From positions 32,249 through 96,248 of the forward strand of contig CABYRH010000004.1 in assembly GCA_902521315.1 (NCBI GenBank): DNA of 64,000 nucleotides, written 5' to 3'. The position numbers and the translations under genes were made by a program. Positions 1 through 64,000 of the stretch are shown here, one piece after another. Every line of letters begins with the position of its first letter. Position 1 is the first letter of the stretch. Below the pieces are notes generated by a model. The model was given only the letters and a program-made list of their open reading frames with translations. It was not told the origin of the DNA and searched no databases. The stretch comes from an uncultured Alphaproteobacteria bacterium. Its GTDB lineage: Bacteria > Pseudomonadota > Alphaproteobacteria > HIMB59 > GCA-002718135.

Positions 1-114
1 AACAAAAACGAAACAAAAACCAAAATTATAAAGGTTAATGAAGAAGATTATTTAGCTCACAAAGAAATGTTAAAAAAACTAAAAAATCCTCTTTGGAAAA
101 AATATAACTATTAA
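1..114 (+). CDS. 3' end of an unidentified CDS entering from upstream of the window (...KNPLWKKYNY*)
   Basis: Frame 1 is open from base 1 to TAA at 112-114. The 37 visible residues carry no recognisable motif. Confidence 0.35.
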   Translation, partial: NKNETKTKIIKVNEEDYLAHKEMLKKLKNPLWKKYNY

Positions 115-144
115 TATTTGAAAAAGTTATTATATTAAAATCAG

Positions 145-726
145 ATGATTTACGGTGACTTACAATTTTTTGATATTTTGATTTTTGCAGCTATTGCTGG
201 ATTTATTATTTATAGATTAAGAAGTGTTCTTGGAAAAAGAACAGGATTTCAAAAAAATATATCACAGCCAAAACCTCAAGAAACCAAAAAACAAGAGGAT
301 GTTCAAAAAATACCTTCTTTGATGGATAATGAGACAAAGCTTGAGGTTGTATATAAAAAAGTAAATAATTTTAATCACCGAGAGTTTCTTGATGGTGCCA
401 AGAAAGCTTTTGAGATTATAATTTCATCTTTCAACAATGGAGATAAAAAAACACTGAAAAATCTTGTGTCTAAAGATGTTTATTCTGCTTTTGAAAAAGC
501 TATTGATGAAAAAACAAACAATCCAGAATCACAATTTTATTCACTTATTGTAGAGGGCATCGCAGATGCAAAAGTAGAAAATGACACAATATCAATATCG
601 GTCAATTTTATTAGTGAACAGATGTTAAATAATGATGAGGGCTCTATTGTTAAAAATAAAGACACTTGGACTTTTGAAAAACCAGTAAATTCTTCTAGTC
701 CTATATGGATATTAACTCAAACTTAA
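145..726 (+). CDS. Tim44-like domain protein
   Basis: 193 aa. The N-terminal TM helix 'FFDILIFAAIAGFIIYRLRSVLGKRTG' is typical of bacterial Tim44-like proteins and is followed by a soluble ~150-aa domain. Confidence 0.65.
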   Translation: MIYGDLQFFDILIFAAIAGFIIYRLRSVLGKRTGFQKNISQPKPQETKKQEDVQKIPSLMDNETKLEVVYKKVNNFNHREFLDGAKKAFEIIISSFNNGDKKTLKNLVSKDVYSAFEKAIDEKTNNPESQFYSLIVEGIADAKVENDTISISVNFISEQMLNNDEGSIVKNKDTWTFEKPVNSSSPIWILTQT

Positions 727-729
727 TAT

Positions 730-1158
730 TTGTCCTTTAAAGAACTCAAAGACCGAATTAAAAAAAACGAGGGTTATTCTGATAAGCCTTATCAAGATCA
801 ATTAGGGTTTTATACTATTGGTTATGGTCATCTTATTACAGAAAAAGAAAATAAATATTACATTAAAAAATTTAAAAAAAAATATTTTGAAGAATTGTTT
901 GAGACAGACTTTAAAAAAGCACACGAACAATACAAAAAAAATTTTTTTAAAAAAGGTCATACAACTTCAGAGAAAGAATTATTAATAGAAATGCTTTTTC
1001 AACTTGGGGCAAAAGGCGTCTCTAAATTTAAGAAAATGCTTTATTTTCTAAACAAAAAACAAAAATTCATGGCATCACTAGAGATGTTAGACAGCTTGTG
1101 GTATTTGCAAACACCTGAAAGAGTAAACAATTTAATTAAAAACTATACAAAAAAATAA
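730..1158 (+). CDS. T4-type lysozyme (glycoside hydrolase family 24), no signal peptide
   Basis: TTG start lies 4 nt after the upstream stop. 'NEGYSDKPYQDQLGFYTIGYGH' aligns position by position with the T4 lysozyme E11-x8-D20-x5-T26-IGxGH catalytic motif. Confidence 0.75.
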   Translation: MSFKELKDRIKKNEGYSDKPYQDQLGFYTIGYGHLITEKENKYYIKKFKKKYFEELFETDFKKAHEQYKKNFFKKGHTTSEKELLIEMLFQLGAKGVSKFKKMLYFLNKKQKFMASLEMLDSLWYLQTPERVNNLIKNYTKK

Positions 1159-1697
1159 TGGAAGAAGATTTTTTTTTAAAAAACATGAAGGGCGTCAAGC
1201 CTTTTAAAAAAGATACCTCCATAGTTAAAACGAAAACAACTAATAAAAAAAATGTAAAATTAAATAAAAAAACCAATACTAAAAATACCGGCAAAAAAAC
1301 AATAACTGAACACAAAGTTAGTAGCTCAGAATTTAAACTTTCATTTGGTGAGGTTAACAAGGAGCTTAAGCGAGGAAAAATTAATATAGATAGAAGAATT
1401 GATCTTCACGGGTATGGTTTAGTTGAAGCACATGAAAAATTTATAAGTGAGGTTAAAAAAAATTATAACAAAAACAAAAGATGTTTGCTTATAATTACTG
1501 GAAAAGGTGTTCATAAAAAAATTGAAAATGAGCAGGACACAAACCCTAAACTTTTCTATGGAAAGATTAAAAATTCAATAATAAACTGGATAAACGAAGA
1601 CGATATCAAGAAATATATCTTAACATATCAAGATGCGGGTTTTGAACATGGGGGTGACGGAGCTCTTTTTGTTTATTTAAGAAAAAAAAAGTTTTAA
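1158..1697 (+). CDS. Smr (MutS2 C-terminal-like) domain protein
   Basis: The C-terminal 'IDLHGYGLVEAHEKFISEV...CLLIITGKG' matches the Smr LDLHG...GKG signature. The ATG overlaps the lysozyme stop (TAATG). Confidence 0.75.
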   Translation: MEEDFFLKNMKGVKPFKKDTSIVKTKTTNKKNVKLNKKTNTKNTGKKTITEHKVSSSEFKLSFGEVNKELKRGKINIDRRIDLHGYGLVEAHEKFISEVKKNYNKNKRCLLIITGKGVHKKIENEQDTNPKLFYGKIKNSIINWINEDDIKKYILTYQDAGFEHGGDGALFVYLRKKKF

Positions 1698-2368
1698 ATT
1701 CTTTCTAACTTAAATACCCTTTTTTTGAAATGAATAAGAATTTCATATGGAAGTAAATCATCTTTAACTAAAAATTCAATTTTTTTTAAATCATTTCTTT
1801 TATGGTCAGCCCAAATATTTACATAGTCTTCAATTTCTAAAATTATATTTCCATCCTCACTTTCGTTTTGTTTAAGTGTGTAAATTCTTCTCCCATCAAT
1901 TGTTTTTGCCTCATTTTCTCCATGTAAAATATTTATAAAAGAGGTAATTGGGTCAAAATATAAATATAAGTCTTCTAGGTCTATCCTAGCTATTTCTTCT
2001 TCTATAGGCTCTTGTTTTAATTCAATTAAATAATCATCAAAAGACATTTTAACTATTTTTGTTTTCTTATTAGTTTTCCAAAACTGTTTATAATTTTGAG
2101 TCTTAAATTTGTTGTTTTCAATAACCCCAGCTGAAAGATAGCTTCCTTCAAATTTATATAATGGTGAAAAAATACCAGAATTTTTTAAATTAATTTCTGT
2201 TTGATAAATATTATCATTAATATTTAATGACCAACTAAAATTACCAATTTTAATTCCTGTTGTGCTGACCTTATATTCTGCACTAAAATTATTTGCATAG
2301 GATGTATTAATTACAAATATAATAAAAAATATTAGAAATTTATTCAAACACAACCTCATAAACATCAA
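1694..2368 (-). CDS. Secreted DUF3108-like protein
   Basis: Signal peptide 'FLIFFIIFVINTSYA'. The beta-rich sequence resembles DUF3108 as I remember it. Its start overlaps the upstream GT-C gene by 29 nt. Confidence 0.4.
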   Translation of the reverse strand: MMFMRLCLNKFLIFFIIFVINTSYANNFSAEYKVSTTGIKIGNFSWSLNINDNIYQTEINLKNSGIFSPLYKFEGSYLSAGVIENNKFKTQNYKQFWKTNKKTKIVKMSFDDYLIELKQEPIEEEIARIDLEDLYLYFDPITSFINILHGENEAKTIDGRRIYTLKQNESEDGNIILEIEDYVNIWADHKRNDLKKIEFLVKDDLLPYEILIHFKKRVFKLERI

Positions 2369-3746
2369 GTTTTCTTTTTGTAAATTTCTGATCAGGTGAA
2401 TTTATTTTTAACACCTTATACTCATTCTCTAAATAATTAATATCTGAGGGGCTTCCAATTAAAGTAAAGTTTTCATTTGTATTTTTATTAAGAGGAGATA
2501 CTATTTTAAAGTGGTTTGTTATTTCACCACCTTCTTTATGTGGCATATAGAAATTAATATCCTTATCTCTTAATTCAAAATTAAGGCTTGAAAATAAAAG
2601 CCGATCTGAAACTACTATATTTTTTACGACACCACCTGAAGAACTACTATAAATTTTTAGAGCATAATCATTTATACCGCTTATTCGGTCAAAAATTTTA
2701 GACGGATAGCTCATTCCAATCATTACAAAAAGAATTAAGCAGAAAATAAAATTAAACATGTAATTAGCTATCTTTAAAAAAGAATTATTAATTCTAATAT
2801 ATAAAAGAGCAAATAAAGAAATTAAAGCTGGAGCAGCCCAATTTGCATTAGCTCTGACAACAATAGCTTCTACTAAAACAATTAAAATTATAGGCATAGA
2901 AAATATTAGAAAAATTTTTTGAATATAGTTCCATTTATTAAATCCAAATAACCCACCCAAAACCATAAACGGACCTAACATTAAAACTTGAATTAACATA
3001 AATTCTAAACCCCTAATGAGATCTATTTCAATATTTCCAAAATTTGCATTATCCGAAGTATGTTGAATTGTTATCCAGTCATTATTAAAGTTCCAAATAA
3101 TATTTGGTACGATAATTATAAATAAACATATAAAAGTAAGACAAAAACCAAATAAATTATCCAAAAAAATTTTTCTAAATTTTTTATCAAATAAAATTAG
3201 AACAAATAAACAAATCACAAAATATATAGCTGCGTATTTTGATAAAAAACCTAACCCCAGAAAAATACCTAATAATATAAAATTTTTTAAACTATGCTCA
3301 CCATTGATCTTAACTAATTCATTAAGTGAAAGTGTCCAAAATAATAATAAAAAAAGATCAGTACTAATTATAAAAGATGAAAAAGAAACAGCGGGTATAA
3401 ATAAAAAAATTAAACAACCTACAAATGAATCTTTTTTGTTTAATCCAGCGTTAATTAAAAGATTATAAATACTCCAGGAAATCAATAAATAAACAAACGA
3501 TGGTAGAAGTTTTAATGAAACAAAACTACTGCCTAGTATTTCTGTATAAGCTCTTATTATCCAGGACAAAAAAGGGGGTTTCGAAAAATAACCAAAGTCA
3601 ATATCTTTTGACCATAACCAATACTGTGCTTCATCACCAAACAAATTAAAATTAGTAAAATTTAAGGCACCTATTTTTAATATAAGTAAAACAATAAATG
3701 ATGGTAATAGAATTTTATTTAGCATAATATTTTTTATACAATTCAA
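2340..3746 (-). CDS. GT-C family glycosyltransferase (GT39/GT83, ArnT/PMT-like)
   Basis: 468 aa and polytopic (10 or more hydrophobic helices). The first-loop motif 'GDEAQYWLWSKDIDFGYFSKPPFLSW' is typical of ArnT-like lipid-linked-sugar transferases. Confidence 0.7.
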   Translation of the reverse strand: MNCIKNIMLNKILLPSFIVLLILKIGALNFTNFNLFGDEAQYWLWSKDIDFGYFSKPPFLSWIIRAYTEILGSSFVSLKLLPSFVYLLISWSIYNLLINAGLNKKDSFVGCLIFLFIPAVSFSSFIISTDLFLLLFWTLSLNELVKINGEHSLKNFILLGIFLGLGFLSKYAAIYFVICLFVLILFDKKFRKIFLDNLFGFCLTFICLFIIIVPNIIWNFNNDWITIQHTSDNANFGNIEIDLIRGLEFMLIQVLMLGPFMVLGGLFGFNKWNYIQKIFLIFSMPIILIVLVEAIVVRANANWAAPALISLFALLYIRINNSFLKIANYMFNFIFCLILFVMIGMSYPSKIFDRISGINDYALKIYSSSSGGVVKNIVVSDRLLFSSLNFELRDKDINFYMPHKEGGEITNHFKIVSPLNKNTNENFTLIGSPSDINYLENEYKVLKINSPDQKFTKRKLDVYEVVFE

Positions 3747-5049
3747 ATAAAATTATATTTAAAATTACAATAAAAAAACCAGCAAAAAAAATGTCACTTA
3801 CAAAATGACCACCAGCCATTATTCTAATTAAACCAAGCACTAAACCAGCAACAAAGCTTCCATAGAGAAAAATTGTTTTTTTTGTAATTAAATATAAAAT
3901 TATAATTGAAAACCCAACTGAGGCATCACCTGAAACAAAGGAGCAGTTTGTTTCACAAGCATTGGTTATTTCAAACCAAGGGGAAAAAGATTCTTTGCCA
4001 TCCAGCTCCACTACATCGTTTGGTCTTGCCCTACCCCAAAAATTTTTTAGTATAAGATTTACAAATATTAAAACGCTAATAATTTGAGAAATCCATAACA
4101 AAACTATTTCCTTAATAGAAAATTTATAATTAAAAAAAATTTTATCAATTTTAAAGAAACGCCCAACTATTGGTAAAATTAAAATATAAATAAGTATTAG
4201 TGGTAATAAAATATCACGAAACAATATTGAAGTTAAATCAAAACTTTGTAATTCAAATTGTGATGCACCCTTATAAAACAAAGATGATACATATAAATCT
4301 AAGGATGGTCCAGCAGTCACAAACACACAACTAAAAAACAAAATTAGAAAATAATAAAAAATCTCAGAATTTTTTTCAGGAATTAAATTTGATAATTTGT
4401 ATTTACTATATTTATTTTCTAAAAATTTATTTAAAATCTTAAATAATATTAGAGCTAAAATTGCCCCAGCAACAATATCTGTAAAAAAATGTGCTCCTAC
4501 AACAACTCGACTAAAAGCAACAATTGAAGCTAAAAAATAAAAAAAATATTTTAATTTTGGAAAAACAGAAATCAAAATAAAGCAAACGATAAATATTGTA
4601 GAAGAGTGTCCAGAGGGGAAAGAATGAAAGTTTGATTCCATGGTAAAATATTTAAAACTAAAAACGTCTTCGAAATCAGTATGATTTGGTCTGGGCCTTC
4701 CCACAATATGTTTTATAATTTGAGTAATTATCCCAACTGTCAAAATATAAACAAAAGAAGAAATAAAAAAATTAGAAAGATTTTTTGCTGATTTAGTTTT
4801 TATAATTTGAAGTATGTTGTTTATATAAAAGACAACAAAGCCTATTATTGTAATAGAAAAATACCAAGACGAACTACCAAGTTTTGTTATTTCTGAAAAA
4901 AAATCTTTTAGAAAAACACCATTTACCCAATCACTTAAGTTTATAAAATAACTATAAAAAAAAAGATCTAAATTAAAAGAAGCAAAAATACTTAATGTAA
5001 TAAATACTAAAATAAGTAATTCAAATTTGATGCTTTTAAAAATGCTCAT
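3715..5049 (-). CDS. Tandem double PAP2 (type 2 phosphatidic acid phosphatase) membrane phosphatase
   Basis: Domain 1 carries the full motif set: 'KHIVGRPRP' / 'PSGH' / 'SRVVVGAHFFTD'. Domain 2 has 'KNFWGRARP' / 'VSGD' (His to Asp) / 'IRIMAGGHFVSD'. Confidence 0.75.
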   Translation of the reverse strand: MSIFKSIKFELLILVFITLSIFASFNLDLFFYSYFINLSDWVNGVFLKDFFSEITKLGSSSWYFSITIIGFVVFYINNILQIIKTKSAKNLSNFFISSFVYILTVGIITQIIKHIVGRPRPNHTDFEDVFSFKYFTMESNFHSFPSGHSSTIFIVCFILISVFPKLKYFFYFLASIVAFSRVVVGAHFFTDIVAGAILALILFKILNKFLENKYSKYKLSNLIPEKNSEIFYYFLILFFSCVFVTAGPSLDLYVSSLFYKGASQFELQSFDLTSILFRDILLPLILIYILILPIVGRFFKIDKIFFNYKFSIKEIVLLWISQIISVLIFVNLILKNFWGRARPNDVVELDGKESFSPWFEITNACETNCSFVSGDASVGFSIIILYLITKKTIFLYGSFVAGLVLGLIRIMAGGHFVSDIFFAGFFIVILNIILFELYKKYYAK

Positions 5050-5078
5050 TTTACAACTATTAAAAAATTTAATGAGCT

Positions 5079-6404
5079 TTACAATATAAACTTTGACAAG
5101 TCCTGACTTTTAATAAGCTCTCCTAAGCTATTTTCAACGTATTCTTTATTAATTATTATTTCTGTAGGGCCTATATCTGAGGCTGTATAACTTACCTCTT
5201 CAAGTAGTTTTTCCATTACAGTATGGAGCCTTCTGGCGCCTATATTTTCTACATTCTGGTTTATCTCTGTAGATAAGGAGGCGATGGCATCAATTCCATT
5301 TTCTTCAAATTTCAAATCAACCTTCTCTGTTCCAAGAAGTCCTTGATACTGCTTAATCAAACTGTTTTGTGTTTCAGTAAGAATAAGCTTAAAATCTTTT
5401 TTACTAAGACTATCAAGCTCTACTCTTATTGGCAATCTCCCTTGAAGCTCAGGCAGCATGTCTGATGGTTTTGATAAGTGAAATGCCCCAGAGGCAATGA
5501 ACAAAATATAATCTGTTTTAACAACACCATATTTTGTAGTAACCGCAGTTCCCTCAATAAGTGGTAATAAATCTCTTTGAACACCTTCTCTTGAAACATC
5601 CGCGCCACTTCTATCAGCTCTAGAAGTAATTTTATCTATTTCATCTATAAAAACGATACCATTTTGCTCTACATCATCCAATGCTCTTGAGTTTATTTTA
5701 TCTTTATCTAAAAGTTTATCGGTTTCTTCATTTAACAAATATGCATGGGAATCTTTAACACTCATTTTTTTCATTTTCTTTTGATTGCCAAAACCTTTTC
5801 CAAATACATCGCCTAAATTAATCATACCCATTTGAGAACCAGGCATGCCAGGTATGTCCATAGTTGGTAAATTTAAATTTGCATTAGCTGAAACTGGAAT
5901 TTCAACCTCATTGTCATTTAGTTCACCTGATCTTAGTTTTTTCCTAAAATTATCTCGCGTAGCAGGTGTTGAGCTTTTAGAAACCAAAACATCTAAAATT
6001 CTTTCTTCTGCATTTTTTTCTGCCTTTGCCTTCACCTCTTGACCCATTTGTATTTTTGTTTTTGTAATACTTATTTCAACTAGATCTCTTATTATTTGCT
6101 CAACATCTCTTCCAACATATCCAACTTCTGTAAACTTAGTCGCTTCAACTTTTACAAAAGGTGCGTTTGCTAACTTGGCAAGTCTTCGTGAGATTTCAGT
6201 TTTACCACAACCAGTTGGACCAACCATTAAAATATTTTTTGGTACAATTTCCTCTTTTAAAGAATCATCAAGTTGTTTTCTTCTCCATCTATTTCTTAAT
6301 GCAACTGCAACAGCTTTTTTTGCATTGTTCTGACCAATGATAAATTTATCTAATTCAGAAACAATTTCTCTTGGGCTAAAACTAGACTCCATTCTATAAC
6401 TCAA
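5079..6404 (-). CDS. hslU: ATP-dependent protease ATPase subunit HslU
   Basis: Walker A '[40 protein letters not shown]' and full-length collinearity with HslU. Confidence 0.96.
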
Positions 6405-6942
6405 TAGTTTCTGAAATAATATTATGGTTTGTATAAATACAAATGTCTGCAGCTATATTAAGTGATTCTAAAGCAATTTCTTTTGCATTCATTTTTGTAT
6501 TTTTCATTAATGCTTTAGCAGCACTATTTGCGTATGGACCCCCAGAACCTATTGCAAGTATTCCGTCGTCAGACTCAATTACATCACCAGTACCAGATAG
6601 CAATAAGCTTACATCCTTATCAGCTACGATCATCATTGCTTCTAATCTTCTCAGATATCTATCCGTTCTCCAATCTTTTGCTAATTCAACACAAGCTCTT
6701 TTAAGTTGGTTTTTATATTGATCTAATTTTCCCTCTAATCTTTCAAATAAAGCGAATGCATCTGCAGTAGATCCTGCAAAACCAGATATAACTGTTTCAT
6801 CAGCACCAAGTCTTCTAATTTTTTTTACATTTGATTTCATTACGGTATTACCAAGACTAGCCTGACCATCACCCGCAATAACGACAAGATTATCTTTTCT
6901 AATTCCTACAATAGTTGTTGATTTAATAATGTTTTTTTCCAT
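6394..6942 (-). CDS. hslV: ATP-dependent protease subunit HslV
   Basis: '[23 protein letters not shown]' (catalytic Thr) preceded by an 8-aa leader. Overlaps hslU by 11 nt. Confidence 0.95.
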
Positions 6943-7023
6943 TCATTCATAAGATGGCTATTTAATTATTTTTATCAAGTAATTTACCTAGAATAAATCA
7001 TATTTCACTGATATTAGGCAAAA

Positions 7024-7611
7024 ATGCGAAAAGGTAAAGTTGAGAGAAACACCAAAGAAACCAAGATAAGTTGTGAAATTAACTTAGATGGTGTTGGACA
7101 ATCTAAAATTTCAACACAAATTGGTTTTTTTGATCATATGCTGGAATTATTATCTCATCACAGTTTGATAGACATAGATTTAAAATGTGAAGGAGACACT
7201 AATGTTGATCTTCACCATTCTGTTGAAGATACGGCTTACGCAATTGCTTTAGCTATAAACAAAGCACTAGATGATAAAAAAGGAATCAATAGATATGGCT
7301 TTTCATATGTTCCGATGGATGAATGCTTATCGAGATGTGTCATTGATTTAAGTGGAAGGCCTGAGCTTGTTTGGAATGTTAATCTTGGTTTAAAAAAAAT
7401 TGGTGAAATGGATACAGAGTTATTTCATGAATTTTTTAAAGCCTTTTCAAATGAATCTAAATGTAATTTACATATTGAAAATCTATACGGAAAAAACAAT
7501 CATCATATCATTGAATCCTGCTTTAAAGCTTTTGCTAAAAGTTTAAGATTTGCTGTCGAAATTGATAACAGAAGAAAAGATAACATACCATCATCAAAAG
7601 GTACTCTTTAA
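7024..7611 (+). CDS. hisB: Imidazoleglycerol-phosphate dehydratase
   Basis: '[16 protein letters not shown]' and the histidine-rich metal motifs. Monofunctional, 195 aa. Confidence 0.95.
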
Positions 7612-7617
7612 TTTTTA

Positions 7618-8247
7618 ATGAAAAAGATCACTATTGTCGATTATGGCTCTGGCAATGTTTTGTCTGCTCAAAAATCTTTTGTTAAGATAGCGAAAGACAA
7701 CAATATTGAAGTTGATGTTTTGATTTCAAAAAACCTAAATGATGTAAAAGATTCAACCCATGTAGTATTGCCAGGCCAAGGAGCTTTTTCTACATGCATG
7801 AATGGTTTAAAAAAAACTGATGGCTTGATAGATGAGCTTTGTGAGTTTGCATTAATAAAAAAGAAACCATTTTTAGGCATATGTGTTGGTATGCAAATGT
7901 TAGCTAAGATGAGTGAAGAAAATGGAGTTCATGAAGGTCTAGGTTGGATAGACGGTCAAATTAAATTATTGCCAGGAGATAATTTAAAACTTCCTCATAT
8001 GGGTTGGAATTTGGCAATACCAACAAACTCAAAATACAACAACTTAATCTCAAATAAAAATGACTATTACTTCGTTCACTCTTATTATTTCGATTGTCCC
8101 AATAAGGACAATATTTTGGCAGAAACTAAGTACGGAACAAATTTTGCTTCAATAGTTGGAAAAGAAAATATATACGGCGTTCAGTTTCATCCTGAAAAAA
8201 GTTCCTCCCAAGGATTAAACTTACTAAAAGAATTTATTGGAGTATGA
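7618..8247 (+). CDS. hisH: Imidazole glycerol phosphate synthase, glutaminase subunit
   Basis: 'GICVGMQML' (nucleophile Cys) and 'VQFHPEKS'. Confidence 0.95.
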   Translation: MKKITIVDYGSGNVLSAQKSFVKIAKDNNIEVDVLISKNLNDVKDSTHVVLPGQGAFSTCMNGLKKTDGLIDELCEFALIKKKPFLGICVGMQMLAKMSEENGVHEGLGWIDGQIKLLPGDNLKLPHMGWNLAIPTNSKYNNLISNKNDYYFVHSYYFDCPNKDNILAETKYGTNFASIVGKENIYGVQFHPEKSSSQGLNLLKEFIGV

Positions 8248-8786
8248 ACATGTCTACACAACTAAAAGAAAAAATTAATATTTCAGTTGATAATATTGAA
8301 ACACTTACAGATGTAGATTTAGCAGATCTTTGTAACATCACTGAACAAGCAATTAAAGCTGGGGGTGGTTTTGGTTGGTTAAGGGTTCCTACAAGAGATA
8401 TTTTAATAGATTATTGGACTAAAAGAACTAATGATAAATATATCAAACTTATAGTTGGAAGACTTAACGGAGTTATAGCTGGAACTCTTCAACTTGCTTA
8501 TGAAGCTCCTAATATTGAGTCTAGAAAAAATATTGCTCGCATAAGAAGACAATTTGTTGCGCCATGGGCAAGAGGCTATGGTTTAGCTAAAACAATGATT
8601 GATCATACTGAACTAATTGCAAAAGAAGACAACATAAAATCTTTACAGTTAGCTGTTAGGGAAACACAGGATGCCGCAATAAAACTGTTTACTAGTAAAA
8701 ATTATACCAAATGGGGTGAAAACCCATATTATGCCTATATTAACGGAAGCTTTATTAAGGGTTATTATTATTACAAAAATATATAG
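8244..8786 (+). CDS. GNAT-family N-acetyltransferase inserted between hisH and hisA
   Basis: 180 aa. Acetyl-CoA pyrophosphate-binding motif 'WARGYGLAKTMI' (R/QxxGxG/A). ATGA overlap with hisH and TAGTG overlap with hisA. Confidence 0.6.
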   Translation: MNMSTQLKEKINISVDNIETLTDVDLADLCNITEQAIKAGGGFGWLRVPTRDILIDYWTKRTNDKYIKLIVGRLNGVIAGTLQLAYEAPNIESRKNIARIRRQFVAPWARGYGLAKTMIDHTELIAKEDNIKSLQLAVRETQDAAIKLFTSKNYTKWGENPYYAYINGSFIKGYYYYKNI

Positions 8787-9526
8787 TGCAAATTATACCA
8801 GCCATTGATTTAAAAGATAACAAATGTGTTAGACTTTCTAAAGGCAAAGATCTTTCCAGTGTTGTGTATAATGAAGACCCAGAAAAACAAGCGATCTACT
8901 TTGAAAAAATTGGTTGTAAAAAATTACACTTAATTGACCTAGACGCCGCGTTTGGTAGATCAAATATTAACTTTCAAACAATAAAGAAAATTAGAAAATC
9001 TATTTCAATACCAATACAATTGGGAGGCGGGATTAGAAGTTTAGATTTAGCAAAAAAATACTTTGAGGTTGGAATAAATAATTTGATTATTGGTTCAATG
9101 TCTGTTGAGAATCCAAATGAAGTTATAATTTTATCAAATCAGTACGAAGATAAAGTATACATATCTTTGGATATTCTTGAAGATAATATAATGATAAAAG
9201 GGTGGGATGAGGACTCAGGGAAAAAAATACAAGATATTCTTGATATTTATAATAACTCAAAAATTAAAGGATATGTAATTACAGATATTAAAAATGATGG
9301 AATGTTAAAAGGTTTGAATTTAGATTTTGTTAGTAATTTTCTAAAAAAAATAAATCAAACTAAAACATTTAATAAAAAAATTATTATTGCAGGTGGTTTA
9401 ACAGATTACTCTGATCTAGTAAGTCTAAAAAAACTTAACCTTAAAAAAATTGAAGGTATAATCTCAGGTAAATCTTTTTATGAAGGCAAGATTGATTTAG
9501 TAGAGGCGCAAAAAATTTTAAACTAA
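8786..9526 (+). CDS. hisA: ProFAR isomerase
   Basis: GTG start. '[17 protein letters not shown]' is the canonical HisA N-terminus. Confidence 0.92.
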
Positions 9527-9527
9527 A

Positions 9528-10283
9528 ATGGCAAAAGTAAGAATCATCCCATGTTTAGATGTAAAAGGTGGAAGAGTAGTAAAAGGAATTAATTTTCTAA
9601 ATTTGATTGATGCAGGAGATCCTGTTGAACAAGCAAAACATTATTCAGATAATGGAGCTGATGAAATATGTTTTTTAGATATTAGCGCATCATTAGAAAA
9701 TAGAAATACTATGGTAAATGTAGTTAAAAAGACTGCAAATGAGGTTTTTATTCCTCTTACAGTTGGCGGCGGCATTTCATCAATAGAAAATATACAAGCT
9801 TTACTTAAAGCTGGTGCTGACAAAGTTTCTATAAATTCTGCTGCAATTAAAAATCCCAATATCATTAAAGAAGCCTCTGAATATTTTGGCAACCAATGCA
9901 TCGTTGTGGCTGTTGATGCAAAAAAACACAATAATGATTGGTTTGTTTATTCCCATGGCGGGACTAAGAAAACTGATTTAAATGCTTTAAGTTGGATAGA
10001 AAAAGCCCAAAAATTAGGAGCAGGTGAAATTCTTCTAACATCAATGGACAAGGATGGTACAAAATCTGGTTTTGACAATGAACTACTAAGCAGGGTTTCA
10101 GAGTTTTTAAAGATACCTGTTATAGCTAGCGGAGGAGTTGGAACTCTAGATCATTTTTATGAGGGTGTAGTTAAAGGTAAGGCTGACGCATTACTAGCAG
10201 CCTCAGTCTTTCATTTTAATGAAATAAGCATTAAAGAAGTAAAAAAATATTTAAAAGATAAAAATATTAACATTAGAGACTAA
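9528..10283 (+). CDS. hisF: Imidazole glycerol phosphate synthase, cyclase subunit
   Basis: '[16 protein letters not shown]' and 'PVIASGGVG'. Confidence 0.96.
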
Positions 10284-10288
10284 ACTTT

Positions 10289-10561
10289 ATGAAAATTGAA
10301 GAATTAAACGAAATTATAAATAATAGAATACAAACAAGAAAAAAAAATTCTTACACTAATAAACTATTAAAACTAGGACCAAAGAAGATAGCTCAAAAGT
10401 TTGGCGAAGAATCTTCTGAGTTAATTATAGATTTTTTAAAAGGATCTAAAAAAAGAACAATAGAAGAAGCTGTCGATGTAATTTATCACCTTCTCATCTT
10501 ATTGAAGTCAAAAAAAATTACTATAAGTGAAATCCACAAAGAATTAGATAAAAGAAAATAA
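10289..10561 (+). CDS. hisE: Phosphoribosyl-ATP pyrophosphatase
   Basis: 90 aa. 'SYTNKLLKLGPKKIAQKFGEESSELII...EAVDVIYHLLILL' matches the HisE/MazG-like pattern. Confidence 0.85.
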   Translation: MKIEELNEIINNRIQTRKKNSYTNKLLKLGPKKIAQKFGEESSELIIDFLKGSKKRTIEEAVDVIYHLLILLKSKKITISEIHKELDKRK

Positions 10562-10567
10562 AATATT

Positions 10568-10918
10568 ATGTATGATGAAAATAATATATTTGCAAAAATA
10601 TTAAGAAAAGAAATTCCTTGTAATAAAATTTATGAAGATGAGTTTAGTTTATTTTTTAATGATATTAATCCTCAAGCTAAAATACATGTTTTAGGTATAC
10701 CAAAATTCCCTTGTACAACTTTTTCTGATTTTTTAAAAAATGCAGATAACGAAAATATCACATCTTTTTTTAAAAGCATTCAATTCGTAATAAATAATCT
10801 TAATATTGAAAATACTGGTTATAGATTAATAACAAACTCAGGAGAGGATGGTGGACAAGAGGTGCCACATTTTCATATTCATATTTTAGCTGGAGAAAAA
10901 ATCGGAAGTTTAAGATAA
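10568..10918 (+). CDS. HIT-family (HinT-like) nucleotide hydrolase
   Basis: Histidine triad 'HFHIHILAG'. Confidence 0.9.
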   Translation: MYDENNIFAKILRKEIPCNKIYEDEFSLFFNDINPQAKIHVLGIPKFPCTTFSDFLKNADNENITSFFKSIQFVINNLNIENTGYRLITNSGEDGGQEVPHFHIHILAGEKIGSLR

Positions 10919-10919
10919 A

Positions 10920-11528
10920 TTATAATTTTTCTCTTATAATTACATAGTTAACAATCTCATTAACACCCTTTATGTTTTTAAGAGCTAGAACCATTTCTTC
11001 TAATAGATCTGGGCGTGCAGTAATACCCGCTACATAAATTTTACCTTGGATAGTTTCAAAATTAAACGTAATAGCTTTTATCCCAATAGTTTTAGCAGCT
11101 ATAGCTCTTGCTTGCGTATTAATCCATAAATCACTAGCATAGTCTTTAAGTGTTGTTCTATTGCCAATTTCTATTTCATTTATAATTTCTTTAACCCCTT
11201 CAACTTCCCAAACTAATCTTACTGCATCAATTCTAATTTCTTGATTATCTACAAGACCAGTTAATAAAATTCTACCCTCAAGTACACTTGTGTTTATATT
11301 TACAAAAAGATTGTTATCTGCATTTAAAAATTTTGCTGCAACATTAACTTTAATGGTTGTATCATCTATTACTGTTCCAAGAGATCTCTCCCCCTCAGCA
11401 ACCACCATTGCGCTACCACCACCTGTTGCAAGCACACTTGCTGGTGAACATCCGTAATTAACAGATACAAAAATCAAAAATATTGGAATAAAAAAAATTT
11501 TAATTATTTTTTTAATTTTAACATCCAT
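10920..11528 (-). CDS. Dual BON-domain lipoprotein (YraP/DolP-like)
   Basis: Lipobox 'VNYGC'. Two BON-like repeats end in 'VEGVKEIINEIEI' and 'IKGVNEIVNYVII'. The position downstream of rsmI mirrors the E. coli yraL..yraP neighbourhood. Confidence 0.65.
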   Translation of the reverse strand: MDVKIKKIIKIFFIPIFLIFVSVNYGCSPASVLATGGGSAMVVAEGERSLGTVIDDTTIKVNVAAKFLNADNNLFVNINTSVLEGRILLTGLVDNQEIRIDAVRLVWEVEGVKEIINEIEIGNRTTLKDYASDLWINTQARAIAAKTIGIKAITFNFETIQGKIYVAGITARPDLLEEMVLALKNIKGVNEIVNYVIIREKL

Positions 11529-12349
11529 TTGTAAATCTTATTTTTATTAATTTTTGTAAATTTATGCACTATTTCAACGATGTCGGTCAAAGAAAATTTT
11601 GAAGCCATTTTTCTTAATTCTTTAGTATACAAATCAATGTTGTCAAAATCTTGATTTTTTGATGCTTGTCTATCAATGACAGCAACAAACTCTCCTTTAA
11701 TATTCTCTTTATCTTCTAAGATTTTATTTTTCACACTACCTGGATTTCCTCTAAAGACAAACTCATTTACTTTTGTAAGTTCCTTACATATTGAAATTGA
11801 TCTATCACCTATAATATTTTCTAGACAATCTAGAAAAACAATTAATTTATGGTTTGAAACAAAAAATACACAAGCCCTTTTTTCTTGAGAAATATTCTTA
11901 ATAAGATCCTCAATCTTTTTTTTAGATTTTGGAATAAACCCAAAAAAAGCAAACTCTGATATTGGTAATCCAGACAACTGTAAACTTGATACAATTGACG
12001 AGGGACCAGGCACAGATGTAACTCTAATATTATTTGCAATACAATATTGTACTAAATTATATCCAGGATCTGAAATAAGTGGTGACCCTGCATCAGATAT
12101 TAGAACACAATTTTTATTTTTTAATAAAAATTTAATCTGATCTATAATTTTATGCTCATTATAATCGTGTAAAGCTATTAATTTCTTTTTAATGCCTAAT
12201 TTATTTAGTAGTTTAAGTGAATGTTTTGGATTTTCACAAATAATGATATCACATTCTTCAAGTACTTTTACAGCTCTGTAGGTTATGTCTTCTAAATTGC
12301 CAATAGGTGTTGCCACAATTGAGAGACCATTGATAATATTATCCATCAT
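11504..12349 (-). CDS. rsmI: 16S rRNA (cytidine1402-2'-O)-methyltransferase
   Basis: 'LSIVATPIGNLEDITYRAVKVLEECDIIICE' and 'ISDAGSPLISDPGY' are collinear with E. coli RsmI. Confidence 0.9.
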   Translation of the reverse strand: MMDNIINGLSIVATPIGNLEDITYRAVKVLEECDIIICENPKHSLKLLNKLGIKKKLIALHDYNEHKIIDQIKFLLKNKNCVLISDAGSPLISDPGYNLVQYCIANNIRVTSVPGPSSIVSSLQLSGLPISEFAFFGFIPKSKKKIEDLIKNISQEKRACVFFVSNHKLIVFLDCLENIIGDRSISICKELTKVNEFVFRGNPGSVKNKILEDKENIKGEFVAVIDRQASKNQDFDNIDLYTKELRKMASKFSLTDIVEIVHKFTKINKNKIYKWMLKLKK

Positions 12350-13613
12350 CTATATACTTATATTTATAATTTCATGTACTCCAGTAAATTTATCTAAACA
12401 AGATACAAAAAATACTCAAGAAACAACTATTTCTGAAAAACCAATTGAAGATAAAACCGAAAAAAAGGTAATTGAAGAAAAAGAAAGCAAACACGATAAG
12501 CAGAAAAAGATTTTAGACGATATTGTCTTAGATAAAACAATTATTGCTTTATTTGCAAAAGATGATGATGAAAAAACTACAAAACAATTCTTGAATACCT
12601 ATGAGTTGGGAATTTATAATCTTGGTATAAGTGATGTTGTTATACAAATTGAATTTTTTGAAAATGAAAATGATTTAAAAAAAATTATAGAAAGTAATCT
12701 ACTACCTGGAAAGATTTTTCTAGGACCAGTTCAATCTAAGTATGCAAAAATCTTAGATAATTATTGTAATCAAGAAATAATATTTTTTTCCTACTCATCT
12801 AAACCTTCACTGGCTAAAGATTGTGTTTATTTATTAAATTTTTTTCCACAAAATGAACTTTCACAACTTATGTTATATTTAAACGATGATGCAAAAGTTG
12901 CGCTACTTTATCCTGAAAATGAATATGGATATTTAATAAACAGTCTAATCGATAATATAATGTTTGAAAGCCCTGCAATATTAGTCAACAGATCTTCATA
13001 TAATGATGAACTAACAAATGTAAGAGAATCAATAAAAGAATTGGGAAAATATGAATTGAGAAAATATGAATTGAATAGACAAAAAAAAATTCTATCTTCT
13101 AAAAAAGATGAAAAATCAAAAAAGAGATTAAAAAAATTAGAAAGATTTAAAACTACAAGTGATTATGATTTTACACATGTATTGATTGCTGACTATGGTT
13201 TAAATTTACTACAGGTTGCACCTCTACTACCATACTACGATATAGATCCTAATATCGTACAATTTATGGGAACTGGAGTAATAGATGATAAAACTTTTTT
13301 CTATGAACCTTCTTTACAGGGAGCAATATTTCCAGGAATTCCTGAAATAAACCGAATAAATATAATTAATAATTATATGGAAATATATGATGATGAGTTT
13401 TTGAGAATCTCAACATTACCTTATGACTTAATAGGTTTAATTAATTACATCTACACAAATGAATATAAACTTGGAGATGTAATTAAGTTATTAAACAATC
13501 CGAACAAAAAATTCGATGGCATTGATGGAAACTTTTATTTTAAAGATAATATGATTGAAAGAGATCTTAGCATATTAAAAATAAATAACGGAAATTCTTT
13601 TGTGATTAATTAA
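12285..13613 (+). CDS. LpoA-like / periplasmic-binding-fold lipoprotein
   Basis: Lipobox 'IFIISC'. Divergent from rsmI, as lpoA (yraM) is in E. coli. The C-terminal part resembles a type-I periplasmic binding fold. The start is uncertain (ATG 12285 or TTG 12330). Confidence 0.5.
   Translation: MSSKLPIGVATIERPLIILSIIYILIFIISCTPVNLSKQDTKNTQETTISEKPIEDKTEKKVIEEKESKHDKQKKILDDIVLDKTIIALFAKDDDEKTTKQFLNTYELGIYNLGISDVVIQIEFFENENDLKKIIESNLLPGKIFLGPVQSKYAKILDNYCNQEIIFFSYSSKPSLAKDCVYLLNFFPQNELSQLMLYLNDDAKVALLYPENEYGYLINSLIDNIMFESPAILVNRSSYNDELTNVRESIKELGKYELRKYELNRQKKILSSKKDEKSKKRLKKLERFKTTSDYDFTHVLIADYGLNLLQVAPLLPYYDIDPNIVQFMGTGVIDDKTFFYEPSLQGAIFPGIPEINRINIINNYMEIYDDEFLRISTLPYDLIGLINYIYTNEYKLGDVIKLLNNPNKKFDGIDGNFYFKDNMIERDLSILKINNGNSFVIN
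13045..13074 (+). repeat. Perfect in-frame 15-bp tandem duplication (gaaaatatgaattga x2) inside the LpoA-like gene
   Basis: Read directly: 13045-13059 equals 13060-13074, giving the peptide KYELRKYEL. Confidence 0.9.
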
Positions 13614-14187
13614 TTAAAAAGTTAATCAATTTTGTTACAGCTATAGACCTATGGCTCATTTCATTTTTTTCTTTAGTACTTAATTCAGCCAATGTTTTGT
13701 TATAATTTTTAGGAATGAAAACTGGATCATAACCAAAACCAAATCTACCCTTAGCTTCTTCAGAAATTTTTCCATCAATTTTGCCATTAAATATTACGTT
13801 TTGATTCTCTTTAATTGTTAGGCTTATTGAAGTTTTAAAGTAAGCATTTTGTTTACTATTTTTTTTAGTACTTTTAATAATACTTTCAAAACAAGCTTCA
13901 TTACTTTTGAAATTGTTTAAAAATCTTTTTGAAATAACACCTGGTTTCCAATTCAAACTTTCAATACATATGCCTGAGTCATCTGCAAAACAAGGAATAC
14001 CAGTTTTATTAAATCCGTATTCTGATTTTATTTTTGCATTTTCCTCAAATGTCCCGCCACTTTCTTCTGGTTCTTCACTTATATTTAGATCATTTAATGA
14101 AAGAAGTTCTAGATCAAATTTGTTAAAAATTTTTTTTATTTCAATTATTTTGTTTTTATTATTTGAAAAAAATAATAATTTTCTCAA
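13606..14187 (-). CDS. rdgB: dITP/XTP pyrophosphatase (Ham1/RdgB)
   Basis: 'GFGYDPVFIP' and the N-terminal 'FFSNNKNKIIEIKKIF'. Sits downstream of rph, as in many bacteria. Confidence 0.85.
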   Translation of the reverse strand: MRKLLFFSNNKNKIIEIKKIFNKFDLELLSLNDLNISEEPEESGGTFEENAKIKSEYGFNKTGIPCFADDSGICIESLNWKPGVISKRFLNNFKSNEACFESIIKSTKKNSKQNAYFKTSISLTIKENQNVIFNGKIDGKISEEAKGRFGFGYDPVFIPKNYNKTLAELSTKEKNEMSHRSIAVTKLINFLIN

Positions 14188-14188
14188 T

Positions 14189-14899
14189 TTACTTCAATGC
14201 CTCTTTTTGTTTAGATATTATTTCCTTAACTCCAATTTTTGCTAGTGAAAACATTTCAGAAAATTGATTATTGTTGAAGAAAAATTCTTCCCCAGTAACT
14301 TGTATTTCAGATATTTCATCCGAATCACAAATTACAAAATTTGCATCTACTTGTGCTTCTGAGTCCTCCTTATAATCTAAATCCAATATTGCTTTATTTT
14401 CTACTATTCCAGCTGACACTGCTCCTATAAAATTTTTAATGATTGGTTTTTGTAGATTATAATTATTTTTCAATTTTTCTATTGCCAAATACAAGGAAAT
14501 AAAACCACCGCTGATAGATGCGGTTCTTGTCCCGCCATCTGCTTGAATTACATCACAGTCTATTTTTATTTGACGCTCTCCAAGATTTGAAAGATCTACA
14601 ATTGATCTTAAGCTACGACCTATTAACCTTTGTATTTCTTGTGTTCTACCTGACTGCTTTCCTTTTGCAGCCTCTCTGTCCATTCTAGTATTTGTCGATC
14701 TTGGCAGCATACCGTATTCTGCTGTGACCCAACCTTTACCAGTATTCTTTAACCAGTGAGGAACTTTTTCATCAATACTTGCAAGACAAAGGACATGTGT
14801 ATTTCCAAACTTTACTAAGCATGAACCATCAGCATGAATATTCACGTTTTTCTCAAATGAAATTTCACGCATTTGATTGAAGGATCTATCTTTTCTCAT
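14189..14899 (-). CDS. rph: Ribonuclease PH
   Basis: 'RSTNTRMDREAAKGKQSGRTQEIQRLIGRSLR' and 'DCDVIQADGGTRTASI'. Confidence 0.95.
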   Translation of the reverse strand: MRKDRSFNQMREISFEKNVNIHADGSCLVKFGNTHVLCLASIDEKVPHWLKNTGKGWVTAEYGMLPRSTNTRMDREAAKGKQSGRTQEIQRLIGRSLRSIVDLSNLGERQIKIDCDVIQADGGTRTASISGGFISLYLAIEKLKNNYNLQKPIIKNFIGAVSAGIVENKAILDLDYKEDSEAQVDANFVICDSDEISEIQVTGEEFFFNNNQFSEMFSLAKIGVKEIISKQKEALK

Positions 14900-14946
14900 A
14901 TAAATTTAATAATAGTAGATAAATATTATTTTTAAATAAAATTCTT

Positions 14947-15993
14947 ATGTCTGATAATTTATATGCGCAAATAAATGATAGATCGAAATTAATTTTCAAA
15001 AAATTAGTTGAGTCATATCTTAAAACTGGGTCTCCAGCAGGATCAGAAACAATTATGAAGATGGGAGGCTTAAATCTCTCCTCAGCATCAATTAGATCTA
15101 TACTATCTAATTTGCAAAAAGAAGGACTTCTATATGCCCCACACAGATCAGCTGGGCGAATGCCTACCGATAAGGGTATGAGGTTTTTTGTCGATGGGCT
15201 TTTAGAGTTTGGAAGAATTTCAAAAATAGATAAAGAAAATATTAAACAGCAGTGCTTAACTAAGGGCAAATCCTATGAAGAGGTTCTTGATGTAGCTTCC
15301 AAGGCTATTTCAGGGTTATCAAGTTATGCTGGAATAGTTATCGCACCAAAATTTCAAAAAAACTTAAAGCACGTTGAGTTTATAAGATTAAATAGTAGTC
15401 AATTAATGCTTATTCTTGCCTATGAGAATGGAGAAGTAGAAAATCGTATCATTGAAGATAATGGAAAATATAATAGTTCATTATTAATACAGGCTTCAAA
15501 CTACCTTACGTCAAAATTTACTAATAAAAACATTTCTCAAATTAAAAAATTAATACAAATAGAAATAAAAAATTCACAAAATGAGCTAGAATTAATTTCT
15601 TCAAAATTAATTCAAAAAGGTATTATTGAAACTCAGCCTAATAGTAAAAACCCTTATATTTTTTTACATGGTCAATCAAATTTATTAAAAGATGAAATTG
15701 TTTCTAAAGATTTAGATCAAATCAGAAATCTTTTTGATGAAATTGAGAAAAAATCTAGTTTTGTAGATATATTAGAAACTGCGGGAAAAGCAAAAGGGGT
15801 TCAGATTTTTATTGGATCTAAAAATTTTTTGTTTAAACACTCTGGTCTTTCTATGGTAATGGCCCCATATAAAAATAATGATCAAGAAATTATAGGAGCT
15901 ATAGGTGTAGTTGGGCCAACAAGACTAAACTATTCCAAAATAGTACCTCTTGTTGATTATACATCAAAAATTATTGGAAAGGTGATTGATTAA
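14947..15993 (+). CDS. hrcA: Heat-inducible transcription repressor HrcA
   Basis: 348 aa. N-terminal winged-helix 'LVESYLKTGSPAGSETI' and C-terminal 'GAIGVVGPTRLNYSKIVPLVDY'. Confidence 0.9.
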   Translation: MSDNLYAQINDRSKLIFKKLVESYLKTGSPAGSETIMKMGGLNLSSASIRSILSNLQKEGLLYAPHRSAGRMPTDKGMRFFVDGLLEFGRISKIDKENIKQQCLTKGKSYEEVLDVASKAISGLSSYAGIVIAPKFQKNLKHVEFIRLNSSQLMLILAYENGEVENRIIEDNGKYNSSLLIQASNYLTSKFTNKNISQIKKLIQIEIKNSQNELELISSKLIQKGIIETQPNSKNPYIFLHGQSNLLKDEIVSKDLDQIRNLFDEIEKKSSFVDILETAGKAKGVQIFIGSKNFLFKHSGLSMVMAPYKNNDQEIIGAIGVVGPTRLNYSKIVPLVDYTSKIIGKVID

Positions 15994-16664
15994 TGGTTGA
16001 GAAAAAAGAAGAAGATAACCAAAAAGAAGAAATAAAAGAACCTGATTCTGAGAATATTGAAAATGAAGAAGACAATAATGAAAGTCAAGAAAACACAGAT
16101 ACAGAAGAGACAAGCGAAAATGAAAATACAGAAGAAGATAGTTTAGAAAAGGAAATAGAAACACTAAAAGAAGAAAAAATTCGATTACTCGCTGAAATGG
16201 AAAATCTTAGAAAAAGATTTGAACGAGAAAAAGTTGAAACAATAAAGTTTGGCAGTATAAATTTAGCAAGAGATATTCTATCGCCAGGAGATAATTTAGA
16301 AAGAGCGCTAGATGCTTTACCAGAAGATGAAAATCATCCAGAAAGTATAAAAAACCTTATCGATGGTTTAAAAATGGTGCTTAAAGAATACAAAAGTACT
16401 CTTGAAAAACACGGAGTTAAAAAAATTGAAACGTTAAATCAAAAATTTGACCATAATTTTCATCAGGCAATGATGGAAGTTGAAAATAATGAAGTTGAAG
16501 AAGGAACAGTAGTACAAGAAGTCCAATCTGGTTATACAATGCACGATCGTTTATTAAGAGCAGCAATGGTCGGAGTTTCCAAAAAACCAGTCGCTAAAAC
16601 AGAAGAGTCTAAAGAAGAAAAAGAAGAAGATAATCCTGAAAATGAGAGTAAAGAAAAGTCATAA
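15993..16664 (+). CDS. grpE: Nucleotide exchange factor GrpE with acidic low-complexity tails
   Basis: Core 'LLAEMENLRKRFEREK...GYTMHDRLLRAAMVGVSK'. The ATG overlaps the hrcA stop (TAATG). Confidence 0.9.
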   Translation: MVEKKEEDNQKEEIKEPDSENIENEEDNNESQENTDTEETSENENTEEDSLEKEIETLKEEKIRLLAEMENLRKRFEREKVETIKFGSINLARDILSPGDNLERALDALPEDENHPESIKNLIDGLKMVLKEYKSTLEKHGVKKIETLNQKFDHNFHQAMMEVENNEVEEGTVVQEVQSGYTMHDRLLRAAMVGVSKKPVAKTEESKEEKEEDNPENESKEKS

Positions 16665-16709
16665 AAAGCCTTAATTTACTTATATTTTTTAATATAAATC
16701 CCAAACATC

Positions 16710-16737
16710 CTTGTATTTTAAAACTTTTTTCCCATAT
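16710..16737 (+). promoter_or_regulatory. Candidate sigma32 (RpoH)-type promoter of dnaKJ
   Basis: CTTGTAT (16710-16716), then a 13-nt spacer, then TCCCATAT (16730-16737), compared with the E. coli consensus CTTGAAA-N13-15-CCCCATNT. It has the same CTTG-N17-CCCAYAT geometry as the ibpA promoter. Confidence 0.45.
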
Positions 16738-16788
16738 CTAATGTAGCCAATGTTGATTGGTAAATAATTAAGTAAAGAGGATAAAAAT

Positions 16789-18711
16789 ATGGCAAAAGTA
16801 ATTGGTATTGATTTAGGTACTACAAACTCCTGCGTTGCAGTAATGGACGGTAAGGAAGCAAAAGTAATTGAAAACTCTGAGGGTGGAAGAACAACTCCTT
16901 CAATGGTAGCATTCAGTGATACAAAAGAAAAACTTGTTGGACAATCAGCTAAAAGACAAGCAGTAACTAATTCTGAAAATACTTTATTTGCCATAAAAAG
17001 ATTAATCGGAAGAACATTTGAGGATGAGGCTGTTAAGTCTGATAGCGGATTAGTACCTTATAAAATCGTAAAAGGTGATAACGGTGATGCTTGGGTAGAA
17101 GCACGTGGAGACAAATATAGCCCTAGTCAAATTAGCGCATTTATTTTACAAAAAATGAAAGAGACCGCAGAGTCTTATCTAGGAGACACTGTTACACAAG
17201 CAGTTATAACAGTTCCTGCATATTTTAATGATGCTCAAAGACAAGCAACAAAAGATGCTGGAAAAATAGCTGGACTAGAAGTCTTAAGAATTATTAATGA
17301 GCCTACTGCTGCAGCGTTAGCATATGGTTTAGATAAAAAGAAAACTGGTACTGTTGCTGTTTACGATCTAGGTGGAGGTACATTTGATATTTCTATCTTA
17401 GAAATTGGTGACGGTGTTTTTGAAGTTAAATCAACCAATGGTGATACGCATCTTGGTGGTGAAGATTTTGATCTTAAAATTATTGATTACCTTGCTGACG
17501 AGTTCAAAAAAGATAATGGTATTGATTTACGCTCAGATAAACTTGCTCTTCAACGTTTGAAAGAGGCTGCTGAGAAAGCAAAAATTGAATTATCAAGTTC
17601 AACTGAAACAGAAGTTAACTTGCCATTCATTACTGCTGATCAATCTGGTCCTAAACATTTAACGATTAAATTATCTAGAGCAAAACTAGAAGCTATTGTT
17701 GGGGAACTTTTAAACCAAAGTTTAAAACCTTGCGAAATGGCTCTTAAAGATGCTGGATTACAAGCCGCAGAAATTGATGATGTTATTTTAGTTGGTGGTA
17801 TGACAAGAATGCCTAAAGTAACAGAGATAGTAAAAAACTTCTTTGGTAAAGAGCCTAATAAAGGTGTTAACCCCGATGAGGTTGTTGCATCTGGTGCTGC
17901 TATTCAAGCAGGCGTATTACAAGGTGATGTCAAAGATGTATTATTACTTGATGTTACACCTTTATCACTAGGCATTGAAACACTTGGCGGTGTATTTACA
18001 AAACTGATTGATAAAAACACAACTATCCCAACAAAGAAGAGCCAGGTATTTTCTACAGCTGAAGATAATCAGAGTGCAGTAACAATTAGAGTATTTCAAG
18101 GTGAAAGAGAAATGGCTGCTGATAACAAATTACTAGGCCAGTTTGATTTAGTAGGGATTCCACCTGCCGCAAGAGGAATGCCTCAAATTGAAGTAACTTT
18201 TGATATTGATGCAAATGGTATTGTAAACGTTTCGGCTAAAGACAAATCAACTGGTAAAGAACAACAAATCAAGATCCAGGCTTCTGGGGGATTATCAGAT
18301 GAAGAGATTGAAAAAATGGTCAAAGAGGCAGAAGAAAATGCTGAAGCTGACAAAAAGAAAAGAGAAGCTGTTGATACTAGAAACCATGCTGATAGTTTAA
18401 TTAATGAAACTGAAAAGAATTTAAAAGAGCACGGAGATAAAATTCCTGAAACTGATAAAAATAAAATCACAGAGGATATTGAAGAGCTTAAAAAAGTAAA
18501 AGACGGCGAGGATTTAGAAGCTATAAAATCTAAAACTGAAGCACTTGTTCAGTCATCTCTTAAAATGGGAGAAGCAATTTATAAACAAAACCCACAAGGT
18601 GCTGGACCTCAACCTGATCCATCTGGTGCTGAACCATCAGCTGATAATACAAAAGATGAAAAGGTTGTAGATGCAGAATTTGAAGAAGTAGACGAAGATA
18701 AAAAAGATTAA
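16789..18711 (+). CDS. dnaK: Chaperone DnaK (Hsp70)
   Basis: '[17 protein letters not shown]', '[12 protein letters not shown]' and full-length collinearity. Confidence 0.98.
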
Positions 18712-18739
18712 CGCTCCATAATTTTTATAAGGAGGAGAT

Positions 18740-19873
18740 GTGGCTGATAAAGATTTCTATGAGATACTAGGTGTTCAACGAAATGCCAGTGAAGATGAAA
18801 TAAAAAAAGCTTATAGAAAACAAGCCATGAAATATCATCCTGATCGTAACAAGGATGACAAAACTGCTGAAAGAAAATTCAAAGAAGCAGCAGCTGCTTA
18901 CGAGGTTCTTAAAGATTCAGAAAAAAGATCAGCTTATGATCAATATGGACATGACGCTTTCAAACAAGGTGGCATGGGTGGAGCTCAAGGTTTTGGAGAT
19001 TTTGCAGGTGGCTTTTCTGATATCTTTGAAGAGTTCTTTGGTGGAGGATTTGGAGGACAATCATCAAGAAGACGAGGACCTCAAAGAGGAAGTGATCTTC
19101 GTTATAATATGTCCGTTTCACTATTTGAAGCTTTTACTGGAAAGAAACCACAAATAAGAATACCTACATACGTTGGCTGTGATGCGTGTGCAGCAACTGG
19201 AAGTGCAGATAAATCTGGACCAAGTACTTGTTCTACTTGTGGTGGTGCAGGAAAAGTTCGATCTCAACAAGGCTTCTTTTCTATTGAAAGACCATGCCCT
19301 ACATGTGGCGGAGAAGGTTCAAGTATAAAAAATCCGTGTCTTAAATGTTCTGGAACTGGAAATATAAAAAAACAAAAAACAATTTCTGTTACTATTCCTG
19401 CTGGTGTTGATACAGGTACAAGAATTCGAATAGCTGGTGAGGGAGAGCCTGGTGAAAGAGGTGCAGGAAATGGCGATCTATATATTTTTGTTGAAGTTCA
19501 AAAGGACAAACTCTTTGAAAGAGAGGAAGAAAATTTATTTTGTGAAATACCAATTTCAATCACTACTGCTATTTTAGGTGGCGAAATAGAAGTACCAACA
19601 ATAGAGGGAAAAAAGGCCAGACTTAATATTCCAGCGGGTACTCAATCTGAAACGCAATTTAGACTACGAGGTAAAGGAATGAGTATACTTCGACAAAGCA
19701 GAAGGGGTGATATGTATGTGCAAGCAAATGTTGAAATACCAGTTAACCTAAATAGCAAACAAAAAAATATTTTGAGAGAGTTCGAGAATGAAGGGGGAAC
19801 CTCGAAAAAACACAGTCCAAAATCACAAGGTTTTTTCTCAAAATTAAAAGAAGTCTGGGAAGATTTAACTTAA
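18740..19873 (+). CDS. dnaJ: Co-chaperone DnaJ
   Basis: GTG start after AAGGAGG. J-domain 'DFYEILGV...HPDRN', a G/F region, and four CxxCxGxG zinc motifs. Confidence 0.97.
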
Positions 19874-19914
19874 TTTCTTTTCAACTTACAATCACCAAAG
19901 TATAAGAAGTTTTT

Positions 19915-20724
19915 ATGGCAAAAATTAAAATAGCAGTTGCAGGTTGTCTTGGCAGAATGGGCCAGGAAATATCGAAACAAATTTTACAAAATAAAAATTT
20001 AGAATTTGTTGGTGGTTTTGAATACAAAAAACATAAAGATATAAACAAACCTTTAAACAAAGTTTCAAGTATACATTCTGCAAAATTAGTTACAGCTAAT
20101 GCAGCTCAGTTAATCAAAGAAGCAAATGTCATCATTGATTTTACAACACCTGAGTCCACTTTAGATAATCTTAAGATCGCTTCTGCAAATAATACAGCAG
20201 TTGTTATTGGTACAACCGGAATGACGGATGCACAAAAAAAGAAAGTAAAAAGTTATTCTAAAAAAATACCTATACTAATGTCGTCTAACATGAGTTTGGG
20301 TGTTAACTTACTATTTAACTTAGTAAAACAAACAGCATCAGCTCTAAAAGATACTGATTATGATATTGAAATTGCTGAGACTCACCATAAACATAAAAAA
20401 GATGCCCCTTCTGGAACTGCATTATCTTTGGGTGATTATGCTGCTGAAGGTAGAAAAACTAAATTAAATAAATCAAAAGTTTTAGATCGTACAAAAAAAC
20501 TAACATCTAGAAAAAAAGGCGACATTGGTTTTTCTGTCACAAGAGGTGGTGAAATTGCAGGTGAGCACACAGTAAGTTTTATAGGATCAAATGACAGAAT
20601 AGATTTGGTGCATAAGGCTAATAACAGATCAATTTTTGTAACAGGCGCTATTGATGCTGCAGTATTTGTATCAAAGAAAAAAATGGGATTTTTTTCTATG
20701 AATGATTTGATTACTTTAAAATAA
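19915..20724 (+). CDS. dapB: 4-hydroxy-tetrahydrodipicolinate reductase
   Basis: 'IAVAGCLGRMG' and 'ETHHKHKKDAPSGTA'. Confidence 0.9.
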   Translation: MAKIKIAVAGCLGRMGQEISKQILQNKNLEFVGGFEYKKHKDINKPLNKVSSIHSAKLVTANAAQLIKEANVIIDFTTPESTLDNLKIASANNTAVVIGTTGMTDAQKKKVKSYSKKIPILMSSNMSLGVNLLFNLVKQTASALKDTDYDIEIAETHHKHKKDAPSGTALSLGDYAAEGRKTKLNKSKVLDRTKKLTSRKKGDIGFSVTRGGEIAGEHTVSFIGSNDRIDLVHKANNRSIFVTGAIDAAVFVSKKKMGFFSMNDLITLK

Positions 20725-20744
20725 ATATCTTGAAATTTTAATGT

Positions 20745-21833
20745 ATGAGTAAAGATATTCCATACTTTCCTAATAGAGAAATTGAGGGCGGCTGGAGACT
20801 CATATCAGCTGATCACGCATCAGAATTACTAAATATTAATTTTAATTTAATTGAACTAGAAATAAAACGCCAACAATTGTTTTTTGGAAACCATCCTCAA
20901 AGTACAGTCATTATTAAAGATGGCTATTTAGTTTATGAAAATCATAGTTTCATGACATTGCCGCAAAGTCGTTTTGATATATGGTCTTGTACAAAATCAT
21001 TCACTGGAATTGCATGGATGTTTTTATTAGAAGAAATAAAAAAAAATAAATCTAAAAAAAATTTAGATATAAATTTACAAACTCCTATATATAATTTTCT
21101 TCCAAAAGATTTTATAAAAAACGACTCAAGAAAAAAAAATATAAATTTACACCATTTATTGTCTATGACTTCAGGTTTAAAAGGAGAAAATAATGATATT
21201 TATGGCTTAGTGACTGGACCTCAAAATGGTCCATTTGAATTTGCTATTGGAAAATGTGAGAATAGATATGGAAAGTCAGTCGATATTTTATCTTCTGAAC
21301 CTGGAAAACAATGGGGATATTCTGATCCAGCAGTAGCTTTACTTTCATTTGTTTTTTTTGAAATAACAAAAAAAAATATTCATGAATATTTATATGAAAA
21401 ACTTTTTAGAATAATTGGTATAGAGAACGCTAGTTGGGATATTCATGGCGGTGGAAATTTTTTAGGTCCATTTACCTCATCGCATGTTGGTCTTCACATT
21501 TCAGCCAGAGATTTATCACGCTTTGGATATTTCATGCTAAAAAAAGGACAATGGAATAACATTAATATATTGTCTTCAGATTATATAGACCGAGCAACTA
21601 CAAAATCACAAAATTTAAATTCATCGTACGGATATCAATTTTGGATAAATTCAGACGGCCTTCGATGGCCATCTTTACCAAGAGACACTTATGCTTTGGA
21701 AGGATACAACTCTAATAGATGTTATATTATACCATCTTATGATTTAATAATAACGAGAATTGGATCTGGGCCATCAGAATGGAATGAACAAAATTTTGTA
21801 AATAATATTTTTAAAAGTTTTAAAAAAAATTAA
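20745..21833 (+). CDS. Beta-lactamase-family serine hydrolase
   Basis: SxxK motif 'WSCTKSF' and a second motif 'GYSD' (a YxN variant). Confidence 0.7.
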   Translation: MSKDIPYFPNREIEGGWRLISADHASELLNINFNLIELEIKRQQLFFGNHPQSTVIIKDGYLVYENHSFMTLPQSRFDIWSCTKSFTGIAWMFLLEEIKKNKSKKNLDINLQTPIYNFLPKDFIKNDSRKKNINLHHLLSMTSGLKGENNDIYGLVTGPQNGPFEFAIGKCENRYGKSVDILSSEPGKQWGYSDPAVALLSFVFFEITKKNIHEYLYEKLFRIIGIENASWDIHGGGNFLGPFTSSHVGLHISARDLSRFGYFMLKKGQWNNINILSSDYIDRATTKSQNLNSSYGYQFWINSDGLRWPSLPRDTYALEGYNSNRCYIIPSYDLIITRIGSGPSEWNEQNFVNNIFKSFKKN

Positions 21834-22276
21834 TATAAATTTAATTGTTTTTTAATTCTTAAATATAAACCCTCTTTTAAATCAGCATGCAAGAAAGTTG
21901 CAACTTCAGTTTCTTTATCTGATTCTCTAATTGATAACTTGGAAGTATTTTTAAATTTTGTAAAAAAAACTTTAGACCAATAAGTGCTGAATTTAGATGA
22001 ATGTAAAAGTTTATCACCTTTATATTTTCTTATAGATATTTCTTTTTGATTAATGTTAATTTCATCCTTAATATTTTTTTCTTTGAAATATAAACGGATT
22101 AAATAAAAAATAATCAGATATTCAAGTCCAAGAAATATAGATACAGGCCATGCACCTTGTACAATAAGAAAAATAGAGAATAATGAAATCCAACTTATAA
22201 AAATAATTCCTAAAACTAAAAAGACTGATTTAGAACAGCTTTGATAGGGTCTTATATTTTCATTTAATGAATTCAT
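21830..22276 (-). CDS. DUF2244-like two-TM membrane protein
   Basis: 148 aa. Two adjacent TM helices around 'QGAWPVSIFLGLEYLIIFYLIRLYF', then a soluble tail. This pattern matches my memory of DUF2244. Confidence 0.5.
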   Translation of the reverse strand: MNSLNENIRPYQSCSKSVFLVLGIIFISWISLFSIFLIVQGAWPVSIFLGLEYLIIFYLIRLYFKEKNIKDEININQKEISIRKYKGDKLLHSSKFSTYWSKVFFTKFKNTSKLSIRESDKETEVATFLHADLKEGLYLRIKKQLNLY

Positions 22277-22488
22277 AATTTGACATTAATATAAAATAAC
22301 CTTTCTGATAAAGGGACATATGTGCACAGATATTTAATCGATAATTTACAGTTTATTATTAATTTATAATTGCTTCCAAATCCTAAAAAATGGCTAAATT
22401 CCTTTGATCTCTTGCTAATTCAGTAAGGAACATATAGATGCATCCCCGAAAAAATATTAAGTAACAATCCTAATTTAATGGTGGCTTG

Positions 22489-25400
22489 ATGAAAAAGATT
22501 AGTAAAATTTTAGCAGCAAACAGAAGTGAAATTGCCATTCGAATATTCAGAGCTGCAGAAGAGTCTGGTATTAAAACAGCTGCTATTTATTCTAAAGAAG
22601 ATCGTTTTGCTATTCACCGATTTAAAACGGATGAAAGTTATTTAGTAGGTGAAGGCAAAGGTCCAATTCAAGCATATTTGGACATAGACTCGATTATTAA
22701 AATTGCTAAAGATGCAAAGGTTGATGCTATCCATCCAGGTTATGGATTTTTATCTGAGAGTCCTGAACTAGCTGAGCAGTGTGAAAAAAATGACATAACA
22801 TTTATTGGGCCTAGTAAAGAAATACTAAAAAGATTTGGAAATAAAACAGAGGCTAAAAAAGTTGCTGAAGAAGCAAAGGTAGGCACCGTTCCGTCTGTTC
22901 TTGTAACAAAAGAAAATTTAAAGAGTGTTGAAAAAGAAGTTGAGAAAATTGGTTACCCAGTAATTGTTAAAGCTAGTTGGGGCGGCGGCGGTCGAGGAAT
23001 GCGCGTTGTTAGATCAAGTAATGAATTAATAGATCAAATTACAACTGCTCAAAGCGAGTCACTTAAAGCTTTTGGAAAAGATGAAGTATTTATAGAAAAA
23101 TTTTTAGAAGATGCTGCGCACATTGAAGTTCAAATTTTAGGTGACAAACACGGAAATATCATACATCTTTTTGAAAGAGATTGTTCTCTTCAAAGAAGGC
23201 ATCAAAAGATTATTGAAAGAGCACCTGCACATTTTCTTGAAAATAAAACTCGAGAAGAAATTTGTAACGCCGCTATTAAAATTGCAAAAGAAGTTAAATA
23301 CTTTGGCGCAGGAACTGTTGAATTTTTGTTTGATAAAAAATCTGGCGAATTTTATTTCATTGAAGTTAACCCAAGAATTCAAGTTGAACATACAGTAACA
23401 GAAGAAGTAACTGGTATTGATATTGTAAAAGCCCAAATTAAAATTGCAGAAGGTCAAAAAATTGGAAGTCACCCAGCTCTTCCTAAACAAGAAGAAATTC
23501 ATCTAAATGGATTTGCTATTCAATGTAGAGTTACTACCGAAGATCCGCTTAATAATTTTATGCCAGATTATGGGAAGATAATGACTTACCGATCAGCTGC
23601 TGGTTTTGGAGTGAGGCTAGATGCAGCAAATGCTTCTTCAGGTTCGATCATCACACCGTATTATGATTCTTTACTTGTAAAAGTAACAACTTGGGCAAAG
23701 CATCAAGACGACTGTATTAAAAGAATGGATAGGGCTTTGCGAGAATTTAGAATCAGAGGTGTTAAAACAAATTTAGTATTTCTTGAGTCTCTTATTAACA
23801 ATAAAGACTTCCTTGAAGGAAACTACAATACAAATTTTGTTGATACTAAAAAAGAACTCTATGCTTATAATCCGCAAAAAGATAGAGCATCAAAAATCGT
23901 ATCTTATCTTGGAAATATAATTGTAAATGGACACAATGATATATCTGGTAGAGTCAGTAATAATTCGACTGTAGAAGTTCAAGTTCCTATTTCAAACATT
24001 AAAAGTGAAAAAAATAATTATGTAAAGGATTTACAAACTTTAGGTCCAGAAAAATTTGCAAAAAAAATAAAAGAAACACCCCATACCCTAATTACTGACA
24101 CAACGATGCGTGACGCACACCAATCGCTTCTTGCTACAAGAATGAGAACAGATGATCTTGTTAACATCGCTGAATATTATAGTGAAAATCTAAGTACCTT
24201 ATTCTCATTAGAATGTTGGGGAGGCGCAACGTTTGATACATCGATGCGTTTTTTAAAAGAAGATCCTTGGGATAGATTAGCAAGATTAAACAAAAGAGCA
24301 CCTAACCTTCTTAAACAAATGCTCTTTAGAGGATCTAATGCTGTTGGATATAAAAATTATCCAGATAACGTTGTTAAACACTTCATTCAACAGTCAGCTC
24401 AAGCTGGAATTGATGTATTCCGAGTTTTTGATTCATTAAACCTAATTGATAATATGCGTGTTGCAATTGATGAAGTCCGCAATCAAAATAAAATTTGTGA
24501 AGGAACTATCTGTTATACAAATGATGTAACTGATCCAAATGAGAAAAAATATACATTAAAATATTATATTGATCTTGTTAAAGATTTAGAAAAAGCAGGA
24601 GCACATATTATTGCCATTAAAGATATGGCGGGATTAGCAAAACCTAATGCTATAAAAAAATTAGTTAACGAAATTAAACAAACAACTGATCTTCCAATTC
24701 ATTTCCATACTCACGATACATCTGGCACTTCATCAGCTTCAGTTCTTGCTGCTATTGAGGAAAAGGTCGATATCGTTGATCTTGCAATTGACTCGATGAG
24801 TGGATTAACATCACAACCTGCGCTTGGTTCAATCGTATCTATAATGAAACAAAATCATCAAGACCCAAAACTTGATGAAGAGGCTATAAGAACACTATCT
24901 TTATATTGGGAGCAGGTACGTCAAAATTATCATGCTTTTGAAACTGATTTCAAAGGCGGAAGTTCTGATGTGTATCTTCACCAAATGCCTGGTGGTCAGT
25001 TTACGAATTTAAAAGAACAAGCGAGATCATTGGGAATTACAACTGATAAGTGGGGAATGGTTGCTAATAAATATGCAGAAGTAAACCAACTTTTTGGTGA
25101 TATTGTGAAGGTAACCCCTTCTTCAAAAATTGTAGGCGATATGGCGCTTTATATGATTGCTAATGATTTATCCAAAGAAAATGTACTAGATCCAAAAAAA
25201 GAAATTTCCTTTCCTGCTTCAGTCATAGAATTTTTTAAAGGGGATATTGGTATACCACATGGAGGCTTTCCAAAAGAACTTCAAAAGAAAGTTCTTGGTG
25301 ACACAAAACCTCTAACAAAAAGACCTGGAGAAGTTTTAGAATCAGTTGATTTAGACAAAGAAGCAAAAAATTTAGAAGATGAAATTGGGATGAAAGTTAA

Positions 25401-25929
25401 TCAAACACATCTAGCGTCTTACTTAATGTATCCAAAAGTTTTTAAAGATTATGTTGATCATTTTAAGGAGTTTAGTGATACATCAATTCTATCAACTGAG
25501 TTGTTTTTCTATGGTCCTCAACAAGATAAAGAATACACAATAGAAATTGATAAAGGAAAAAACCTTATCTTAAGATACTTAGCGAAAAGTGAAGTTAATA
25601 GTAACGGAAAGTGCTCTGTGTTTTTTGAAATTAACGGACAACCAAGAACAATAGATATAGAAAATAAAGAATTTTCAAAAAATATAACACAAAGAGCTAA
25701 AGCAGATGATAATAATTTGGATCATGTCGGATCTCCTTTGCCAGGTCAAGTTGCTAAAATATTTGTTCAATCAGGTAGTAAGGTGATTAAAGGTGATAAG
25801 TTATTAGTGATCGAGGCTATGAAAATGGAAACTACAATAAACGCTGATAAAAGTGGAACAATCAAATCAATTAATGTTGCATCTGGCGATAATGTGGAAA
25901 CCAAAGATTTGCTTGTTGAAATTAGCTAG
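22489..25929 (+). CDS. pyc: Pyruvate carboxylase (single-chain)
   Basis: Biotin carboxylase N-terminus ('KILAANRSEIAIRIFRA', 'KASWGGGGRGMRVV'), a carboxyltransferase TIM domain, and C-terminal biotinylation site 'IEAMKMET'. ATG 22489 is preferred over TTG 22486. Confidence 0.95.
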   Translation: MKKISKILAANRSEIAIRIFRAAEESGIKTAAIYSKEDRFAIHRFKTDESYLVGEGKGPIQAYLDIDSIIKIAKDAKVDAIHPGYGFLSESPELAEQCEKNDITFIGPSKEILKRFGNKTEAKKVAEEAKVGTVPSVLVTKENLKSVEKEVEKIGYPVIVKASWGGGGRGMRVVRSSNELIDQITTAQSESLKAFGKDEVFIEKFLEDAAHIEVQILGDKHGNIIHLFERDCSLQRRHQKIIERAPAHFLENKTREEICNAAIKIAKEVKYFGAGTVEFLFDKKSGEFYFIEVNPRIQVEHTVTEEVTGIDIVKAQIKIAEGQKIGSHPALPKQEEIHLNGFAIQCRVTTEDPLNNFMPDYGKIMTYRSAAGFGVRLDAANASSGSIITPYYDSLLVKVTTWAKHQDDCIKRMDRALREFRIRGVKTNLVFLESLINNKDFLEGNYNTNFVDTKKELYAYNPQKDRASKIVSYLGNIIVNGHNDISGRVSNNSTVEVQVPISNIKSEKNNYVKDLQTLGPEKFAKKIKETPHTLITDTTMRDAHQSLLATRMRTDDLVNIAEYYSENLSTLFSLECWGGATFDTSMRFLKEDPWDRLARLNKRAPNLLKQMLFRGSNAVGYKNYPDNVVKHFIQQSAQAGIDVFRVFDSLNLIDNMRVAIDEVRNQNKICEGTICYTNDVTDPNEKKYTLKYYIDLVKDLEKAGAHIIAIKDMAGLAKPNAIKKLVNEIKQTTDLPIHFHTHDTSGTSSASVLAAIEEKVDIVDLAIDSMSGLTSQPALGSIVSIMKQNHQDPKLDEEAIRTLSLYWEQVRQNYHAFETDFKGGSSDVYLHQMPGGQFTNLKEQARSLGITTDKWGMVANKYAEVNQLFGDIVKVTPSSKIVGDMALYMIANDLSKENVLDPKKEISFPASVIEFFKGDIGIPHGGFPKELQKKVLGDTKPLTKRPGEVLESVDLDKEAKNLEDEIGMKVNQTHLASYLMYPKVFKDYVDHFKEFSDTSILSTELFFYGPQQDKEYTIEIDKGKNLILRYLAKSEVNSNGKCSVFFEINGQPRTIDIENKEFSKNITQRAKADDNNLDHVGSPLPGQVAKIFVQSGSKVIKGDKLLVIEAMKMETTINADKSGTIKSINVASGDNVETKDLLVEIS

Positions 25930-26407
25930 TAAAGTCGTATTCTTTATAACATTCTTCTATCGAGTTTTTTGTATTAATAAGCTCCCCTAAAGAGTCTCGA
26001 AATTCAAAATATTCTACTCTCTTAATATTTGAGTTTATATTAAAGAAGATAAACAACCTACATGAACTACTATCATACCGCATCATATGCACCGAGCCAT
26101 CTGATCGTGCTAAATTAGGCTGTCCTAGTTTTTGTTTAATCTCAGCAAGTTGTTTTCCCATAAAATTTATTTCTGAGATTTTTTGCTGCTCCTTAACTAT
26201 AGTTTTTTCCTCTTCTTTTTCTTCAGTGATAATTTGTTGTTCTTCAGCAATAGTTTTATCTTCAATAATTTCTGGTTCTTTTTTTATAATAGTTTCTTCA
26301 ACTTTATCTTTTACTACCGTCCCAACTTTAACGACTTCTCTTCCAACTTCAATAGTCGTACAGCTAGATAAAAACACTAATGTTAAAAAATAAATTGATA
26401 ACCGCAT
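25922..26407 (-). CDS. Lipoprotein with E/K-rich linker and small BamE-like C-terminal domain
   Basis: Lipobox 'FLSSC'. The C-terminal 'GKQLAEIKQKLGQPN...RVEYFEF' loosely resembles the SmpA/OmlA fold. Confidence 0.45.
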   Translation of the reverse strand: MRLSIYFLTLVFLSSCTTIEVGREVVKVGTVVKDKVEETIIKKEPEIIEDKTIAEEQQIITEEKEEEKTIVKEQQKISEINFMGKQLAEIKQKLGQPNLARSDGSVHMMRYDSSSCRLFIFFNINSNIKRVEYFEFRDSLGELINTKNSIEECYKEYDFTS

Positions 26408-26442
26408 TGCTCTTAGTGGGATTTCTATATATGTAATCGCAT

Positions 26443-27063
26443 ATGATTACAGTAATTAAATCACCATTCGTTCAATACAAATTAACAATTTTACGAAATA
26501 AAAAAACATCAAATACTGTTTTTAGACAAACTATGAATGAAATAAGCTATCTCATTGCTTCTGATGTTCTTCAACACGTTCCCTTTAAAAAACAAACAAT
26601 TGAAACACCTCTAAAAAAAATGAGTGGTACAGCCTTGGGTCAACCCATAATTTTGGTCCCAATTTTACGTGCCGGTTTAGGGTTACTTGAGGGGTTTGCA
26701 AAATTTTTACCGGAAGCTGAAAAAGGTCACATAGGTTTATACCGCGACGAACAAACTTATGAACCTGTAGAATACCTCTTTAAACTTCCAAGAGTTAAAA
26801 ATAAAAAAGTGTTAATTCTAGATCCAATGTTGGCTACAGGTAATTCTTCAATTGCTGCAATCAATTTAATAAAAAACAAAGGCGTTAATATTAAAGATAT
26901 ATTTTTGGTGTCTTTGCTAGCTGCTCCTGAGGGTATTAAAAATATTCAAAAAAAGCAAAAAGGCATTCATATATTCACTTGCAACATTGATGCTAAATTG
27001 AATAAAAATAAGTTCATTGTACCGGGCTTAGGTGACGCAGGCGATAGGTATATGGGTACTTGA
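26443..27063 (+). CDS. upp: Uracil phosphoribosyltransferase
   Basis: PRPP loop 'VLILDPMLATGNS' and 'IVPGLGDAGDR'. Confidence 0.93.
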   Translation: MITVIKSPFVQYKLTILRNKKTSNTVFRQTMNEISYLIASDVLQHVPFKKQTIETPLKKMSGTALGQPIILVPILRAGLGLLEGFAKFLPEAEKGHIGLYRDEQTYEPVEYLFKLPRVKNKKVLILDPMLATGNSSIAAINLIKNKGVNIKDIFLVSLLAAPEGIKNIQKKQKGIHIFTCNIDAKLNKNKFIVPGLGDAGDRYMGT

Positions 27064-27180
27064 AGTTATCCATAAAAAATCCTATTATTTATCAATAATC
27101 TCATTTTTTAATGCATTTTTTTATAAAGAAAATGTTATCAGTGGGATATCTATAATTCATATTTAAGGGGGATTTTTGGT

Positions 27181-28158
27181 ATGAAGAAAATTTTAAGTAT
27201 TTTTTCAGTTTCTTTCGCTCTTGTCTTCTCTTCAAGTGCGTTCGCAAACACGATAGGAGTTGTTTATGACTCTGGTGGAAAATTTGACAAATCATTTAAC
27301 GAGTTAGCATTCAATACAGCTGAGAGAGTTGTTAATGAACTTGGCTGGGGTATGATTGAGTTTGAATCTGCAAACGACAATCAGATCGAGCAGGGTATGC
27401 GTAAGATTGCTGATAGAGGAGCAACAATGATCGTAGGAATGGGATTTGCTCAAGCTGATGCAGTTGCAGCAGTTTCAGCTGATTACCCAGATATAAAATT
27501 TGTTGCAGTTGATGTTTGTTGGTTAGACGATCCAAACAACAATATTTATCAAGCTTGTTATAAAGAGCATGAAGGTTCTTTCTTAGTTGGAATGATGGCT
27601 GCTATGGCATCTAAAAGTGGAACAATAGGTTTCGTTGGTGGAATGGATATTCCTCTGATTAGAAAATTCCAAGGTGGTTATGAGCAAGGTGCACAATATG
27701 TAAATCCAGATATAACTGTTTTAGCTAATATGACTGGAACTACAAACGAGGCATGGAATAATCCAACAAAAGGTGCAGAATTAACAAAAGCTCAAATTGA
27801 TGGCGGTGCTGATGTTGTATACCAAGCTGCTGGTGGAACAGGTATTGGTGTTCTTCAAGCTGCGGCTGATGCCGGTATTATGGGTATTGGAGTTGACTCT
27901 AATCAAAACTGGATGCACCCAGGTAACATGTTAACATCAATGTTGAAGAGATTAGATCTAACAATTTTTGAACAAGCTAAAAATGTTGAGTCAGGCAGAT
28001 TTGAATCTGGCATAAACATTCTTGGTCTTTCAGAAGGAATGGTTGGTTATGCAACTGAAGATGGAATGGTAACATCTGAAATGGCTGCTGCCGCAGATGC
28101 TGCTGCTGCAGACATTGCGAGCGGTGCTCTAGTTGTTGCTGACTGGTCACAAGAGTAG
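27181..28158 (+). CDS. BMP-family (PnrA/Med-like) ABC substrate-binding protein, probable nucleoside binding
   Basis: Signal peptide 'SSSAFA'. 'IGVVYDSGGKFDKSFNELAF' and 'GFVGGMDIPLIRKFQGGYEQGA' are typical of the BMP family. Markedly higher G+C than its neighbours. Confidence 0.85.
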   Translation: MKKILSIFSVSFALVFSSSAFANTIGVVYDSGGKFDKSFNELAFNTAERVVNELGWGMIEFESANDNQIEQGMRKIADRGATMIVGMGFAQADAVAAVSADYPDIKFVAVDVCWLDDPNNNIYQACYKEHEGSFLVGMMAAMASKSGTIGFVGGMDIPLIRKFQGGYEQGAQYVNPDITVLANMTGTTNEAWNNPTKGAELTKAQIDGGADVVYQAAGGTGIGVLQAAADAGIMGIGVDSNQNWMHPGNMLTSMLKRLDLTIFEQAKNVESGRFESGINILGLSEGMVGYATEDGMVTSEMAAAADAAAADIASGALVVADWSQE

Positions 28159-28176
28159 ATACTAAAATAAATATTT

Positions 28177-28215
28177 GGTGAGACCAAAGATTAATAAATA
28201 ATTTATGGTCTCACC
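28177..28215 (+). promoter_or_regulatory. Intercistronic hairpin occluding the start of the ABC ATPase gene
   Basis: GGTGAGACC (28177-28185) is perfectly complementary to GGTCTCACC (28207-28215), with a 21-nt loop. The 3' arm begins at the G of ATG 28205-28207. Confidence 0.5.
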
Positions 28216-29725
28216 TATCTTAGAATTAACGGATATAAATAAATCATTTGGTCATGTTCAGGCCAACAAAAATATTAATCTCAAAATAAATAAAGGAACA
28301 ATTCACGGCATAATTGGAGAAAACGGAGCAGGTAAATCTACTTTGATGAGTATAGTCTTTGGTCTTTACCAGGCTAACTCAGGCTCAATTAAAATTAATG
28401 GAAAAGAAATTAATTTAAGATCACCAAGAGATTCAATAATTAATGGCATAGGTATGGTTCACCAACATTTTATGTTGGTAGAAAATTTTACTGTACTTGA
28501 AAATATAATTCTTGGTTTTGAAGGCGAAACGGTATTTGGAGAAAAATTACAAAAAGCAAAAGAAGATTTGGAAAAATTATGTCAAACATACAATTTTAAT
28601 ATTGATCTTGATGCAACTATTTCAGATTTATCAGTAGGTTTTCGTCAAAGAGTGGAAATATTAAAATCTTTATACAGAGGAGCAGAGATATTAATTCTTG
28701 ATGAGCCAACAGGTGTTCTTACACCTCAAGAAGTTGATGAGTTATTTAAAATTCTACGTTCATTAAAAGATGAAGGCAAAACCATAGTATTAATTACGCA
28801 TAAATTAATTGAAATAATGGATTTAACAAGCGAAGTATCAGTGATGCGTCAAGGCGAAATGGTTGGGCATACAAAAACTGAAGATACAAGTAAAGAACAA
28901 CTAGCCGAAATGATGGTAGGAAGAAGCGTCTTACTTAGAGTTGATAAAAAAGAAATAAAAAAAGGGGAGACCATATTTAAAGTTAATAATCTTTCAGTCA
29001 AAGACGATCTAGATGTAACGCGTGTAAAAGATGTAAACCTAGAAATATGTTCAGGAGAAATTCTGGGTATTGCTGGTGTAACTGGTAATGGACAAACTGA
29101 ATTATTAGAAGCACTTTCAGGGATTAGAAAAGTAGAGTCTGGAAGTATTGAATTATTTGGTGAAAAAATTTCTGATCAAAATAATTTCTTAAACCCAAGA
29201 ATGCTTAAAGAAAAAGGTTTAGCGCATGTACCTGAAGATAGACAAAGAATGGGTTTAATAAGTGATTTCAAAGCCCATGAAAATTTAATTTTTGGTTATC
29301 ATGATCAAGAGCCATATTCAAAATCTGCAATTTTGAACAATAAAGAAATTACTGAATATTCAAATAAGGTTATGCAAGAATATGATGTTCGACCTAATTC
29401 TCCAAACTTAATAACATCTAATTTTTCAGGAGGTAATCAACAAAAAATTATTTTGAGTAGAGAGCTTAATGAAAATCCAAAAGTTCTTTTAGTGGGGCAG
29501 CCAACAAGAGGTGTAGATATTGGAGCAATCGAATTTATCCATCAACGTCTTATAGATATGAGAGATAAAGGTGCAGCAATACTATTAGCATCAGTTGAGT
29601 TAGATGAAATCTTATCCTTATCTGACAGAATAATTGTTATGTTTGATGGAAAAATTGTTGGAGAAAAGGAAAACAAAAATGTTACTGATCGTGAGCTAGG
29701 ATTGCTAATGGCTGGTGTTGCATAA
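28205..29725 (+). CDS. ABC transporter ATP-binding protein (duplicated ATPase, sugar/nucleoside type)
   Basis: Walker A 'GENGAGKST' and 'GVTGNGQTE'. Signatures 'LSVGFRQRVEI' and 'FSGGNQQKIIL'. Confidence 0.9.
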   Translation: MVSPILELTDINKSFGHVQANKNINLKINKGTIHGIIGENGAGKSTLMSIVFGLYQANSGSIKINGKEINLRSPRDSIINGIGMVHQHFMLVENFTVLENIILGFEGETVFGEKLQKAKEDLEKLCQTYNFNIDLDATISDLSVGFRQRVEILKSLYRGAEILILDEPTGVLTPQEVDELFKILRSLKDEGKTIVLITHKLIEIMDLTSEVSVMRQGEMVGHTKTEDTSKEQLAEMMVGRSVLLRVDKKEIKKGETIFKVNNLSVKDDLDVTRVKDVNLEICSGEILGIAGVTGNGQTELLEALSGIRKVESGSIELFGEKISDQNNFLNPRMLKEKGLAHVPEDRQRMGLISDFKAHENLIFGYHDQEPYSKSAILNNKEITEYSNKVMQEYDVRPNSPNLITSNFSGGNQQKIILSRELNENPKVLLVGQPTRGVDIGAIEFIHQRLIDMRDKGAAILLASVELDEILSLSDRIIVMFDGKIVGEKENKNVTDRELGLLMAGVA

Positions 29726-30846
29726 TGAGTAATATTGTAGTCGATAAATCAAAAGTTCCATGGTGGGTCTCTAATGTTATTGTTCCATTAGTAAACTTAA
29801 CATTAGCGTTATTAGTTTCAGGACTTTTTGTTTTTATTGCAGGTGAAAATCCAATAGAGGCTGTTAAGTTAATTATTTATGGATCATTTGGTTATATCCA
29901 AGGATTTGCTTATACACTTTATTACACAACAAATTTTATTTTTACTGGACTAGCTTTTGCTGTAGCCTTTCATTGTAGACTATTTAATATTGGGGGAGAA
30001 GGTCAAGCATACATAGGCGGGCTAGGTGTTTTTTTAGTAGCTATAAATTTAAGTTTTCTTCCTGTTCCAATCGTTTGGCTTTTAGCAATCTTTGGTGCAT
30101 TTTTATTTGGTGCAGCATGGGCTTACATTCCTGCTTATCTTCAATCAAAAAGAGGAAGTCATGTTGTTATTACAACAATAATGTTTAATTTTATTGCTTC
30201 ATCTTTAATGATTTTCTTACTTGTAGATGTGATTAGAGATACAAATCAAATGGCACCTCATACAGTGAAGCTACCAGAAGAAATCTGGTTACCAAGCTTT
30301 GAAGCATTCTCTGGAATTCTTGGAATAAAAATAAGATATTCACCACTTAACCTGACTTTCTTATTAGCAATTGCATCATTGTTCTTTGTTTGGTTTTTAG
30401 TTTGGAAAACTAAATGGGGTTATGAAATGCGAGCAGTAGGACACAATACTCAAGCAGCAATATATGCAGGCATATCACCTCATAAAAATATTATCATCGC
30501 GATGTGTATTTCTGGAGGTTTAGCAGGTCTACTTGGCGTCAATGAAATTCTTGGTGTAAGCCATAAAATTCAAGCAGGCTTTCCAGCAGGATATGGATTT
30601 ACAGGAATTGCAGTTGCACTAATGGGCAGAAATCATCCGATTGGTATTTTACCTGCAGCATTTTTATTTGGAATTTTATACCAAGGAGGTTCAGAAGTTA
30701 CATTCGAAATGCCAAACATAACTAGATACATGTTTGTTGCTGTTCAAGGATTAATAATATTATTTAGTGGTGCATTAGAAAATCTTTTTAGACCACAAAT
30801 AGAAAGCTTTTTTGTTAGAAGACTTAATAGAGAGGTAAATGCGTAA
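29725..30846 (+). CDS. ABC transporter permease (BMP-system, YufP/NupB-like)
   Basis: 373 aa and polytopic. ATG overlaps the upstream stop. Confidence 0.85.
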   Translation: MSNIVVDKSKVPWWVSNVIVPLVNLTLALLVSGLFVFIAGENPIEAVKLIIYGSFGYIQGFAYTLYYTTNFIFTGLAFAVAFHCRLFNIGGEGQAYIGGLGVFLVAINLSFLPVPIVWLLAIFGAFLFGAAWAYIPAYLQSKRGSHVVITTIMFNFIASSLMIFLLVDVIRDTNQMAPHTVKLPEEIWLPSFEAFSGILGIKIRYSPLNLTFLLAIASLFFVWFLVWKTKWGYEMRAVGHNTQAAIYAGISPHKNIIIAMCISGGLAGLLGVNEILGVSHKIQAGFPAGYGFTGIAVALMGRNHPIGILPAAFLFGILYQGGSEVTFEMPNITRYMFVAVQGLIILFSGALENLFRPQIESFFVRRLNREVNA

Positions 30847-31817
30847 TGGAATTTTTATCTGATATTGCTTCTTTAATTAATTCTACATTAAGAATATCTA
30901 CACCTTTAGTTTTTGCAGCAATGGCTGGTATATTTGCTGAAAGATCAGGGGTAATAGATTTTAGTTTAGAAGGTAAAATGCTTATGGCTGCATTTGTAGC
31001 AGCTGTTGGTTCTTACTATTTAGGTAACCCATGGTTAGGTTTATTATTAGCTATAATTGTATGTGTGTGTTTATCAATGTTACATGGATTTGCTTCGGTA
31101 ACGCACAAAGGCGATCAAGTAGTATCATGTGTTGCTATAAATATTTTAATTATTGGTTTAACAACTGCTTTAGCAGCTGCCTGGTTTGGGCAAGCAGGTC
31201 TGACGCCAACATTAAATGAAGATCAGCGTTTTTTAGAAATTCACCTTCCTTTTTCTGATGCACTGAGAGATATTCCGGTTATTGGAACACTTTATAGTGA
31301 TATATTAAGTGGTCATTACATTTTTGTTTATTTAGCTTACCTTTCTGTTCCACTAGTTTTTTGGATAGTATTTAAAACTAGTTTTGGTTTGCGTCTTAGA
31401 GCAGTTGGAGAAAATCCAAGTGCTGTTGATACTGCTGGAATCAATGTCTTTACTATGAGATATAAAGCGCTAGCAATCAATGGAGTGTTAATTGCTTTTG
31501 CGGGAGCTCATTTATCAACTGCTGTTAATGCAAATTTCTTCAGAGAAATGTCAGCAGGAAGAGGATACTTAGCACTAGCAGCAATGATCTTTGGAAAGTG
31601 GCATCCTAAAACAGCTTTAATTGCTTGCTTACTCTTTGGATTTACAGATGCACTTCAAATTAGATTGCAAGGAGTAGAATTACCTGCGATAGGTGAAATA
31701 CCAGTACAGTTAATTCAGGCAATACCATATGTATTAACAGTTGTTTTACTTGCTGGTTTTGTTGGTAAAGCGATAGCTCCTAACGCTATTGGACAACCTT
31801 ACATTAAAGAAAGATAA
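30846..31817 (+). CDS. ABC transporter permease (BMP-system, YufQ/NupC-like)
   Basis: 323 aa and polytopic. ATG overlaps the upstream stop. Confidence 0.85.
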   Translation: MEFLSDIASLINSTLRISTPLVFAAMAGIFAERSGVIDFSLEGKMLMAAFVAAVGSYYLGNPWLGLLLAIIVCVCLSMLHGFASVTHKGDQVVSCVAINILIIGLTTALAAAWFGQAGLTPTLNEDQRFLEIHLPFSDALRDIPVIGTLYSDILSGHYIFVYLAYLSVPLVFWIVFKTSFGLRLRAVGENPSAVDTAGINVFTMRYKALAINGVLIAFAGAHLSTAVNANFFREMSAGRGYLALAAMIFGKWHPKTALIACLLFGFTDALQIRLQGVELPAIGEIPVQLIQAIPYVLTVVLLAGFVGKAIAPNAIGQPYIKER

Positions 31818-31872
31818 TTAAATACTTATTTAAAAAAAATTCCTATATACTTTATTTCTACTAGGAGAAAAT

Positions 31873-32193
31873 ATGTCAATACTAGAAAAATACATGAAGG
31901 TTTTTAATGAAAAAGATGAAGCAGGAATGAACGAAATTATCCATGATGATTTCAAATTTACAATGCATTCTAGTGGTAATGTTTTATCAAAGTCTGACGT
32001 TATAGGCTGGGCTATGAGTGACGACATTAATGATGATAAGTCTAGAATTGTATACGAAAATGACGAGATAGGGATACATCATTCTTTCGTTACTTTTAAA
32101 GATGGCAACACGCAAGCTGTGATGGCAGTATACAAATATAAAGATGGCAAAATAATTTCATTAGAAACTGGGGCAACCAATATGCCAAAATAA
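31873..32193 (+). CDS. Small NTF2/SnoaL-like protein
   Basis: 106 aa. The N-terminal 'LEKYMKVFNEKDEAGMNEIIHDDFKF' pattern is typical of SnoaL-like folds. Preceded by AGGAG. Confidence 0.4.
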   Translation: MSILEKYMKVFNEKDEAGMNEIIHDDFKFTMHSSGNVLSKSDVIGWAMSDDINDDKSRIVYENDEIGIHHSFVTFKDGNTQAVMAVYKYKDGKIISLETGATNMPK

Positions 32194-32221
32194 AAAAAGT
32201 GGAACTCTAAGTTCCACTTTT
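32192..32221. terminator. Bidirectional rho-independent terminator
   Basis: A-run 32192-32198, stem GTGGAAC (32199-32205) / GTTCCAC (32211-32217), loop TCTAA, T-run 32218-32221. It lies between convergent genes. Confidence 0.7.
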
Positions 32222-32240
32222 AAATTAATTTAAATTATTT

Positions 32241-34376
<2,136 letters not shown>

Positions 34377-34436
34377 TTAGAACCTCCGTTATTTAATACT
34401 AATATATAAAGAATTTAAATTAAAGAAAAGTGAAAA

Positions 34437-34841
34437 CTATAACTCAATTTTGAAATTTTCAGGTCGCCACGTCGCAGGTGCAAGTTCAAAATCATCAAAA
34501 TCAAAAGCAGGTGCGACAGTGCATCCAATTAAACTGAAAGCACCAGAAGATCTCATAGCAAACCATGTGTTTGCTGTTACGGTGTAAATATAATTATGAT
34601 CTGACCCTAATGAAAAAACTTCATAATTAACTCCGTCATTCGATGTGAAAACTTCTAGAGGATCTCCTGAATAAAAATGTAATATTTCATTTTTAGTTAA
34701 TCGATGCCAATGTGATTTTTCGTTCCTTTTTAATAGGTAATAAATTTGACTAACATTATCGTTTTTAAAATTTTCAACATAATGCCCTCCTTCAGGATGA
34801 CTAATCATATTGAGTTTTTTTATTAAATTATCTGCTTCCAC
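34437..34841 (-). CDS. Cupin (DUF985 family)
   Basis: 'LIKKLNMISHPEGGHYVENF...SHWHRL' is the DUF985 cupin signature. Confidence 0.7.
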   Translation of the reverse strand: MEADNLIKKLNMISHPEGGHYVENFKNDNVSQIYYLLKRNEKSHWHRLTKNEILHFYSGDPLEVFTSNDGVNYEVFSLGSDHNYIYTVTANTWFAMRSSGAFSLIGCTVAPAFDFDDFELAPATWRPENFKIEL

Positions 34842-35432
34842 TTAGATTAAATGACCAAGTTTACTTTTTTTAGTAGAGATATATTTTTCATTATATTTAT
34901 TGGTGTCTGAGAAAATAGGAATTCTTTGATTTACTTTGATACCCATATCTTCAAGCGCTTTTATTTTTTTTGGATTATTGGTCATCAAATCTAATTCTTT
35001 GATTGCTAAATATTTTATCATTCCAGCAATATTTTCATATGTTCTCTCATCATCTTTGAAACCTAATTGATGATTAGCTTCAACGGTATCTAGTCCCTTG
35101 TCTTGTAAACTATATGCTTTAATTTTATTTGAAAGACCAATGCCCCTTCCTTCTTGTTGAAGATAAAAAATAACCCCTCTTCCATTTTGTGCAATTTGTT
35201 TTAATGATTCAGTTAGTTGGAATCTACAATCACATCTCATACTAAAAAAAGATTCCCCTGTAATACATTGAGAATGAATTCTTGATAAAACTGGCTCATC
35301 AGTAAGCAAGTCACCCATACATATTGCTAAATGATCTTTAGATTCATTTTCATCTGTAAAGGCATGTACAGTGAACTCTCCAATATCTGTTGGAAGTTTA
35401 CTAGTCTCAATAAACTTTAATTTGTCTGACAT
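34842..35432 (-). CDS. ribA: GTP cyclohydrolase II (monofunctional)
   Basis: Collinear with E. coli RibA over 196 aa. Zn ligands in 'HSQCITGESFFSMRCDC'. Also 'QQEGRGIGLSNKIKAYSLQD' and 'TVEANHQLGF'. Confidence 0.93.
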   Translation of the reverse strand: MSDKLKFIETSKLPTDIGEFTVHAFTDENESKDHLAICMGDLLTDEPVLSRIHSQCITGESFFSMRCDCRFQLTESLKQIAQNGRGVIFYLQQEGRGIGLSNKIKAYSLQDKGLDTVEANHQLGFKDDERTYENIAGMIKYLAIKELDLMTNNPKKIKALEDMGIKVNQRIPIFSDTNKYNEKYISTKKSKLGHLI

Positions 35433-35905
35433 TATAGTTTAGTAGGATTTGGGGCACCTTTGTATACTTCTTCAGGATCAAAAACTTTTTCTTTCTCTTC
35501 AAATTTAAGAACAACTTTAGAGCTAGAATTATCCAATGGAATACTTCTATAAAAACATGATCTATATCCTACATGACAGCTAGCACCACCTTTGACATCA
35601 ACCCTTAACCAAACACAATCTTGATCATCATCAATTCTTATTTCTTTTATCTTCTGCGTTAATCCACTTGTTTTACCCTTATGCCAAAGTGTATTTCTAC
35701 TTCTAGAAAAATAAACAGCTTCGCCCAAACTTATAGTTTTTTTAAAAGCTTCTTCATTCATATAACCTTGCATAAGTAGTTCACCAGATGAAAAATCTGT
35801 TGTTACAACGGGTATTAGACCATTTGAATCAAATTTCGGAGCCAGCTCATTTGACTCTTCAACTTGTTCTATTGATTTTCTTTTTTCAAATTCAATGTTA
35901 TTCAT
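35432..35905 (-). CDS. hisI: Phosphoribosyl-AMP cyclohydrolase
   Basis: 'GLIPVVTTD...[14 protein letters not shown]...[17 protein letters not shown]...[11 protein letters not shown]'. Confidence 0.9.
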
Positions 35906-36899
35906 TTTTTAATTTTTCAGCAGCTTCTAATGCAAAGTAAGTCAGTATACCATTTGCCCCAGCTCTTTTAAAAGATAAAAGAGATTCCATTACAACTTTT
36001 TCATTAAGCCAACCTTTATTAATTGACTCTTTTATCATCGAATATTCACCTGATACTTGGTAGGCAAAAGTTGGAACTTTAAATTCTGATTTTATTCTAG
36101 AAATAATATCAAGATAAGGCATACCAGGTTTAACCATTACCATATCTGCACCTTCACTTATATCTAATCCAACTTCTCTTATAGCTTCATCACTGTTTGA
36201 TGGATCCATTTGATATGTTAATTTACCATCTTTACCCAAATTAGAACCAGAACCTATAGCATCTCTAAAAGGTCCATAAAAACCCGAAGCATATTTTGCA
36301 GCATAAGAGAGAATAAGGGTATCTGCTAAATTGTTTGAATCTAATGCAGTTCTTATTCTTCCCACTCTTCCATCCATCATATCCGACGGAGCGATTACAT
36401 CACAACCAGCATTCGCTTGGACTAGAGCCTGTTGTTCCAAGACCTCCAAAGTTTTATCATTATCTATTTTATTATTTATAACTAAACCATCATGCCCATG
36501 GTCCGTAAAAGGATCTAACGCAACATCACATACAATACCAATATTTGGAAAATCTTTTTTGATACTTTTAATTGATCTGCATACCAAATTGTTTTCATCT
36601 ACAGCTAAACTTCCCTCAGAATTTTTAAGGCCACTTTCAATTTGCGGAAAAATTGCAATAGCAGGAATATTAAATTTAACAGCTTTTTCTACTTCACTTA
36701 AAAGTTTATCAATAGAGTATCTGCTTACACCAGGCATCGAATTAATAGGATCATCCACCTTGTTTCCCTCGCATACAAATAGAGGCAAGATTAAATCATT
36801 AACACTAAGTGTATTTTCAGCAACTAAACGACGAGAAAATTCTTTCATTCTATTACGTCTAAGTCTTGTACTTGGAAACTTGCCTTGCATGTTATTCAT
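35898..36899 (-). CDS. hemB: Porphobilinogen synthase (Asp-rich, Mg-type active-site loop)
   Basis: '[14 protein letters not shown]' and '[10 protein letters not shown]'. Confidence 0.95.
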
Positions 36900-36902
36900 T
36901 TT

Positions 36903-38828
36903 TTATTCTATTGGTGATTTTGCTTCTTTAGATAAGCTAGTAACAATATCTTCTAATTTAAAGGTCTTTGTTTCAGAGGATCCAATTCTTCTAACAGATA
37001 CTGTTTTATCTTCAGCTTCTTTTTTTCCAACAGCAATAATTGCTGGCACTTTACTATTACTGTGTTCACGTATTTTATAACCAATTTTTTCATTACGTGT
37101 ATCTATTTCGGCCCTAATTCCTTTTGATACTAATGCTTTTTGTACCTCATAAGCATACTCATCTGTATCAGATGTAATTGTAGCAACTACAGCTTGCAAT
37201 GGTGAAAGCCAAAACGGAAGATGGCCTGCATAATGTTCAATTAGAATGCCAGTGAATCTCTCTAAGGAACCAAATAGAGCTCTATGCAACATGACTGGTA
37301 TTTTTTTATTACCATCTTCTCCAATATAAGTGGCTCCCAATCTTCCAGGTAAATTTAAATCTACTTGCAGTGTACCGCATTGCCAGTCTCTGCCAATTGC
37401 ATCACGTAAAACAAACTCTAATTTTGGACCGTAAAATGCACCTTCTCCTGGGTTGAGTGTATACTCAAGACCTGTTGCTTCCATGGCTTGCATTAATGCA
37501 GCCTCAGCTTTATCCCAAATAGCATCATCCCCTACGCGTTTTTCAGGACGGTCAGAAAATTTAATTCTAACATTATCGAAACCAAAGTCCTTGTAGATAC
37601 TAAGTATCAAATCACATACCGTTTTACTCTCTTGTGTAATTTGGTCTTCTGTACAAAATATATGTGCATCATCTTGCGTGAATGCTCTAACCCTCATTAA
37701 TCCATGAAGAGCACCTGATGGTTCATAACGATGTACTTTTCCAAATTCAGATAATAGAAACGGTAAGTCTCTATAACTTTTTAATCCTTGTTTAAAAATT
37801 TCTACAGCACCAGGGCAATTCATTGGTTTGATAGCATAAATTTTATCGTCTTTTGCTTCAGTTCTAAACATCATGTCACTAAATTTGTCCCAGTGACCAG
37901 ACGTTTCCCATAGAGACTTATCCATCATGTCTGGCGTATTAGTTTCTACGTAACCTGCCTTGTCTTGTCTGTTTCGCATATAATTTATTAGCGATTGGAA
38001 TAATGTCCAACCCTTAGGATGCCAAAACACCGCTCCAGGAGCCTCTTCCTGAAAATGAAATAAATCCATTTCTCTTCCTAGTTTTCGGTGATCTCTTTTT
38101 TCTGCTTCTTCAATTTGTAAAAGGTGTTGTTCAAGATCCTTTTCTGTTGCCCAGGCCGTTCCATAAATTCTTGTTAGCATTGTATTAGATGAATCACCTC
38201 GCCAGTAAGCGCCAGCAACTTTCATTAATTTAAATGCTTTACCAATTTGTTTTGTTGAAACCATATGAGGGCCTCGGCACAAGTCTAACCAATCACCTTG
38301 TTTGTAGATACTAATTTCCTCATTATCAGGCAGATCATTAATTAGTTCAACTTTATAGTCTTCACCTTTGTCTTTAAAATATTGTATCGATTCCTCTTTA
38401 GACCACACTTCTCTTATGAAATTTTTATTTCTTTGAATGATATCGTGCATCTTCTTTTCAATTTTTGGAAGATCTGCAACAGTAAAAGGTTCATCTCTTG
38501 CAAAATCATAATAAAAACCATTTTCAATTGCTGGACCAATTGTAACTTGTGTTCCTGGGAATAATTCCTGGACAGCTTCTGCCATTACATGAGCACAATC
38601 ATGTCGTATTAATTCAAGTGCTTCCTCGCTATCTCTTTTTAAAATCGCTACAGATGCATTACCATTAATAGGTAAACTAATATCTTTTATCTCATTATTA
38701 ATTTTTATAGCAACTGATTCTTTGGCAAGAGATTTTGAAATTTGCGATGCCAATTCAAGACCATTGATGCCTTTATCAACTTCCTTTTTATTTCCATCTG
38801 GAAATGTAATTATTATCTTTTCACTCAT
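36903..38828 (-). CDS. thrS: Threonine--tRNA ligase
   Basis: 641 aa with an N-terminal TGS domain, class II motifs and an anticodon-binding C-terminus. Collinear with ThrRS. Confidence 0.97.
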
Positions 38829-40210
38829 CTAGATTTCCGCCAAATCGTTCCTTTATCAGTATCTTCTATTTCTATACCTTTATCTTTTAATGTGTCCCTA
38901 ATAGTATCTGCCAAATTAAAATTTTTACTGCGTCTAGCTTCATTACGTTCATTTATCAACCTTTCAATTTCTTTAGCATTTTCAGTATCTTTTTGATTAT
39001 AACCTAACCAATTTCCTGGATCATCTTCAAGAATACCTAATATTTTACCGGCAGAAAGAAGATTTTTTTTGATTTCTTTTTTTCTTTCATTAGATGCAGA
39101 TGAAGCATCATTTGCTTCCTCATTAAGTTTTGCAATGACTTTAGGTGTATTCAAATCATCTAAAAATGATTCCATTATAGGATCAGAAGGTAAGTTAGAA
39201 TTTATTTCAACTTCTGACAGCTCTAATAGAACTCTATAAAGTCGATCTATCATTTTGCTATTTTGTTCAATGATTTCTTCTGTCCAGTTCAATGGCTGTT
39301 TGTAATGAGCTGACAACAATGTTAATCGCAAAACCTCTCCCTTGTATTTTTTATTGAGATCATGAACGAGTCTAATATTGCCAATTGACTTTGACATTTT
39401 TTCTCCCTCAACATTAACAAATCCATTATGAAACCAATAAGTTGCAAAATCTTTAGGATCTTTATTTTCAGATATAGAACAAGTTTGTGCTATTTCATTT
39501 TCATGATGCGGAAACACCAAGTCAATACCACCGCTATGGATATCAAAAGGAAGACCTAATGATTTTTCTGACATAACCGAGCACTCTAAATGCCATCCTG
39601 GTCTTCCAAATCCCCAAGGTGAATCCCAACCAGGTAAGGGTGAGGGAGATGGTTTCCATAAAATAAAATCTGCTGGATCTTTTTTGAACGGCGCTACTTC
39701 AACACGGCTTCCAGCTATTTGTTCATCTCTATTTCTTTTTGAAAGAATTCCATAATTATCAAAACTTGGCACATGAAATAAAACATGCCCCTCTTTTTCA
39801 TAAGCTTTATTTTCATCAATTAATTTTTTTATCAACTCGATCATTTCTTTAATATGATCAGTTGCTCTTGGTTGAATATCAGGAAGATTAACGCCAAGTG
39901 CACTCATGTCATTATTGTAAATCTCCGTATATTTATTTGTGATAACACTAATGTCCTCACCTGTTTCTTTAGAAGCTTCTATAATCTTGTCATCAATGTC
40001 AGTGATATTAGACACATAGGTCACTTGTTTAAATTGTGTTTTTAATACACGGACTAATAAATCATTTACAACTGCCATACGTGCATTACCAATGTGCGCA
40101 AAATTATAAACAGTTGGACCGCAAGCATATATTCTTACATGATCTGGATTAACTGGTTTAAAAAATTCTTTTTTACCACTTAATGTGTTTTGTAACTGTA
40201 ATGACATCAA
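38825..40210 (-). CDS. cysS: Cysteine--tRNA ligase
   Basis: HIGH motif 'HIGNARMAV' and KMSKS motif 'EKMSKSIGN'. Confidence 0.95.
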
Positions 40211-40218
40211 TATAATTT

Positions 40219-40641
40219 TTAATAATTAAGCTCTATTACCACGGGTTCGCCATGAACTAAAATGATTGCGGCTTTTTCAAATGATGGAGGACCTTTTGGT
40301 TGATAATTATTACTAAAGGCAAAACCTTCTTTTGGTCTCCAGAATAATCCAGTCTTTAATTTTCCGTCTGAATCTTCGTCGTGATAGGCAACAATTGCTA
40401 TTTTTCCTTCATGTATCTTACTCAAAGGAACTACAACCTCACCCTTTTGCACTCTTTTTCTAACGCTCTCAATTGCTAATTCTTCATCCAAAAAGCTCTC
40501 TTTTGAGTCATATATCTTAACATCAATGTAACCATCACCATGTTCTACATTTGGAAAAATGATAGTTCCATGTGCAAAAAGACCTAAAGACCATGTGACT
40601 GTTAAGCAAAAAAAGAATATTTTAGTAAAAAAACTTTTCAT
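40219..40641 (-). CDS. Secreted DUF2141-like protein
   Basis: Signal peptide. 'IAIVAYHDEDSDGKLKTGLFWRPKEGFAFSNN' matches the DUF2141 pattern. Confidence 0.6.
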   Translation of the reverse strand: MKSFFTKIFFFCLTVTWSLGLFAHGTIIFPNVEHGDGYIDVKIYDSKESFLDEELAIESVRKRVQKGEVVVPLSKIHEGKIAIVAYHDEDSDGKLKTGLFWRPKEGFAFSNNYQPKGPPSFEKAAIILVHGEPVVIELNY

Positions 40642-40669
40642 ATAAGTATCCTAATTATAATAGAATCAA

Positions 40670-41875
40670 GTGCTGAACAATAAAGAATATCTAAATAGAC
40701 TATATCAATCAGATAAACCTCTTATAATTTATAAAACTGATAAGGGTTATGATATCTATACTGATTTTTCTAGAAGAATTATTATTAATAAAAAAAATCT
40801 AAAATATTTTCTTAATATCCAATCAAAATCAAAAAAATCTAAGATTGAAGAATTGAATTGTTATGTTGGTTTCTTTGGTTATAAGCTTCTTTGTGAAAAT
40901 ATAGGAATAAAGTTTCCAAAACAGCAATCTAAAAATTTTCATAGCGGTATATTTTACAAACCACAAACTAAAATTAGTATTGGTAAAAAAATTGTAATCA
41001 AAAGCATTAAAGCCAATTTTAGAAATATAAGTATCAATACAAAAAAAAATTTACAGTTAAATAAAAAGTTTAATCTTAATTTATCTTTAAAGCAGTACTC
41101 TAAGATATTTAATGATTTCTCTAAAAATATTAAACAGGGAAAAACTTATCAAATTAAAATAGCTCAAACATATTCGAAAAAAGGTAATATCAATTCTATT
41201 GATCTTTTTTGGAAGTTAATGAAAATGAATGAATCACCTGAAAGTTTTCTTATCAGGGAAAAAGACTATAATATCGTAAGTTGTTCACCAGAGACACTCA
41301 TATTGAAAAAAGATAACACAATTAGAACTAAACCTATTGCTGGAACATTAAGAAAAACAAAGCAGTTAAATAAAAATAAAGCTCTCAAATTCTTTAGAAG
41401 AAATGAAAAAGAAACCAAAGAACATAATATGATTGTTGATATGGAAAGAAATGATCTGTCTAAAATTTGTAAAACAGGATCTGTAAAAATAGATAAACTA
41501 AAAAAGGTTGAGGAATATCGAGATCTTTTTCATTACGTTACGACAATCAAGGGAGTTATAAAAAATAAAATGAGTAACCATGATATAATTTCTTCTTTAA
41601 TGCCAGGCGGTTCAGTCATTGGTTGTCCAAAAATTAGTACTATTCAACTTCTAAACAGAAAAGAAAAATTTGACAGAAATATTTATACAGGCAGTTTTGG
41701 AATTATACATTCAAATGGTGATATGCGATTTAACATAATGATTAGAACACTACTTAATTTTAAAAATGATATTGAATTATCAGTTGCTAGTGGTGTGATC
41801 TTAGGGAGTACCGCAAAAAAAGAATATAATGAAAATTATATTAAAGCTAAATCACTTTTAGATCTATTTAACTAA
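40670..41875 (+). CDS. pabB: Aminodeoxychorismate synthase component I (PIAGT subclass)
   Basis: GTG start. Chorismate-binding core 'SPETLI...KPIAGT...MIVDMERNDL...GGSVIGCPK...RNIYTGSFG'. Call supported by the pabA/pabC/folP context. Confidence 0.8.
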   Translation: MLNNKEYLNRLYQSDKPLIIYKTDKGYDIYTDFSRRIIINKKNLKYFLNIQSKSKKSKIEELNCYVGFFGYKLLCENIGIKFPKQQSKNFHSGIFYKPQTKISIGKKIVIKSIKANFRNISINTKKNLQLNKKFNLNLSLKQYSKIFNDFSKNIKQGKTYQIKIAQTYSKKGNINSIDLFWKLMKMNESPESFLIREKDYNIVSCSPETLILKKDNTIRTKPIAGTLRKTKQLNKNKALKFFRRNEKETKEHNMIVDMERNDLSKICKTGSVKIDKLKKVEEYRDLFHYVTTIKGVIKNKMSNHDIISSLMPGGSVIGCPKISTIQLLNRKEKFDRNIYTGSFGIIHSNGDMRFNIMIRTLLNFKNDIELSVASGVILGSTAKKEYNENYIKAKSLLDLFN

Positions 41876-42432
41876 TGATTTATCTCATTGATCACGAAGA
41901 CTCATTCACATACAATTTAGCTCATCTACTAGATAGTATTGAGCCAACATTTGTTTCAAATTATTATGAGATAGATCAAATAAAACTAGATAAATCATCG
42001 ACCATAGTTCTTTCACCAGGCCCTGGTGAACCAAAAGATTATACATTAACAACTAAGATTTACAATAAATATAAAGGAAAGAAAAAAATATTAGGAATAT
42101 GTTTAGGTTTCCAACAAATAGTTTTTTGTGAAGGAGCTAAAATAGTTCAACAAAAAAATATTCTTCATGGTTATCAGAGTCATATTAAAGTTACTAACGA
42201 TAAATCAATTTTTAAAAAAAATTTTAATTTTTTAGGAGGTCGATATCATTCCTTAAAAATGGCTGAACCATTTGTTTCTCAATCAATGATAATTACAATG
42301 CGTTGTGTTAAAACAAATGTAGCAATGGCGGTTGAAGATGATATTAATAAAGTGTATGGATTACAGTTTCACCCAGATTCATTTTTAACTCCACATGGAA
42401 AATATCTTATTAAAAAAATCCTTTCACGCTAA
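41875..42432 (+). CDS. pabA: Aminodeoxychorismate synthase glutamine amidotransferase component
   Basis: 'LIDHEDSFTYNL', 'LSPGPGEP', nucleophile 'GICLGFQ' and 'LQFHPDS'. Confidence 0.85.
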   Translation: MIYLIDHEDSFTYNLAHLLDSIEPTFVSNYYEIDQIKLDKSSTIVLSPGPGEPKDYTLTTKIYNKYKGKKKILGICLGFQQIVFCEGAKIVQQKNILHGYQSHIKVTNDKSIFKKNFNFLGGRYHSLKMAEPFVSQSMIITMRCVKTNVAMAVEDDINKVYGLQFHPDSFLTPHGKYLIKKILSR

Positions 42433-43150
42433 GAATTTTAAATCACTTAAGTTCAATTCTCTTTGGGGATACAAGGGTATCTTTACAACTATTAGACTAT
42501 TTGGCAAAGAGCCAAATTTTATCTTAGTTGATAAGCATTTAAAAAAACTAAATAAAGATTTAAGATATTTTGGCATTGATACTAAAATTTCTAAAAATCT
42601 TTTAACTAATTTTTTAAATAAATATTCTAAAATTAAAAATTATGACCACCTATTAAGAATTGCAGTCACAAAAAAAATAATCTCATTATCTGTACGTAAA
42701 CGAAACAAAGATCATAAGCATTTTACTGCAGAATTTTTTAGATACCAGCGGTCTTTACCTAACTTCAAAAACTTACAGTACAAAAAAATAATTTCTTTAC
42801 AAAAAAAAATTAATTTACAAAAAGAAGAAATTCTTTTTTACTTCAACAATAAAATTTTAGAAGGCTCTACAACCAATTTAATTTTTGTAAATGGTAATAA
42901 ATTATTTATTCCAAAAAATTACTATTATTATGGAATTACTTTAGAATACTTAATTAAAAGTCTACCTTATAAAATTTATAGAACAGATATTAGTATTTCT
43001 AGTTTACATCAATTTAGTGAAATACTTTTAGTTGGTTCTGGTAAAGGTGTAGTTAGTATTTCTTTTATTAAACAATTTAATTGGTATAGGTCTTCAATGA
43101 AAATATATAATTTTTTATCAAAAAAATATTCAAAAATATTATCGAAATGA
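42395..43150 (+). CDS. pabC: Class IV aminotransferase-fold protein, probable aminodeoxychorismate lyase
   Basis: 'EGSTTNLIFVNGNKLFIPK' (class IV signature) and candidate PLP Lys in 'FKNLQY'. The start is uncertain (38-nt overlap with pabA). Confidence 0.55.
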   Translation: MENILLKKSFHAKNFKSLKFNSLWGYKGIFTTIRLFGKEPNFILVDKHLKKLNKDLRYFGIDTKISKNLLTNFLNKYSKIKNYDHLLRIAVTKKIISLSVRKRNKDHKHFTAEFFRYQRSLPNFKNLQYKKIISLQKKINLQKEEILFYFNNKILEGSTTNLIFVNGNKLFIPKNYYYYGITLEYLIKSLPYKIYRTDISISSLHQFSEILLVGSGKGVVSISFIKQFNWYRSSMKIYNFLSKKYSKILSK

Positions 43151-43965
43151 AATTAGGGAAATATAATTTTAAACTAACTAGTCCAACGGTAATGGGAATA
43201 TGCAATGTTACTCCTGACTCTTTTAGTGATGGTGGAAAGAGCTTTAAAAGTTCAGATGCACTAAAAAATATCAAAGAAATGATAAAAAATGGAGCAAGTA
43301 TTATTGATATTGGAGCAGAAAGTACAAGACCGGGTTCAGATCCATTAACACACAAAGAAGAAGTTAAAAGATTAGATCCGATATTAAAAAAATTGCCAAA
43401 AAATAAATTTGTCATATCAGTTGATACCAATAAAATTGAAACTCAAGAATATGCATTGAATATGGGAGCACATATTATAAATGATGTCTTCGGTGGTTCA
43501 GAAGATTTATTCTTTTTAACTAAAAAATTTAAAACCGGTTTAATTTTAATGCACACACCTGCACCACCGAAAACTATGCAAAAGAAAATACACTCATATA
43601 ATAATGTTGTACAAGATATTAAAAAAATATTTCTTCAGAAAATTAAACAATTAGAAAAAATAAAAATTCCTTCATCCAAAGTTTGGTTTGATCCAGGTAT
43701 TGGTTTTGGTAAAAATTTAAAACAAAATATAGAAATCATGCAAAAAATTAATCAGTTTAAGTTTAAAGGATATGGATTATTATTAGGATCATCTAGAAAA
43801 AGCTGGATCAACTTCATAGATAAAAGTGAAACAAATCAAAGATTGGGAGGATCAATCGCTTCTGCATTATATTGTTATCAAAAGGGAGTTGATATATTTA
43901 GAGTTCACGACATAAAAGAAACGTCTCAATCATTAAAAATTTTTGAAAAACTATGTTCAAAGTAG
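43147..43965 (+). CDS. folP: Dihydropteroate synthase
   Basis: 'VMGICNVTPDSFSDGG', 'IIDIGAESTRPG' and 'DPGIGFGK'. Confidence 0.93.
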   Translation: MKLGKYNFKLTSPTVMGICNVTPDSFSDGGKSFKSSDALKNIKEMIKNGASIIDIGAESTRPGSDPLTHKEEVKRLDPILKKLPKNKFVISVDTNKIETQEYALNMGAHIINDVFGGSEDLFFLTKKFKTGLILMHTPAPPKTMQKKIHSYNNVVQDIKKIFLQKIKQLEKIKIPSSKVWFDPGIGFGKNLKQNIEIMQKINQFKFKGYGLLLGSSRKSWINFIDKSETNQRLGGSIASALYCYQKGVDIFRVHDIKETSQSLKIFEKLCSK

Positions 43966-44297
43966 AAATTAAAAACTTATCCATCAGTGCAAACATAGGT
44001 ATCACTGCTCAAGAGCGAAAGAATAAACAGTTATTAGAGGTAACATTAGAATTTAGCTATCCTGTTAAAAACTCACTAGATTTAAATAATATAAATAACG
44101 TGAAGGATTATTCATCTATTACAAAATATTTAAAAACTTTCATAAAGGAATCTCAATCACATACTCTTGAGCATTTAATAATAAAAACATCCAATGCTCT
44201 TGAAAAAAAATTTAAAATAAAAAAAGTTAAAATTACAATTAATAAAACAGCTGTAGCAAAAAAATATGGAGCTGAATCTCTAAGTGTATCAAACTGA
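43953..44297 (+). CDS. folB: Dihydroneopterin aldolase
   Basis: 114 aa. 'IKNLSISANIGITAQERKNKQLLEVTLEF' matches the FolB N-terminal pattern. Confidence 0.75.
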   Translation: MFKVEIKNLSISANIGITAQERKNKQLLEVTLEFSYPVKNSLDLNNINNVKDYSSITKYLKTFIKESQSHTLEHLIIKTSNALEKKFKIKKVKITINKTAVAKKYGAESLSVSN

Positions 44298-44784
44298 AAC
44301 AATAATCGCACTTGGCTCAAATCTAGGTAATGCTATATTTAATTTACGCTGTGCCGTTAGAGAATTAAAAAATATTGGTAATATAAAAAAATTTGCAAAT
44401 ATTTATATTTCTTCTCCTTATGGATACAAATCGCAAAGTAATTTTTTTAATACTGCAATAAAACTATTAACCAACCAGCAGCCATTAGAATTAATAAATA
44501 ATATTTATGAAATTGAAAAAAAATTAAAAAAGAATAAAAAAATTATCAATGGTCCAAGAAACATTGATTTGGATATTATTTTTTTTGGCAAACAAATATT
44601 TAATAAAAAAAACTTAATAATTCCTCACCCAAGAGCAGCTGAAAGAGACTTCGTGTTATATCCAATACTTGATATTGATCCATTTTTCAGACATCCGCTT
44701 GAAAAAAAATCAATAAACGTATTGTCAAAAGAATTGCAAAATAAATATATTATTAAACGATTATCCTACCGAAATTTGATTTAA
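44284..44784 (+). CDS. folK: 6-hydroxymethyl-7,8-dihydropterin pyrophosphokinase
   Basis: 'IIALGSNLGN', 'GPRNIDLDIIFF' and 'LIIPHPRAAERDFVLYPI'. Confidence 0.88.
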   Translation: MYQTETIIALGSNLGNAIFNLRCAVRELKNIGNIKKFANIYISSPYGYKSQSNFFNTAIKLLTNQQPLELINNIYEIEKKLKKNKKIINGPRNIDLDIIFFGKQIFNKKNLIIPHPRAAERDFVLYPILDIDPFFRHPLEKKSINVLSKELQNKYIIKRLSYRNLI

Positions 44785-45414
44785 AAAATCTTTGAGTTTT
44801 GATTTAGAAATTAAATTTCTTTGATTTTTTAGGCTTCTAGAAATATCTAATCCAAAAGGTGTTATTTGTTTTAGAATGTTGGAAACATTTTTTTTGTCTA
44901 TACCGCCACCAATATAAACTGGAATATTTTTACTTTTTATAAACTGTATTTGTTTAATACTTTTTCTCAATGAATACTTTTTAATACTCTTTTTCCTATA
45001 AACATTCATATCAAAATAAATAACATCAACAATTTTTCTAATTGATTCAATGTATTTTTTATCAAAATTTTCCGGATTAATTGCAATACCAATTTTTAAT
45101 CTTCTAAATATTTTTTTTATTTTTAATAAATCTTTTTTGGGAAAATGATATGAACATGAAATTGTCTTTGGTTTTGTAAAATCTATTTGCTCTATTAGCT
45201 TGTCTAAAGATACATACCGAGTCAGAAGTACTGATTCTATCTTATAATTTTTACACTCTTTAATTAATGATTGTATTTTTTTGTCACTAACTGTGTTTGG
45301 TCCATTCAAATTTTTACTTGCAAAACCCAATGATTTTATTTTATTTTTATGTGCTACTTCAACAGATTTTACATTTGTTATGCCACAAATTTTTAGAGGT
45401 ATATTTTTCATCAA
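44761..45414 (-). CDS. Divergent TrpF-family (phosphoribosylanthranilate isomerase-like) protein
   Basis: N-terminal 'LKICGIT' (catalytic Cys) and C-terminal 'PVYIGGGIDKKNV...FGLDISRSL'. The central region is non-canonical. Its 3' end overlaps folK by 24 nt. Confidence 0.65.
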   Translation of the reverse strand: MMKNIPLKICGITNVKSVEVAHKNKIKSLGFASKNLNGPNTVSDKKIQSLIKECKNYKIESVLLTRYVSLDKLIEQIDFTKPKTISCSYHFPKKDLLKIKKIFRRLKIGIAINPENFDKKYIESIRKIVDVIYFDMNVYRKKSIKKYSLRKSIKQIQFIKSKNIPVYIGGGIDKKNVSNILKQITPFGLDISRSLKNQRNLISKSKLKDFLNQISVG

Positions 45415-45462
45415 ATTTTATTTTAAAAATTATAAATATATGTAAACTATTTTTTTTTATAT

Positions 45463-46899
45463 ATGTCATTAAATTTTTATAGACGAGTAGCGTTTGGCCT
45501 GTCGCCAAATGAAAAACCAGATAAAGATCCTCTTAATTGGGCAATAAATCAATTAGATACCATACCCGATCTCTTGTGGCCTGGAACAATCCCAACAGAA
45601 AAAGATTTAAGAAAAAAATATGGCGAATGGGTGTACGGAGATAGAGAAGTTTTAAGAAAAAAATTTAAAAATGATAAACATGCGTATAGAAAAGCAAAAG
45701 ATGAATTAAGAATAAAAACTGGTGAAAGATATTTTGAATTAAATGAACATGCTATTCGTCATTTTCAGACAAAGTATTCCAAGCAACCTGTTTTCGAGCG
45801 TTTCTGGCTTTTTTGGGGAAATCATTTTGCAATAAGTGAAAAAGATTTCCTAGCAGAGTTTAGTACCGGACCCTATCAACGTGAAATTATTAGACCTAAC
45901 ATGGTTAAAACTTTTGAAGACATGGTTCAGTCAGTAACGACTTCATGGTGTATGATTCATCACCTTGATAATTCAGAATCTTTTGGTCCCAATTCTAAAA
46001 AAGGAATGGAGTGGGGAGAAACCATAAACGAAAATCATGCAAGAGAATTATTAGAGTTACATACAGTATCTCCAAATGCTGGATACACACAGGAAGATGT
46101 AATTCAGTTAGCCTATATCATGACAGGTTGGGCTCACAAATGGGATAGAAAAAACTTAGAAACCGGTGATATATGGTTTGATCAAGAAATGCATCAAAAA
46201 GGAGATAAAATTGTTTTAGGAGTTAAATATAAAAATGACGCAAAAAGAGAACTTGCTAAAGTAATTCATGATTTGGCAACACACCCAATCTGCATCAAAT
46301 TTGTTTCAACAAAATTATGTAGGCATTTTATTACAGATGAACCAACAGACGAAATGATAAACCCAGTATTAGAAGCATGGAACAAATCCGATGGAAACTT
46401 AATTGAAATTCACAAAGCAGTTATAACGCAAGCTTACAAATATAATGAGAATACACATAAATTTCATCCACCTGAAATATGGTTAATGCAATTATCTAGA
46501 ATGTTTGATTTAAATATTCCGCTTTCTTTTGAAAAAATGAATTATACTTTTAAGTCAAAGCCAAATAATAGGCAAAGACAATTATCATGGATACTTAGAG
46601 AAATAGGTCATTCGCCTTATCGTGCCAAACAACCTAATGGTTGGAGTGATTTGGAGGTAGATTGGGTATCACCAGAATTATTATTACGCCGCTTTTGGTT
46701 TGCTTCAGTTGAACTTCCAATGCTTGTTAAATCTGGAAACAGATCCCATGGTTTTATTTTATCTTGTCTTAAAAATAATTTTGAAGATCATGAAAATATG
46801 GCATCACTTATTGATAATTTAAAATTTGGCACATCAGATTATGATTTAGGTCAAAAGTATGGAGTCATTTGTAATTTGCCAGGAGTATTAAAAATATGA
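45463..46899 (+). CDS. DUF1800 family protein
   Basis: 'FWLFWGNHFAIS' and 'ELLELHTVSPNAGYTQEDVIQLAYIMTGW' are DUF1800 signatures. Confidence 0.7.
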   Translation: MSLNFYRRVAFGLSPNEKPDKDPLNWAINQLDTIPDLLWPGTIPTEKDLRKKYGEWVYGDREVLRKKFKNDKHAYRKAKDELRIKTGERYFELNEHAIRHFQTKYSKQPVFERFWLFWGNHFAISEKDFLAEFSTGPYQREIIRPNMVKTFEDMVQSVTTSWCMIHHLDNSESFGPNSKKGMEWGETINENHARELLELHTVSPNAGYTQEDVIQLAYIMTGWAHKWDRKNLETGDIWFDQEMHQKGDKIVLGVKYKNDAKRELAKVIHDLATHPICIKFVSTKLCRHFITDEPTDEMINPVLEAWNKSDGNLIEIHKAVITQAYKYNENTHKFHPPEIWLMQLSRMFDLNIPLSFEKMNYTFKSKPNNRQRQLSWILREIGHSPYRAKQPNGWSDLEVDWVSPELLLRRFWFASVELPMLVKSGNRSHGFILSCLKNNFEDHENMASLIDNLKFGTSDYDLGQKYGVICNLPGVLKI

Positions 46900-48047
46900 A
46901 CTGCACAAGAAGAAATTTTTTAATTGGAGGATCAACAACATTGTTTCTTTCTGGATATTTTCCAAAAATAAGTTTTGCTTCAATGCAGAAAAAAAATCTA
47001 ATTATTATATCACTTCGCGGAGGAATGGATGGTTTAACAGCTATTCCTGTTATTGGAGATAAACGTCTAAAAAAATTGAGAAAAAAACTCATTCTGGAAG
47101 ATGTTCTTAATCTAAACAGTGACTTTGGTCTTCACCCTAAATTAGAAATTTTCCATAAACTCTGGCAAAAAAATCAAGCGGCATTTGTTCATGCCACAAA
47201 CATTCCTTACACAGGCAGATCACATTTTGATGGGCAAAATTTAATGGAAACTGGAGCACACATTCCATACAAAGAAAAAACAGGATGGCTTGGTAGGGGA
47301 TTACTAGCTTCAAATATTATAGGAAAAGGTTTGGCAATATCTTTACCAATGCCACTTTTATTAAGAGGTGTGCCACAGAATAATAATTTCTTCCCATCAC
47401 CAGATTTTGTTGAAACAAAGTTAATAGATCAAATTTATAATGAATTTAAAGGTGAACATAACGAGCTAATAAAATCTACACTTGATACAATTAGACAAAG
47501 ACCATTGTCTATGCAAATAGCTACTGACTCTGATGATAGAAAAAAACTTGCTCTTGAAGCTGCTAAACAATTAAAAGATCAAAGTGGTCCTCGAGTTGCT
47601 GTATTTGATTTAGATGGTTTTGATACCCATGCTGCTCAAGGAGGTGTTGATGGAGCGCATGCTGATGAACTAGAAGAAGTAAATAAGATTGTTACTATTC
47701 TACATGAAAATCTTGGCCAAGCATTTGATAATACACTAATTCTTACTCTTACTGAATTTGGCCGAACTATAAAACAAAATGGAGGCTATGGAACTGAGCA
47801 CGGATATGGAAGTGCAATACTAATGGCTGGAGGCTTGTTAAAAAAATCTCAAGTTTATACAGATTGGCCTGGACTAAAAAAGAAAGAATTGTTTGAGGGA
47901 AGAGATCTAAATTCGACTATTGACTCCAGGGCTGTCTATAATTCTGCAATGTCAATTTGTTTTAACCAAGATCCAGAATTTTTACGTAAAGAAGTTTTTT
48001 GGGGAGATGAACTTCCTGATTTGTCTCAAGAATTGTTTAAGATTTAG
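46896..48047 (+). CDS. DUF1501 family protein (sulfatase/phosphatase-like fold, Tat signal)
   Basis: Twin-arginine 'TRRNFLIGG' and 'LTEFGRTIKQNGGYGTEHGYGS'. ATGA overlap with the DUF1800 gene. Confidence 0.75.
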   Translation: MNCTRRNFLIGGSTTLFLSGYFPKISFASMQKKNLIIISLRGGMDGLTAIPVIGDKRLKKLRKKLILEDVLNLNSDFGLHPKLEIFHKLWQKNQAAFVHATNIPYTGRSHFDGQNLMETGAHIPYKEKTGWLGRGLLASNIIGKGLAISLPMPLLLRGVPQNNNFFPSPDFVETKLIDQIYNEFKGEHNELIKSTLDTIRQRPLSMQIATDSDDRKKLALEAAKQLKDQSGPRVAVFDLDGFDTHAAQGGVDGAHADELEEVNKIVTILHENLGQAFDNTLILTLTEFGRTIKQNGGYGTEHGYGSAILMAGGLLKKSQVYTDWPGLKKKELFEGRDLNSTIDSRAVYNSAMSICFNQDPEFLRKEVFWGDELPDLSQELFKI

Positions 48048-48073
48048 AAATAAATAATTTTTTTAGTAATTTC

Positions 48074-48490
48074 ATGTTAAACAAGAATATGGTTTCAGAA
48101 AATTTTGATACTTTATTTAAGGCTGCAAAAAAAGTTAGAGAGCAAGCTCATGTGCCATATTCAAATTTTAAAGTAGGAGCAGCTTTTCTAACAGAAGATA
48201 GTAAAATTATTACTGGCTGTAATGTTGAAAATGCTGCCTATCCTCAATCCCAGTGTGCCGAAGCAACAGCAATTGGAAATATGATATCTAATGGAAACAA
48301 AAAAATTTTAGAAGTTGTGGTTATAGGTTCAGGTGAATTATTATGCTCACCCTGTGGTGGTTGTAGACAGAGGTTAAGAGAATTTGCTACTTTAGATACT
48401 AAGATTCATATGTGTAATGAAAATGGTCATATGAAAACATCTACGCTCGAAGAATTACTTCCAGATTCTTTTGGCCCAGAGAATCTTTAA
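48074..48490 (+). CDS. cdd: Cytidine deaminase
   Basis: Zinc motifs 'CAEATAIGNM' and 'SPCGGCRQ'. Confidence 0.9.
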   Translation: MLNKNMVSENFDTLFKAAKKVREQAHVPYSNFKVGAAFLTEDSKIITGCNVENAAYPQSQCAEATAIGNMISNGNKKILEVVVIGSGELLCSPCGGCRQRLREFATLDTKIHMCNENGHMKTSTLEELLPDSFGPENL

Positions 48491-49320
48491 TGTTACCTTC
48501 GGCCAAAAAATTTTTAGACATAACAAATAACACTTCACCCGATATTGCTGTAATTTTAGGAAGTGGACTAACTAATTTTTTTGAAGAAAAAGATATTCAA
48601 GAATCAATTTCATATGAACAGTTAGCTGATTTTCCACAGCCAACTGTAAAAGGTCACGCAGGTAAATTAGTTTTAGGAAAAATAAATACTTTAAATGTTG
48701 TTTGTATGTATGGAAGATCCCATATTTATGAAGGACACAATCCTCAAAACTTAGCTTCACCCATAAGAGTATTAAAGGACATTGGGTGCAAGTTATTAGT
48801 TGTTACAAATGCAGCAGGTAGTTTAGATGAAGCTATGCCAGCTGGTAGTCTAATGGCAATTAAAGATCATATTAACTGGAGTGGTTTCAATCCACTTATT
48901 GGACCCAATGCTGAAGAGTATGGCCCTCGTTTTCATGATATGAGTGATGGGTATCATAAGTTTTATAGAGATCAGTTAATGCAAGTCGCTAAAAAAATAG
49001 ATCAAAAAATTTATGAAGGTATTTATTGTATGTACTCAGGACCAAACTTTGAAACACCTGCTGAAATTAATGCCTTAAAAGTAATAGGTGGAAATGCTGT
49101 TGGAATGTCTACAGTACCAGAAGTTTTAGTTGCTAATCATTGCGGACTTCCTGTTATTGGTATCAGTGTAATCACCAACTTAGCTGCTGGTATGAATAAA
49201 ACAAAATTAAGTCATCAAGAAACTTTAGAGAATGCAAGTTTAGCAGAGAACAATGTTTTAAATTTAATTAAACAATTTATTCAAGAAGTTCAATTCGATG
49301 ATACCTCAAGAGATAATTAG
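48490..49320 (+). CDS. punA: Purine nucleoside phosphorylase (trimeric PunA/XapA type)
   Basis: 'ILGSGL', 'HAGKLVLG', 'GRSHIYEGH' and 'AVGMSTVPEV'. Confidence 0.88.
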   Translation: MLPSAKKFLDITNNTSPDIAVILGSGLTNFFEEKDIQESISYEQLADFPQPTVKGHAGKLVLGKINTLNVVCMYGRSHIYEGHNPQNLASPIRVLKDIGCKLLVVTNAAGSLDEAMPAGSLMAIKDHINWSGFNPLIGPNAEEYGPRFHDMSDGYHKFYRDQLMQVAKKIDQKIYEGIYCMYSGPNFETPAEINALKVIGGNAVGMSTVPEVLVANHCGLPVIGISVITNLAAGMNKTKLSHQETLENASLAENNVLNLIKQFIQEVQFDDTSRDN

Positions 49321-50608
49321 AAAAAAAAGAGATAACCAAGATCTTTCAAAAGAAGATATTAACTTTTTTGTAGACGGTTTAACAAATGGATCTTTTTCAG
49401 ATGCACAAATTGCAGCAATGAGCATGGCAATATTTGCAAATGGAATGACGCCTGAAGAAACTGTTTGTTTGACTGAGGCGATGACAAACTCTGGTGATAC
49501 ACTTAATTGGTCTGAGATTGTGGATCCTGAGCTGGTTTGTGATAAGCACTCAACTGGTGGTGTTGGAGACAAGACGAGCGTTATATTAGCACCAATACTT
49601 GCAGCTTGTGGACTGTATGTACCTATGATTTCAGGTAGGGGTTTGGGTCATACAGGCGGTACCCTAGATAAATTTGATTCAATACCTGGGTACAATACAA
49701 AGCCTGATTTAGAGACTTTTAAAAAAGTTGTAAAAGACGTTGGTTGTGCAATTATCGGTCAAACCTCTAACTTAGCACCAGCTGATAAAAAATTATATTC
49801 AATAAGGGATATTGTAGGTACAGTAGAATCTTTACCCTTAATAACATCATCTATTCTTTCAAAAAAAATTGCAAGCGGTCTTTCATCTTTGGTACTTGAT
49901 GTAAAAGTTGGTAATGGATCTTTTAATAGCACTATTGATGTAGCAAGAGATTTATCCAACTCCTTAGTAAGAGTCGCTAAAGGAGCAGGTTTATATTGCG
50001 AAGCTATATTAACAGATATGAATCAGGTCTTAGGTAAAAGTGCTGGTCATACACTAGAGATATTAGAATGCATAAAATATATTAAAAATGATTTTAAAGA
50101 TCACCGATTAGAAAAGATCACTAATGAATTAATATCTTCGCTATTAGTAAACATTTATAAAATTTCGAAAGAAGAGGCTTATAATAAAATTAATACGGTT
50201 ATTAATAATGGATTAGCTGCAGAAAAATTTGAAATGATGGTTGCGGCCTTGGGTGGACCAAAAAATATTTTATCATCTTATGAAAAAGATTTAATAAATA
50301 CTTCAGTTCGAAAAGATGTATTTTCTAGTGAACAAGGCTGGATAGAAAAAATTCATACCAGAGAATTAGGCCTTATACTTATTGAACTAGGAGGCGGAAG
50401 AAAACAAGTTACCGATAAAATAGATTACGGAGTTGGATATGATAATGTACTCAATATTGGTGATGAAGTGAATTCCTCAACTCCTTTATTAAGTTTATAC
50501 TCATATAAAAATATAGATGATAATTTAATAAATAAAATACAAAGTTGTTTCATCATTTCAGATAAAAAAACTCACAAACTATCTGAAATATTTGAAACCA
50601 TAAACTAA
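49298..50608 (+). CDS. deoA: Thymidine (pyrimidine-nucleoside) phosphorylase
   Basis: 'CDKHSTGGVGDKTS' and 'SGRGLGHTGGTLDK'. Confidence 0.92.
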   Translation: MIPQEIIRKKRDNQDLSKEDINFFVDGLTNGSFSDAQIAAMSMAIFANGMTPEETVCLTEAMTNSGDTLNWSEIVDPELVCDKHSTGGVGDKTSVILAPILAACGLYVPMISGRGLGHTGGTLDKFDSIPGYNTKPDLETFKKVVKDVGCAIIGQTSNLAPADKKLYSIRDIVGTVESLPLITSSILSKKIASGLSSLVLDVKVGNGSFNSTIDVARDLSNSLVRVAKGAGLYCEAILTDMNQVLGKSAGHTLEILECIKYIKNDFKDHRLEKITNELISSLLVNIYKISKEEAYNKINTVINNGLAAEKFEMMVAALGGPKNILSSYEKDLINTSVRKDVFSSEQGWIEKIHTRELGLILIELGGGRKQVTDKIDYGVGYDNVLNIGDEVNSSTPLLSLYSYKNIDDNLINKIQSCFIISDKKTHKLSEIFETIN

Positions 50609-51264
50609 TGAGTACCCAAACTGAAATTAATGAAGCACTTGTTCAATATTTAAAAACCGTTGGTTACAGAGAAGATAAAATAATTAGTGAACTAGAAAAT
50701 GAAACTTTAAAACTTGGCAGTGTTTCACAAATGCAGATTGCAAAAGAACAAGGTCAGTTTTTAGAAATGATAACTAAAATTTCTAATGCTAAAAATTGTT
50801 TAGAAATTGGAAGATTTACAGGGATGAGCACCTTATTTTTGGCTAGAGGTCTACCTGAATCAGGAAAAATTGTAACTGTTGATAATTCAGATGAATTTTT
50901 ACCCTTAGCAAAAAAATATTGGGAATTAGATAATATAAGTTCAAAAATTGAATCGATTATTGGAGATGGTGTTGAGGTAATGCAAAGCATGATAGATCGT
51001 CAACAAAGTTATGATTTAATTTTTATAGATGCTGACAAGAATAATTATCCAAATTATTACGAACTGTCGCTAAACCTACTAGTTTCTAATGGAATAATAA
51101 TTATTGATAATATGCTTTGGCACGGTGATGTTGCTGACGAAACTAAACAAGACTCTCAAACAAAAACTATCCGCGATTTAAATTTAAAAATACAAAATGA
51201 CACAAGAGTGGAATTCTCTCTTCTCCCATTATCTGATGGATTATCGTTTATAAGAAAAAAATAA
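50608..51264 (+). CDS. Class I SAM-dependent O-methyltransferase (family 3, caffeoyl-CoA OMT/YrrM-like)
   Basis: 'CLEIGRFTGMSTLFLA', 'IFIDADKNNYPNYY' and 'IIIDNMLWHGDV'. Confidence 0.8.
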   Translation: MSTQTEINEALVQYLKTVGYREDKIISELENETLKLGSVSQMQIAKEQGQFLEMITKISNAKNCLEIGRFTGMSTLFLARGLPESGKIVTVDNSDEFLPLAKKYWELDNISSKIESIIGDGVEVMQSMIDRQQSYDLIFIDADKNNYPNYYELSLNLLVSNGIIIIDNMLWHGDVADETKQDSQTKTIRDLNLKIQNDTRVEFSLLPLSDGLSFIRKK

Positions 51265-51270
51265 TAAAGA

Positions 51271-51298
51271 CTTGAATTAAATACAATCATCCCCACAT
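51271..51298 (+). promoter_or_regulatory. Sigma32 (RpoH)-type promoter of ibpA
   Basis: CTTGAAT (51271-51277), then a 13-nt spacer, then CCCCACAT (51291-51298). This is a near-perfect match to CTTGAAA-N13-15-CCCCATNT. Confidence 0.6.
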
Positions 51299-51304
51299 CA
51301 TTAT

Positions 51305-51364
51305 TGTCTGTATGCCATTGTGGGTGCGGACAAAATAAACTTGCTTAATAAAGGAGTTATTATG
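51305..51364 (+). promoter_or_regulatory. ROSE-like RNA thermometer in the ibpA 5' UTR
   Basis: Hairpin I is TGTCTG (51305-10) / CGGACA (51327-32). Hairpin II is AACUUGCU (51338-45) pairing with the SD AGGAGUU (51352-58), with G51343 bulged, which is the UUGCU/AGGA signature of ROSE elements. ATG at 51362. Confidence 0.6.
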
Positions 51365-51799
51365 ACTAGAAACCTATCCGTTTGGAATTCTCTAAGACCA
51401 TTCTCTGTTGGATTTGACTCAATTTTTGATGAATTTGATAGAATGTTGGAGTCTACGGAAAGATACAATACAAATTATCCACCTTACAATATTCATAGAG
51501 TTGATGAGCATAACTATAAAATTGAAGTTGCTCTCGCTGGATATAGTAAAGAAGATATTGAGATTGAATTAAAAGAAAACAACCTAACTGTTAGAAATAA
51601 ACCTAAAGAAAAAGTGGTTAATGAAAATGGTAATGGTGTAATCCATAAAGGAATCTCAACAAGACAGTTTGAAAGATCGTTCACAATTTCAGAAGACATC
51701 AAAGTTAAAGATGCTGAATTGAAAAATGGACTTTTAGCGATTGATTTGGAGAGAATTATTCCAGAAGAAAAAAAAGCTAGACTTATTTCAATAAAATAG
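51362..51799 (+). CDS. ibpA: Small heat-shock protein (Hsp20/IbpA family)
   Basis: 'PPYNIHRVDEHNYKIEVALAGYSKEDIEIELKENNLTV...GISTRQFERSF...AELKNGLLAIDL'. ATG 51362 follows AAGGAG and is preferred over the GTG at 51320 in the ORF track. Confidence 0.9.
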   Translation: MTRNLSVWNSLRPFSVGFDSIFDEFDRMLESTERYNTNYPPYNIHRVDEHNYKIEVALAGYSKEDIEIELKENNLTVRNKPKEKVVNENGNGVIHKGISTRQFERSFTISEDIKVKDAELKNGLLAIDLERIIPEEKKARLISIK

Positions 51800-51807
51800 T
51801 TTTGATA

Positions 51808-51834
51808 GGGGCCCAAAGTGGCCCCAACATTTTT
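51808..51834 (+). terminator. Rho-independent terminator after ibpA
   Basis: GGGGCC (51808-13) / GGCCCC (51820-25), 6-nt loop, T-run at 51830-34. Confidence 0.65.
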
Positions 51835-51955
51835 AACTTTAAATTTAGAATAAATCTAATTTTATGAATTTTAACAACACTGATATTAAAAAAAAATTCA
51901 TATAGATCTACATTCGTATTCTGATAATTTTTAATAAGATTCTTAATCATAGAAC

Positions 51956-51978
51956 GTGGAGATATTTATTATCTCCAC
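51956..51978. promoter_or_regulatory. Perfect 9-5-9 inverted repeat immediately upstream of the fbpA SD
   Basis: GTGGAGATA-TTTAT-TATCTCCAC. It ends 8 nt before GAAGG (51987-91) and 17 nt before ATG 51996. Confidence 0.4.
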
Positions 51979-51995
51979 AACAAAAAGAAGGTTAT

Positions 51996-53009
51996 ATGAA
52001 AATTATTTATAGATTACTATTGATACTAATTGCATCTACGATTTCACTAAACTTGTTTGCCAAAGAGGTTAATGTTTATTCTTACAGGCAGCCAATTTTA
52101 ATAGACCCTTTCTTTGAGGAATTTACAAAATTGACTGGCATAAAGGTAAATGTTTTACATGCAAAAAAAGGATTGCTAGAAAGAGTTTTGGCTGAAGGTG
52201 AAGATACACCTGCTGACTTGGTATTAACAGTTGATATAGCAAGGTTAAACCAATTTGTTGAAAAGGATATTTTGCAACCAATTAACTCAGATATTTTGAA
52301 TATGAATATTCCAAATCATTTAAGAGACAGTAATAATAAATGGTTTGCACTTTCAAAGAGAGCTAGAATTGTTGCAATATCAAAAGAAAGAGTATCTACA
52401 GACTCAATTAAAAGAATAGAAGATTTATCTGATCCAAAATGGAAAGGTAAAATTTGTACAAGACCTGGCAGCCATGACTACAATAGATCACTTTTAGCTT
52501 CAATAATTGCTGCAAATGGAGAAGCTATAGCTGAAGAATGGGCAGCAGGCATCGTTGCAAATTTAGCACGAAAACCTGAAGGTAATGACAGAGCTCAAGC
52601 AAAAGCAATTTATGAAGGTGTTTGTGACATTGCAGTAATGAATACCTATTATTTTGGAAAAATGAAATTTAATGAAAAGAATCCAGAACAAAAAGAATGG
52701 GCTAACTCAATAGAGTTAGTTTTTACTAACCAAGAAGATAGAGGTAATCACATAAATATTGCTGGTGGAGGTGTAATTAAGTACTCTAAAAATAAAGAAA
52801 ACGCGATTGCACTACTTGAATTTTTGACTCAACCAAAAGCCCAAGTCCTCTACAGTTCTATTAACTATGAATATCCGGTTAATCCAGATATGCAATTAAC
52901 TGATGAGTTAAAATCATGGGGTGAATTTAAAGAAGATAAACTGCCTGTTGAAAAACTTGCAGAACTTGCTCCCATAGCTCAGAAAATCATTGATAGAGTA
53001 GGCTGGTAA
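51996..53009 (+). CDS. fbpA: Fe(3+) ABC transporter substrate-binding protein
   Basis: Signal peptide. 'VNVYSYRQPILIDPFFEEFTKLTGIKVNV' and 'DTPADLVLTVD' are typical of FbpA/AfuA/SfuA. Confidence 0.85.
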   Translation: MKIIYRLLLILIASTISLNLFAKEVNVYSYRQPILIDPFFEEFTKLTGIKVNVLHAKKGLLERVLAEGEDTPADLVLTVDIARLNQFVEKDILQPINSDILNMNIPNHLRDSNNKWFALSKRARIVAISKERVSTDSIKRIEDLSDPKWKGKICTRPGSHDYNRSLLASIIAANGEAIAEEWAAGIVANLARKPEGNDRAQAKAIYEGVCDIAVMNTYYFGKMKFNEKNPEQKEWANSIELVFTNQEDRGNHINIAGGGVIKYSKNKENAIALLEFLTQPKAQVLYSSINYEYPVNPDMQLTDELKSWGEFKEDKLPVEKLAELAPIAQKIIDRVGW

Positions 53010-53026
53010 ATTATAGGTTAACTGTT

Positions 53027-54622
53027 TTGATAAATTTTAATTTATGGTCTAATTCAGTGGCGATAATTGCTTTAGTAATTATCGCCCCTATTTTTTCAAT
53101 ATTTTATTACGCGATCTTAGGTGATACATCACTATGGCCACATCTATTTTCTACTGTTTTGCCAAGATATCTTACCAATACAATAATTCTAATGTTTGGT
53201 GTTGGAGGATTAAGTTTAGTCTTTGGTTTGACTACTGCTTGGATAGTGACAAGATATAATTTTTTTGGGAAAAAATTTTTTGAATGGATGTTATTATTAC
53301 CAGCTGCTGTCCCAGCTTATATTATTGCCTATACTTATACCGACTTTTTTGAATATGCTGGTCCTCTTCAATCATTACTGAGAGACATATTTGGTTGGAC
53401 GAGCGCAAAAGATTACTGGTTTCCAAATGTGCGATCAATGGCAGGTGCAATTTTGGTAATGTCTTCTGTATTGTATCCATACGTATACTTAATGACTAGA
53501 GCATCATTTATAACTACACCTATATCTTTTTTTCAAACTAGTTCTATTTACGGAAGGAATTCCTTTTTCAATGTCGCTATTCCATTTGGTCGTCCAGGTA
53601 TAATTGCTGGCTTGGCCTTAGTATTAATGGAAACAATTTCTGATTTTGGGACAGTTGATTATTTTGCAATTGAAACGTTAACCTTAGGAGTATTTAATGT
53701 TTGGTTAGGAATGAATAGTCTATCTGGCGCATCACAGATTTCTAGTATTCTATTTATGATTGTTATAGTACTTTTAACTTTAGAGTATTTGGGAAGACGT
53801 AGCAGAAAATTTCATGAAAAATATAGTGGCGCATCTTATACACCAACCCAAACAGTTTCTGGTGTTAAAAATTCTTTATTGTTTTTGATTTGCCTAATAC
53901 CTTTAAGTCTTGGTTTTATAATACCTGTTTCAATTTTATTGAATTTTGTAATTAAAGGTTATTCTATAATAAATTTTTTTGAAATTTTTCAAATAACACT
54001 ATCAAGTATATCTTTAGCATTTATTTCTTCATCATTCATTATGTTGCTATCCTTATTAATGATTATAGTTGGAGCATATAAATCAAATAATTTCCAAAAA
54101 ATTTTAATATTTTTTGCTTCTTCTGGTTATGCTTTTCCAGGAACAATTCTTGCTGTTGGAATAGTTGTATTTGTTGGGTGGCTTAATGATTTAATTTATT
54201 TTCGTATGAGTTATGCTGTTGGCGGATTTATAATTTTATTATTTGCGTATAGTATAAGATTTTTAGCTGTTGGTAATGGAGCAATTACATCAGGTATTTC
54301 AAGAATTCATCCAAACTTATTAGATGCATCAAGAACAATGGGTGTTAGCTTTTTCAAAAGTATAAGAAAAATTATATTACCCTTGCTGTATACAAATTTA
54401 CTAGTTGGAGGAATATTAGTTTTCGTAGACATCTTAAAAGAACTTCCAATAACACTTTTATTAAGACCATTTAATTTTGAGACACTAGCAACCTATGTTT
54501 ATCAATATGCCTCTGATGAAATGTTGGAGGAGTCAGCATTTGCAGCTCTAATTATAGTTATTGCTGGATTAGGACCGGTAATTTTTCTTAACAGAACAAT
54601 TACTAAATCAATAAAAAACTAA
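53027..54622 (+). CDS. fbpB: Fe(3+) ABC transporter permease (duplicated)
   Basis: 531 aa. Two permease halves, each with an EAA-like loop. TTG start. Confidence 0.85.
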   Translation: MINFNLWSNSVAIIALVIIAPIFSIFYYAILGDTSLWPHLFSTVLPRYLTNTIILMFGVGGLSLVFGLTTAWIVTRYNFFGKKFFEWMLLLPAAVPAYIIAYTYTDFFEYAGPLQSLLRDIFGWTSAKDYWFPNVRSMAGAILVMSSVLYPYVYLMTRASFITTPISFFQTSSIYGRNSFFNVAIPFGRPGIIAGLALVLMETISDFGTVDYFAIETLTLGVFNVWLGMNSLSGASQISSILFMIVIVLLTLEYLGRRSRKFHEKYSGASYTPTQTVSGVKNSLLFLICLIPLSLGFIIPVSILLNFVIKGYSIINFFEIFQITLSSISLAFISSSFIMLLSLLMIIVGAYKSNNFQKILIFFASSGYAFPGTILAVGIVVFVGWLNDLIYFRMSYAVGGFIILLFAYSIRFLAVGNGAITSGISRIHPNLLDASRTMGVSFFKSIRKIILPLLYTNLLVGGILVFVDILKELPITLLLRPFNFETLATYVYQYASDEMLEESAFAALIIVIAGLGPVIFLNRTITKSIKN

Positions 54623-54625
54623 AAC

Positions 54626-55672
54626 TTAATTCTTAAATATATAAGCCTGATCATTATCAATTTCTATCTCGACTGCAGATGATTGTTTTGGATTAAAGTC
54701 AGCAGGCATGTGGCTATGAACATGAACAACTTCATTATTATTATCTAACACAGATAAATGGATAAAACTAAATGACCCCATTAATTTTGACGCCATAACG
54801 GTTCCCTTAATTCCATTAACTGGTGTTGGTTGTTTGTTGAGTTTTATACCTTGAGGTCTTATGTGTACTACAACTTTCTCACCTTCTAAATTTCCAGGGG
54901 TTTTAATTTTCCCAACCGGTGTGTAAATGTGAGATTCTTTAACAACACCTTCAAATTTATTTGTTTCACCAAAAAAACCTGTAACATATGAATTTTTTGG
55001 ATTGTTATAGAGATCATTCGGAGTTCCTGACTGTACAATCGAACCTGATTTATCAAAAATATTTATATGATTTGAGATAAACATTGCTTCAAAAGGATCA
55101 TGAGTGACTATAATTACCGACACATTTGATTTTTGTAATAGATGCAGCGTATCATCCCTCACTTCTTCTCGAAGGCTTAAATCTAAACTTGAAAAAGGCT
55201 CATCTAATAAAAGTAAATCGGGTTGTGAAATTATAGATCGTGCAAGTGCAACTCTTTGTTGTTCACCACCACTTAACTCGTGTGGGTATTTATCTAGTGA
55301 ATTAGGTAATTTTATCAATTCAATAATTTCATCAACATTATTAGTTGAATTTTTAGTGTTAGTTGGAAATCTCAAATTTTCTTTTACTGTCAAATGTGGG
55401 AATAAAGCGTAATCTTGAAATAAAAAACCAATTTTTCTTTTTTCTGTAGGTAAGTGTTTTTCAGTACTACTTACTTCTTCACCATTAATAATAATTTTAC
55501 CTGACTGTACTTTTTCAAGACCTGCTATGAGTTTTAATAAAGTAGTTTTTCCACTACCTGACGGTCCCAAAATACAAGAGATACTATCTTTATTGAGATT
55601 AAAATTAATATTATTTAAAATTTTTTTATTATTAATCGAATGAGTAAGATCTTTGACTTCAACAGCAATCAT
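54626..55672 (-). CDS. fbpC: ABC transporter ATP-binding protein (FbpC/PotA type)
   Basis: Walker A 'GPSGSGKTT', signature 'LSGGEQQRVALAR', Walker B 'LLLDEPFS', and a C-terminal TOBE-like domain. Encoded on the strand opposite to fbpAB. Confidence 0.8.
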   Translation of the reverse strand: MIAVEVKDLTHSINNKKILNNINFNLNKDSISCILGPSGSGKTTLLKLIAGLEKVQSGKIIINGEEVSSTEKHLPTEKRKIGFLFQDYALFPHLTVKENLRFPTNTKNSTNNVDEIIELIKLPNSLDKYPHELSGGEQQRVALARSIISQPDLLLLDEPFSSLDLSLREEVRDDTLHLLQKSNVSVIIVTHDPFEAMFISNHINIFDKSGSIVQSGTPNDLYNNPKNSYVTGFFGETNKFEGVVKESHIYTPVGKIKTPGNLEGEKVVVHIRPQGIKLNKQPTPVNGIKGTVMASKLMGSFSFIHLSVLDNNNEVVHVHSHMPADFNPKQSSAVEIEIDNDQAYIFKN

Positions 55673-55693
55673 AAAATACCTATTACACTAAAA

Positions 55694-56605
55694 TTAAACT
55701 TGGGGAAATTTATCTAAAATTTCACTTTCCCATTCAAGAAACTTTTTTGATCTATTATCAGGACTTGGATGTGATCCCATAAATTCAGGCACCCTCCCTT
55801 CTTGACCCACCATCATTCTTTGCCATAATTTAGCAGGTTCTTTAATATTAAATCCAGCAAGATTCATAAATCCCATGCCTAAGTAATCGGCTTCACTTTC
55901 CATCTTTCTACTAAATGGAAGAAAAATACCATACTTTACAACGGAGTTGTAAACATTACCTCCTACATTTCCTACTCTAAAAGATTTATTAAGAAGTTCT
56001 GCATATTTACTTCGCGATATTCCAATTGTTGCCATTTGCATCATAGATGCTTGAGTTAATTTTTCTACTGTGTGTCTAGCAAATGCATGTGCAATTTCAT
56101 GACCCATAACTGCAGCAATCCCGTCATCATTTTTACAAACAGGAAGTATACCAGTATAGAAAGCAATTTTACCACCAGGCATACACCATGCATTTTTTGT
56201 ATCAGATTCAATTAGAGCAAATTGCCAGTTAAAATTTTCTACAGGATTTTTTTCACGCTTATTAATATAAAATGTATCTAGAGAGGTATAAATTTCCTTT
56301 CCGATTTCTTCAATTTTTTTTGATTCATCTGTGTTATCTAAAAGAATTTTATCTTCTTTAGCTTTTAATAAAAATCTTGAATATGTTTTATCAACTTCTT
56401 GATTAAGAGCTCTTTCATTAGGATAAATCTTTGGAAGCCCTGCTACACCACCACCCATTAAAATTATAGGTAGGTTGCTATCATATAAATTAAGTTGACT
56501 TCGATTTGTTAATGGTACTTGTGTACAAGAAGGTAAAATCAAAGAACCACATAAAGAGCAACTAGCGCCAAAAACAAAGCTTCTTCTGTTTATTCTTGCT
56601 TCCAT
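55694..56605 (-). CDS. M48-family zinc metallopeptidase lipoprotein
   Basis: Lipobox 'LILPSC' and 'HEIAHAFARH' (HExxH). Confidence 0.8.
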   Translation of the reverse strand: MEARINRRSFVFGASCSLCGSLILPSCTQVPLTNRSQLNLYDSNLPIILMGGGVAGLPKIYPNERALNQEVDKTYSRFLLKAKEDKILLDNTDESKKIEEIGKEIYTSLDTFYINKREKNPVENFNWQFALIESDTKNAWCMPGGKIAFYTGILPVCKNDDGIAAVMGHEIAHAFARHTVEKLTQASMMQMATIGISRSKYAELLNKSFRVGNVGGNVYNSVVKYGIFLPFSRKMESEADYLGMGFMNLAGFNIKEPAKLWQRMMVGQEGRVPEFMGSHPSPDNRSKKFLEWESEILDKFPQV

Positions 56606-56633
56606 ACTATTATTATATAGGTATTTTTTTTAT

Positions 56634-57614
56634 ATGAATATTTTTAATTCAGTCAAAAAAGCAGAAATCCATGTTCATTTAGAGGCAACTATAACGCCAA
56701 CTTTATGTAAAAAATTTGCCAAACGAAACAACTATGAAATAGCTGAAGAAATGTTTGGTTCAAAGTACGCATACCAATGGGATGATTTTTATGATTTTAT
56801 AAAAAAATATGACATTGTTACTTCTGTCATACATACACCAGAAGATTATTTTGAATTAACGTATGAATATCTAAAAGATTGTGCAGCTAACAATGTTCTT
56901 TATGTCGAAGCGATGATTTCCTCAACTCATGCTAAAGAAAAAGGCATGACTTACCATTCATTTATTGAAGGAGTCTATGAAGCTTCTAAAAAAGCTGAAG
57001 AGGATTTTGGAATTGTTTCACGTTATATAATGAATGGGATCAGACATTTAGGACCAGAGTCAGTAAAAGGAACTGCGGAGGAAGTTTTAAATAATCCTCA
57101 TCCTTGTTTAGTTGGTTTTGGTTTGGCTGGGGATGAGCTTCATTTTCCTCCAAACTTATTTGTTGAAACATTTGATATGTTAAAAAAAGAAAACTTTCCA
57201 ATTACGGTTCATGCAGGTGAATGGGATGGTCCTGTAAATATAAGGAATGCTATTAACCTTCTGCATCCAACAAGATTAGGCCACGGAGTTCGATCAATAG
57301 AGGATCCTGATTTAGTCAAAGAAATAATTGATAAAGATATTATTCTAGAAACTTGTCCAACAAGTAATATTGCAACTAAAATTTATAAAGATTATATAGA
57401 TCATCCTGTGAAAACATTATTTGATCAAGGGGTAAAAGTAACAGTCAATTCTGATGATCCTCCTTTTTTTAATGCAACGATAAACGGTGAATATAAAGTC
57501 ATGGAAGATTTAGGCTTAAATGAAAAAGAGCTAACTTCACTTACTCATAACGCAATAAAATATTCTTTTTGCGATGATGAAAATAAAAATAAATTATTAG
57601 CTAAATTAAACTAG
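56634..57614 (+). CDS. add: Adenosine deaminase
   Basis: 'EIHVHLEATI', 'TVHAGE', 'RLGHG' and 'VNSDDPPFF'. Confidence 0.9.
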   Translation: MNIFNSVKKAEIHVHLEATITPTLCKKFAKRNNYEIAEEMFGSKYAYQWDDFYDFIKKYDIVTSVIHTPEDYFELTYEYLKDCAANNVLYVEAMISSTHAKEKGMTYHSFIEGVYEASKKAEEDFGIVSRYIMNGIRHLGPESVKGTAEEVLNNPHPCLVGFGLAGDELHFPPNLFVETFDMLKKENFPITVHAGEWDGPVNIRNAINLLHPTRLGHGVRSIEDPDLVKEIIDKDIILETCPTSNIATKIYKDYIDHPVKTLFDQGVKVTVNSDDPPFFNATINGEYKVMEDLGLNEKELTSLTHNAIKYSFCDDENKNKLLAKLN

Positions 57615-58575
57615 ATAATTTTACTAAAGGTCTTGCACCATAATGAGAAATAATTTCTGCGGCAGCAATTGATGCATAATTACCGCATTCATCCATTGCT
57701 TTACCTTTAGAATAACCAAATAAAAAACCAGCTGCAAATAAATCTCCAGCTCCAGTTGTATCTACAACTTTTTCTACTTTTTTTGCAGCAATTTCAGTGA
57801 TGTCATTACCAGAAACAATAACTGATCCACTACTTCCTTTAGTAATAGCAGCAATTATATTTAATGATTTTGCATACTCTAGACCTTCTTCAAAACTTTC
57901 TGTTTGTGCCATTGCTTTGATTTCATCTTCGTTAGCAAAAAGAATATCAACATTCTCAGTTATTAATTCTTTAAAAGAATCTCTGTGTCTATCAACACAA
58001 AAAAGATCAGATAAAGTAAATGCAATTTTTTGATTATCAGCTTTGCAAATATCCACCATTTTTTTCATAGCCTTTTTTGCATTCTCATTGTCCCACAAGT
58101 AGCCTTCCAAATATGCAATTTTATGATTTTTAATATCATCCTCTTTTATATCTTCAGGACCTATTAATGTTCCAGCACCAAGAAAAGTACACATTGTTCT
58201 AGTTCCATCTTCTTCAACAAAAATTGTACAACATCCAGTTGAAATATCAGGAGATGTAAATCCCAATGGAAATTTTAGTCCTTCCCGGATCATATCTTTT
58301 TGAAGGTATACTCCAATTTCATCATTTTTAATTTTTCCAATAAAACTTCCATTACCGCCAAAAGAGGTAATACCAAACATGGAGTTACCAAGGGAACCTC
58401 CACCAGCCATCTCTCTGATGGAATAACTTTCATGCAAATTATTTTTTAAATTTTCATCAATAAGATTCATAGAATCTCTATTAATTTCATGTTTTTCAAT
58501 TTCACTTTGATTGGAAGGAATTATGGCATCTACCATAGCATTTCCAATTCCAACTACGTCTAATTTATCACTCAT
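57601..58575 (-). CDS. PfkB-family kinase, probable adenosine kinase
   Basis: 'VVDTTGAGDLFAAGFLFG' (PfkB signature 2) and an N-terminal 'GGSLGNS' GG switch. Confidence 0.8.
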   Translation of the reverse strand: MSDKLDVVGIGNAMVDAIIPSNQSEIEKHEINRDSMNLIDENLKNNLHESYSIREMAGGGSLGNSMFGITSFGGNGSFIGKIKNDEIGVYLQKDMIREGLKFPLGFTSPDISTGCCTIFVEEDGTRTMCTFLGAGTLIGPEDIKEDDIKNHKIAYLEGYLWDNENAKKAMKKMVDICKADNQKIAFTLSDLFCVDRHRDSFKELITENVDILFANEDEIKAMAQTESFEEGLEYAKSLNIIAAITKGSSGSVIVSGNDITEIAAKKVEKVVDTTGAGDLFAAGFLFGYSKGKAMDECGNYASIAAAEIISHYGARPLVKLSSLI

Positions 58576-59456
58576 TTTTGTTTAATAATTATTGGTACTA
58601 ATTGTACTATAATGACTCCAACAAATATTGCAAGGCATCCAAGTATTTTTTGTGTGTCTAAAACTTGATTTAAAAGTATCCAACCTGCTATTGCAGCAAA
58701 GACTGACTCCATTGATAAAATAATAGCAGCAGGAGCAGGATTAGCTTTATGTTGAGCAATAATTTGAAGTGTATATCCAATGCCGGCAGAAAAAATACCC
58801 GTGTATAAAATTTCAAACCACTCAATTTGCATATTGGAGAGCTTTGGTTCCTCCCACATAAAAGCTAGGATCATAGATAAAACAAAAACAATAAAGTACT
58901 GAATACTTCCAAATAAAAAAGGACTGTTTAGTTCTTTCATAAAAATATCGATACAAATAATATGTAAGGCAAAAAACAAAGCTGCAATAAACAATAGTGA
59001 ATCTGATTGTTGAATTTCAACTGATTGATTAGAGGACAAAAGATATGATCCATACAAACAAAGTAAAATGGCAATCCAGATAATCCAGTGTACCTGTTTT
59101 TTAATTATGAATCTTGAAATTATTCCAACAAAGGGAACGTAAAGAGTACTAAGAAAAGCAGCATTTGATATTAATGATTTTTGTAAAGCGTATTGTTGAA
59201 GACCCATACCACCAAAAAGAAAAAAACCTGTAGCTAAACAAAGATAAACTTTTTTTCTATCACTTAATATTTTAACAATATTTTGTTGTTCTAGATAAAT
59301 AGCAAATGGAATTACTGTTAAAAAAGCAAAAAAGAATCTTCCAAAGCTAAAAGTAAAAGGACCTATGGCTCCCATTCCAGTAGTTTGGCTGACAAAAGCT
59401 GTTCCCCATATAAGTGAGGCAATTAACATGAGTATGTTAGCTCTTGTATGACTCAT
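58572..59456 (-). CDS. EamA/DMT-superfamily transporter
   Basis: 294 aa, 10 TM helices, duplicated EamA halves. Confidence 0.8.
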   Translation of the reverse strand: MSHTRANILMLIASLIWGTAFVSQTTGMGAIGPFTFSFGRFFFAFLTVIPFAIYLEQQNIVKILSDRKKVYLCLATGFFLFGGMGLQQYALQKSLISNAAFLSTLYVPFVGIISRFIIKKQVHWIIWIAILLCLYGSYLLSSNQSVEIQQSDSLLFIAALFFALHIICIDIFMKELNSPFLFGSIQYFIVFVLSMILAFMWEEPKLSNMQIEWFEILYTGIFSAGIGYTLQIIAQHKANPAPAAIILSMESVFAAIAGWILLNQVLDTQKILGCLAIFVGVIIVQLVPIIIKQK

Positions 59457-59477
59457 AAAAATATTTGATTACTTATT

Positions 59478-61268
59478 TTATTGTTTATCTTTATTAATCC
59501 ACCAAGACTCAATTACAATTCCGTAAAGTGGAATTTCGTCTGGGTATTCAAAAAAATCCCAATAAGCAATTCTGTCTTTGTTGCTATGATAAAGAGGAAC
59601 TACATAGTGACCCCATAACAATACTCTATCAAGTGCGTGGATCGCCGTTGTTAATTCTTCTCTATTTGTTGCACTAATTAGTTTTTCAATTAATGCATCA
59701 ACTGCTGGATTATTGATACCAGGATAATTTCTGCTTCCATCTTTTTGACCAACTTCTGATCCCCAATAAAATTGTTGCTCATTTCCTGGGCTTAAACTGA
59801 CTCCCCAATATCTTTTAATCATATCAAAATCATAACTTAACAAACGTTCTTGATACTGTGATGAATCAACAGTTCTTACGTCCATTGTAATGCCAAGTTT
59901 TTTTAAATTACTTTGATAGGCTAAGGCAATTTTCTCATCAGATGGACTGACAATCAAGAACTCAAACTTGAATTCTTTTCCATCTTTTACCAGTTTTCCA
60001 TTTTCAACAAACCATCCCTCTTTTTCAAGTATTTCTTTTGCTTTCAATAAATTTTTACGGTCATTACCACTGCCATCCGTAATAGGTGGAGTAAATGTTT
60101 CCGTAAATACCTCTGCTGGAATTTCATCTTTCCATACATTCAACAATTCTAACTCATTTTTTGATGGTAAGCCTGAAGAAGCTAATGGTGAATTATCAAA
60201 ATAACTATCTGTTCTCACATAAGCATTTTGATATATCGTTTTATTAATCCATTCATGATCATAGGCATAACTTAAAGCAAGTCTTACATTTCTATTATTA
60301 AATATGTCACGTCTTGTATTCATCACAAGACCATTCATTCCAACAGGTCTATCGTTATTCATTTCTGTCAATATTACTTCACCATTCTGGACAGCTTTGA
60401 AATCATATTCTGATAACCAACGTTTAACATTGTACTCTCTTCTAAAGTCGTATTCACCAACCTTAAAAGCTTCAACTAAGACATTTGAGTCTTTGTAATA
60501 ATCATAAATAATTGTATCAAAATTATAGAGACCTTTATTTACCGGTAAATCTTTTGCCCAATAATTTTCAACGCGTTTGTATTTTATTTGACGTCCTGGA
60601 TCGAGACTATCAACTTGGTATGGACCACTGCCCAGAGGAATATCTAAAAATGTTTTTGTAACATCAAGATCTTCATAAAACTTTTTTGGAATGATCGGAA
60701 GAAAGCCTGCAATAATAAGAGGTAATTCTTTATCTTCATTATTTTCAAAAATCATTTTTATTCCATCATTTCCAATCAATTCAGTTTTAATAACTTTGCC
60801 ATAAGTTTTTTTCTGATTTGGAGTACCTTTTGTTTGAAACGTTTCTAGACTAAACAATACATCATCGCGTGTTATTGGTGAGCCATCATGAAAGGTTGCA
60901 TTTGCATTTAAATAAAAAGTTATAGATGATCTATCTTCAGGCAATTCTACTTTTTCAGCTATTAAACCATAGAGAGAGAATGCTTCATCCCATACTCTTC
61001 TCATTAACGTATCATTAACATACCCAAGTCCAGCAGCTTTAGAACCTTTAAATGCTACTCTATTAAGATTATCAAAAGAACCATATGATCCAAATTTTAC
61101 CGTTCCACCTTTAGGTGCATTTGGGTTTACATAATCTAGATTTTCAAAATCACCGGTATACTTTGGTGTTCCATGCATTGCAATACCGTGAACTTTTTCA
61201 CTATACGCATGTTTGTTAAGTGCAATTATTGAAGTTAAAATGGCAAATGCGATTAGAAATTTTTTCAT
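59478..61268 (-). CDS. Family-5 ABC substrate-binding protein (YejA-like), orphan
   Basis: 596 aa. Signal peptide and 'HGIAMHGTPKYTGDFENLDYVNPNAPKGGT'. No permease or ATPase genes lie adjacent. Confidence 0.8.
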   Translation of the reverse strand: MKKFLIAFAILTSIIALNKHAYSEKVHGIAMHGTPKYTGDFENLDYVNPNAPKGGTVKFGSYGSFDNLNRVAFKGSKAAGLGYVNDTLMRRVWDEAFSLYGLIAEKVELPEDRSSITFYLNANATFHDGSPITRDDVLFSLETFQTKGTPNQKKTYGKVIKTELIGNDGIKMIFENNEDKELPLIIAGFLPIIPKKFYEDLDVTKTFLDIPLGSGPYQVDSLDPGRQIKYKRVENYWAKDLPVNKGLYNFDTIIYDYYKDSNVLVEAFKVGEYDFRREYNVKRWLSEYDFKAVQNGEVILTEMNNDRPVGMNGLVMNTRRDIFNNRNVRLALSYAYDHEWINKTIYQNAYVRTDSYFDNSPLASSGLPSKNELELLNVWKDEIPAEVFTETFTPPITDGSGNDRKNLLKAKEILEKEGWFVENGKLVKDGKEFKFEFLIVSPSDEKIALAYQSNLKKLGITMDVRTVDSSQYQERLLSYDFDMIKRYWGVSLSPGNEQQFYWGSEVGQKDGSRNYPGINNPAVDALIEKLISATNREELTTAIHALDRVLLWGHYVVPLYHSNKDRIAYWDFFEYPDEIPLYGIVIESWWINKDKQ

Positions 61269-61336
61269 AGATATATCCTATCAAAAAAAAGACAGATTTG
61301 TAATGAAATATAAATTTAAAAAATTATATAAATAGA

Positions 61337-61744
61337 ATGCAAACCCTTAAATTAATTTCGGTACTTGTAATATTATGTATTGGACATAGTATTCATGCAG
61401 CAGAAGTTGATATTTTTAAAGGTATGAAACTATATGCTGAAAATTGTGCAGGTTGTCATATGGGTAATTTAGCAGGTCATGAAGAGTGGGATAAATCGTT
61501 AGATGAAGATGGTCATAGAAGAGCACCTCCTCTTAATGGCACTGGGCATACTTGGCACCACTCTCCTGCACAATTATTTCATGTCATTAAATATGGTTTT
61601 AAAAAATCAAATCCTGATTATGAAGGTAAAATGCTTGGTAATGATGCGTTATCAGATGACGATGTTTGGTCTATTCTTGAATTTATCAAAAGTACATGGC
61701 CAGAAAAAATACTAAATAAATATAACTCCCATTTTAAAAGCTAA
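61337..61744 (+). CDS. Periplasmic mono-haem c-type cytochrome
   Basis: Signal peptide and the CxxCH motif 'CAGCHM'. Confidence 0.75.
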   Translation: MQTLKLISVLVILCIGHSIHAAEVDIFKGMKLYAENCAGCHMGNLAGHEEWDKSLDEDGHRRAPPLNGTGHTWHHSPAQLFHVIKYGFKKSNPDYEGKMLGNDALSDDDVWSILEFIKSTWPEKILNKYNSHFKS

Positions 61745-61795
61745 GATTATTGAAGCAAATCTTCAATTTTAATATTTAAGATATATATTATTATT

Positions 61796-62713
61796 ATGAA
61801 AATTTTAGGATCTGAAATCACACCCTATAAGACATATTTAAATAGACGTAAGTTTATAAAGGGATCTTTAGCTAGCGCCATGCTAGCAACGGTTACTTCA
61901 TCAGCATTTGCAAACCACGATAGTGATCTTTCAATTTATACAAAAAATCTAAATGAAAACGACAAACTTAATTCTTACGAAGAAATCACAACTTACAATA
62001 ATTTTTATGAGTTTGGGACTCATAAAAAACATCCCCATTTAAATTCTGGAAATTTTAAACCTAGGCCATGGACAATAAAAATAGATGGTCTTGTGAAAAA
62101 ACCTCAAACATTTGATTTAGAAAAAATTTTATCAAATGTAACAATAGAAGATAGGGTTTATAGATTAAGATGTGTTGAAGCATGGTCCATGGTTATTCCT
62201 TGGCAAGGTTTTCAGTTATCTCAACTTATAAAAATGGCTGAACCTTTAAGTTCAGCAAAATATGTTCAGTTTGTAACTGTCTTCAGACCTGAAGAAATGC
62301 CAGGTCAGCAAAAGAGAACAATTATTTGGCCATATAGAGAAGGTCTTCGAATGGATGAAGCAATGAATCCTTTAACAATATTAGCAACCGGATTGTATGG
62401 TCATGAAATGCCTAATCAAAATGGTGCACCCATAAGATTAGTTGTTCCATGGAAGTATGGTTTCAAATCAATTAAATCAATTGTGGAAATTAGATTTTTA
62501 GATACTCAACCTGAAACATCTTGGGAAACTTTAGCTCCTTGGGAATATGGTTTTTATGCTAATGTTAATCCTAATGTTAATCATCCAAGATGGAGTCAAG
62601 GAACAGAGAGACGAATTGGAGAGTTTAAAAGAAGAGAAACACTTATGTTTAATGGCTATGAAGAAGAAGTAGCACATCTCTATAAAGATTTAGATTTGAC
62701 TAAATTTTATTAA
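61796..62713 (+). CDS. msrP: Protein-methionine-sulfoxide reductase, molybdopterin catalytic subunit
   Basis: Tat signal 'RRKFIKGS'. 'YNNFYEFG' and 'RLRCVEAWSMVIPWQG'. Confidence 0.9.
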   Translation: MKILGSEITPYKTYLNRRKFIKGSLASAMLATVTSSAFANHDSDLSIYTKNLNENDKLNSYEEITTYNNFYEFGTHKKHPHLNSGNFKPRPWTIKIDGLVKKPQTFDLEKILSNVTIEDRVYRLRCVEAWSMVIPWQGFQLSQLIKMAEPLSSAKYVQFVTVFRPEEMPGQQKRTIIWPYREGLRMDEAMNPLTILATGLYGHEMPNQNGAPIRLVVPWKYGFKSIKSIVEIRFLDTQPETSWETLAPWEYGFYANVNPNVNHPRWSQGTERRIGEFKRRETLMFNGYEEEVAHLYKDLDLTKFY

Positions 62714-62716
62714 TGA

Positions 62717-63322
62717 ATGTTTTCAACAAAAAATTTTAACCGCAGCAAACCTGTCTTATTTATTTTAATTCTATTTCCTAGTCTACTTTGGGCGTACCAA
62801 TTTGTTACTGGGAATCTTGGAGTAAATCCAATTGAAAAACTAATGGATGAGTTAGGTCTAATGGCACTCAGATTAATAATAATAACTCTTATGATTACTA
62901 CTCTATCAAATATTAGACCTTTAAAATCGATAGTTGTATTACGAAGAATGATTGGACTTTTTGCTTTCTATTATGTCTGTTTGCATTTCTCAACTTACAT
63001 AGTTTTAGATCATTTTTTAGATATGCAATTTATCATACAAGATATTATAAAAAGACCATTTATAACTTTTGGTTTTATAAGTTTTCTTTTTTTAATCCCG
63101 CTTGCTAGCACTTCAACAAACAATATGATTAAAAGATTAGGTTTTAAATTATGGAAGAGAATTCATTATTTAATTTACCCAGTAGCCATTCTGGCTAGTA
63201 TGCATTTTTATGTTTTAGTTCGCGCTGATAAAACTGAACCAGTCATTTATATGGGAATAATTATCCTCTTGTTACTTCACAGAATATTTAAAAGACTTAC
63301 TCGTCCTCAGTTGGTTCAGTGA
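62717..63322 (+). CDS. msrQ: Protein-methionine-sulfoxide reductase, haem-binding membrane subunit
   Basis: Six TM helices, 'RRMIGLFAFYYVCLHF' and 'KRLGFKLWKRIHYLIY'. Confidence 0.85.
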   Translation: MFSTKNFNRSKPVLFILILFPSLLWAYQFVTGNLGVNPIEKLMDELGLMALRLIIITLMITTLSNIRPLKSIVVLRRMIGLFAFYYVCLHFSTYIVLDHFLDMQFIIQDIIKRPFITFGFISFLFLIPLASTSTNNMIKRLGFKLWKRIHYLIYPVAILASMHFYVLVRADKTEPVIYMGIIILLLLHRIFKRLTRPQLVQ

Positions 63323-64000
63323 CGGGGTTCATTTCCATACCAGCAGGACTAATATTTCGCGGTAAAGGATTATATTGTGATTCAAGATCTCGCGGTTTAG
63401 TTCTTTGTGTCATTCTATACAAACCAAACAGTCCTAGTAGTCCGTGTATTAAAAATAAATAGATGTAAAAACCTACCGCTCCCAAAATTTCCATGAATCC
63501 AGAAACAAACAAAGGTCCGATAATTGATCCAATACCAATAAGTATGCCAAAAGTTGCACTTGCTGATACTATCTCATTAGGTTGTAAGAAGTCATTTGTA
63601 TGAGCAACCGTAAGTGAATACATTGGTAAACATGCAACTGAAAAAAGACCAGTAAAAATTAAGAACAATGTTAGCGGCATAAAGTTTGCAAAAACAAAAA
63701 ATAAACTCAAACCTGAAGCTATAAAAGAAACACCAATAAGAATAACACGTCTATCAATTCTATCTGACAAATATCCAATAGGCCATTGAGATAGGGCGCC
63801 AGCTGACGTTATAATCATCATATACAGAGAAATTTCAAATAAGCTTAAATTAATAGATGATGCATAAATTGCACCGTATCCAAAAACTGCACTATGCGAT
63901 AAACCAGTTGCTAACGCACCAACAAAACCTAAAGGTGAAACAGTATAAAATTCTCTTAAAGAAAAAAATTTAGGACTTTCTGTATTAGGCTGTTCTGTTG
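63297..64000 (-). CDS. MFS transporter, C-terminal part (N-terminus lies beyond the window)
   Basis: I translated 63822-63998 by hand: the frame stays open to the window edge (TEQPNTESPKFFSLREFYTVSPLGFVGA...). Hydrophobic helices and a 'GYLSDRIDRR' loop. Confidence 0.7.
   Translation of the reverse strand, partial: TEQPNTESPKFFSLREFYTVSPLGFVGALATGLSHSAVFGYGAIYASSINLSLFEISLYMMIITSAGALSQWPIGYLSDRIDRRVILIGVSFIASGLSLFFVFANFMPLTLFLIFTGLFSVACLPMYSLTVAHTNDFLQPNEIVSASATFGILIGIGSIIGPLFVSGFMEILGAVGFYIYLFLIHGLLGLFGLYRMTQRTKPRDLESQYNPLPRNISPAGMEMNPVTEPTEDE

Follow-up and report, generated by a model that had tools for sequence, protein, structure and literature searches.

The closest described counterpart of the locus analysed here is that of Chlamydia trachomatis, in which TrpF and the GTP cyclohydrolase II RibA together replace FolE and FolQ (Adams et al., mBio 2014, PMC4161248), a precedent that the original prediction had cited correctly. 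The chlamydial TrpF is a promiscuous housekeeping enzyme, encoded outside the folate cluster, that has kept its phosphoribosylanthranilate (PRA) isomerase activity. FolE (GTP cyclohydrolase IA) and FolE2 (IB) are functional analogues with unrelated folds that supply the first committed pterin intermediate: with them, one enzyme opens the ring, carries out the Amadori rearrangement and closes the ring again, and the triphosphate product then needs FolQ. Other folate enzymes also have known replacements, such as PTPS-III for FolB, FolC2, and CT610 for PabABC (PMC1971073, PMC4161248). These share the theme of a pathway hole filled by a recruited enzyme and revealed by fol gene clustering, but they concern different steps and different families, and none is a dedicated TrpF paralog. 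The examples of PriA and HisA, which are likewise (beta/alpha)8 Amadori isomerases of phosphoribosylamines, show how easily Amadori chemistry is redirected to new ribosylamines. They belong, however, to family PF00977, to which the TrpF-like protein described below has no significant similarity.

We analysed a 64-kb stretch of DNA, hereafter the window, from a free-living, abundant and uncultured marine bacterium, whereas Chlamydia is an obligate intracellular pathogen. The window carries six pab and fol genes closed by a convergent TrpF-like gene (Table 1). Like the chlamydial enzyme, the TrpF-like protein belongs to PF00697, would carry out an Amadori step on the GTP cyclohydrolase II product leading to dihydroneopterin monophosphate, and occurs with folB, folK and folP in the company of neither a FolE nor a FolQ gene, here at the level of the cluster. 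Unlike it, the protein is deeply diverged (20-22% identical to canonical TrpFs), has its anthranilate-side motifs replaced and is locked to folK. The absence of folE is documented in Chlamydia; here it is seen in the window and in the TrpF-like loci tested, each of about 20 kb.

Table 1. Cassette genes and other features of the window cited in the text (nucleotide positions within the window)
Gene	Position	Strand	Predicted product or role	Support
hisA	8786-9526		canonical HisA	PF00977 family, 202 bits
katG	32241-34376	-	catalase-peroxidase	711-aa ORF; member of a 90%-identity cluster named catalase/peroxidase HPI
ribA	34842-35432	-	monofunctional GTP cyclohydrolase II, proposed substrate supplier	PF00925 208 bits; NF001591 268 bits
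hisI	35432-35905	-	phosphoribosyl-AMP cyclohydrolase (context marker)	PF01502 107 bits
pabB	40670-41875	+	aminodeoxychorismate synthase component I, short form without TrpE N-terminal domain	PF00425 (Chorismate_bind) 247 bits
pabA	41875-42432	+	glutamine amidotransferase component II	PF00117 (GATase) 121 bits; TIGR00566 trpG_papA 121.8 bits, above cutoff
pabC-like	42395-43150	+	class IV aminotransferase fold, presumed aminodeoxychorismate lyase	PF01063 (Aminotran_4) 81 bits
folP	43147-43965	+	dihydropteroate synthase	PF00809 (Pterin_bind) 240 bits; TIGR01496 DHPS 285 bits, above cutoff
folB	43953-44297	+	dihydroneopterin aldolase-family protein	PF02152 (FolB) 65 bits; TIGR00526 FolB domain 51 bits, above cutoff
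folK	44284-44784	+	hydroxymethyldihydropterin pyrophosphokinase	PF01288 (HPPK) 111 bits; TIGR01498 127 bits, above cutoff
TrpF-like gene	44761-45411	-	216-aa (beta/alpha)8-barrel isomerase, candidate for the GTP cyclohydrolase II product	PF00697 (PRAI) 23.5 bits

The six + strand genes (40670-44784) are chained by overlaps of 1 nt (pabB/pabA), 38 nt (pabA/pabC-like), 4 nt (pabC-like/folP), 13 nt (folP/folB) and 14 nt (folB/folK), and the last 24 nt of folK overlap the 3' end of the convergent TrpF-like gene. All coordinates and overlaps first given for these genes and for the closing gene were confirmed. As to the start of the latter, the TTG at 45414 (ORF 44761-45414) is unlikely, and the ATG at 45411 is almost certainly the real one, since all database homologs are 216 aa long. 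The TrpF-like gene, being convergent, is separately transcribed and lies outside the fol transcript, so that the word operon, used initially, overstates the arrangement. A chance antisense reading frame was also considered for the TrpF-like ORF and is ruled out by its conservation, its dN/dS and its confident fold. An Rfam search of the window returned no riboswitch or other RNA family, and a promoter/terminator scan gave fewer promoter-like sites than in shuffled controls.

Pfam and NCBIfam domain assignments bear out that the cassette covers the paths from chorismate to pABA and from dihydroneopterin to dihydropteroate, with the FolE and FolQ steps being the only ones for which it has no gene. 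The best NCBIfam models for the pabB product are PabB-clade2 and pabB, both under their equivalog cutoffs, and the PabC equivalog models match the PabC-like protein only weakly. The cassette FolB falls below the folB equivalog cutoff while a dihydroneopterin triphosphate epimerase model scores it about equally; the protein may thus be either an aldolase or an epimerase, and the pterin branch may be non-textbook here.

Is the closing gene truly a member of the TrpF family? Its score with PF00697 is marginal (23.5 bits, where the gathering score is 22.7), and two family representatives fall on either side of this value (P0196 at 19.9 bits, below the gathering score, and P0204 at 31.1 bits). NCBIfam TrpF equivalogs give the window protein 20-40 bits against cutoffs of 170-230. 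On the other hand, the AlphaFold2 model has a pLDDT of 88.7 and a pTM of 0.86, and in a Foldseek comparison with the PDB ranks 1-11 are all TrpF, with E-values from 8e-12 to 3e-8 and TM-scores of 0.70-0.83, so that the protein is confidently predicted to be a TrpF-fold barrel. It shares with canonical TrpFs (1NSJ/1LBM, 4AAJ and the 1PII C-terminal domain) the barrel itself, the Cys after strand 1, the Asp after strand 6, and the GG-x-N and D-x-S phosphate-binding elements. The membership originally claimed holds by fold, Cys/Asp pair and phosphate site, whereas curated models score the protein marginally (PF00697) or far below cutoff (NCBIfam).

We aligned the family with nine canonical TrpF representatives and the E. 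coli TrpF domain. Cys9 (general base, strand 1) and Asp134 (general acid, strand 6) are invariant throughout, and the phosphate site is kept, with invariant G169, G170 and Asp189 in the motifs IGGGI[DN] (GGG168-170) and GLD[IV]SR; the stretches LKICGIT and PVYIGGGI...GLDISRSL noticed at first are indeed present in the window protein, and the GG[ST]GxxxDW motif is indeed missing. The substrate side differs. The canonical SPR, whose conserved Arg binds the substrate carboxylate in T. maritima TrpF, is replaced by an invariant GPNT (37-40); the strand 4 motif QLHG becomes ISCS or VCIS; and the GG[ST]GxxxDW loop after strand 6 gives way to an N-[VI]-Y hairpin, eight residues shorter (Y132-x-D-M-N-V-Y138 in the window protein) and modelled as a beta-hairpin. 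Of 70 full-length representatives from outside the family, 52 have G[GS][TS]G, against none of the 10 family members; GPNT and Y-x-D-[LM]-N-[VI]-Y are found in all 10 members, and genuine canonical representatives have neither. The three substrate-side motifs of canonical TrpFs that we compared are thus all replaced. Judged from the residues, an Amadori machinery that is kept and anthranilate-side features that are lost make up the pattern predicted for a 'dedicated folate TrpF'.

Alternatively, the gene may be a housekeeping PRA isomerase that diverged quickly in an AT-rich streamlined genome and came to lie next to the fol genes by accident or through the paralogy of PabB/PabA with TrpE/TrpG. 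Formally the protein belongs to PF00697 and has the catalytic pair, JGI annotation names its homologs 'phosphoribosylanthranilate isomerase', no other trpF is demonstrated for the lineage in the roughly 20 kb read per genome, and the window is devoid of trp genes that could serve for comparison. We nevertheless find this improbable. The anthranilate-side motifs, including the Arg of SPR, are all swapped for other invariant residues. Other housekeeping enzymes of the window score normally (HisA 202, HisF 285 and RibA 208 bits, versus 23.5 for the TrpF-like protein), hence a genome-wide fast evolution does not explain the divergence. Canonical TrpFs also have a trp-operon context that is absent here. 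None of more than 80 loci has a trp gene within 10 kb of the TrpF-like gene, which extends the early remark that this gene is not beside trpB/trpA. Other alphaproteobacteria keep trpF in a pyrF-trpF-trpB-trpA-accD-folC arrangement (L231). Moreover, at least a third of the genomes in the HIMB59 order are reported to lack FolK and FolP, the signature enzymes of the cassette (PMC13408713), which makes the folK/folP block accessory in this order and hardly the place where a housekeeping trpF would be expected. Two candidates for the lineage's own canonical trpF were discarded: one has a trpC-trpF context but comes from an unrelated AT-rich organism (P0259), and the other lies in a pyrF-trpF-trpB-trpA-accD-folC context in a rare organism, with clusters of one to four members (P0578).

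A further contrast with a housekeeping trpF comes from gene linkage. We distinguish type B loci, from the window's own lineage, and type C loci, from a second lineage seen in the SAG contigs CACNEB01, CACEJK01, CACMIW01 and CABXWD01. folK is convergent with, and overlaps, the TrpF-like gene in 78 of 79 testable loci (by 24 nt in 70 loci, 35-36 nt in five and 44 nt in three), and this recurrence argues that the arrangement is no coincidence of the window. Among type B loci the junction persists where the genes of the other flank (DUF1800/DUF1501) are swapped. Type C loci are flanked by katG-MIP at one end and by SBP-Fur-ZnuABC at the other, both unrelated to the flanks of type B, and still keep the identical seven genes, from pabB as the first in both lineages to the overlapping convergent junction, with order and orientation unchanged. 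Identities of the proteins across the two types are 51% for PabB, 57% for PabA, 38% for PabC, 53% for FolP, 37.5% for FolB, 36% for FolK and 38% for the TrpF-like protein, so that all seven proteins have diverged to a similar extent. Since exactly these seven genes are kept with both flanks different and identities of 36-57%, the tie between the TrpF-like gene and the pab and fol genes is far tighter than conserved synteny alone explains: the co-inheritance is strict, and the gene travels with its fol/pab neighbours into a different genomic context. Its dN/dS of 0.09-0.12, in the same range as those of folK, pabA and pabB, shows that it is under purifying selection. The PabC-like protein, with its 38% identity between lineages, is among the least conserved of the module.

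The same loci bear on a second alternative, in which the gene is unrelated to folate and merely hitch-hikes at the edge of a recombining island, held in place by a 3' overlap that is costly to split, perhaps with a link to katG and oxidative stress. Some genomes have a recombination breakpoint at the folK/TrpF-like junction: the L048/L049 pair shows 81% identity in the TrpF-like protein, with a dS of 1.05, versus 95-98% from FolB to PabB. The flank beyond the TrpF-like gene is variable among type B loci, and in type C the TrpF-like gene follows a katG homolog (62% identity, PF00141) on the same strand, at a distance of 4 nt. However, hitch-hiking fails to explain retention of the gene at 36-57% identity with both flanks changed and under strong purifying selection. 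Neither is the katG link conserved, since in type B katG is 10 kb off, on the opposite side of the module from the TrpF-like gene. We regard this explanation as very improbable. Split copies of the gene in two loci (L228 and L233) were not retained as natural losses, since both stem from a single sample, are covered only 2-3x and could be chimeras of the assembly.

A FolE homolog was not found in the 64-kb window by tblastn and motif search, nor in the TrpF-like loci checked, each of about 20 kb. No Nudix domain was detected among the window ORFs scanned against Pfam, a set that leaves out four small ORFs at 61.3-63.8 kb. In SAR11, FolE1 is listed for HTCC1062 in a SEED table. A metagenome scan with an AT-biased FolE motif recovered 120 real FolE loci, in which SAR11 is the only alphaproteobacterial-type low-GC group and the window's lineage does not appear; one locus (L162) that had been a candidate for the latter was rejected because its neighbours are named Candidatus Pelagibacter. 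folE lies beside hisI, its divergent neighbour, in 19 of 19 SAR11-type folE loci. Where the SAR11-type hisI adjoins folE, that of the window is followed by ribA, with which it overlaps by 1 nt in the local order hemB-hisI-ribA-cupin_5. The window's lineage is the AEGEAN-169/HIMB59 group rather than SAR11 proper, and is usually labelled as SAR11. As SAR11 relatives carry folE, a copy elsewhere in the genomes of the window's lineage is plausible.

This leads to a third alternative: the protein could have another role in folate, pterin or pABA metabolism, as an isomerase, or an enzyme related to one, with some other phosphorylated substrate of the pathway, and FolE would be encoded elsewhere in the genome. 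Possible substrates would include a ribosylated aminobenzoate, the phosphate of neopterin or monapterin, or a pterin precursor that is damaged or salvaged. Strict linkage to the module argues for a folate-connected role and does not specify the reaction, the substrate-side residues are too altered for a substrate to be read from homology, and the ambiguous scores of the cassette FolB, like the folE kept by SAR11 relatives, would fit such a role. However, no reaction of this kind is known for any TrpF-family protein. The Cys/Asp pair and the 5'-phosphate site point instead to Amadori chemistry on a 5-phosphoribosylamine, every canonical step other than those of FolE and FolQ already has its gene in the module, and the RibA product is the sole intermediate of that type which experiments have tied to folate (PMC4161248). 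This places the alternative on the unlikely side.

The reading that we favour, with moderate confidence for its two parts taken together, is that the TrpF-like gene, part of a portable set of seven genes for dihydropteroate synthesis, encodes a specialised descendant of PRA isomerase and that its product acts as a dedicated Amadori isomerase on the GTP cyclohydrolase II product, bypassing FolE and FolQ as in Chlamydia. RibA would open GTP to give 2,5-diamino-6-ribosylamino-4(3H)-pyrimidinone 5'-phosphate. The Cys (base) and Asp (acid) of the TrpF-like enzyme would then convert this N-ribosylamine, by an Amadori rearrangement, into its 1-deoxyribulosyl form, which would cyclise to 7,8-dihydroneopterin monophosphate. 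After removal of the phosphate by an unspecific phosphatase, FolB, FolK and FolP, with pABA from PabBAC, would lead to dihydropteroate. Such a route would replace FolE and make FolQ unnecessary. By pathway logic, the seventh gene belongs to the sole family with an experimental precedent for bridging the FolE/FolQ gap, and the GTP cyclohydrolase II, FolB, FolK and FolP required for a Chlamydia-type bypass are all encoded in the window. The chlamydial enzyme being an otherwise ordinary TrpF, the remodelled pocket here is without experimental precedent and may fit some ribosylamine other than the diaminopyrimidinone. We infer the substrate of the TrpF-like enzyme, its link with RibA and the absence of folE from the genomes. 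The dedicated RibA plus TrpF bypass originally predicted is thus partly supported, by the module linkage and by the Amadori residues kept while the anthranilate side is lost; it presupposes a genome that lacks folE, folE2 and folQ and has another trpF.

The stand-alone, E. coli-type ribA noted from the start is confirmed by PF00925 and NF001591 as encoding a monofunctional GTP cyclohydrolase II. By eye, its product keeps equivalents of the Zn-binding cysteines, Tyr105 and Arg128 of E. coli RibA. The gene lies about 9 kb from the module and, among the matches listed, is kept in type B loci that reach that far. In type C there is no ribA within 10 kb of the module, which restricts the linkage to the window's lineage. 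The presence of ribA in the window is weak evidence for the bypass, because any riboflavin-producing bacterium has this gene.

More tentatively, and with less confidence than we place in the bypass itself, the seven genes might form a self-sufficient and laterally exchangeable 'folate prototrophy cassette' of streamlined marine bacteria with folate-auxotroph relatives. The seventh gene would then represent a new family, a dedicated isomerase devoid of PRA isomerase activity, and carriers would be devoid of every type of GTP cyclohydrolase I, drawing their pterin wholly from the riboflavin pathway.

If the bypass is real, the replacement of FolE and FolQ would exist also as a dedicated, evolved enzyme and not just as a side activity in the decaying genome of Chlamydia, and its hosts would be free-living bacteria that rank among the more abundant groups of the surface ocean. 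A new functional subfamily would thereby be defined among proteins now annotated 'hypothetical' or 'phosphoribosylanthranilate isomerase', as a natural example of how a (beta/alpha)8 isomerase is redirected to another ribosylamine through clear and easily tested residue changes (GPNT for SPR, a hairpin for the GGTG loop). Folate supply would be coupled to the flux of riboflavin precursors. Calls of vitamin B9 auxotrophy in marine plankton would need revisiting, as rules that demand folE would mis-score carriers as auxotrophs. Should the genomes carry folE after all, the seventh gene of the cassette would still be a folate-linked enzyme worth characterising.

A literature search gave no published description of the TrpF-like family, and tied a TrpF-like gene to folate only in Chlamydia. 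The family was not found among viral contigs. In 1.84 billion representative proteins, clustering at 50% identity gives it only two full-length clusters; the full-length matches that come next score at most 70 bits and have ordinary PRA isomerase signatures. Types B and C group together in 153 of 200 neighbour-joining bootstraps, and the family is a narrow, long-branched clade. Its nearest outside relative (P0237) lies on a 2-kb contig, where it adjoins a ChaC gene.

The ORF map agrees exactly with the original prediction as regards the six plus-strand genes, their successive overlaps (1, 38, 4, 13 and 14 nt) and the overlap of folK with a convergent gene of the TrpF family. We identified the six genes with Pfam and NCBIfam profiles, which matched the names proposed for them, and GTP cyclohydrolase II profiles did the same for the stand-alone ribA. 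The minus-strand ORF was correctly drawn except for its start, which we place at the ATG at 45411 because all database homologs of the protein are 216 aa long. The TrpF-like gene does not belong to the 'operon' in which it had been included: being convergent with the fol genes, it is absent from their transcript. The term 'folE-less' is accurate as a description of the cluster; we found no FolE-resembling sequence in the 64-kb window and no Nudix domain among the window ORFs scanned.

Genes of the folate module and ribA, with their best profile matches
Gene	Position	Strand	Profile match and remarks
pabB	first gene of the run, starting at 40670	+	PF00425, 247 bits
pabA	second gene of the run	+	PF00117, 121 bits
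pabC-like	third gene of the run	+	PF01063, 81 bits
folP	fourth gene of the run	+	TIGR01496, 285 bits
folB	fifth gene of the run	+	PF02152, 65 bits
folK	sixth gene, run ending at 44784	+	TIGR01498, 127 bits
TrpF-like ORF	44761-45414	-	PF00697 (PRAI), 23.5 bits; 24-nt overlap with the end of folK
ribA	34842-35432		monofunctional GTP cyclohydrolase II, normal; 208 and 268 bits

The TrpF-like ORF barely passes the PF00697 gathering score (22.7) and obtains 20-40 bits with the NCBIfam TrpF equivalogs, whose cutoffs are 170-230, which makes it a very divergent TrpF relative. AlphaFold2 models the protein as a confident (beta/alpha)8 barrel (pLDDT 88.7, pTM 0.86), and its best 11 matches among solved structures are TrpF in every case. 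When the family is aligned with nine canonical TrpF representatives and the TrpF domain of E. coli MG1655, Lys7, Cys9, Gly29, Asp134, Gly169, Gly170 and Asp189 are invariant throughout; by established TrpF enzymology, both catalytic residues (Cys and Asp) and the phosphate-binding site are among them. Three canonical substrate-side elements have been exchanged for residues that do not vary within the family: 'SPR' becomes 'GPNT', 'QLHG' becomes 'ISCS' or 'VCIS', and the GG[ST]GxxxDW loop that follows strand 6 gives way to 'N-[VI]-Y-[RKHD]', a segment eight residues shorter and folded as a beta-hairpin in the model. In T. maritima TrpF, the Arg lost from 'SPR' is the partner of the anthranilate carboxylate. 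GPNT and Y-x-D-[LM]-N-[VI]-Y are present in all ten family members and in none of the genuine canonical representatives; one representative that seemed to bear the signature was discounted as a chimeric ORF. The protein retains both catalytic residues of the Amadori reaction as well as the site for the 5'-phosphate, and its pocket for the would-be aglycone has been rebuilt.

Could the gene be a fast-evolving housekeeping trpF? The protein shares its fold, catalytic residues and phosphate site with canonical TrpF, but departs from it in curated equivalog scores, anthranilate-side motifs and trp-gene context, and we consider this explanation quite improbable. The gene is under purifying selection, with a dN/dS of 0.09-0.12 similar to that of folK, pabA and pabB. 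At 50% identity, the full-length family members found among 1.84 billion representative proteins fall into just two clusters; the next full-length hits score at most 70 bits and bear the PRAI signatures usual for TrpF. The window's lineage (type B) is monophyletic in 197 of 200 bootstraps, a second module-bearing lineage (type C) in 200 of 200, and the two are grouped in 153 of 200; their TrpF-like proteins share about 35% identity with each other and 20-22% with canonical TrpFs. The candidates that we traced for a second, canonical trpF came from organisms other than these two types.

Homologs of the TrpF-like protein are exclusively marine, the few named ones being labelled Pelagibacteraceae or Alphaproteobacteria, and an identical protein occurs on about 1000 contigs, one of 1,260,408 bp. 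The 79 loci obtained by scanning genome collections come almost entirely from single-cell genomes of the tropical ocean. One of them, L041 from SAG AG-337-I02, is 89% (TrpF-like), 96% (ThrS) and 97% (RibA) identical to the window. This SAG is the namesake of GTDB genus AG-337-I02 in the order HIMB59, also called the AEGEAN-169 group and once classed as SAR11 subclade V (PMC8692485). The close match places the window in the AEGEAN-169/HIMB59 group, outside SAR11 proper. In a 2026 survey, FolK or FolP was missing in at least one third of the genomes of this order (PMC13408713), so the fol genes are accessory there.

A convergent folK accompanies the TrpF-like gene in 78 of the 79 loci extending past its 3' end, and the exception may be L077, where the TrpF-like match is truncated. 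Most of these overlaps (70) measure 24 nt; five are 35-36 nt long and three 44 nt. Within type B this linkage alone is weak evidence, since synteny there extends all the way from ribA to DUF1501; the linkage of ribA to the module is specific to type B. The telling evidence is type C, which was located through P0204, the sole distant protein of the family, and comprises four independent SAG contigs with pabB-pabA-pabC-folP-folB-folK and a convergent TrpF-like gene overlapping folK by 44 nt. On neither side are the flanking genes related to those of the window: immediately upstream of the TrpF-like gene is katG, with MIP and aminotransferase genes before it, and past pabB come genes for an SBP, Fur and ZnuABC. 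Identities between the two types are 51% for PabB, 57% for PabA, 38% for PabC, 53% for FolP, 37.5% for FolB, 36% for FolK and 38% for the TrpF-like protein, which has thus diverged about as much as the other six. What has been kept through both the divergence and the move to a new setting is the set of seven genes as a whole. Hitch-hiking at the edge of an island would sit poorly with this persistence, and we hold it, like a katG-linked role, to be very unlikely. Type B and type C modules alike have a lower GC content than their flanks (0.26-0.27 versus 0.31-0.34).

Is a canonical folE present? Pelagibacter ubique HTCC1062 is credited with FolE1, and with dispersed FolB, FolK and FolP genes, in the SEED table of de Crecy-Lagard et al. 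(2007; PMC1971073). Our metagenome motif scan recovered a coherent low-GC FolE group with members named 'GTP cyclohydrolase I FolE [Candidatus Pelagibacter]', and the SAR11-type folE is the divergent neighbour of hisI in 19/19 loci and further contigs (among L208-L222 and L092-L162), in the order DUF2237-hisI, then folE-ADH (ADH_zinc)-LysR. SAR11 proper therefore carries canonical folE. The window has hemB-hisI-ribA-cupin_5 at 34437-36899, with a 1-nt hisI/ribA overlap; its HisI is just 55-67% identical to SAR11 proteins and 80-99% identical to that of type B loci. The slot beside hisI is thus occupied by GTP cyclohydrolase I in SAR11 but by GTP cyclohydrolase II in the window's lineage, which is suggestive of folE absence. 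No folE was found in the window, in the 79 type B loci (about 20 kb each) or within 10 kb in the type C gene tables, and the accessible literature yielded no folE tabulation for the HIMB59 order. That FolE is encoded elsewhere and the TrpF-like protein catalyses some other folate-linked reaction would also agree with the fol linkage; we regard it as unlikely.

The six canonical genes span all steps to dihydropteroate save those of FolE and FolQ, and the TrpF family is the only one for which experiment has shown this gap to be bridged, jointly with RibA (PMC4161248). RibA would open the route and the TrpF-like protein, as candidate isomerase, would convert its product into dihydroneopterin monophosphate, making both FolE and FolQ dispensable. 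The coverage gap, co-inheritance, family precedent, kept residues and rebuilt pocket make a dedicated isomerase for the RibA product the most economical reading, and we lean towards it. An accessory, context-shifting cassette fits such an isomerase, since a prototrophy block must bring its own pterin entry; if so, the cassette would turn a folate auxotroph into a prototroph. Mechanistically, the proposal corresponds to the RibA/TrpF bypass of Chlamydia. However, the chlamydial TrpF is a promiscuous housekeeping enzyme, whereas this one is specialised and deeply diverged, physically locked to folK, part of a portable cassette and found in free-living, abundant ocean bacteria. We found no description of such a folate-linked, diverged TrpF-like protein in the searchable literature.

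Comparison of L041, L046, L048 and L049 reveals a mosaic history of the module (40670-45411): synonymous divergence is 1-2.7 in its genes and 0.3-0.7 in flanking cysS, thrS, ribA and hisI, and L048/L049 have a recombination breakpoint at the folK/TrpF-like junction (TrpF-like 81%, FolB-to-PabB 95-98% identity). In type C (L225-L227 and L229; about 7844-10663 in L225), katG precedes the TrpF-like gene by 4 nt and shares its strand; the window's katG (catalase-peroxidase, 32241-34376) is 10 kb off, on the opposite side of the module. The TrpF-like gene is apparently split between L228 (2582-3343) and L233 (453-887), both from sample ERZ1742197, its N-terminal half joined to a NUDIX-domain ORF after katG and its C-terminal half following an ABC-transporter-like stretch before an intact fol module; with coverage of just 2-3x, this could be a population insertion or an assembly chimera. 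P0345 and P0346, both SAR11-like FolE proteins some 270 aa long, have an extra domain annotated PF14489 (QueF-like) and, coming from short metagenome contigs, may be fusions or gene-calling artefacts.

Elsewhere in the window, two ORFs, 12285-13613 (442 aa) and 25922-26407 (161 aa), have no Pfam match at E <= 1e-4. The his operon (7024-10918; hisB-hisH-GNAT-hisA-hisF-hisE-HIT) has a GNAT acetyltransferase gene between hisH and hisA, and its hisE is 25 kb from the hisI beside ribA. A Cupin_5 (DUF985) gene (34437-34841) begins right after the ribA stop codon and also adjoins ribA in two divergent loci reaching that far (L066 and L067). A DUF1800/DUF1501 pair (45463-48047), transcribed divergently 51 nt from the TrpF-like start codon, is missing from some otherwise syntenic loci (for example L046-L049, L054, L057 and L064), which marks this flank as variable. 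Nucleoside and nucleobase salvage genes cluster around the module (26443-31817, 48074-51264 and 56634-58575), including upp and genes for a PnrA-type ABC transporter, cytidine deaminase, purine nucleoside phosphorylase, thymidine phosphorylase, adenosine deaminase and a PfkB-family kinase.
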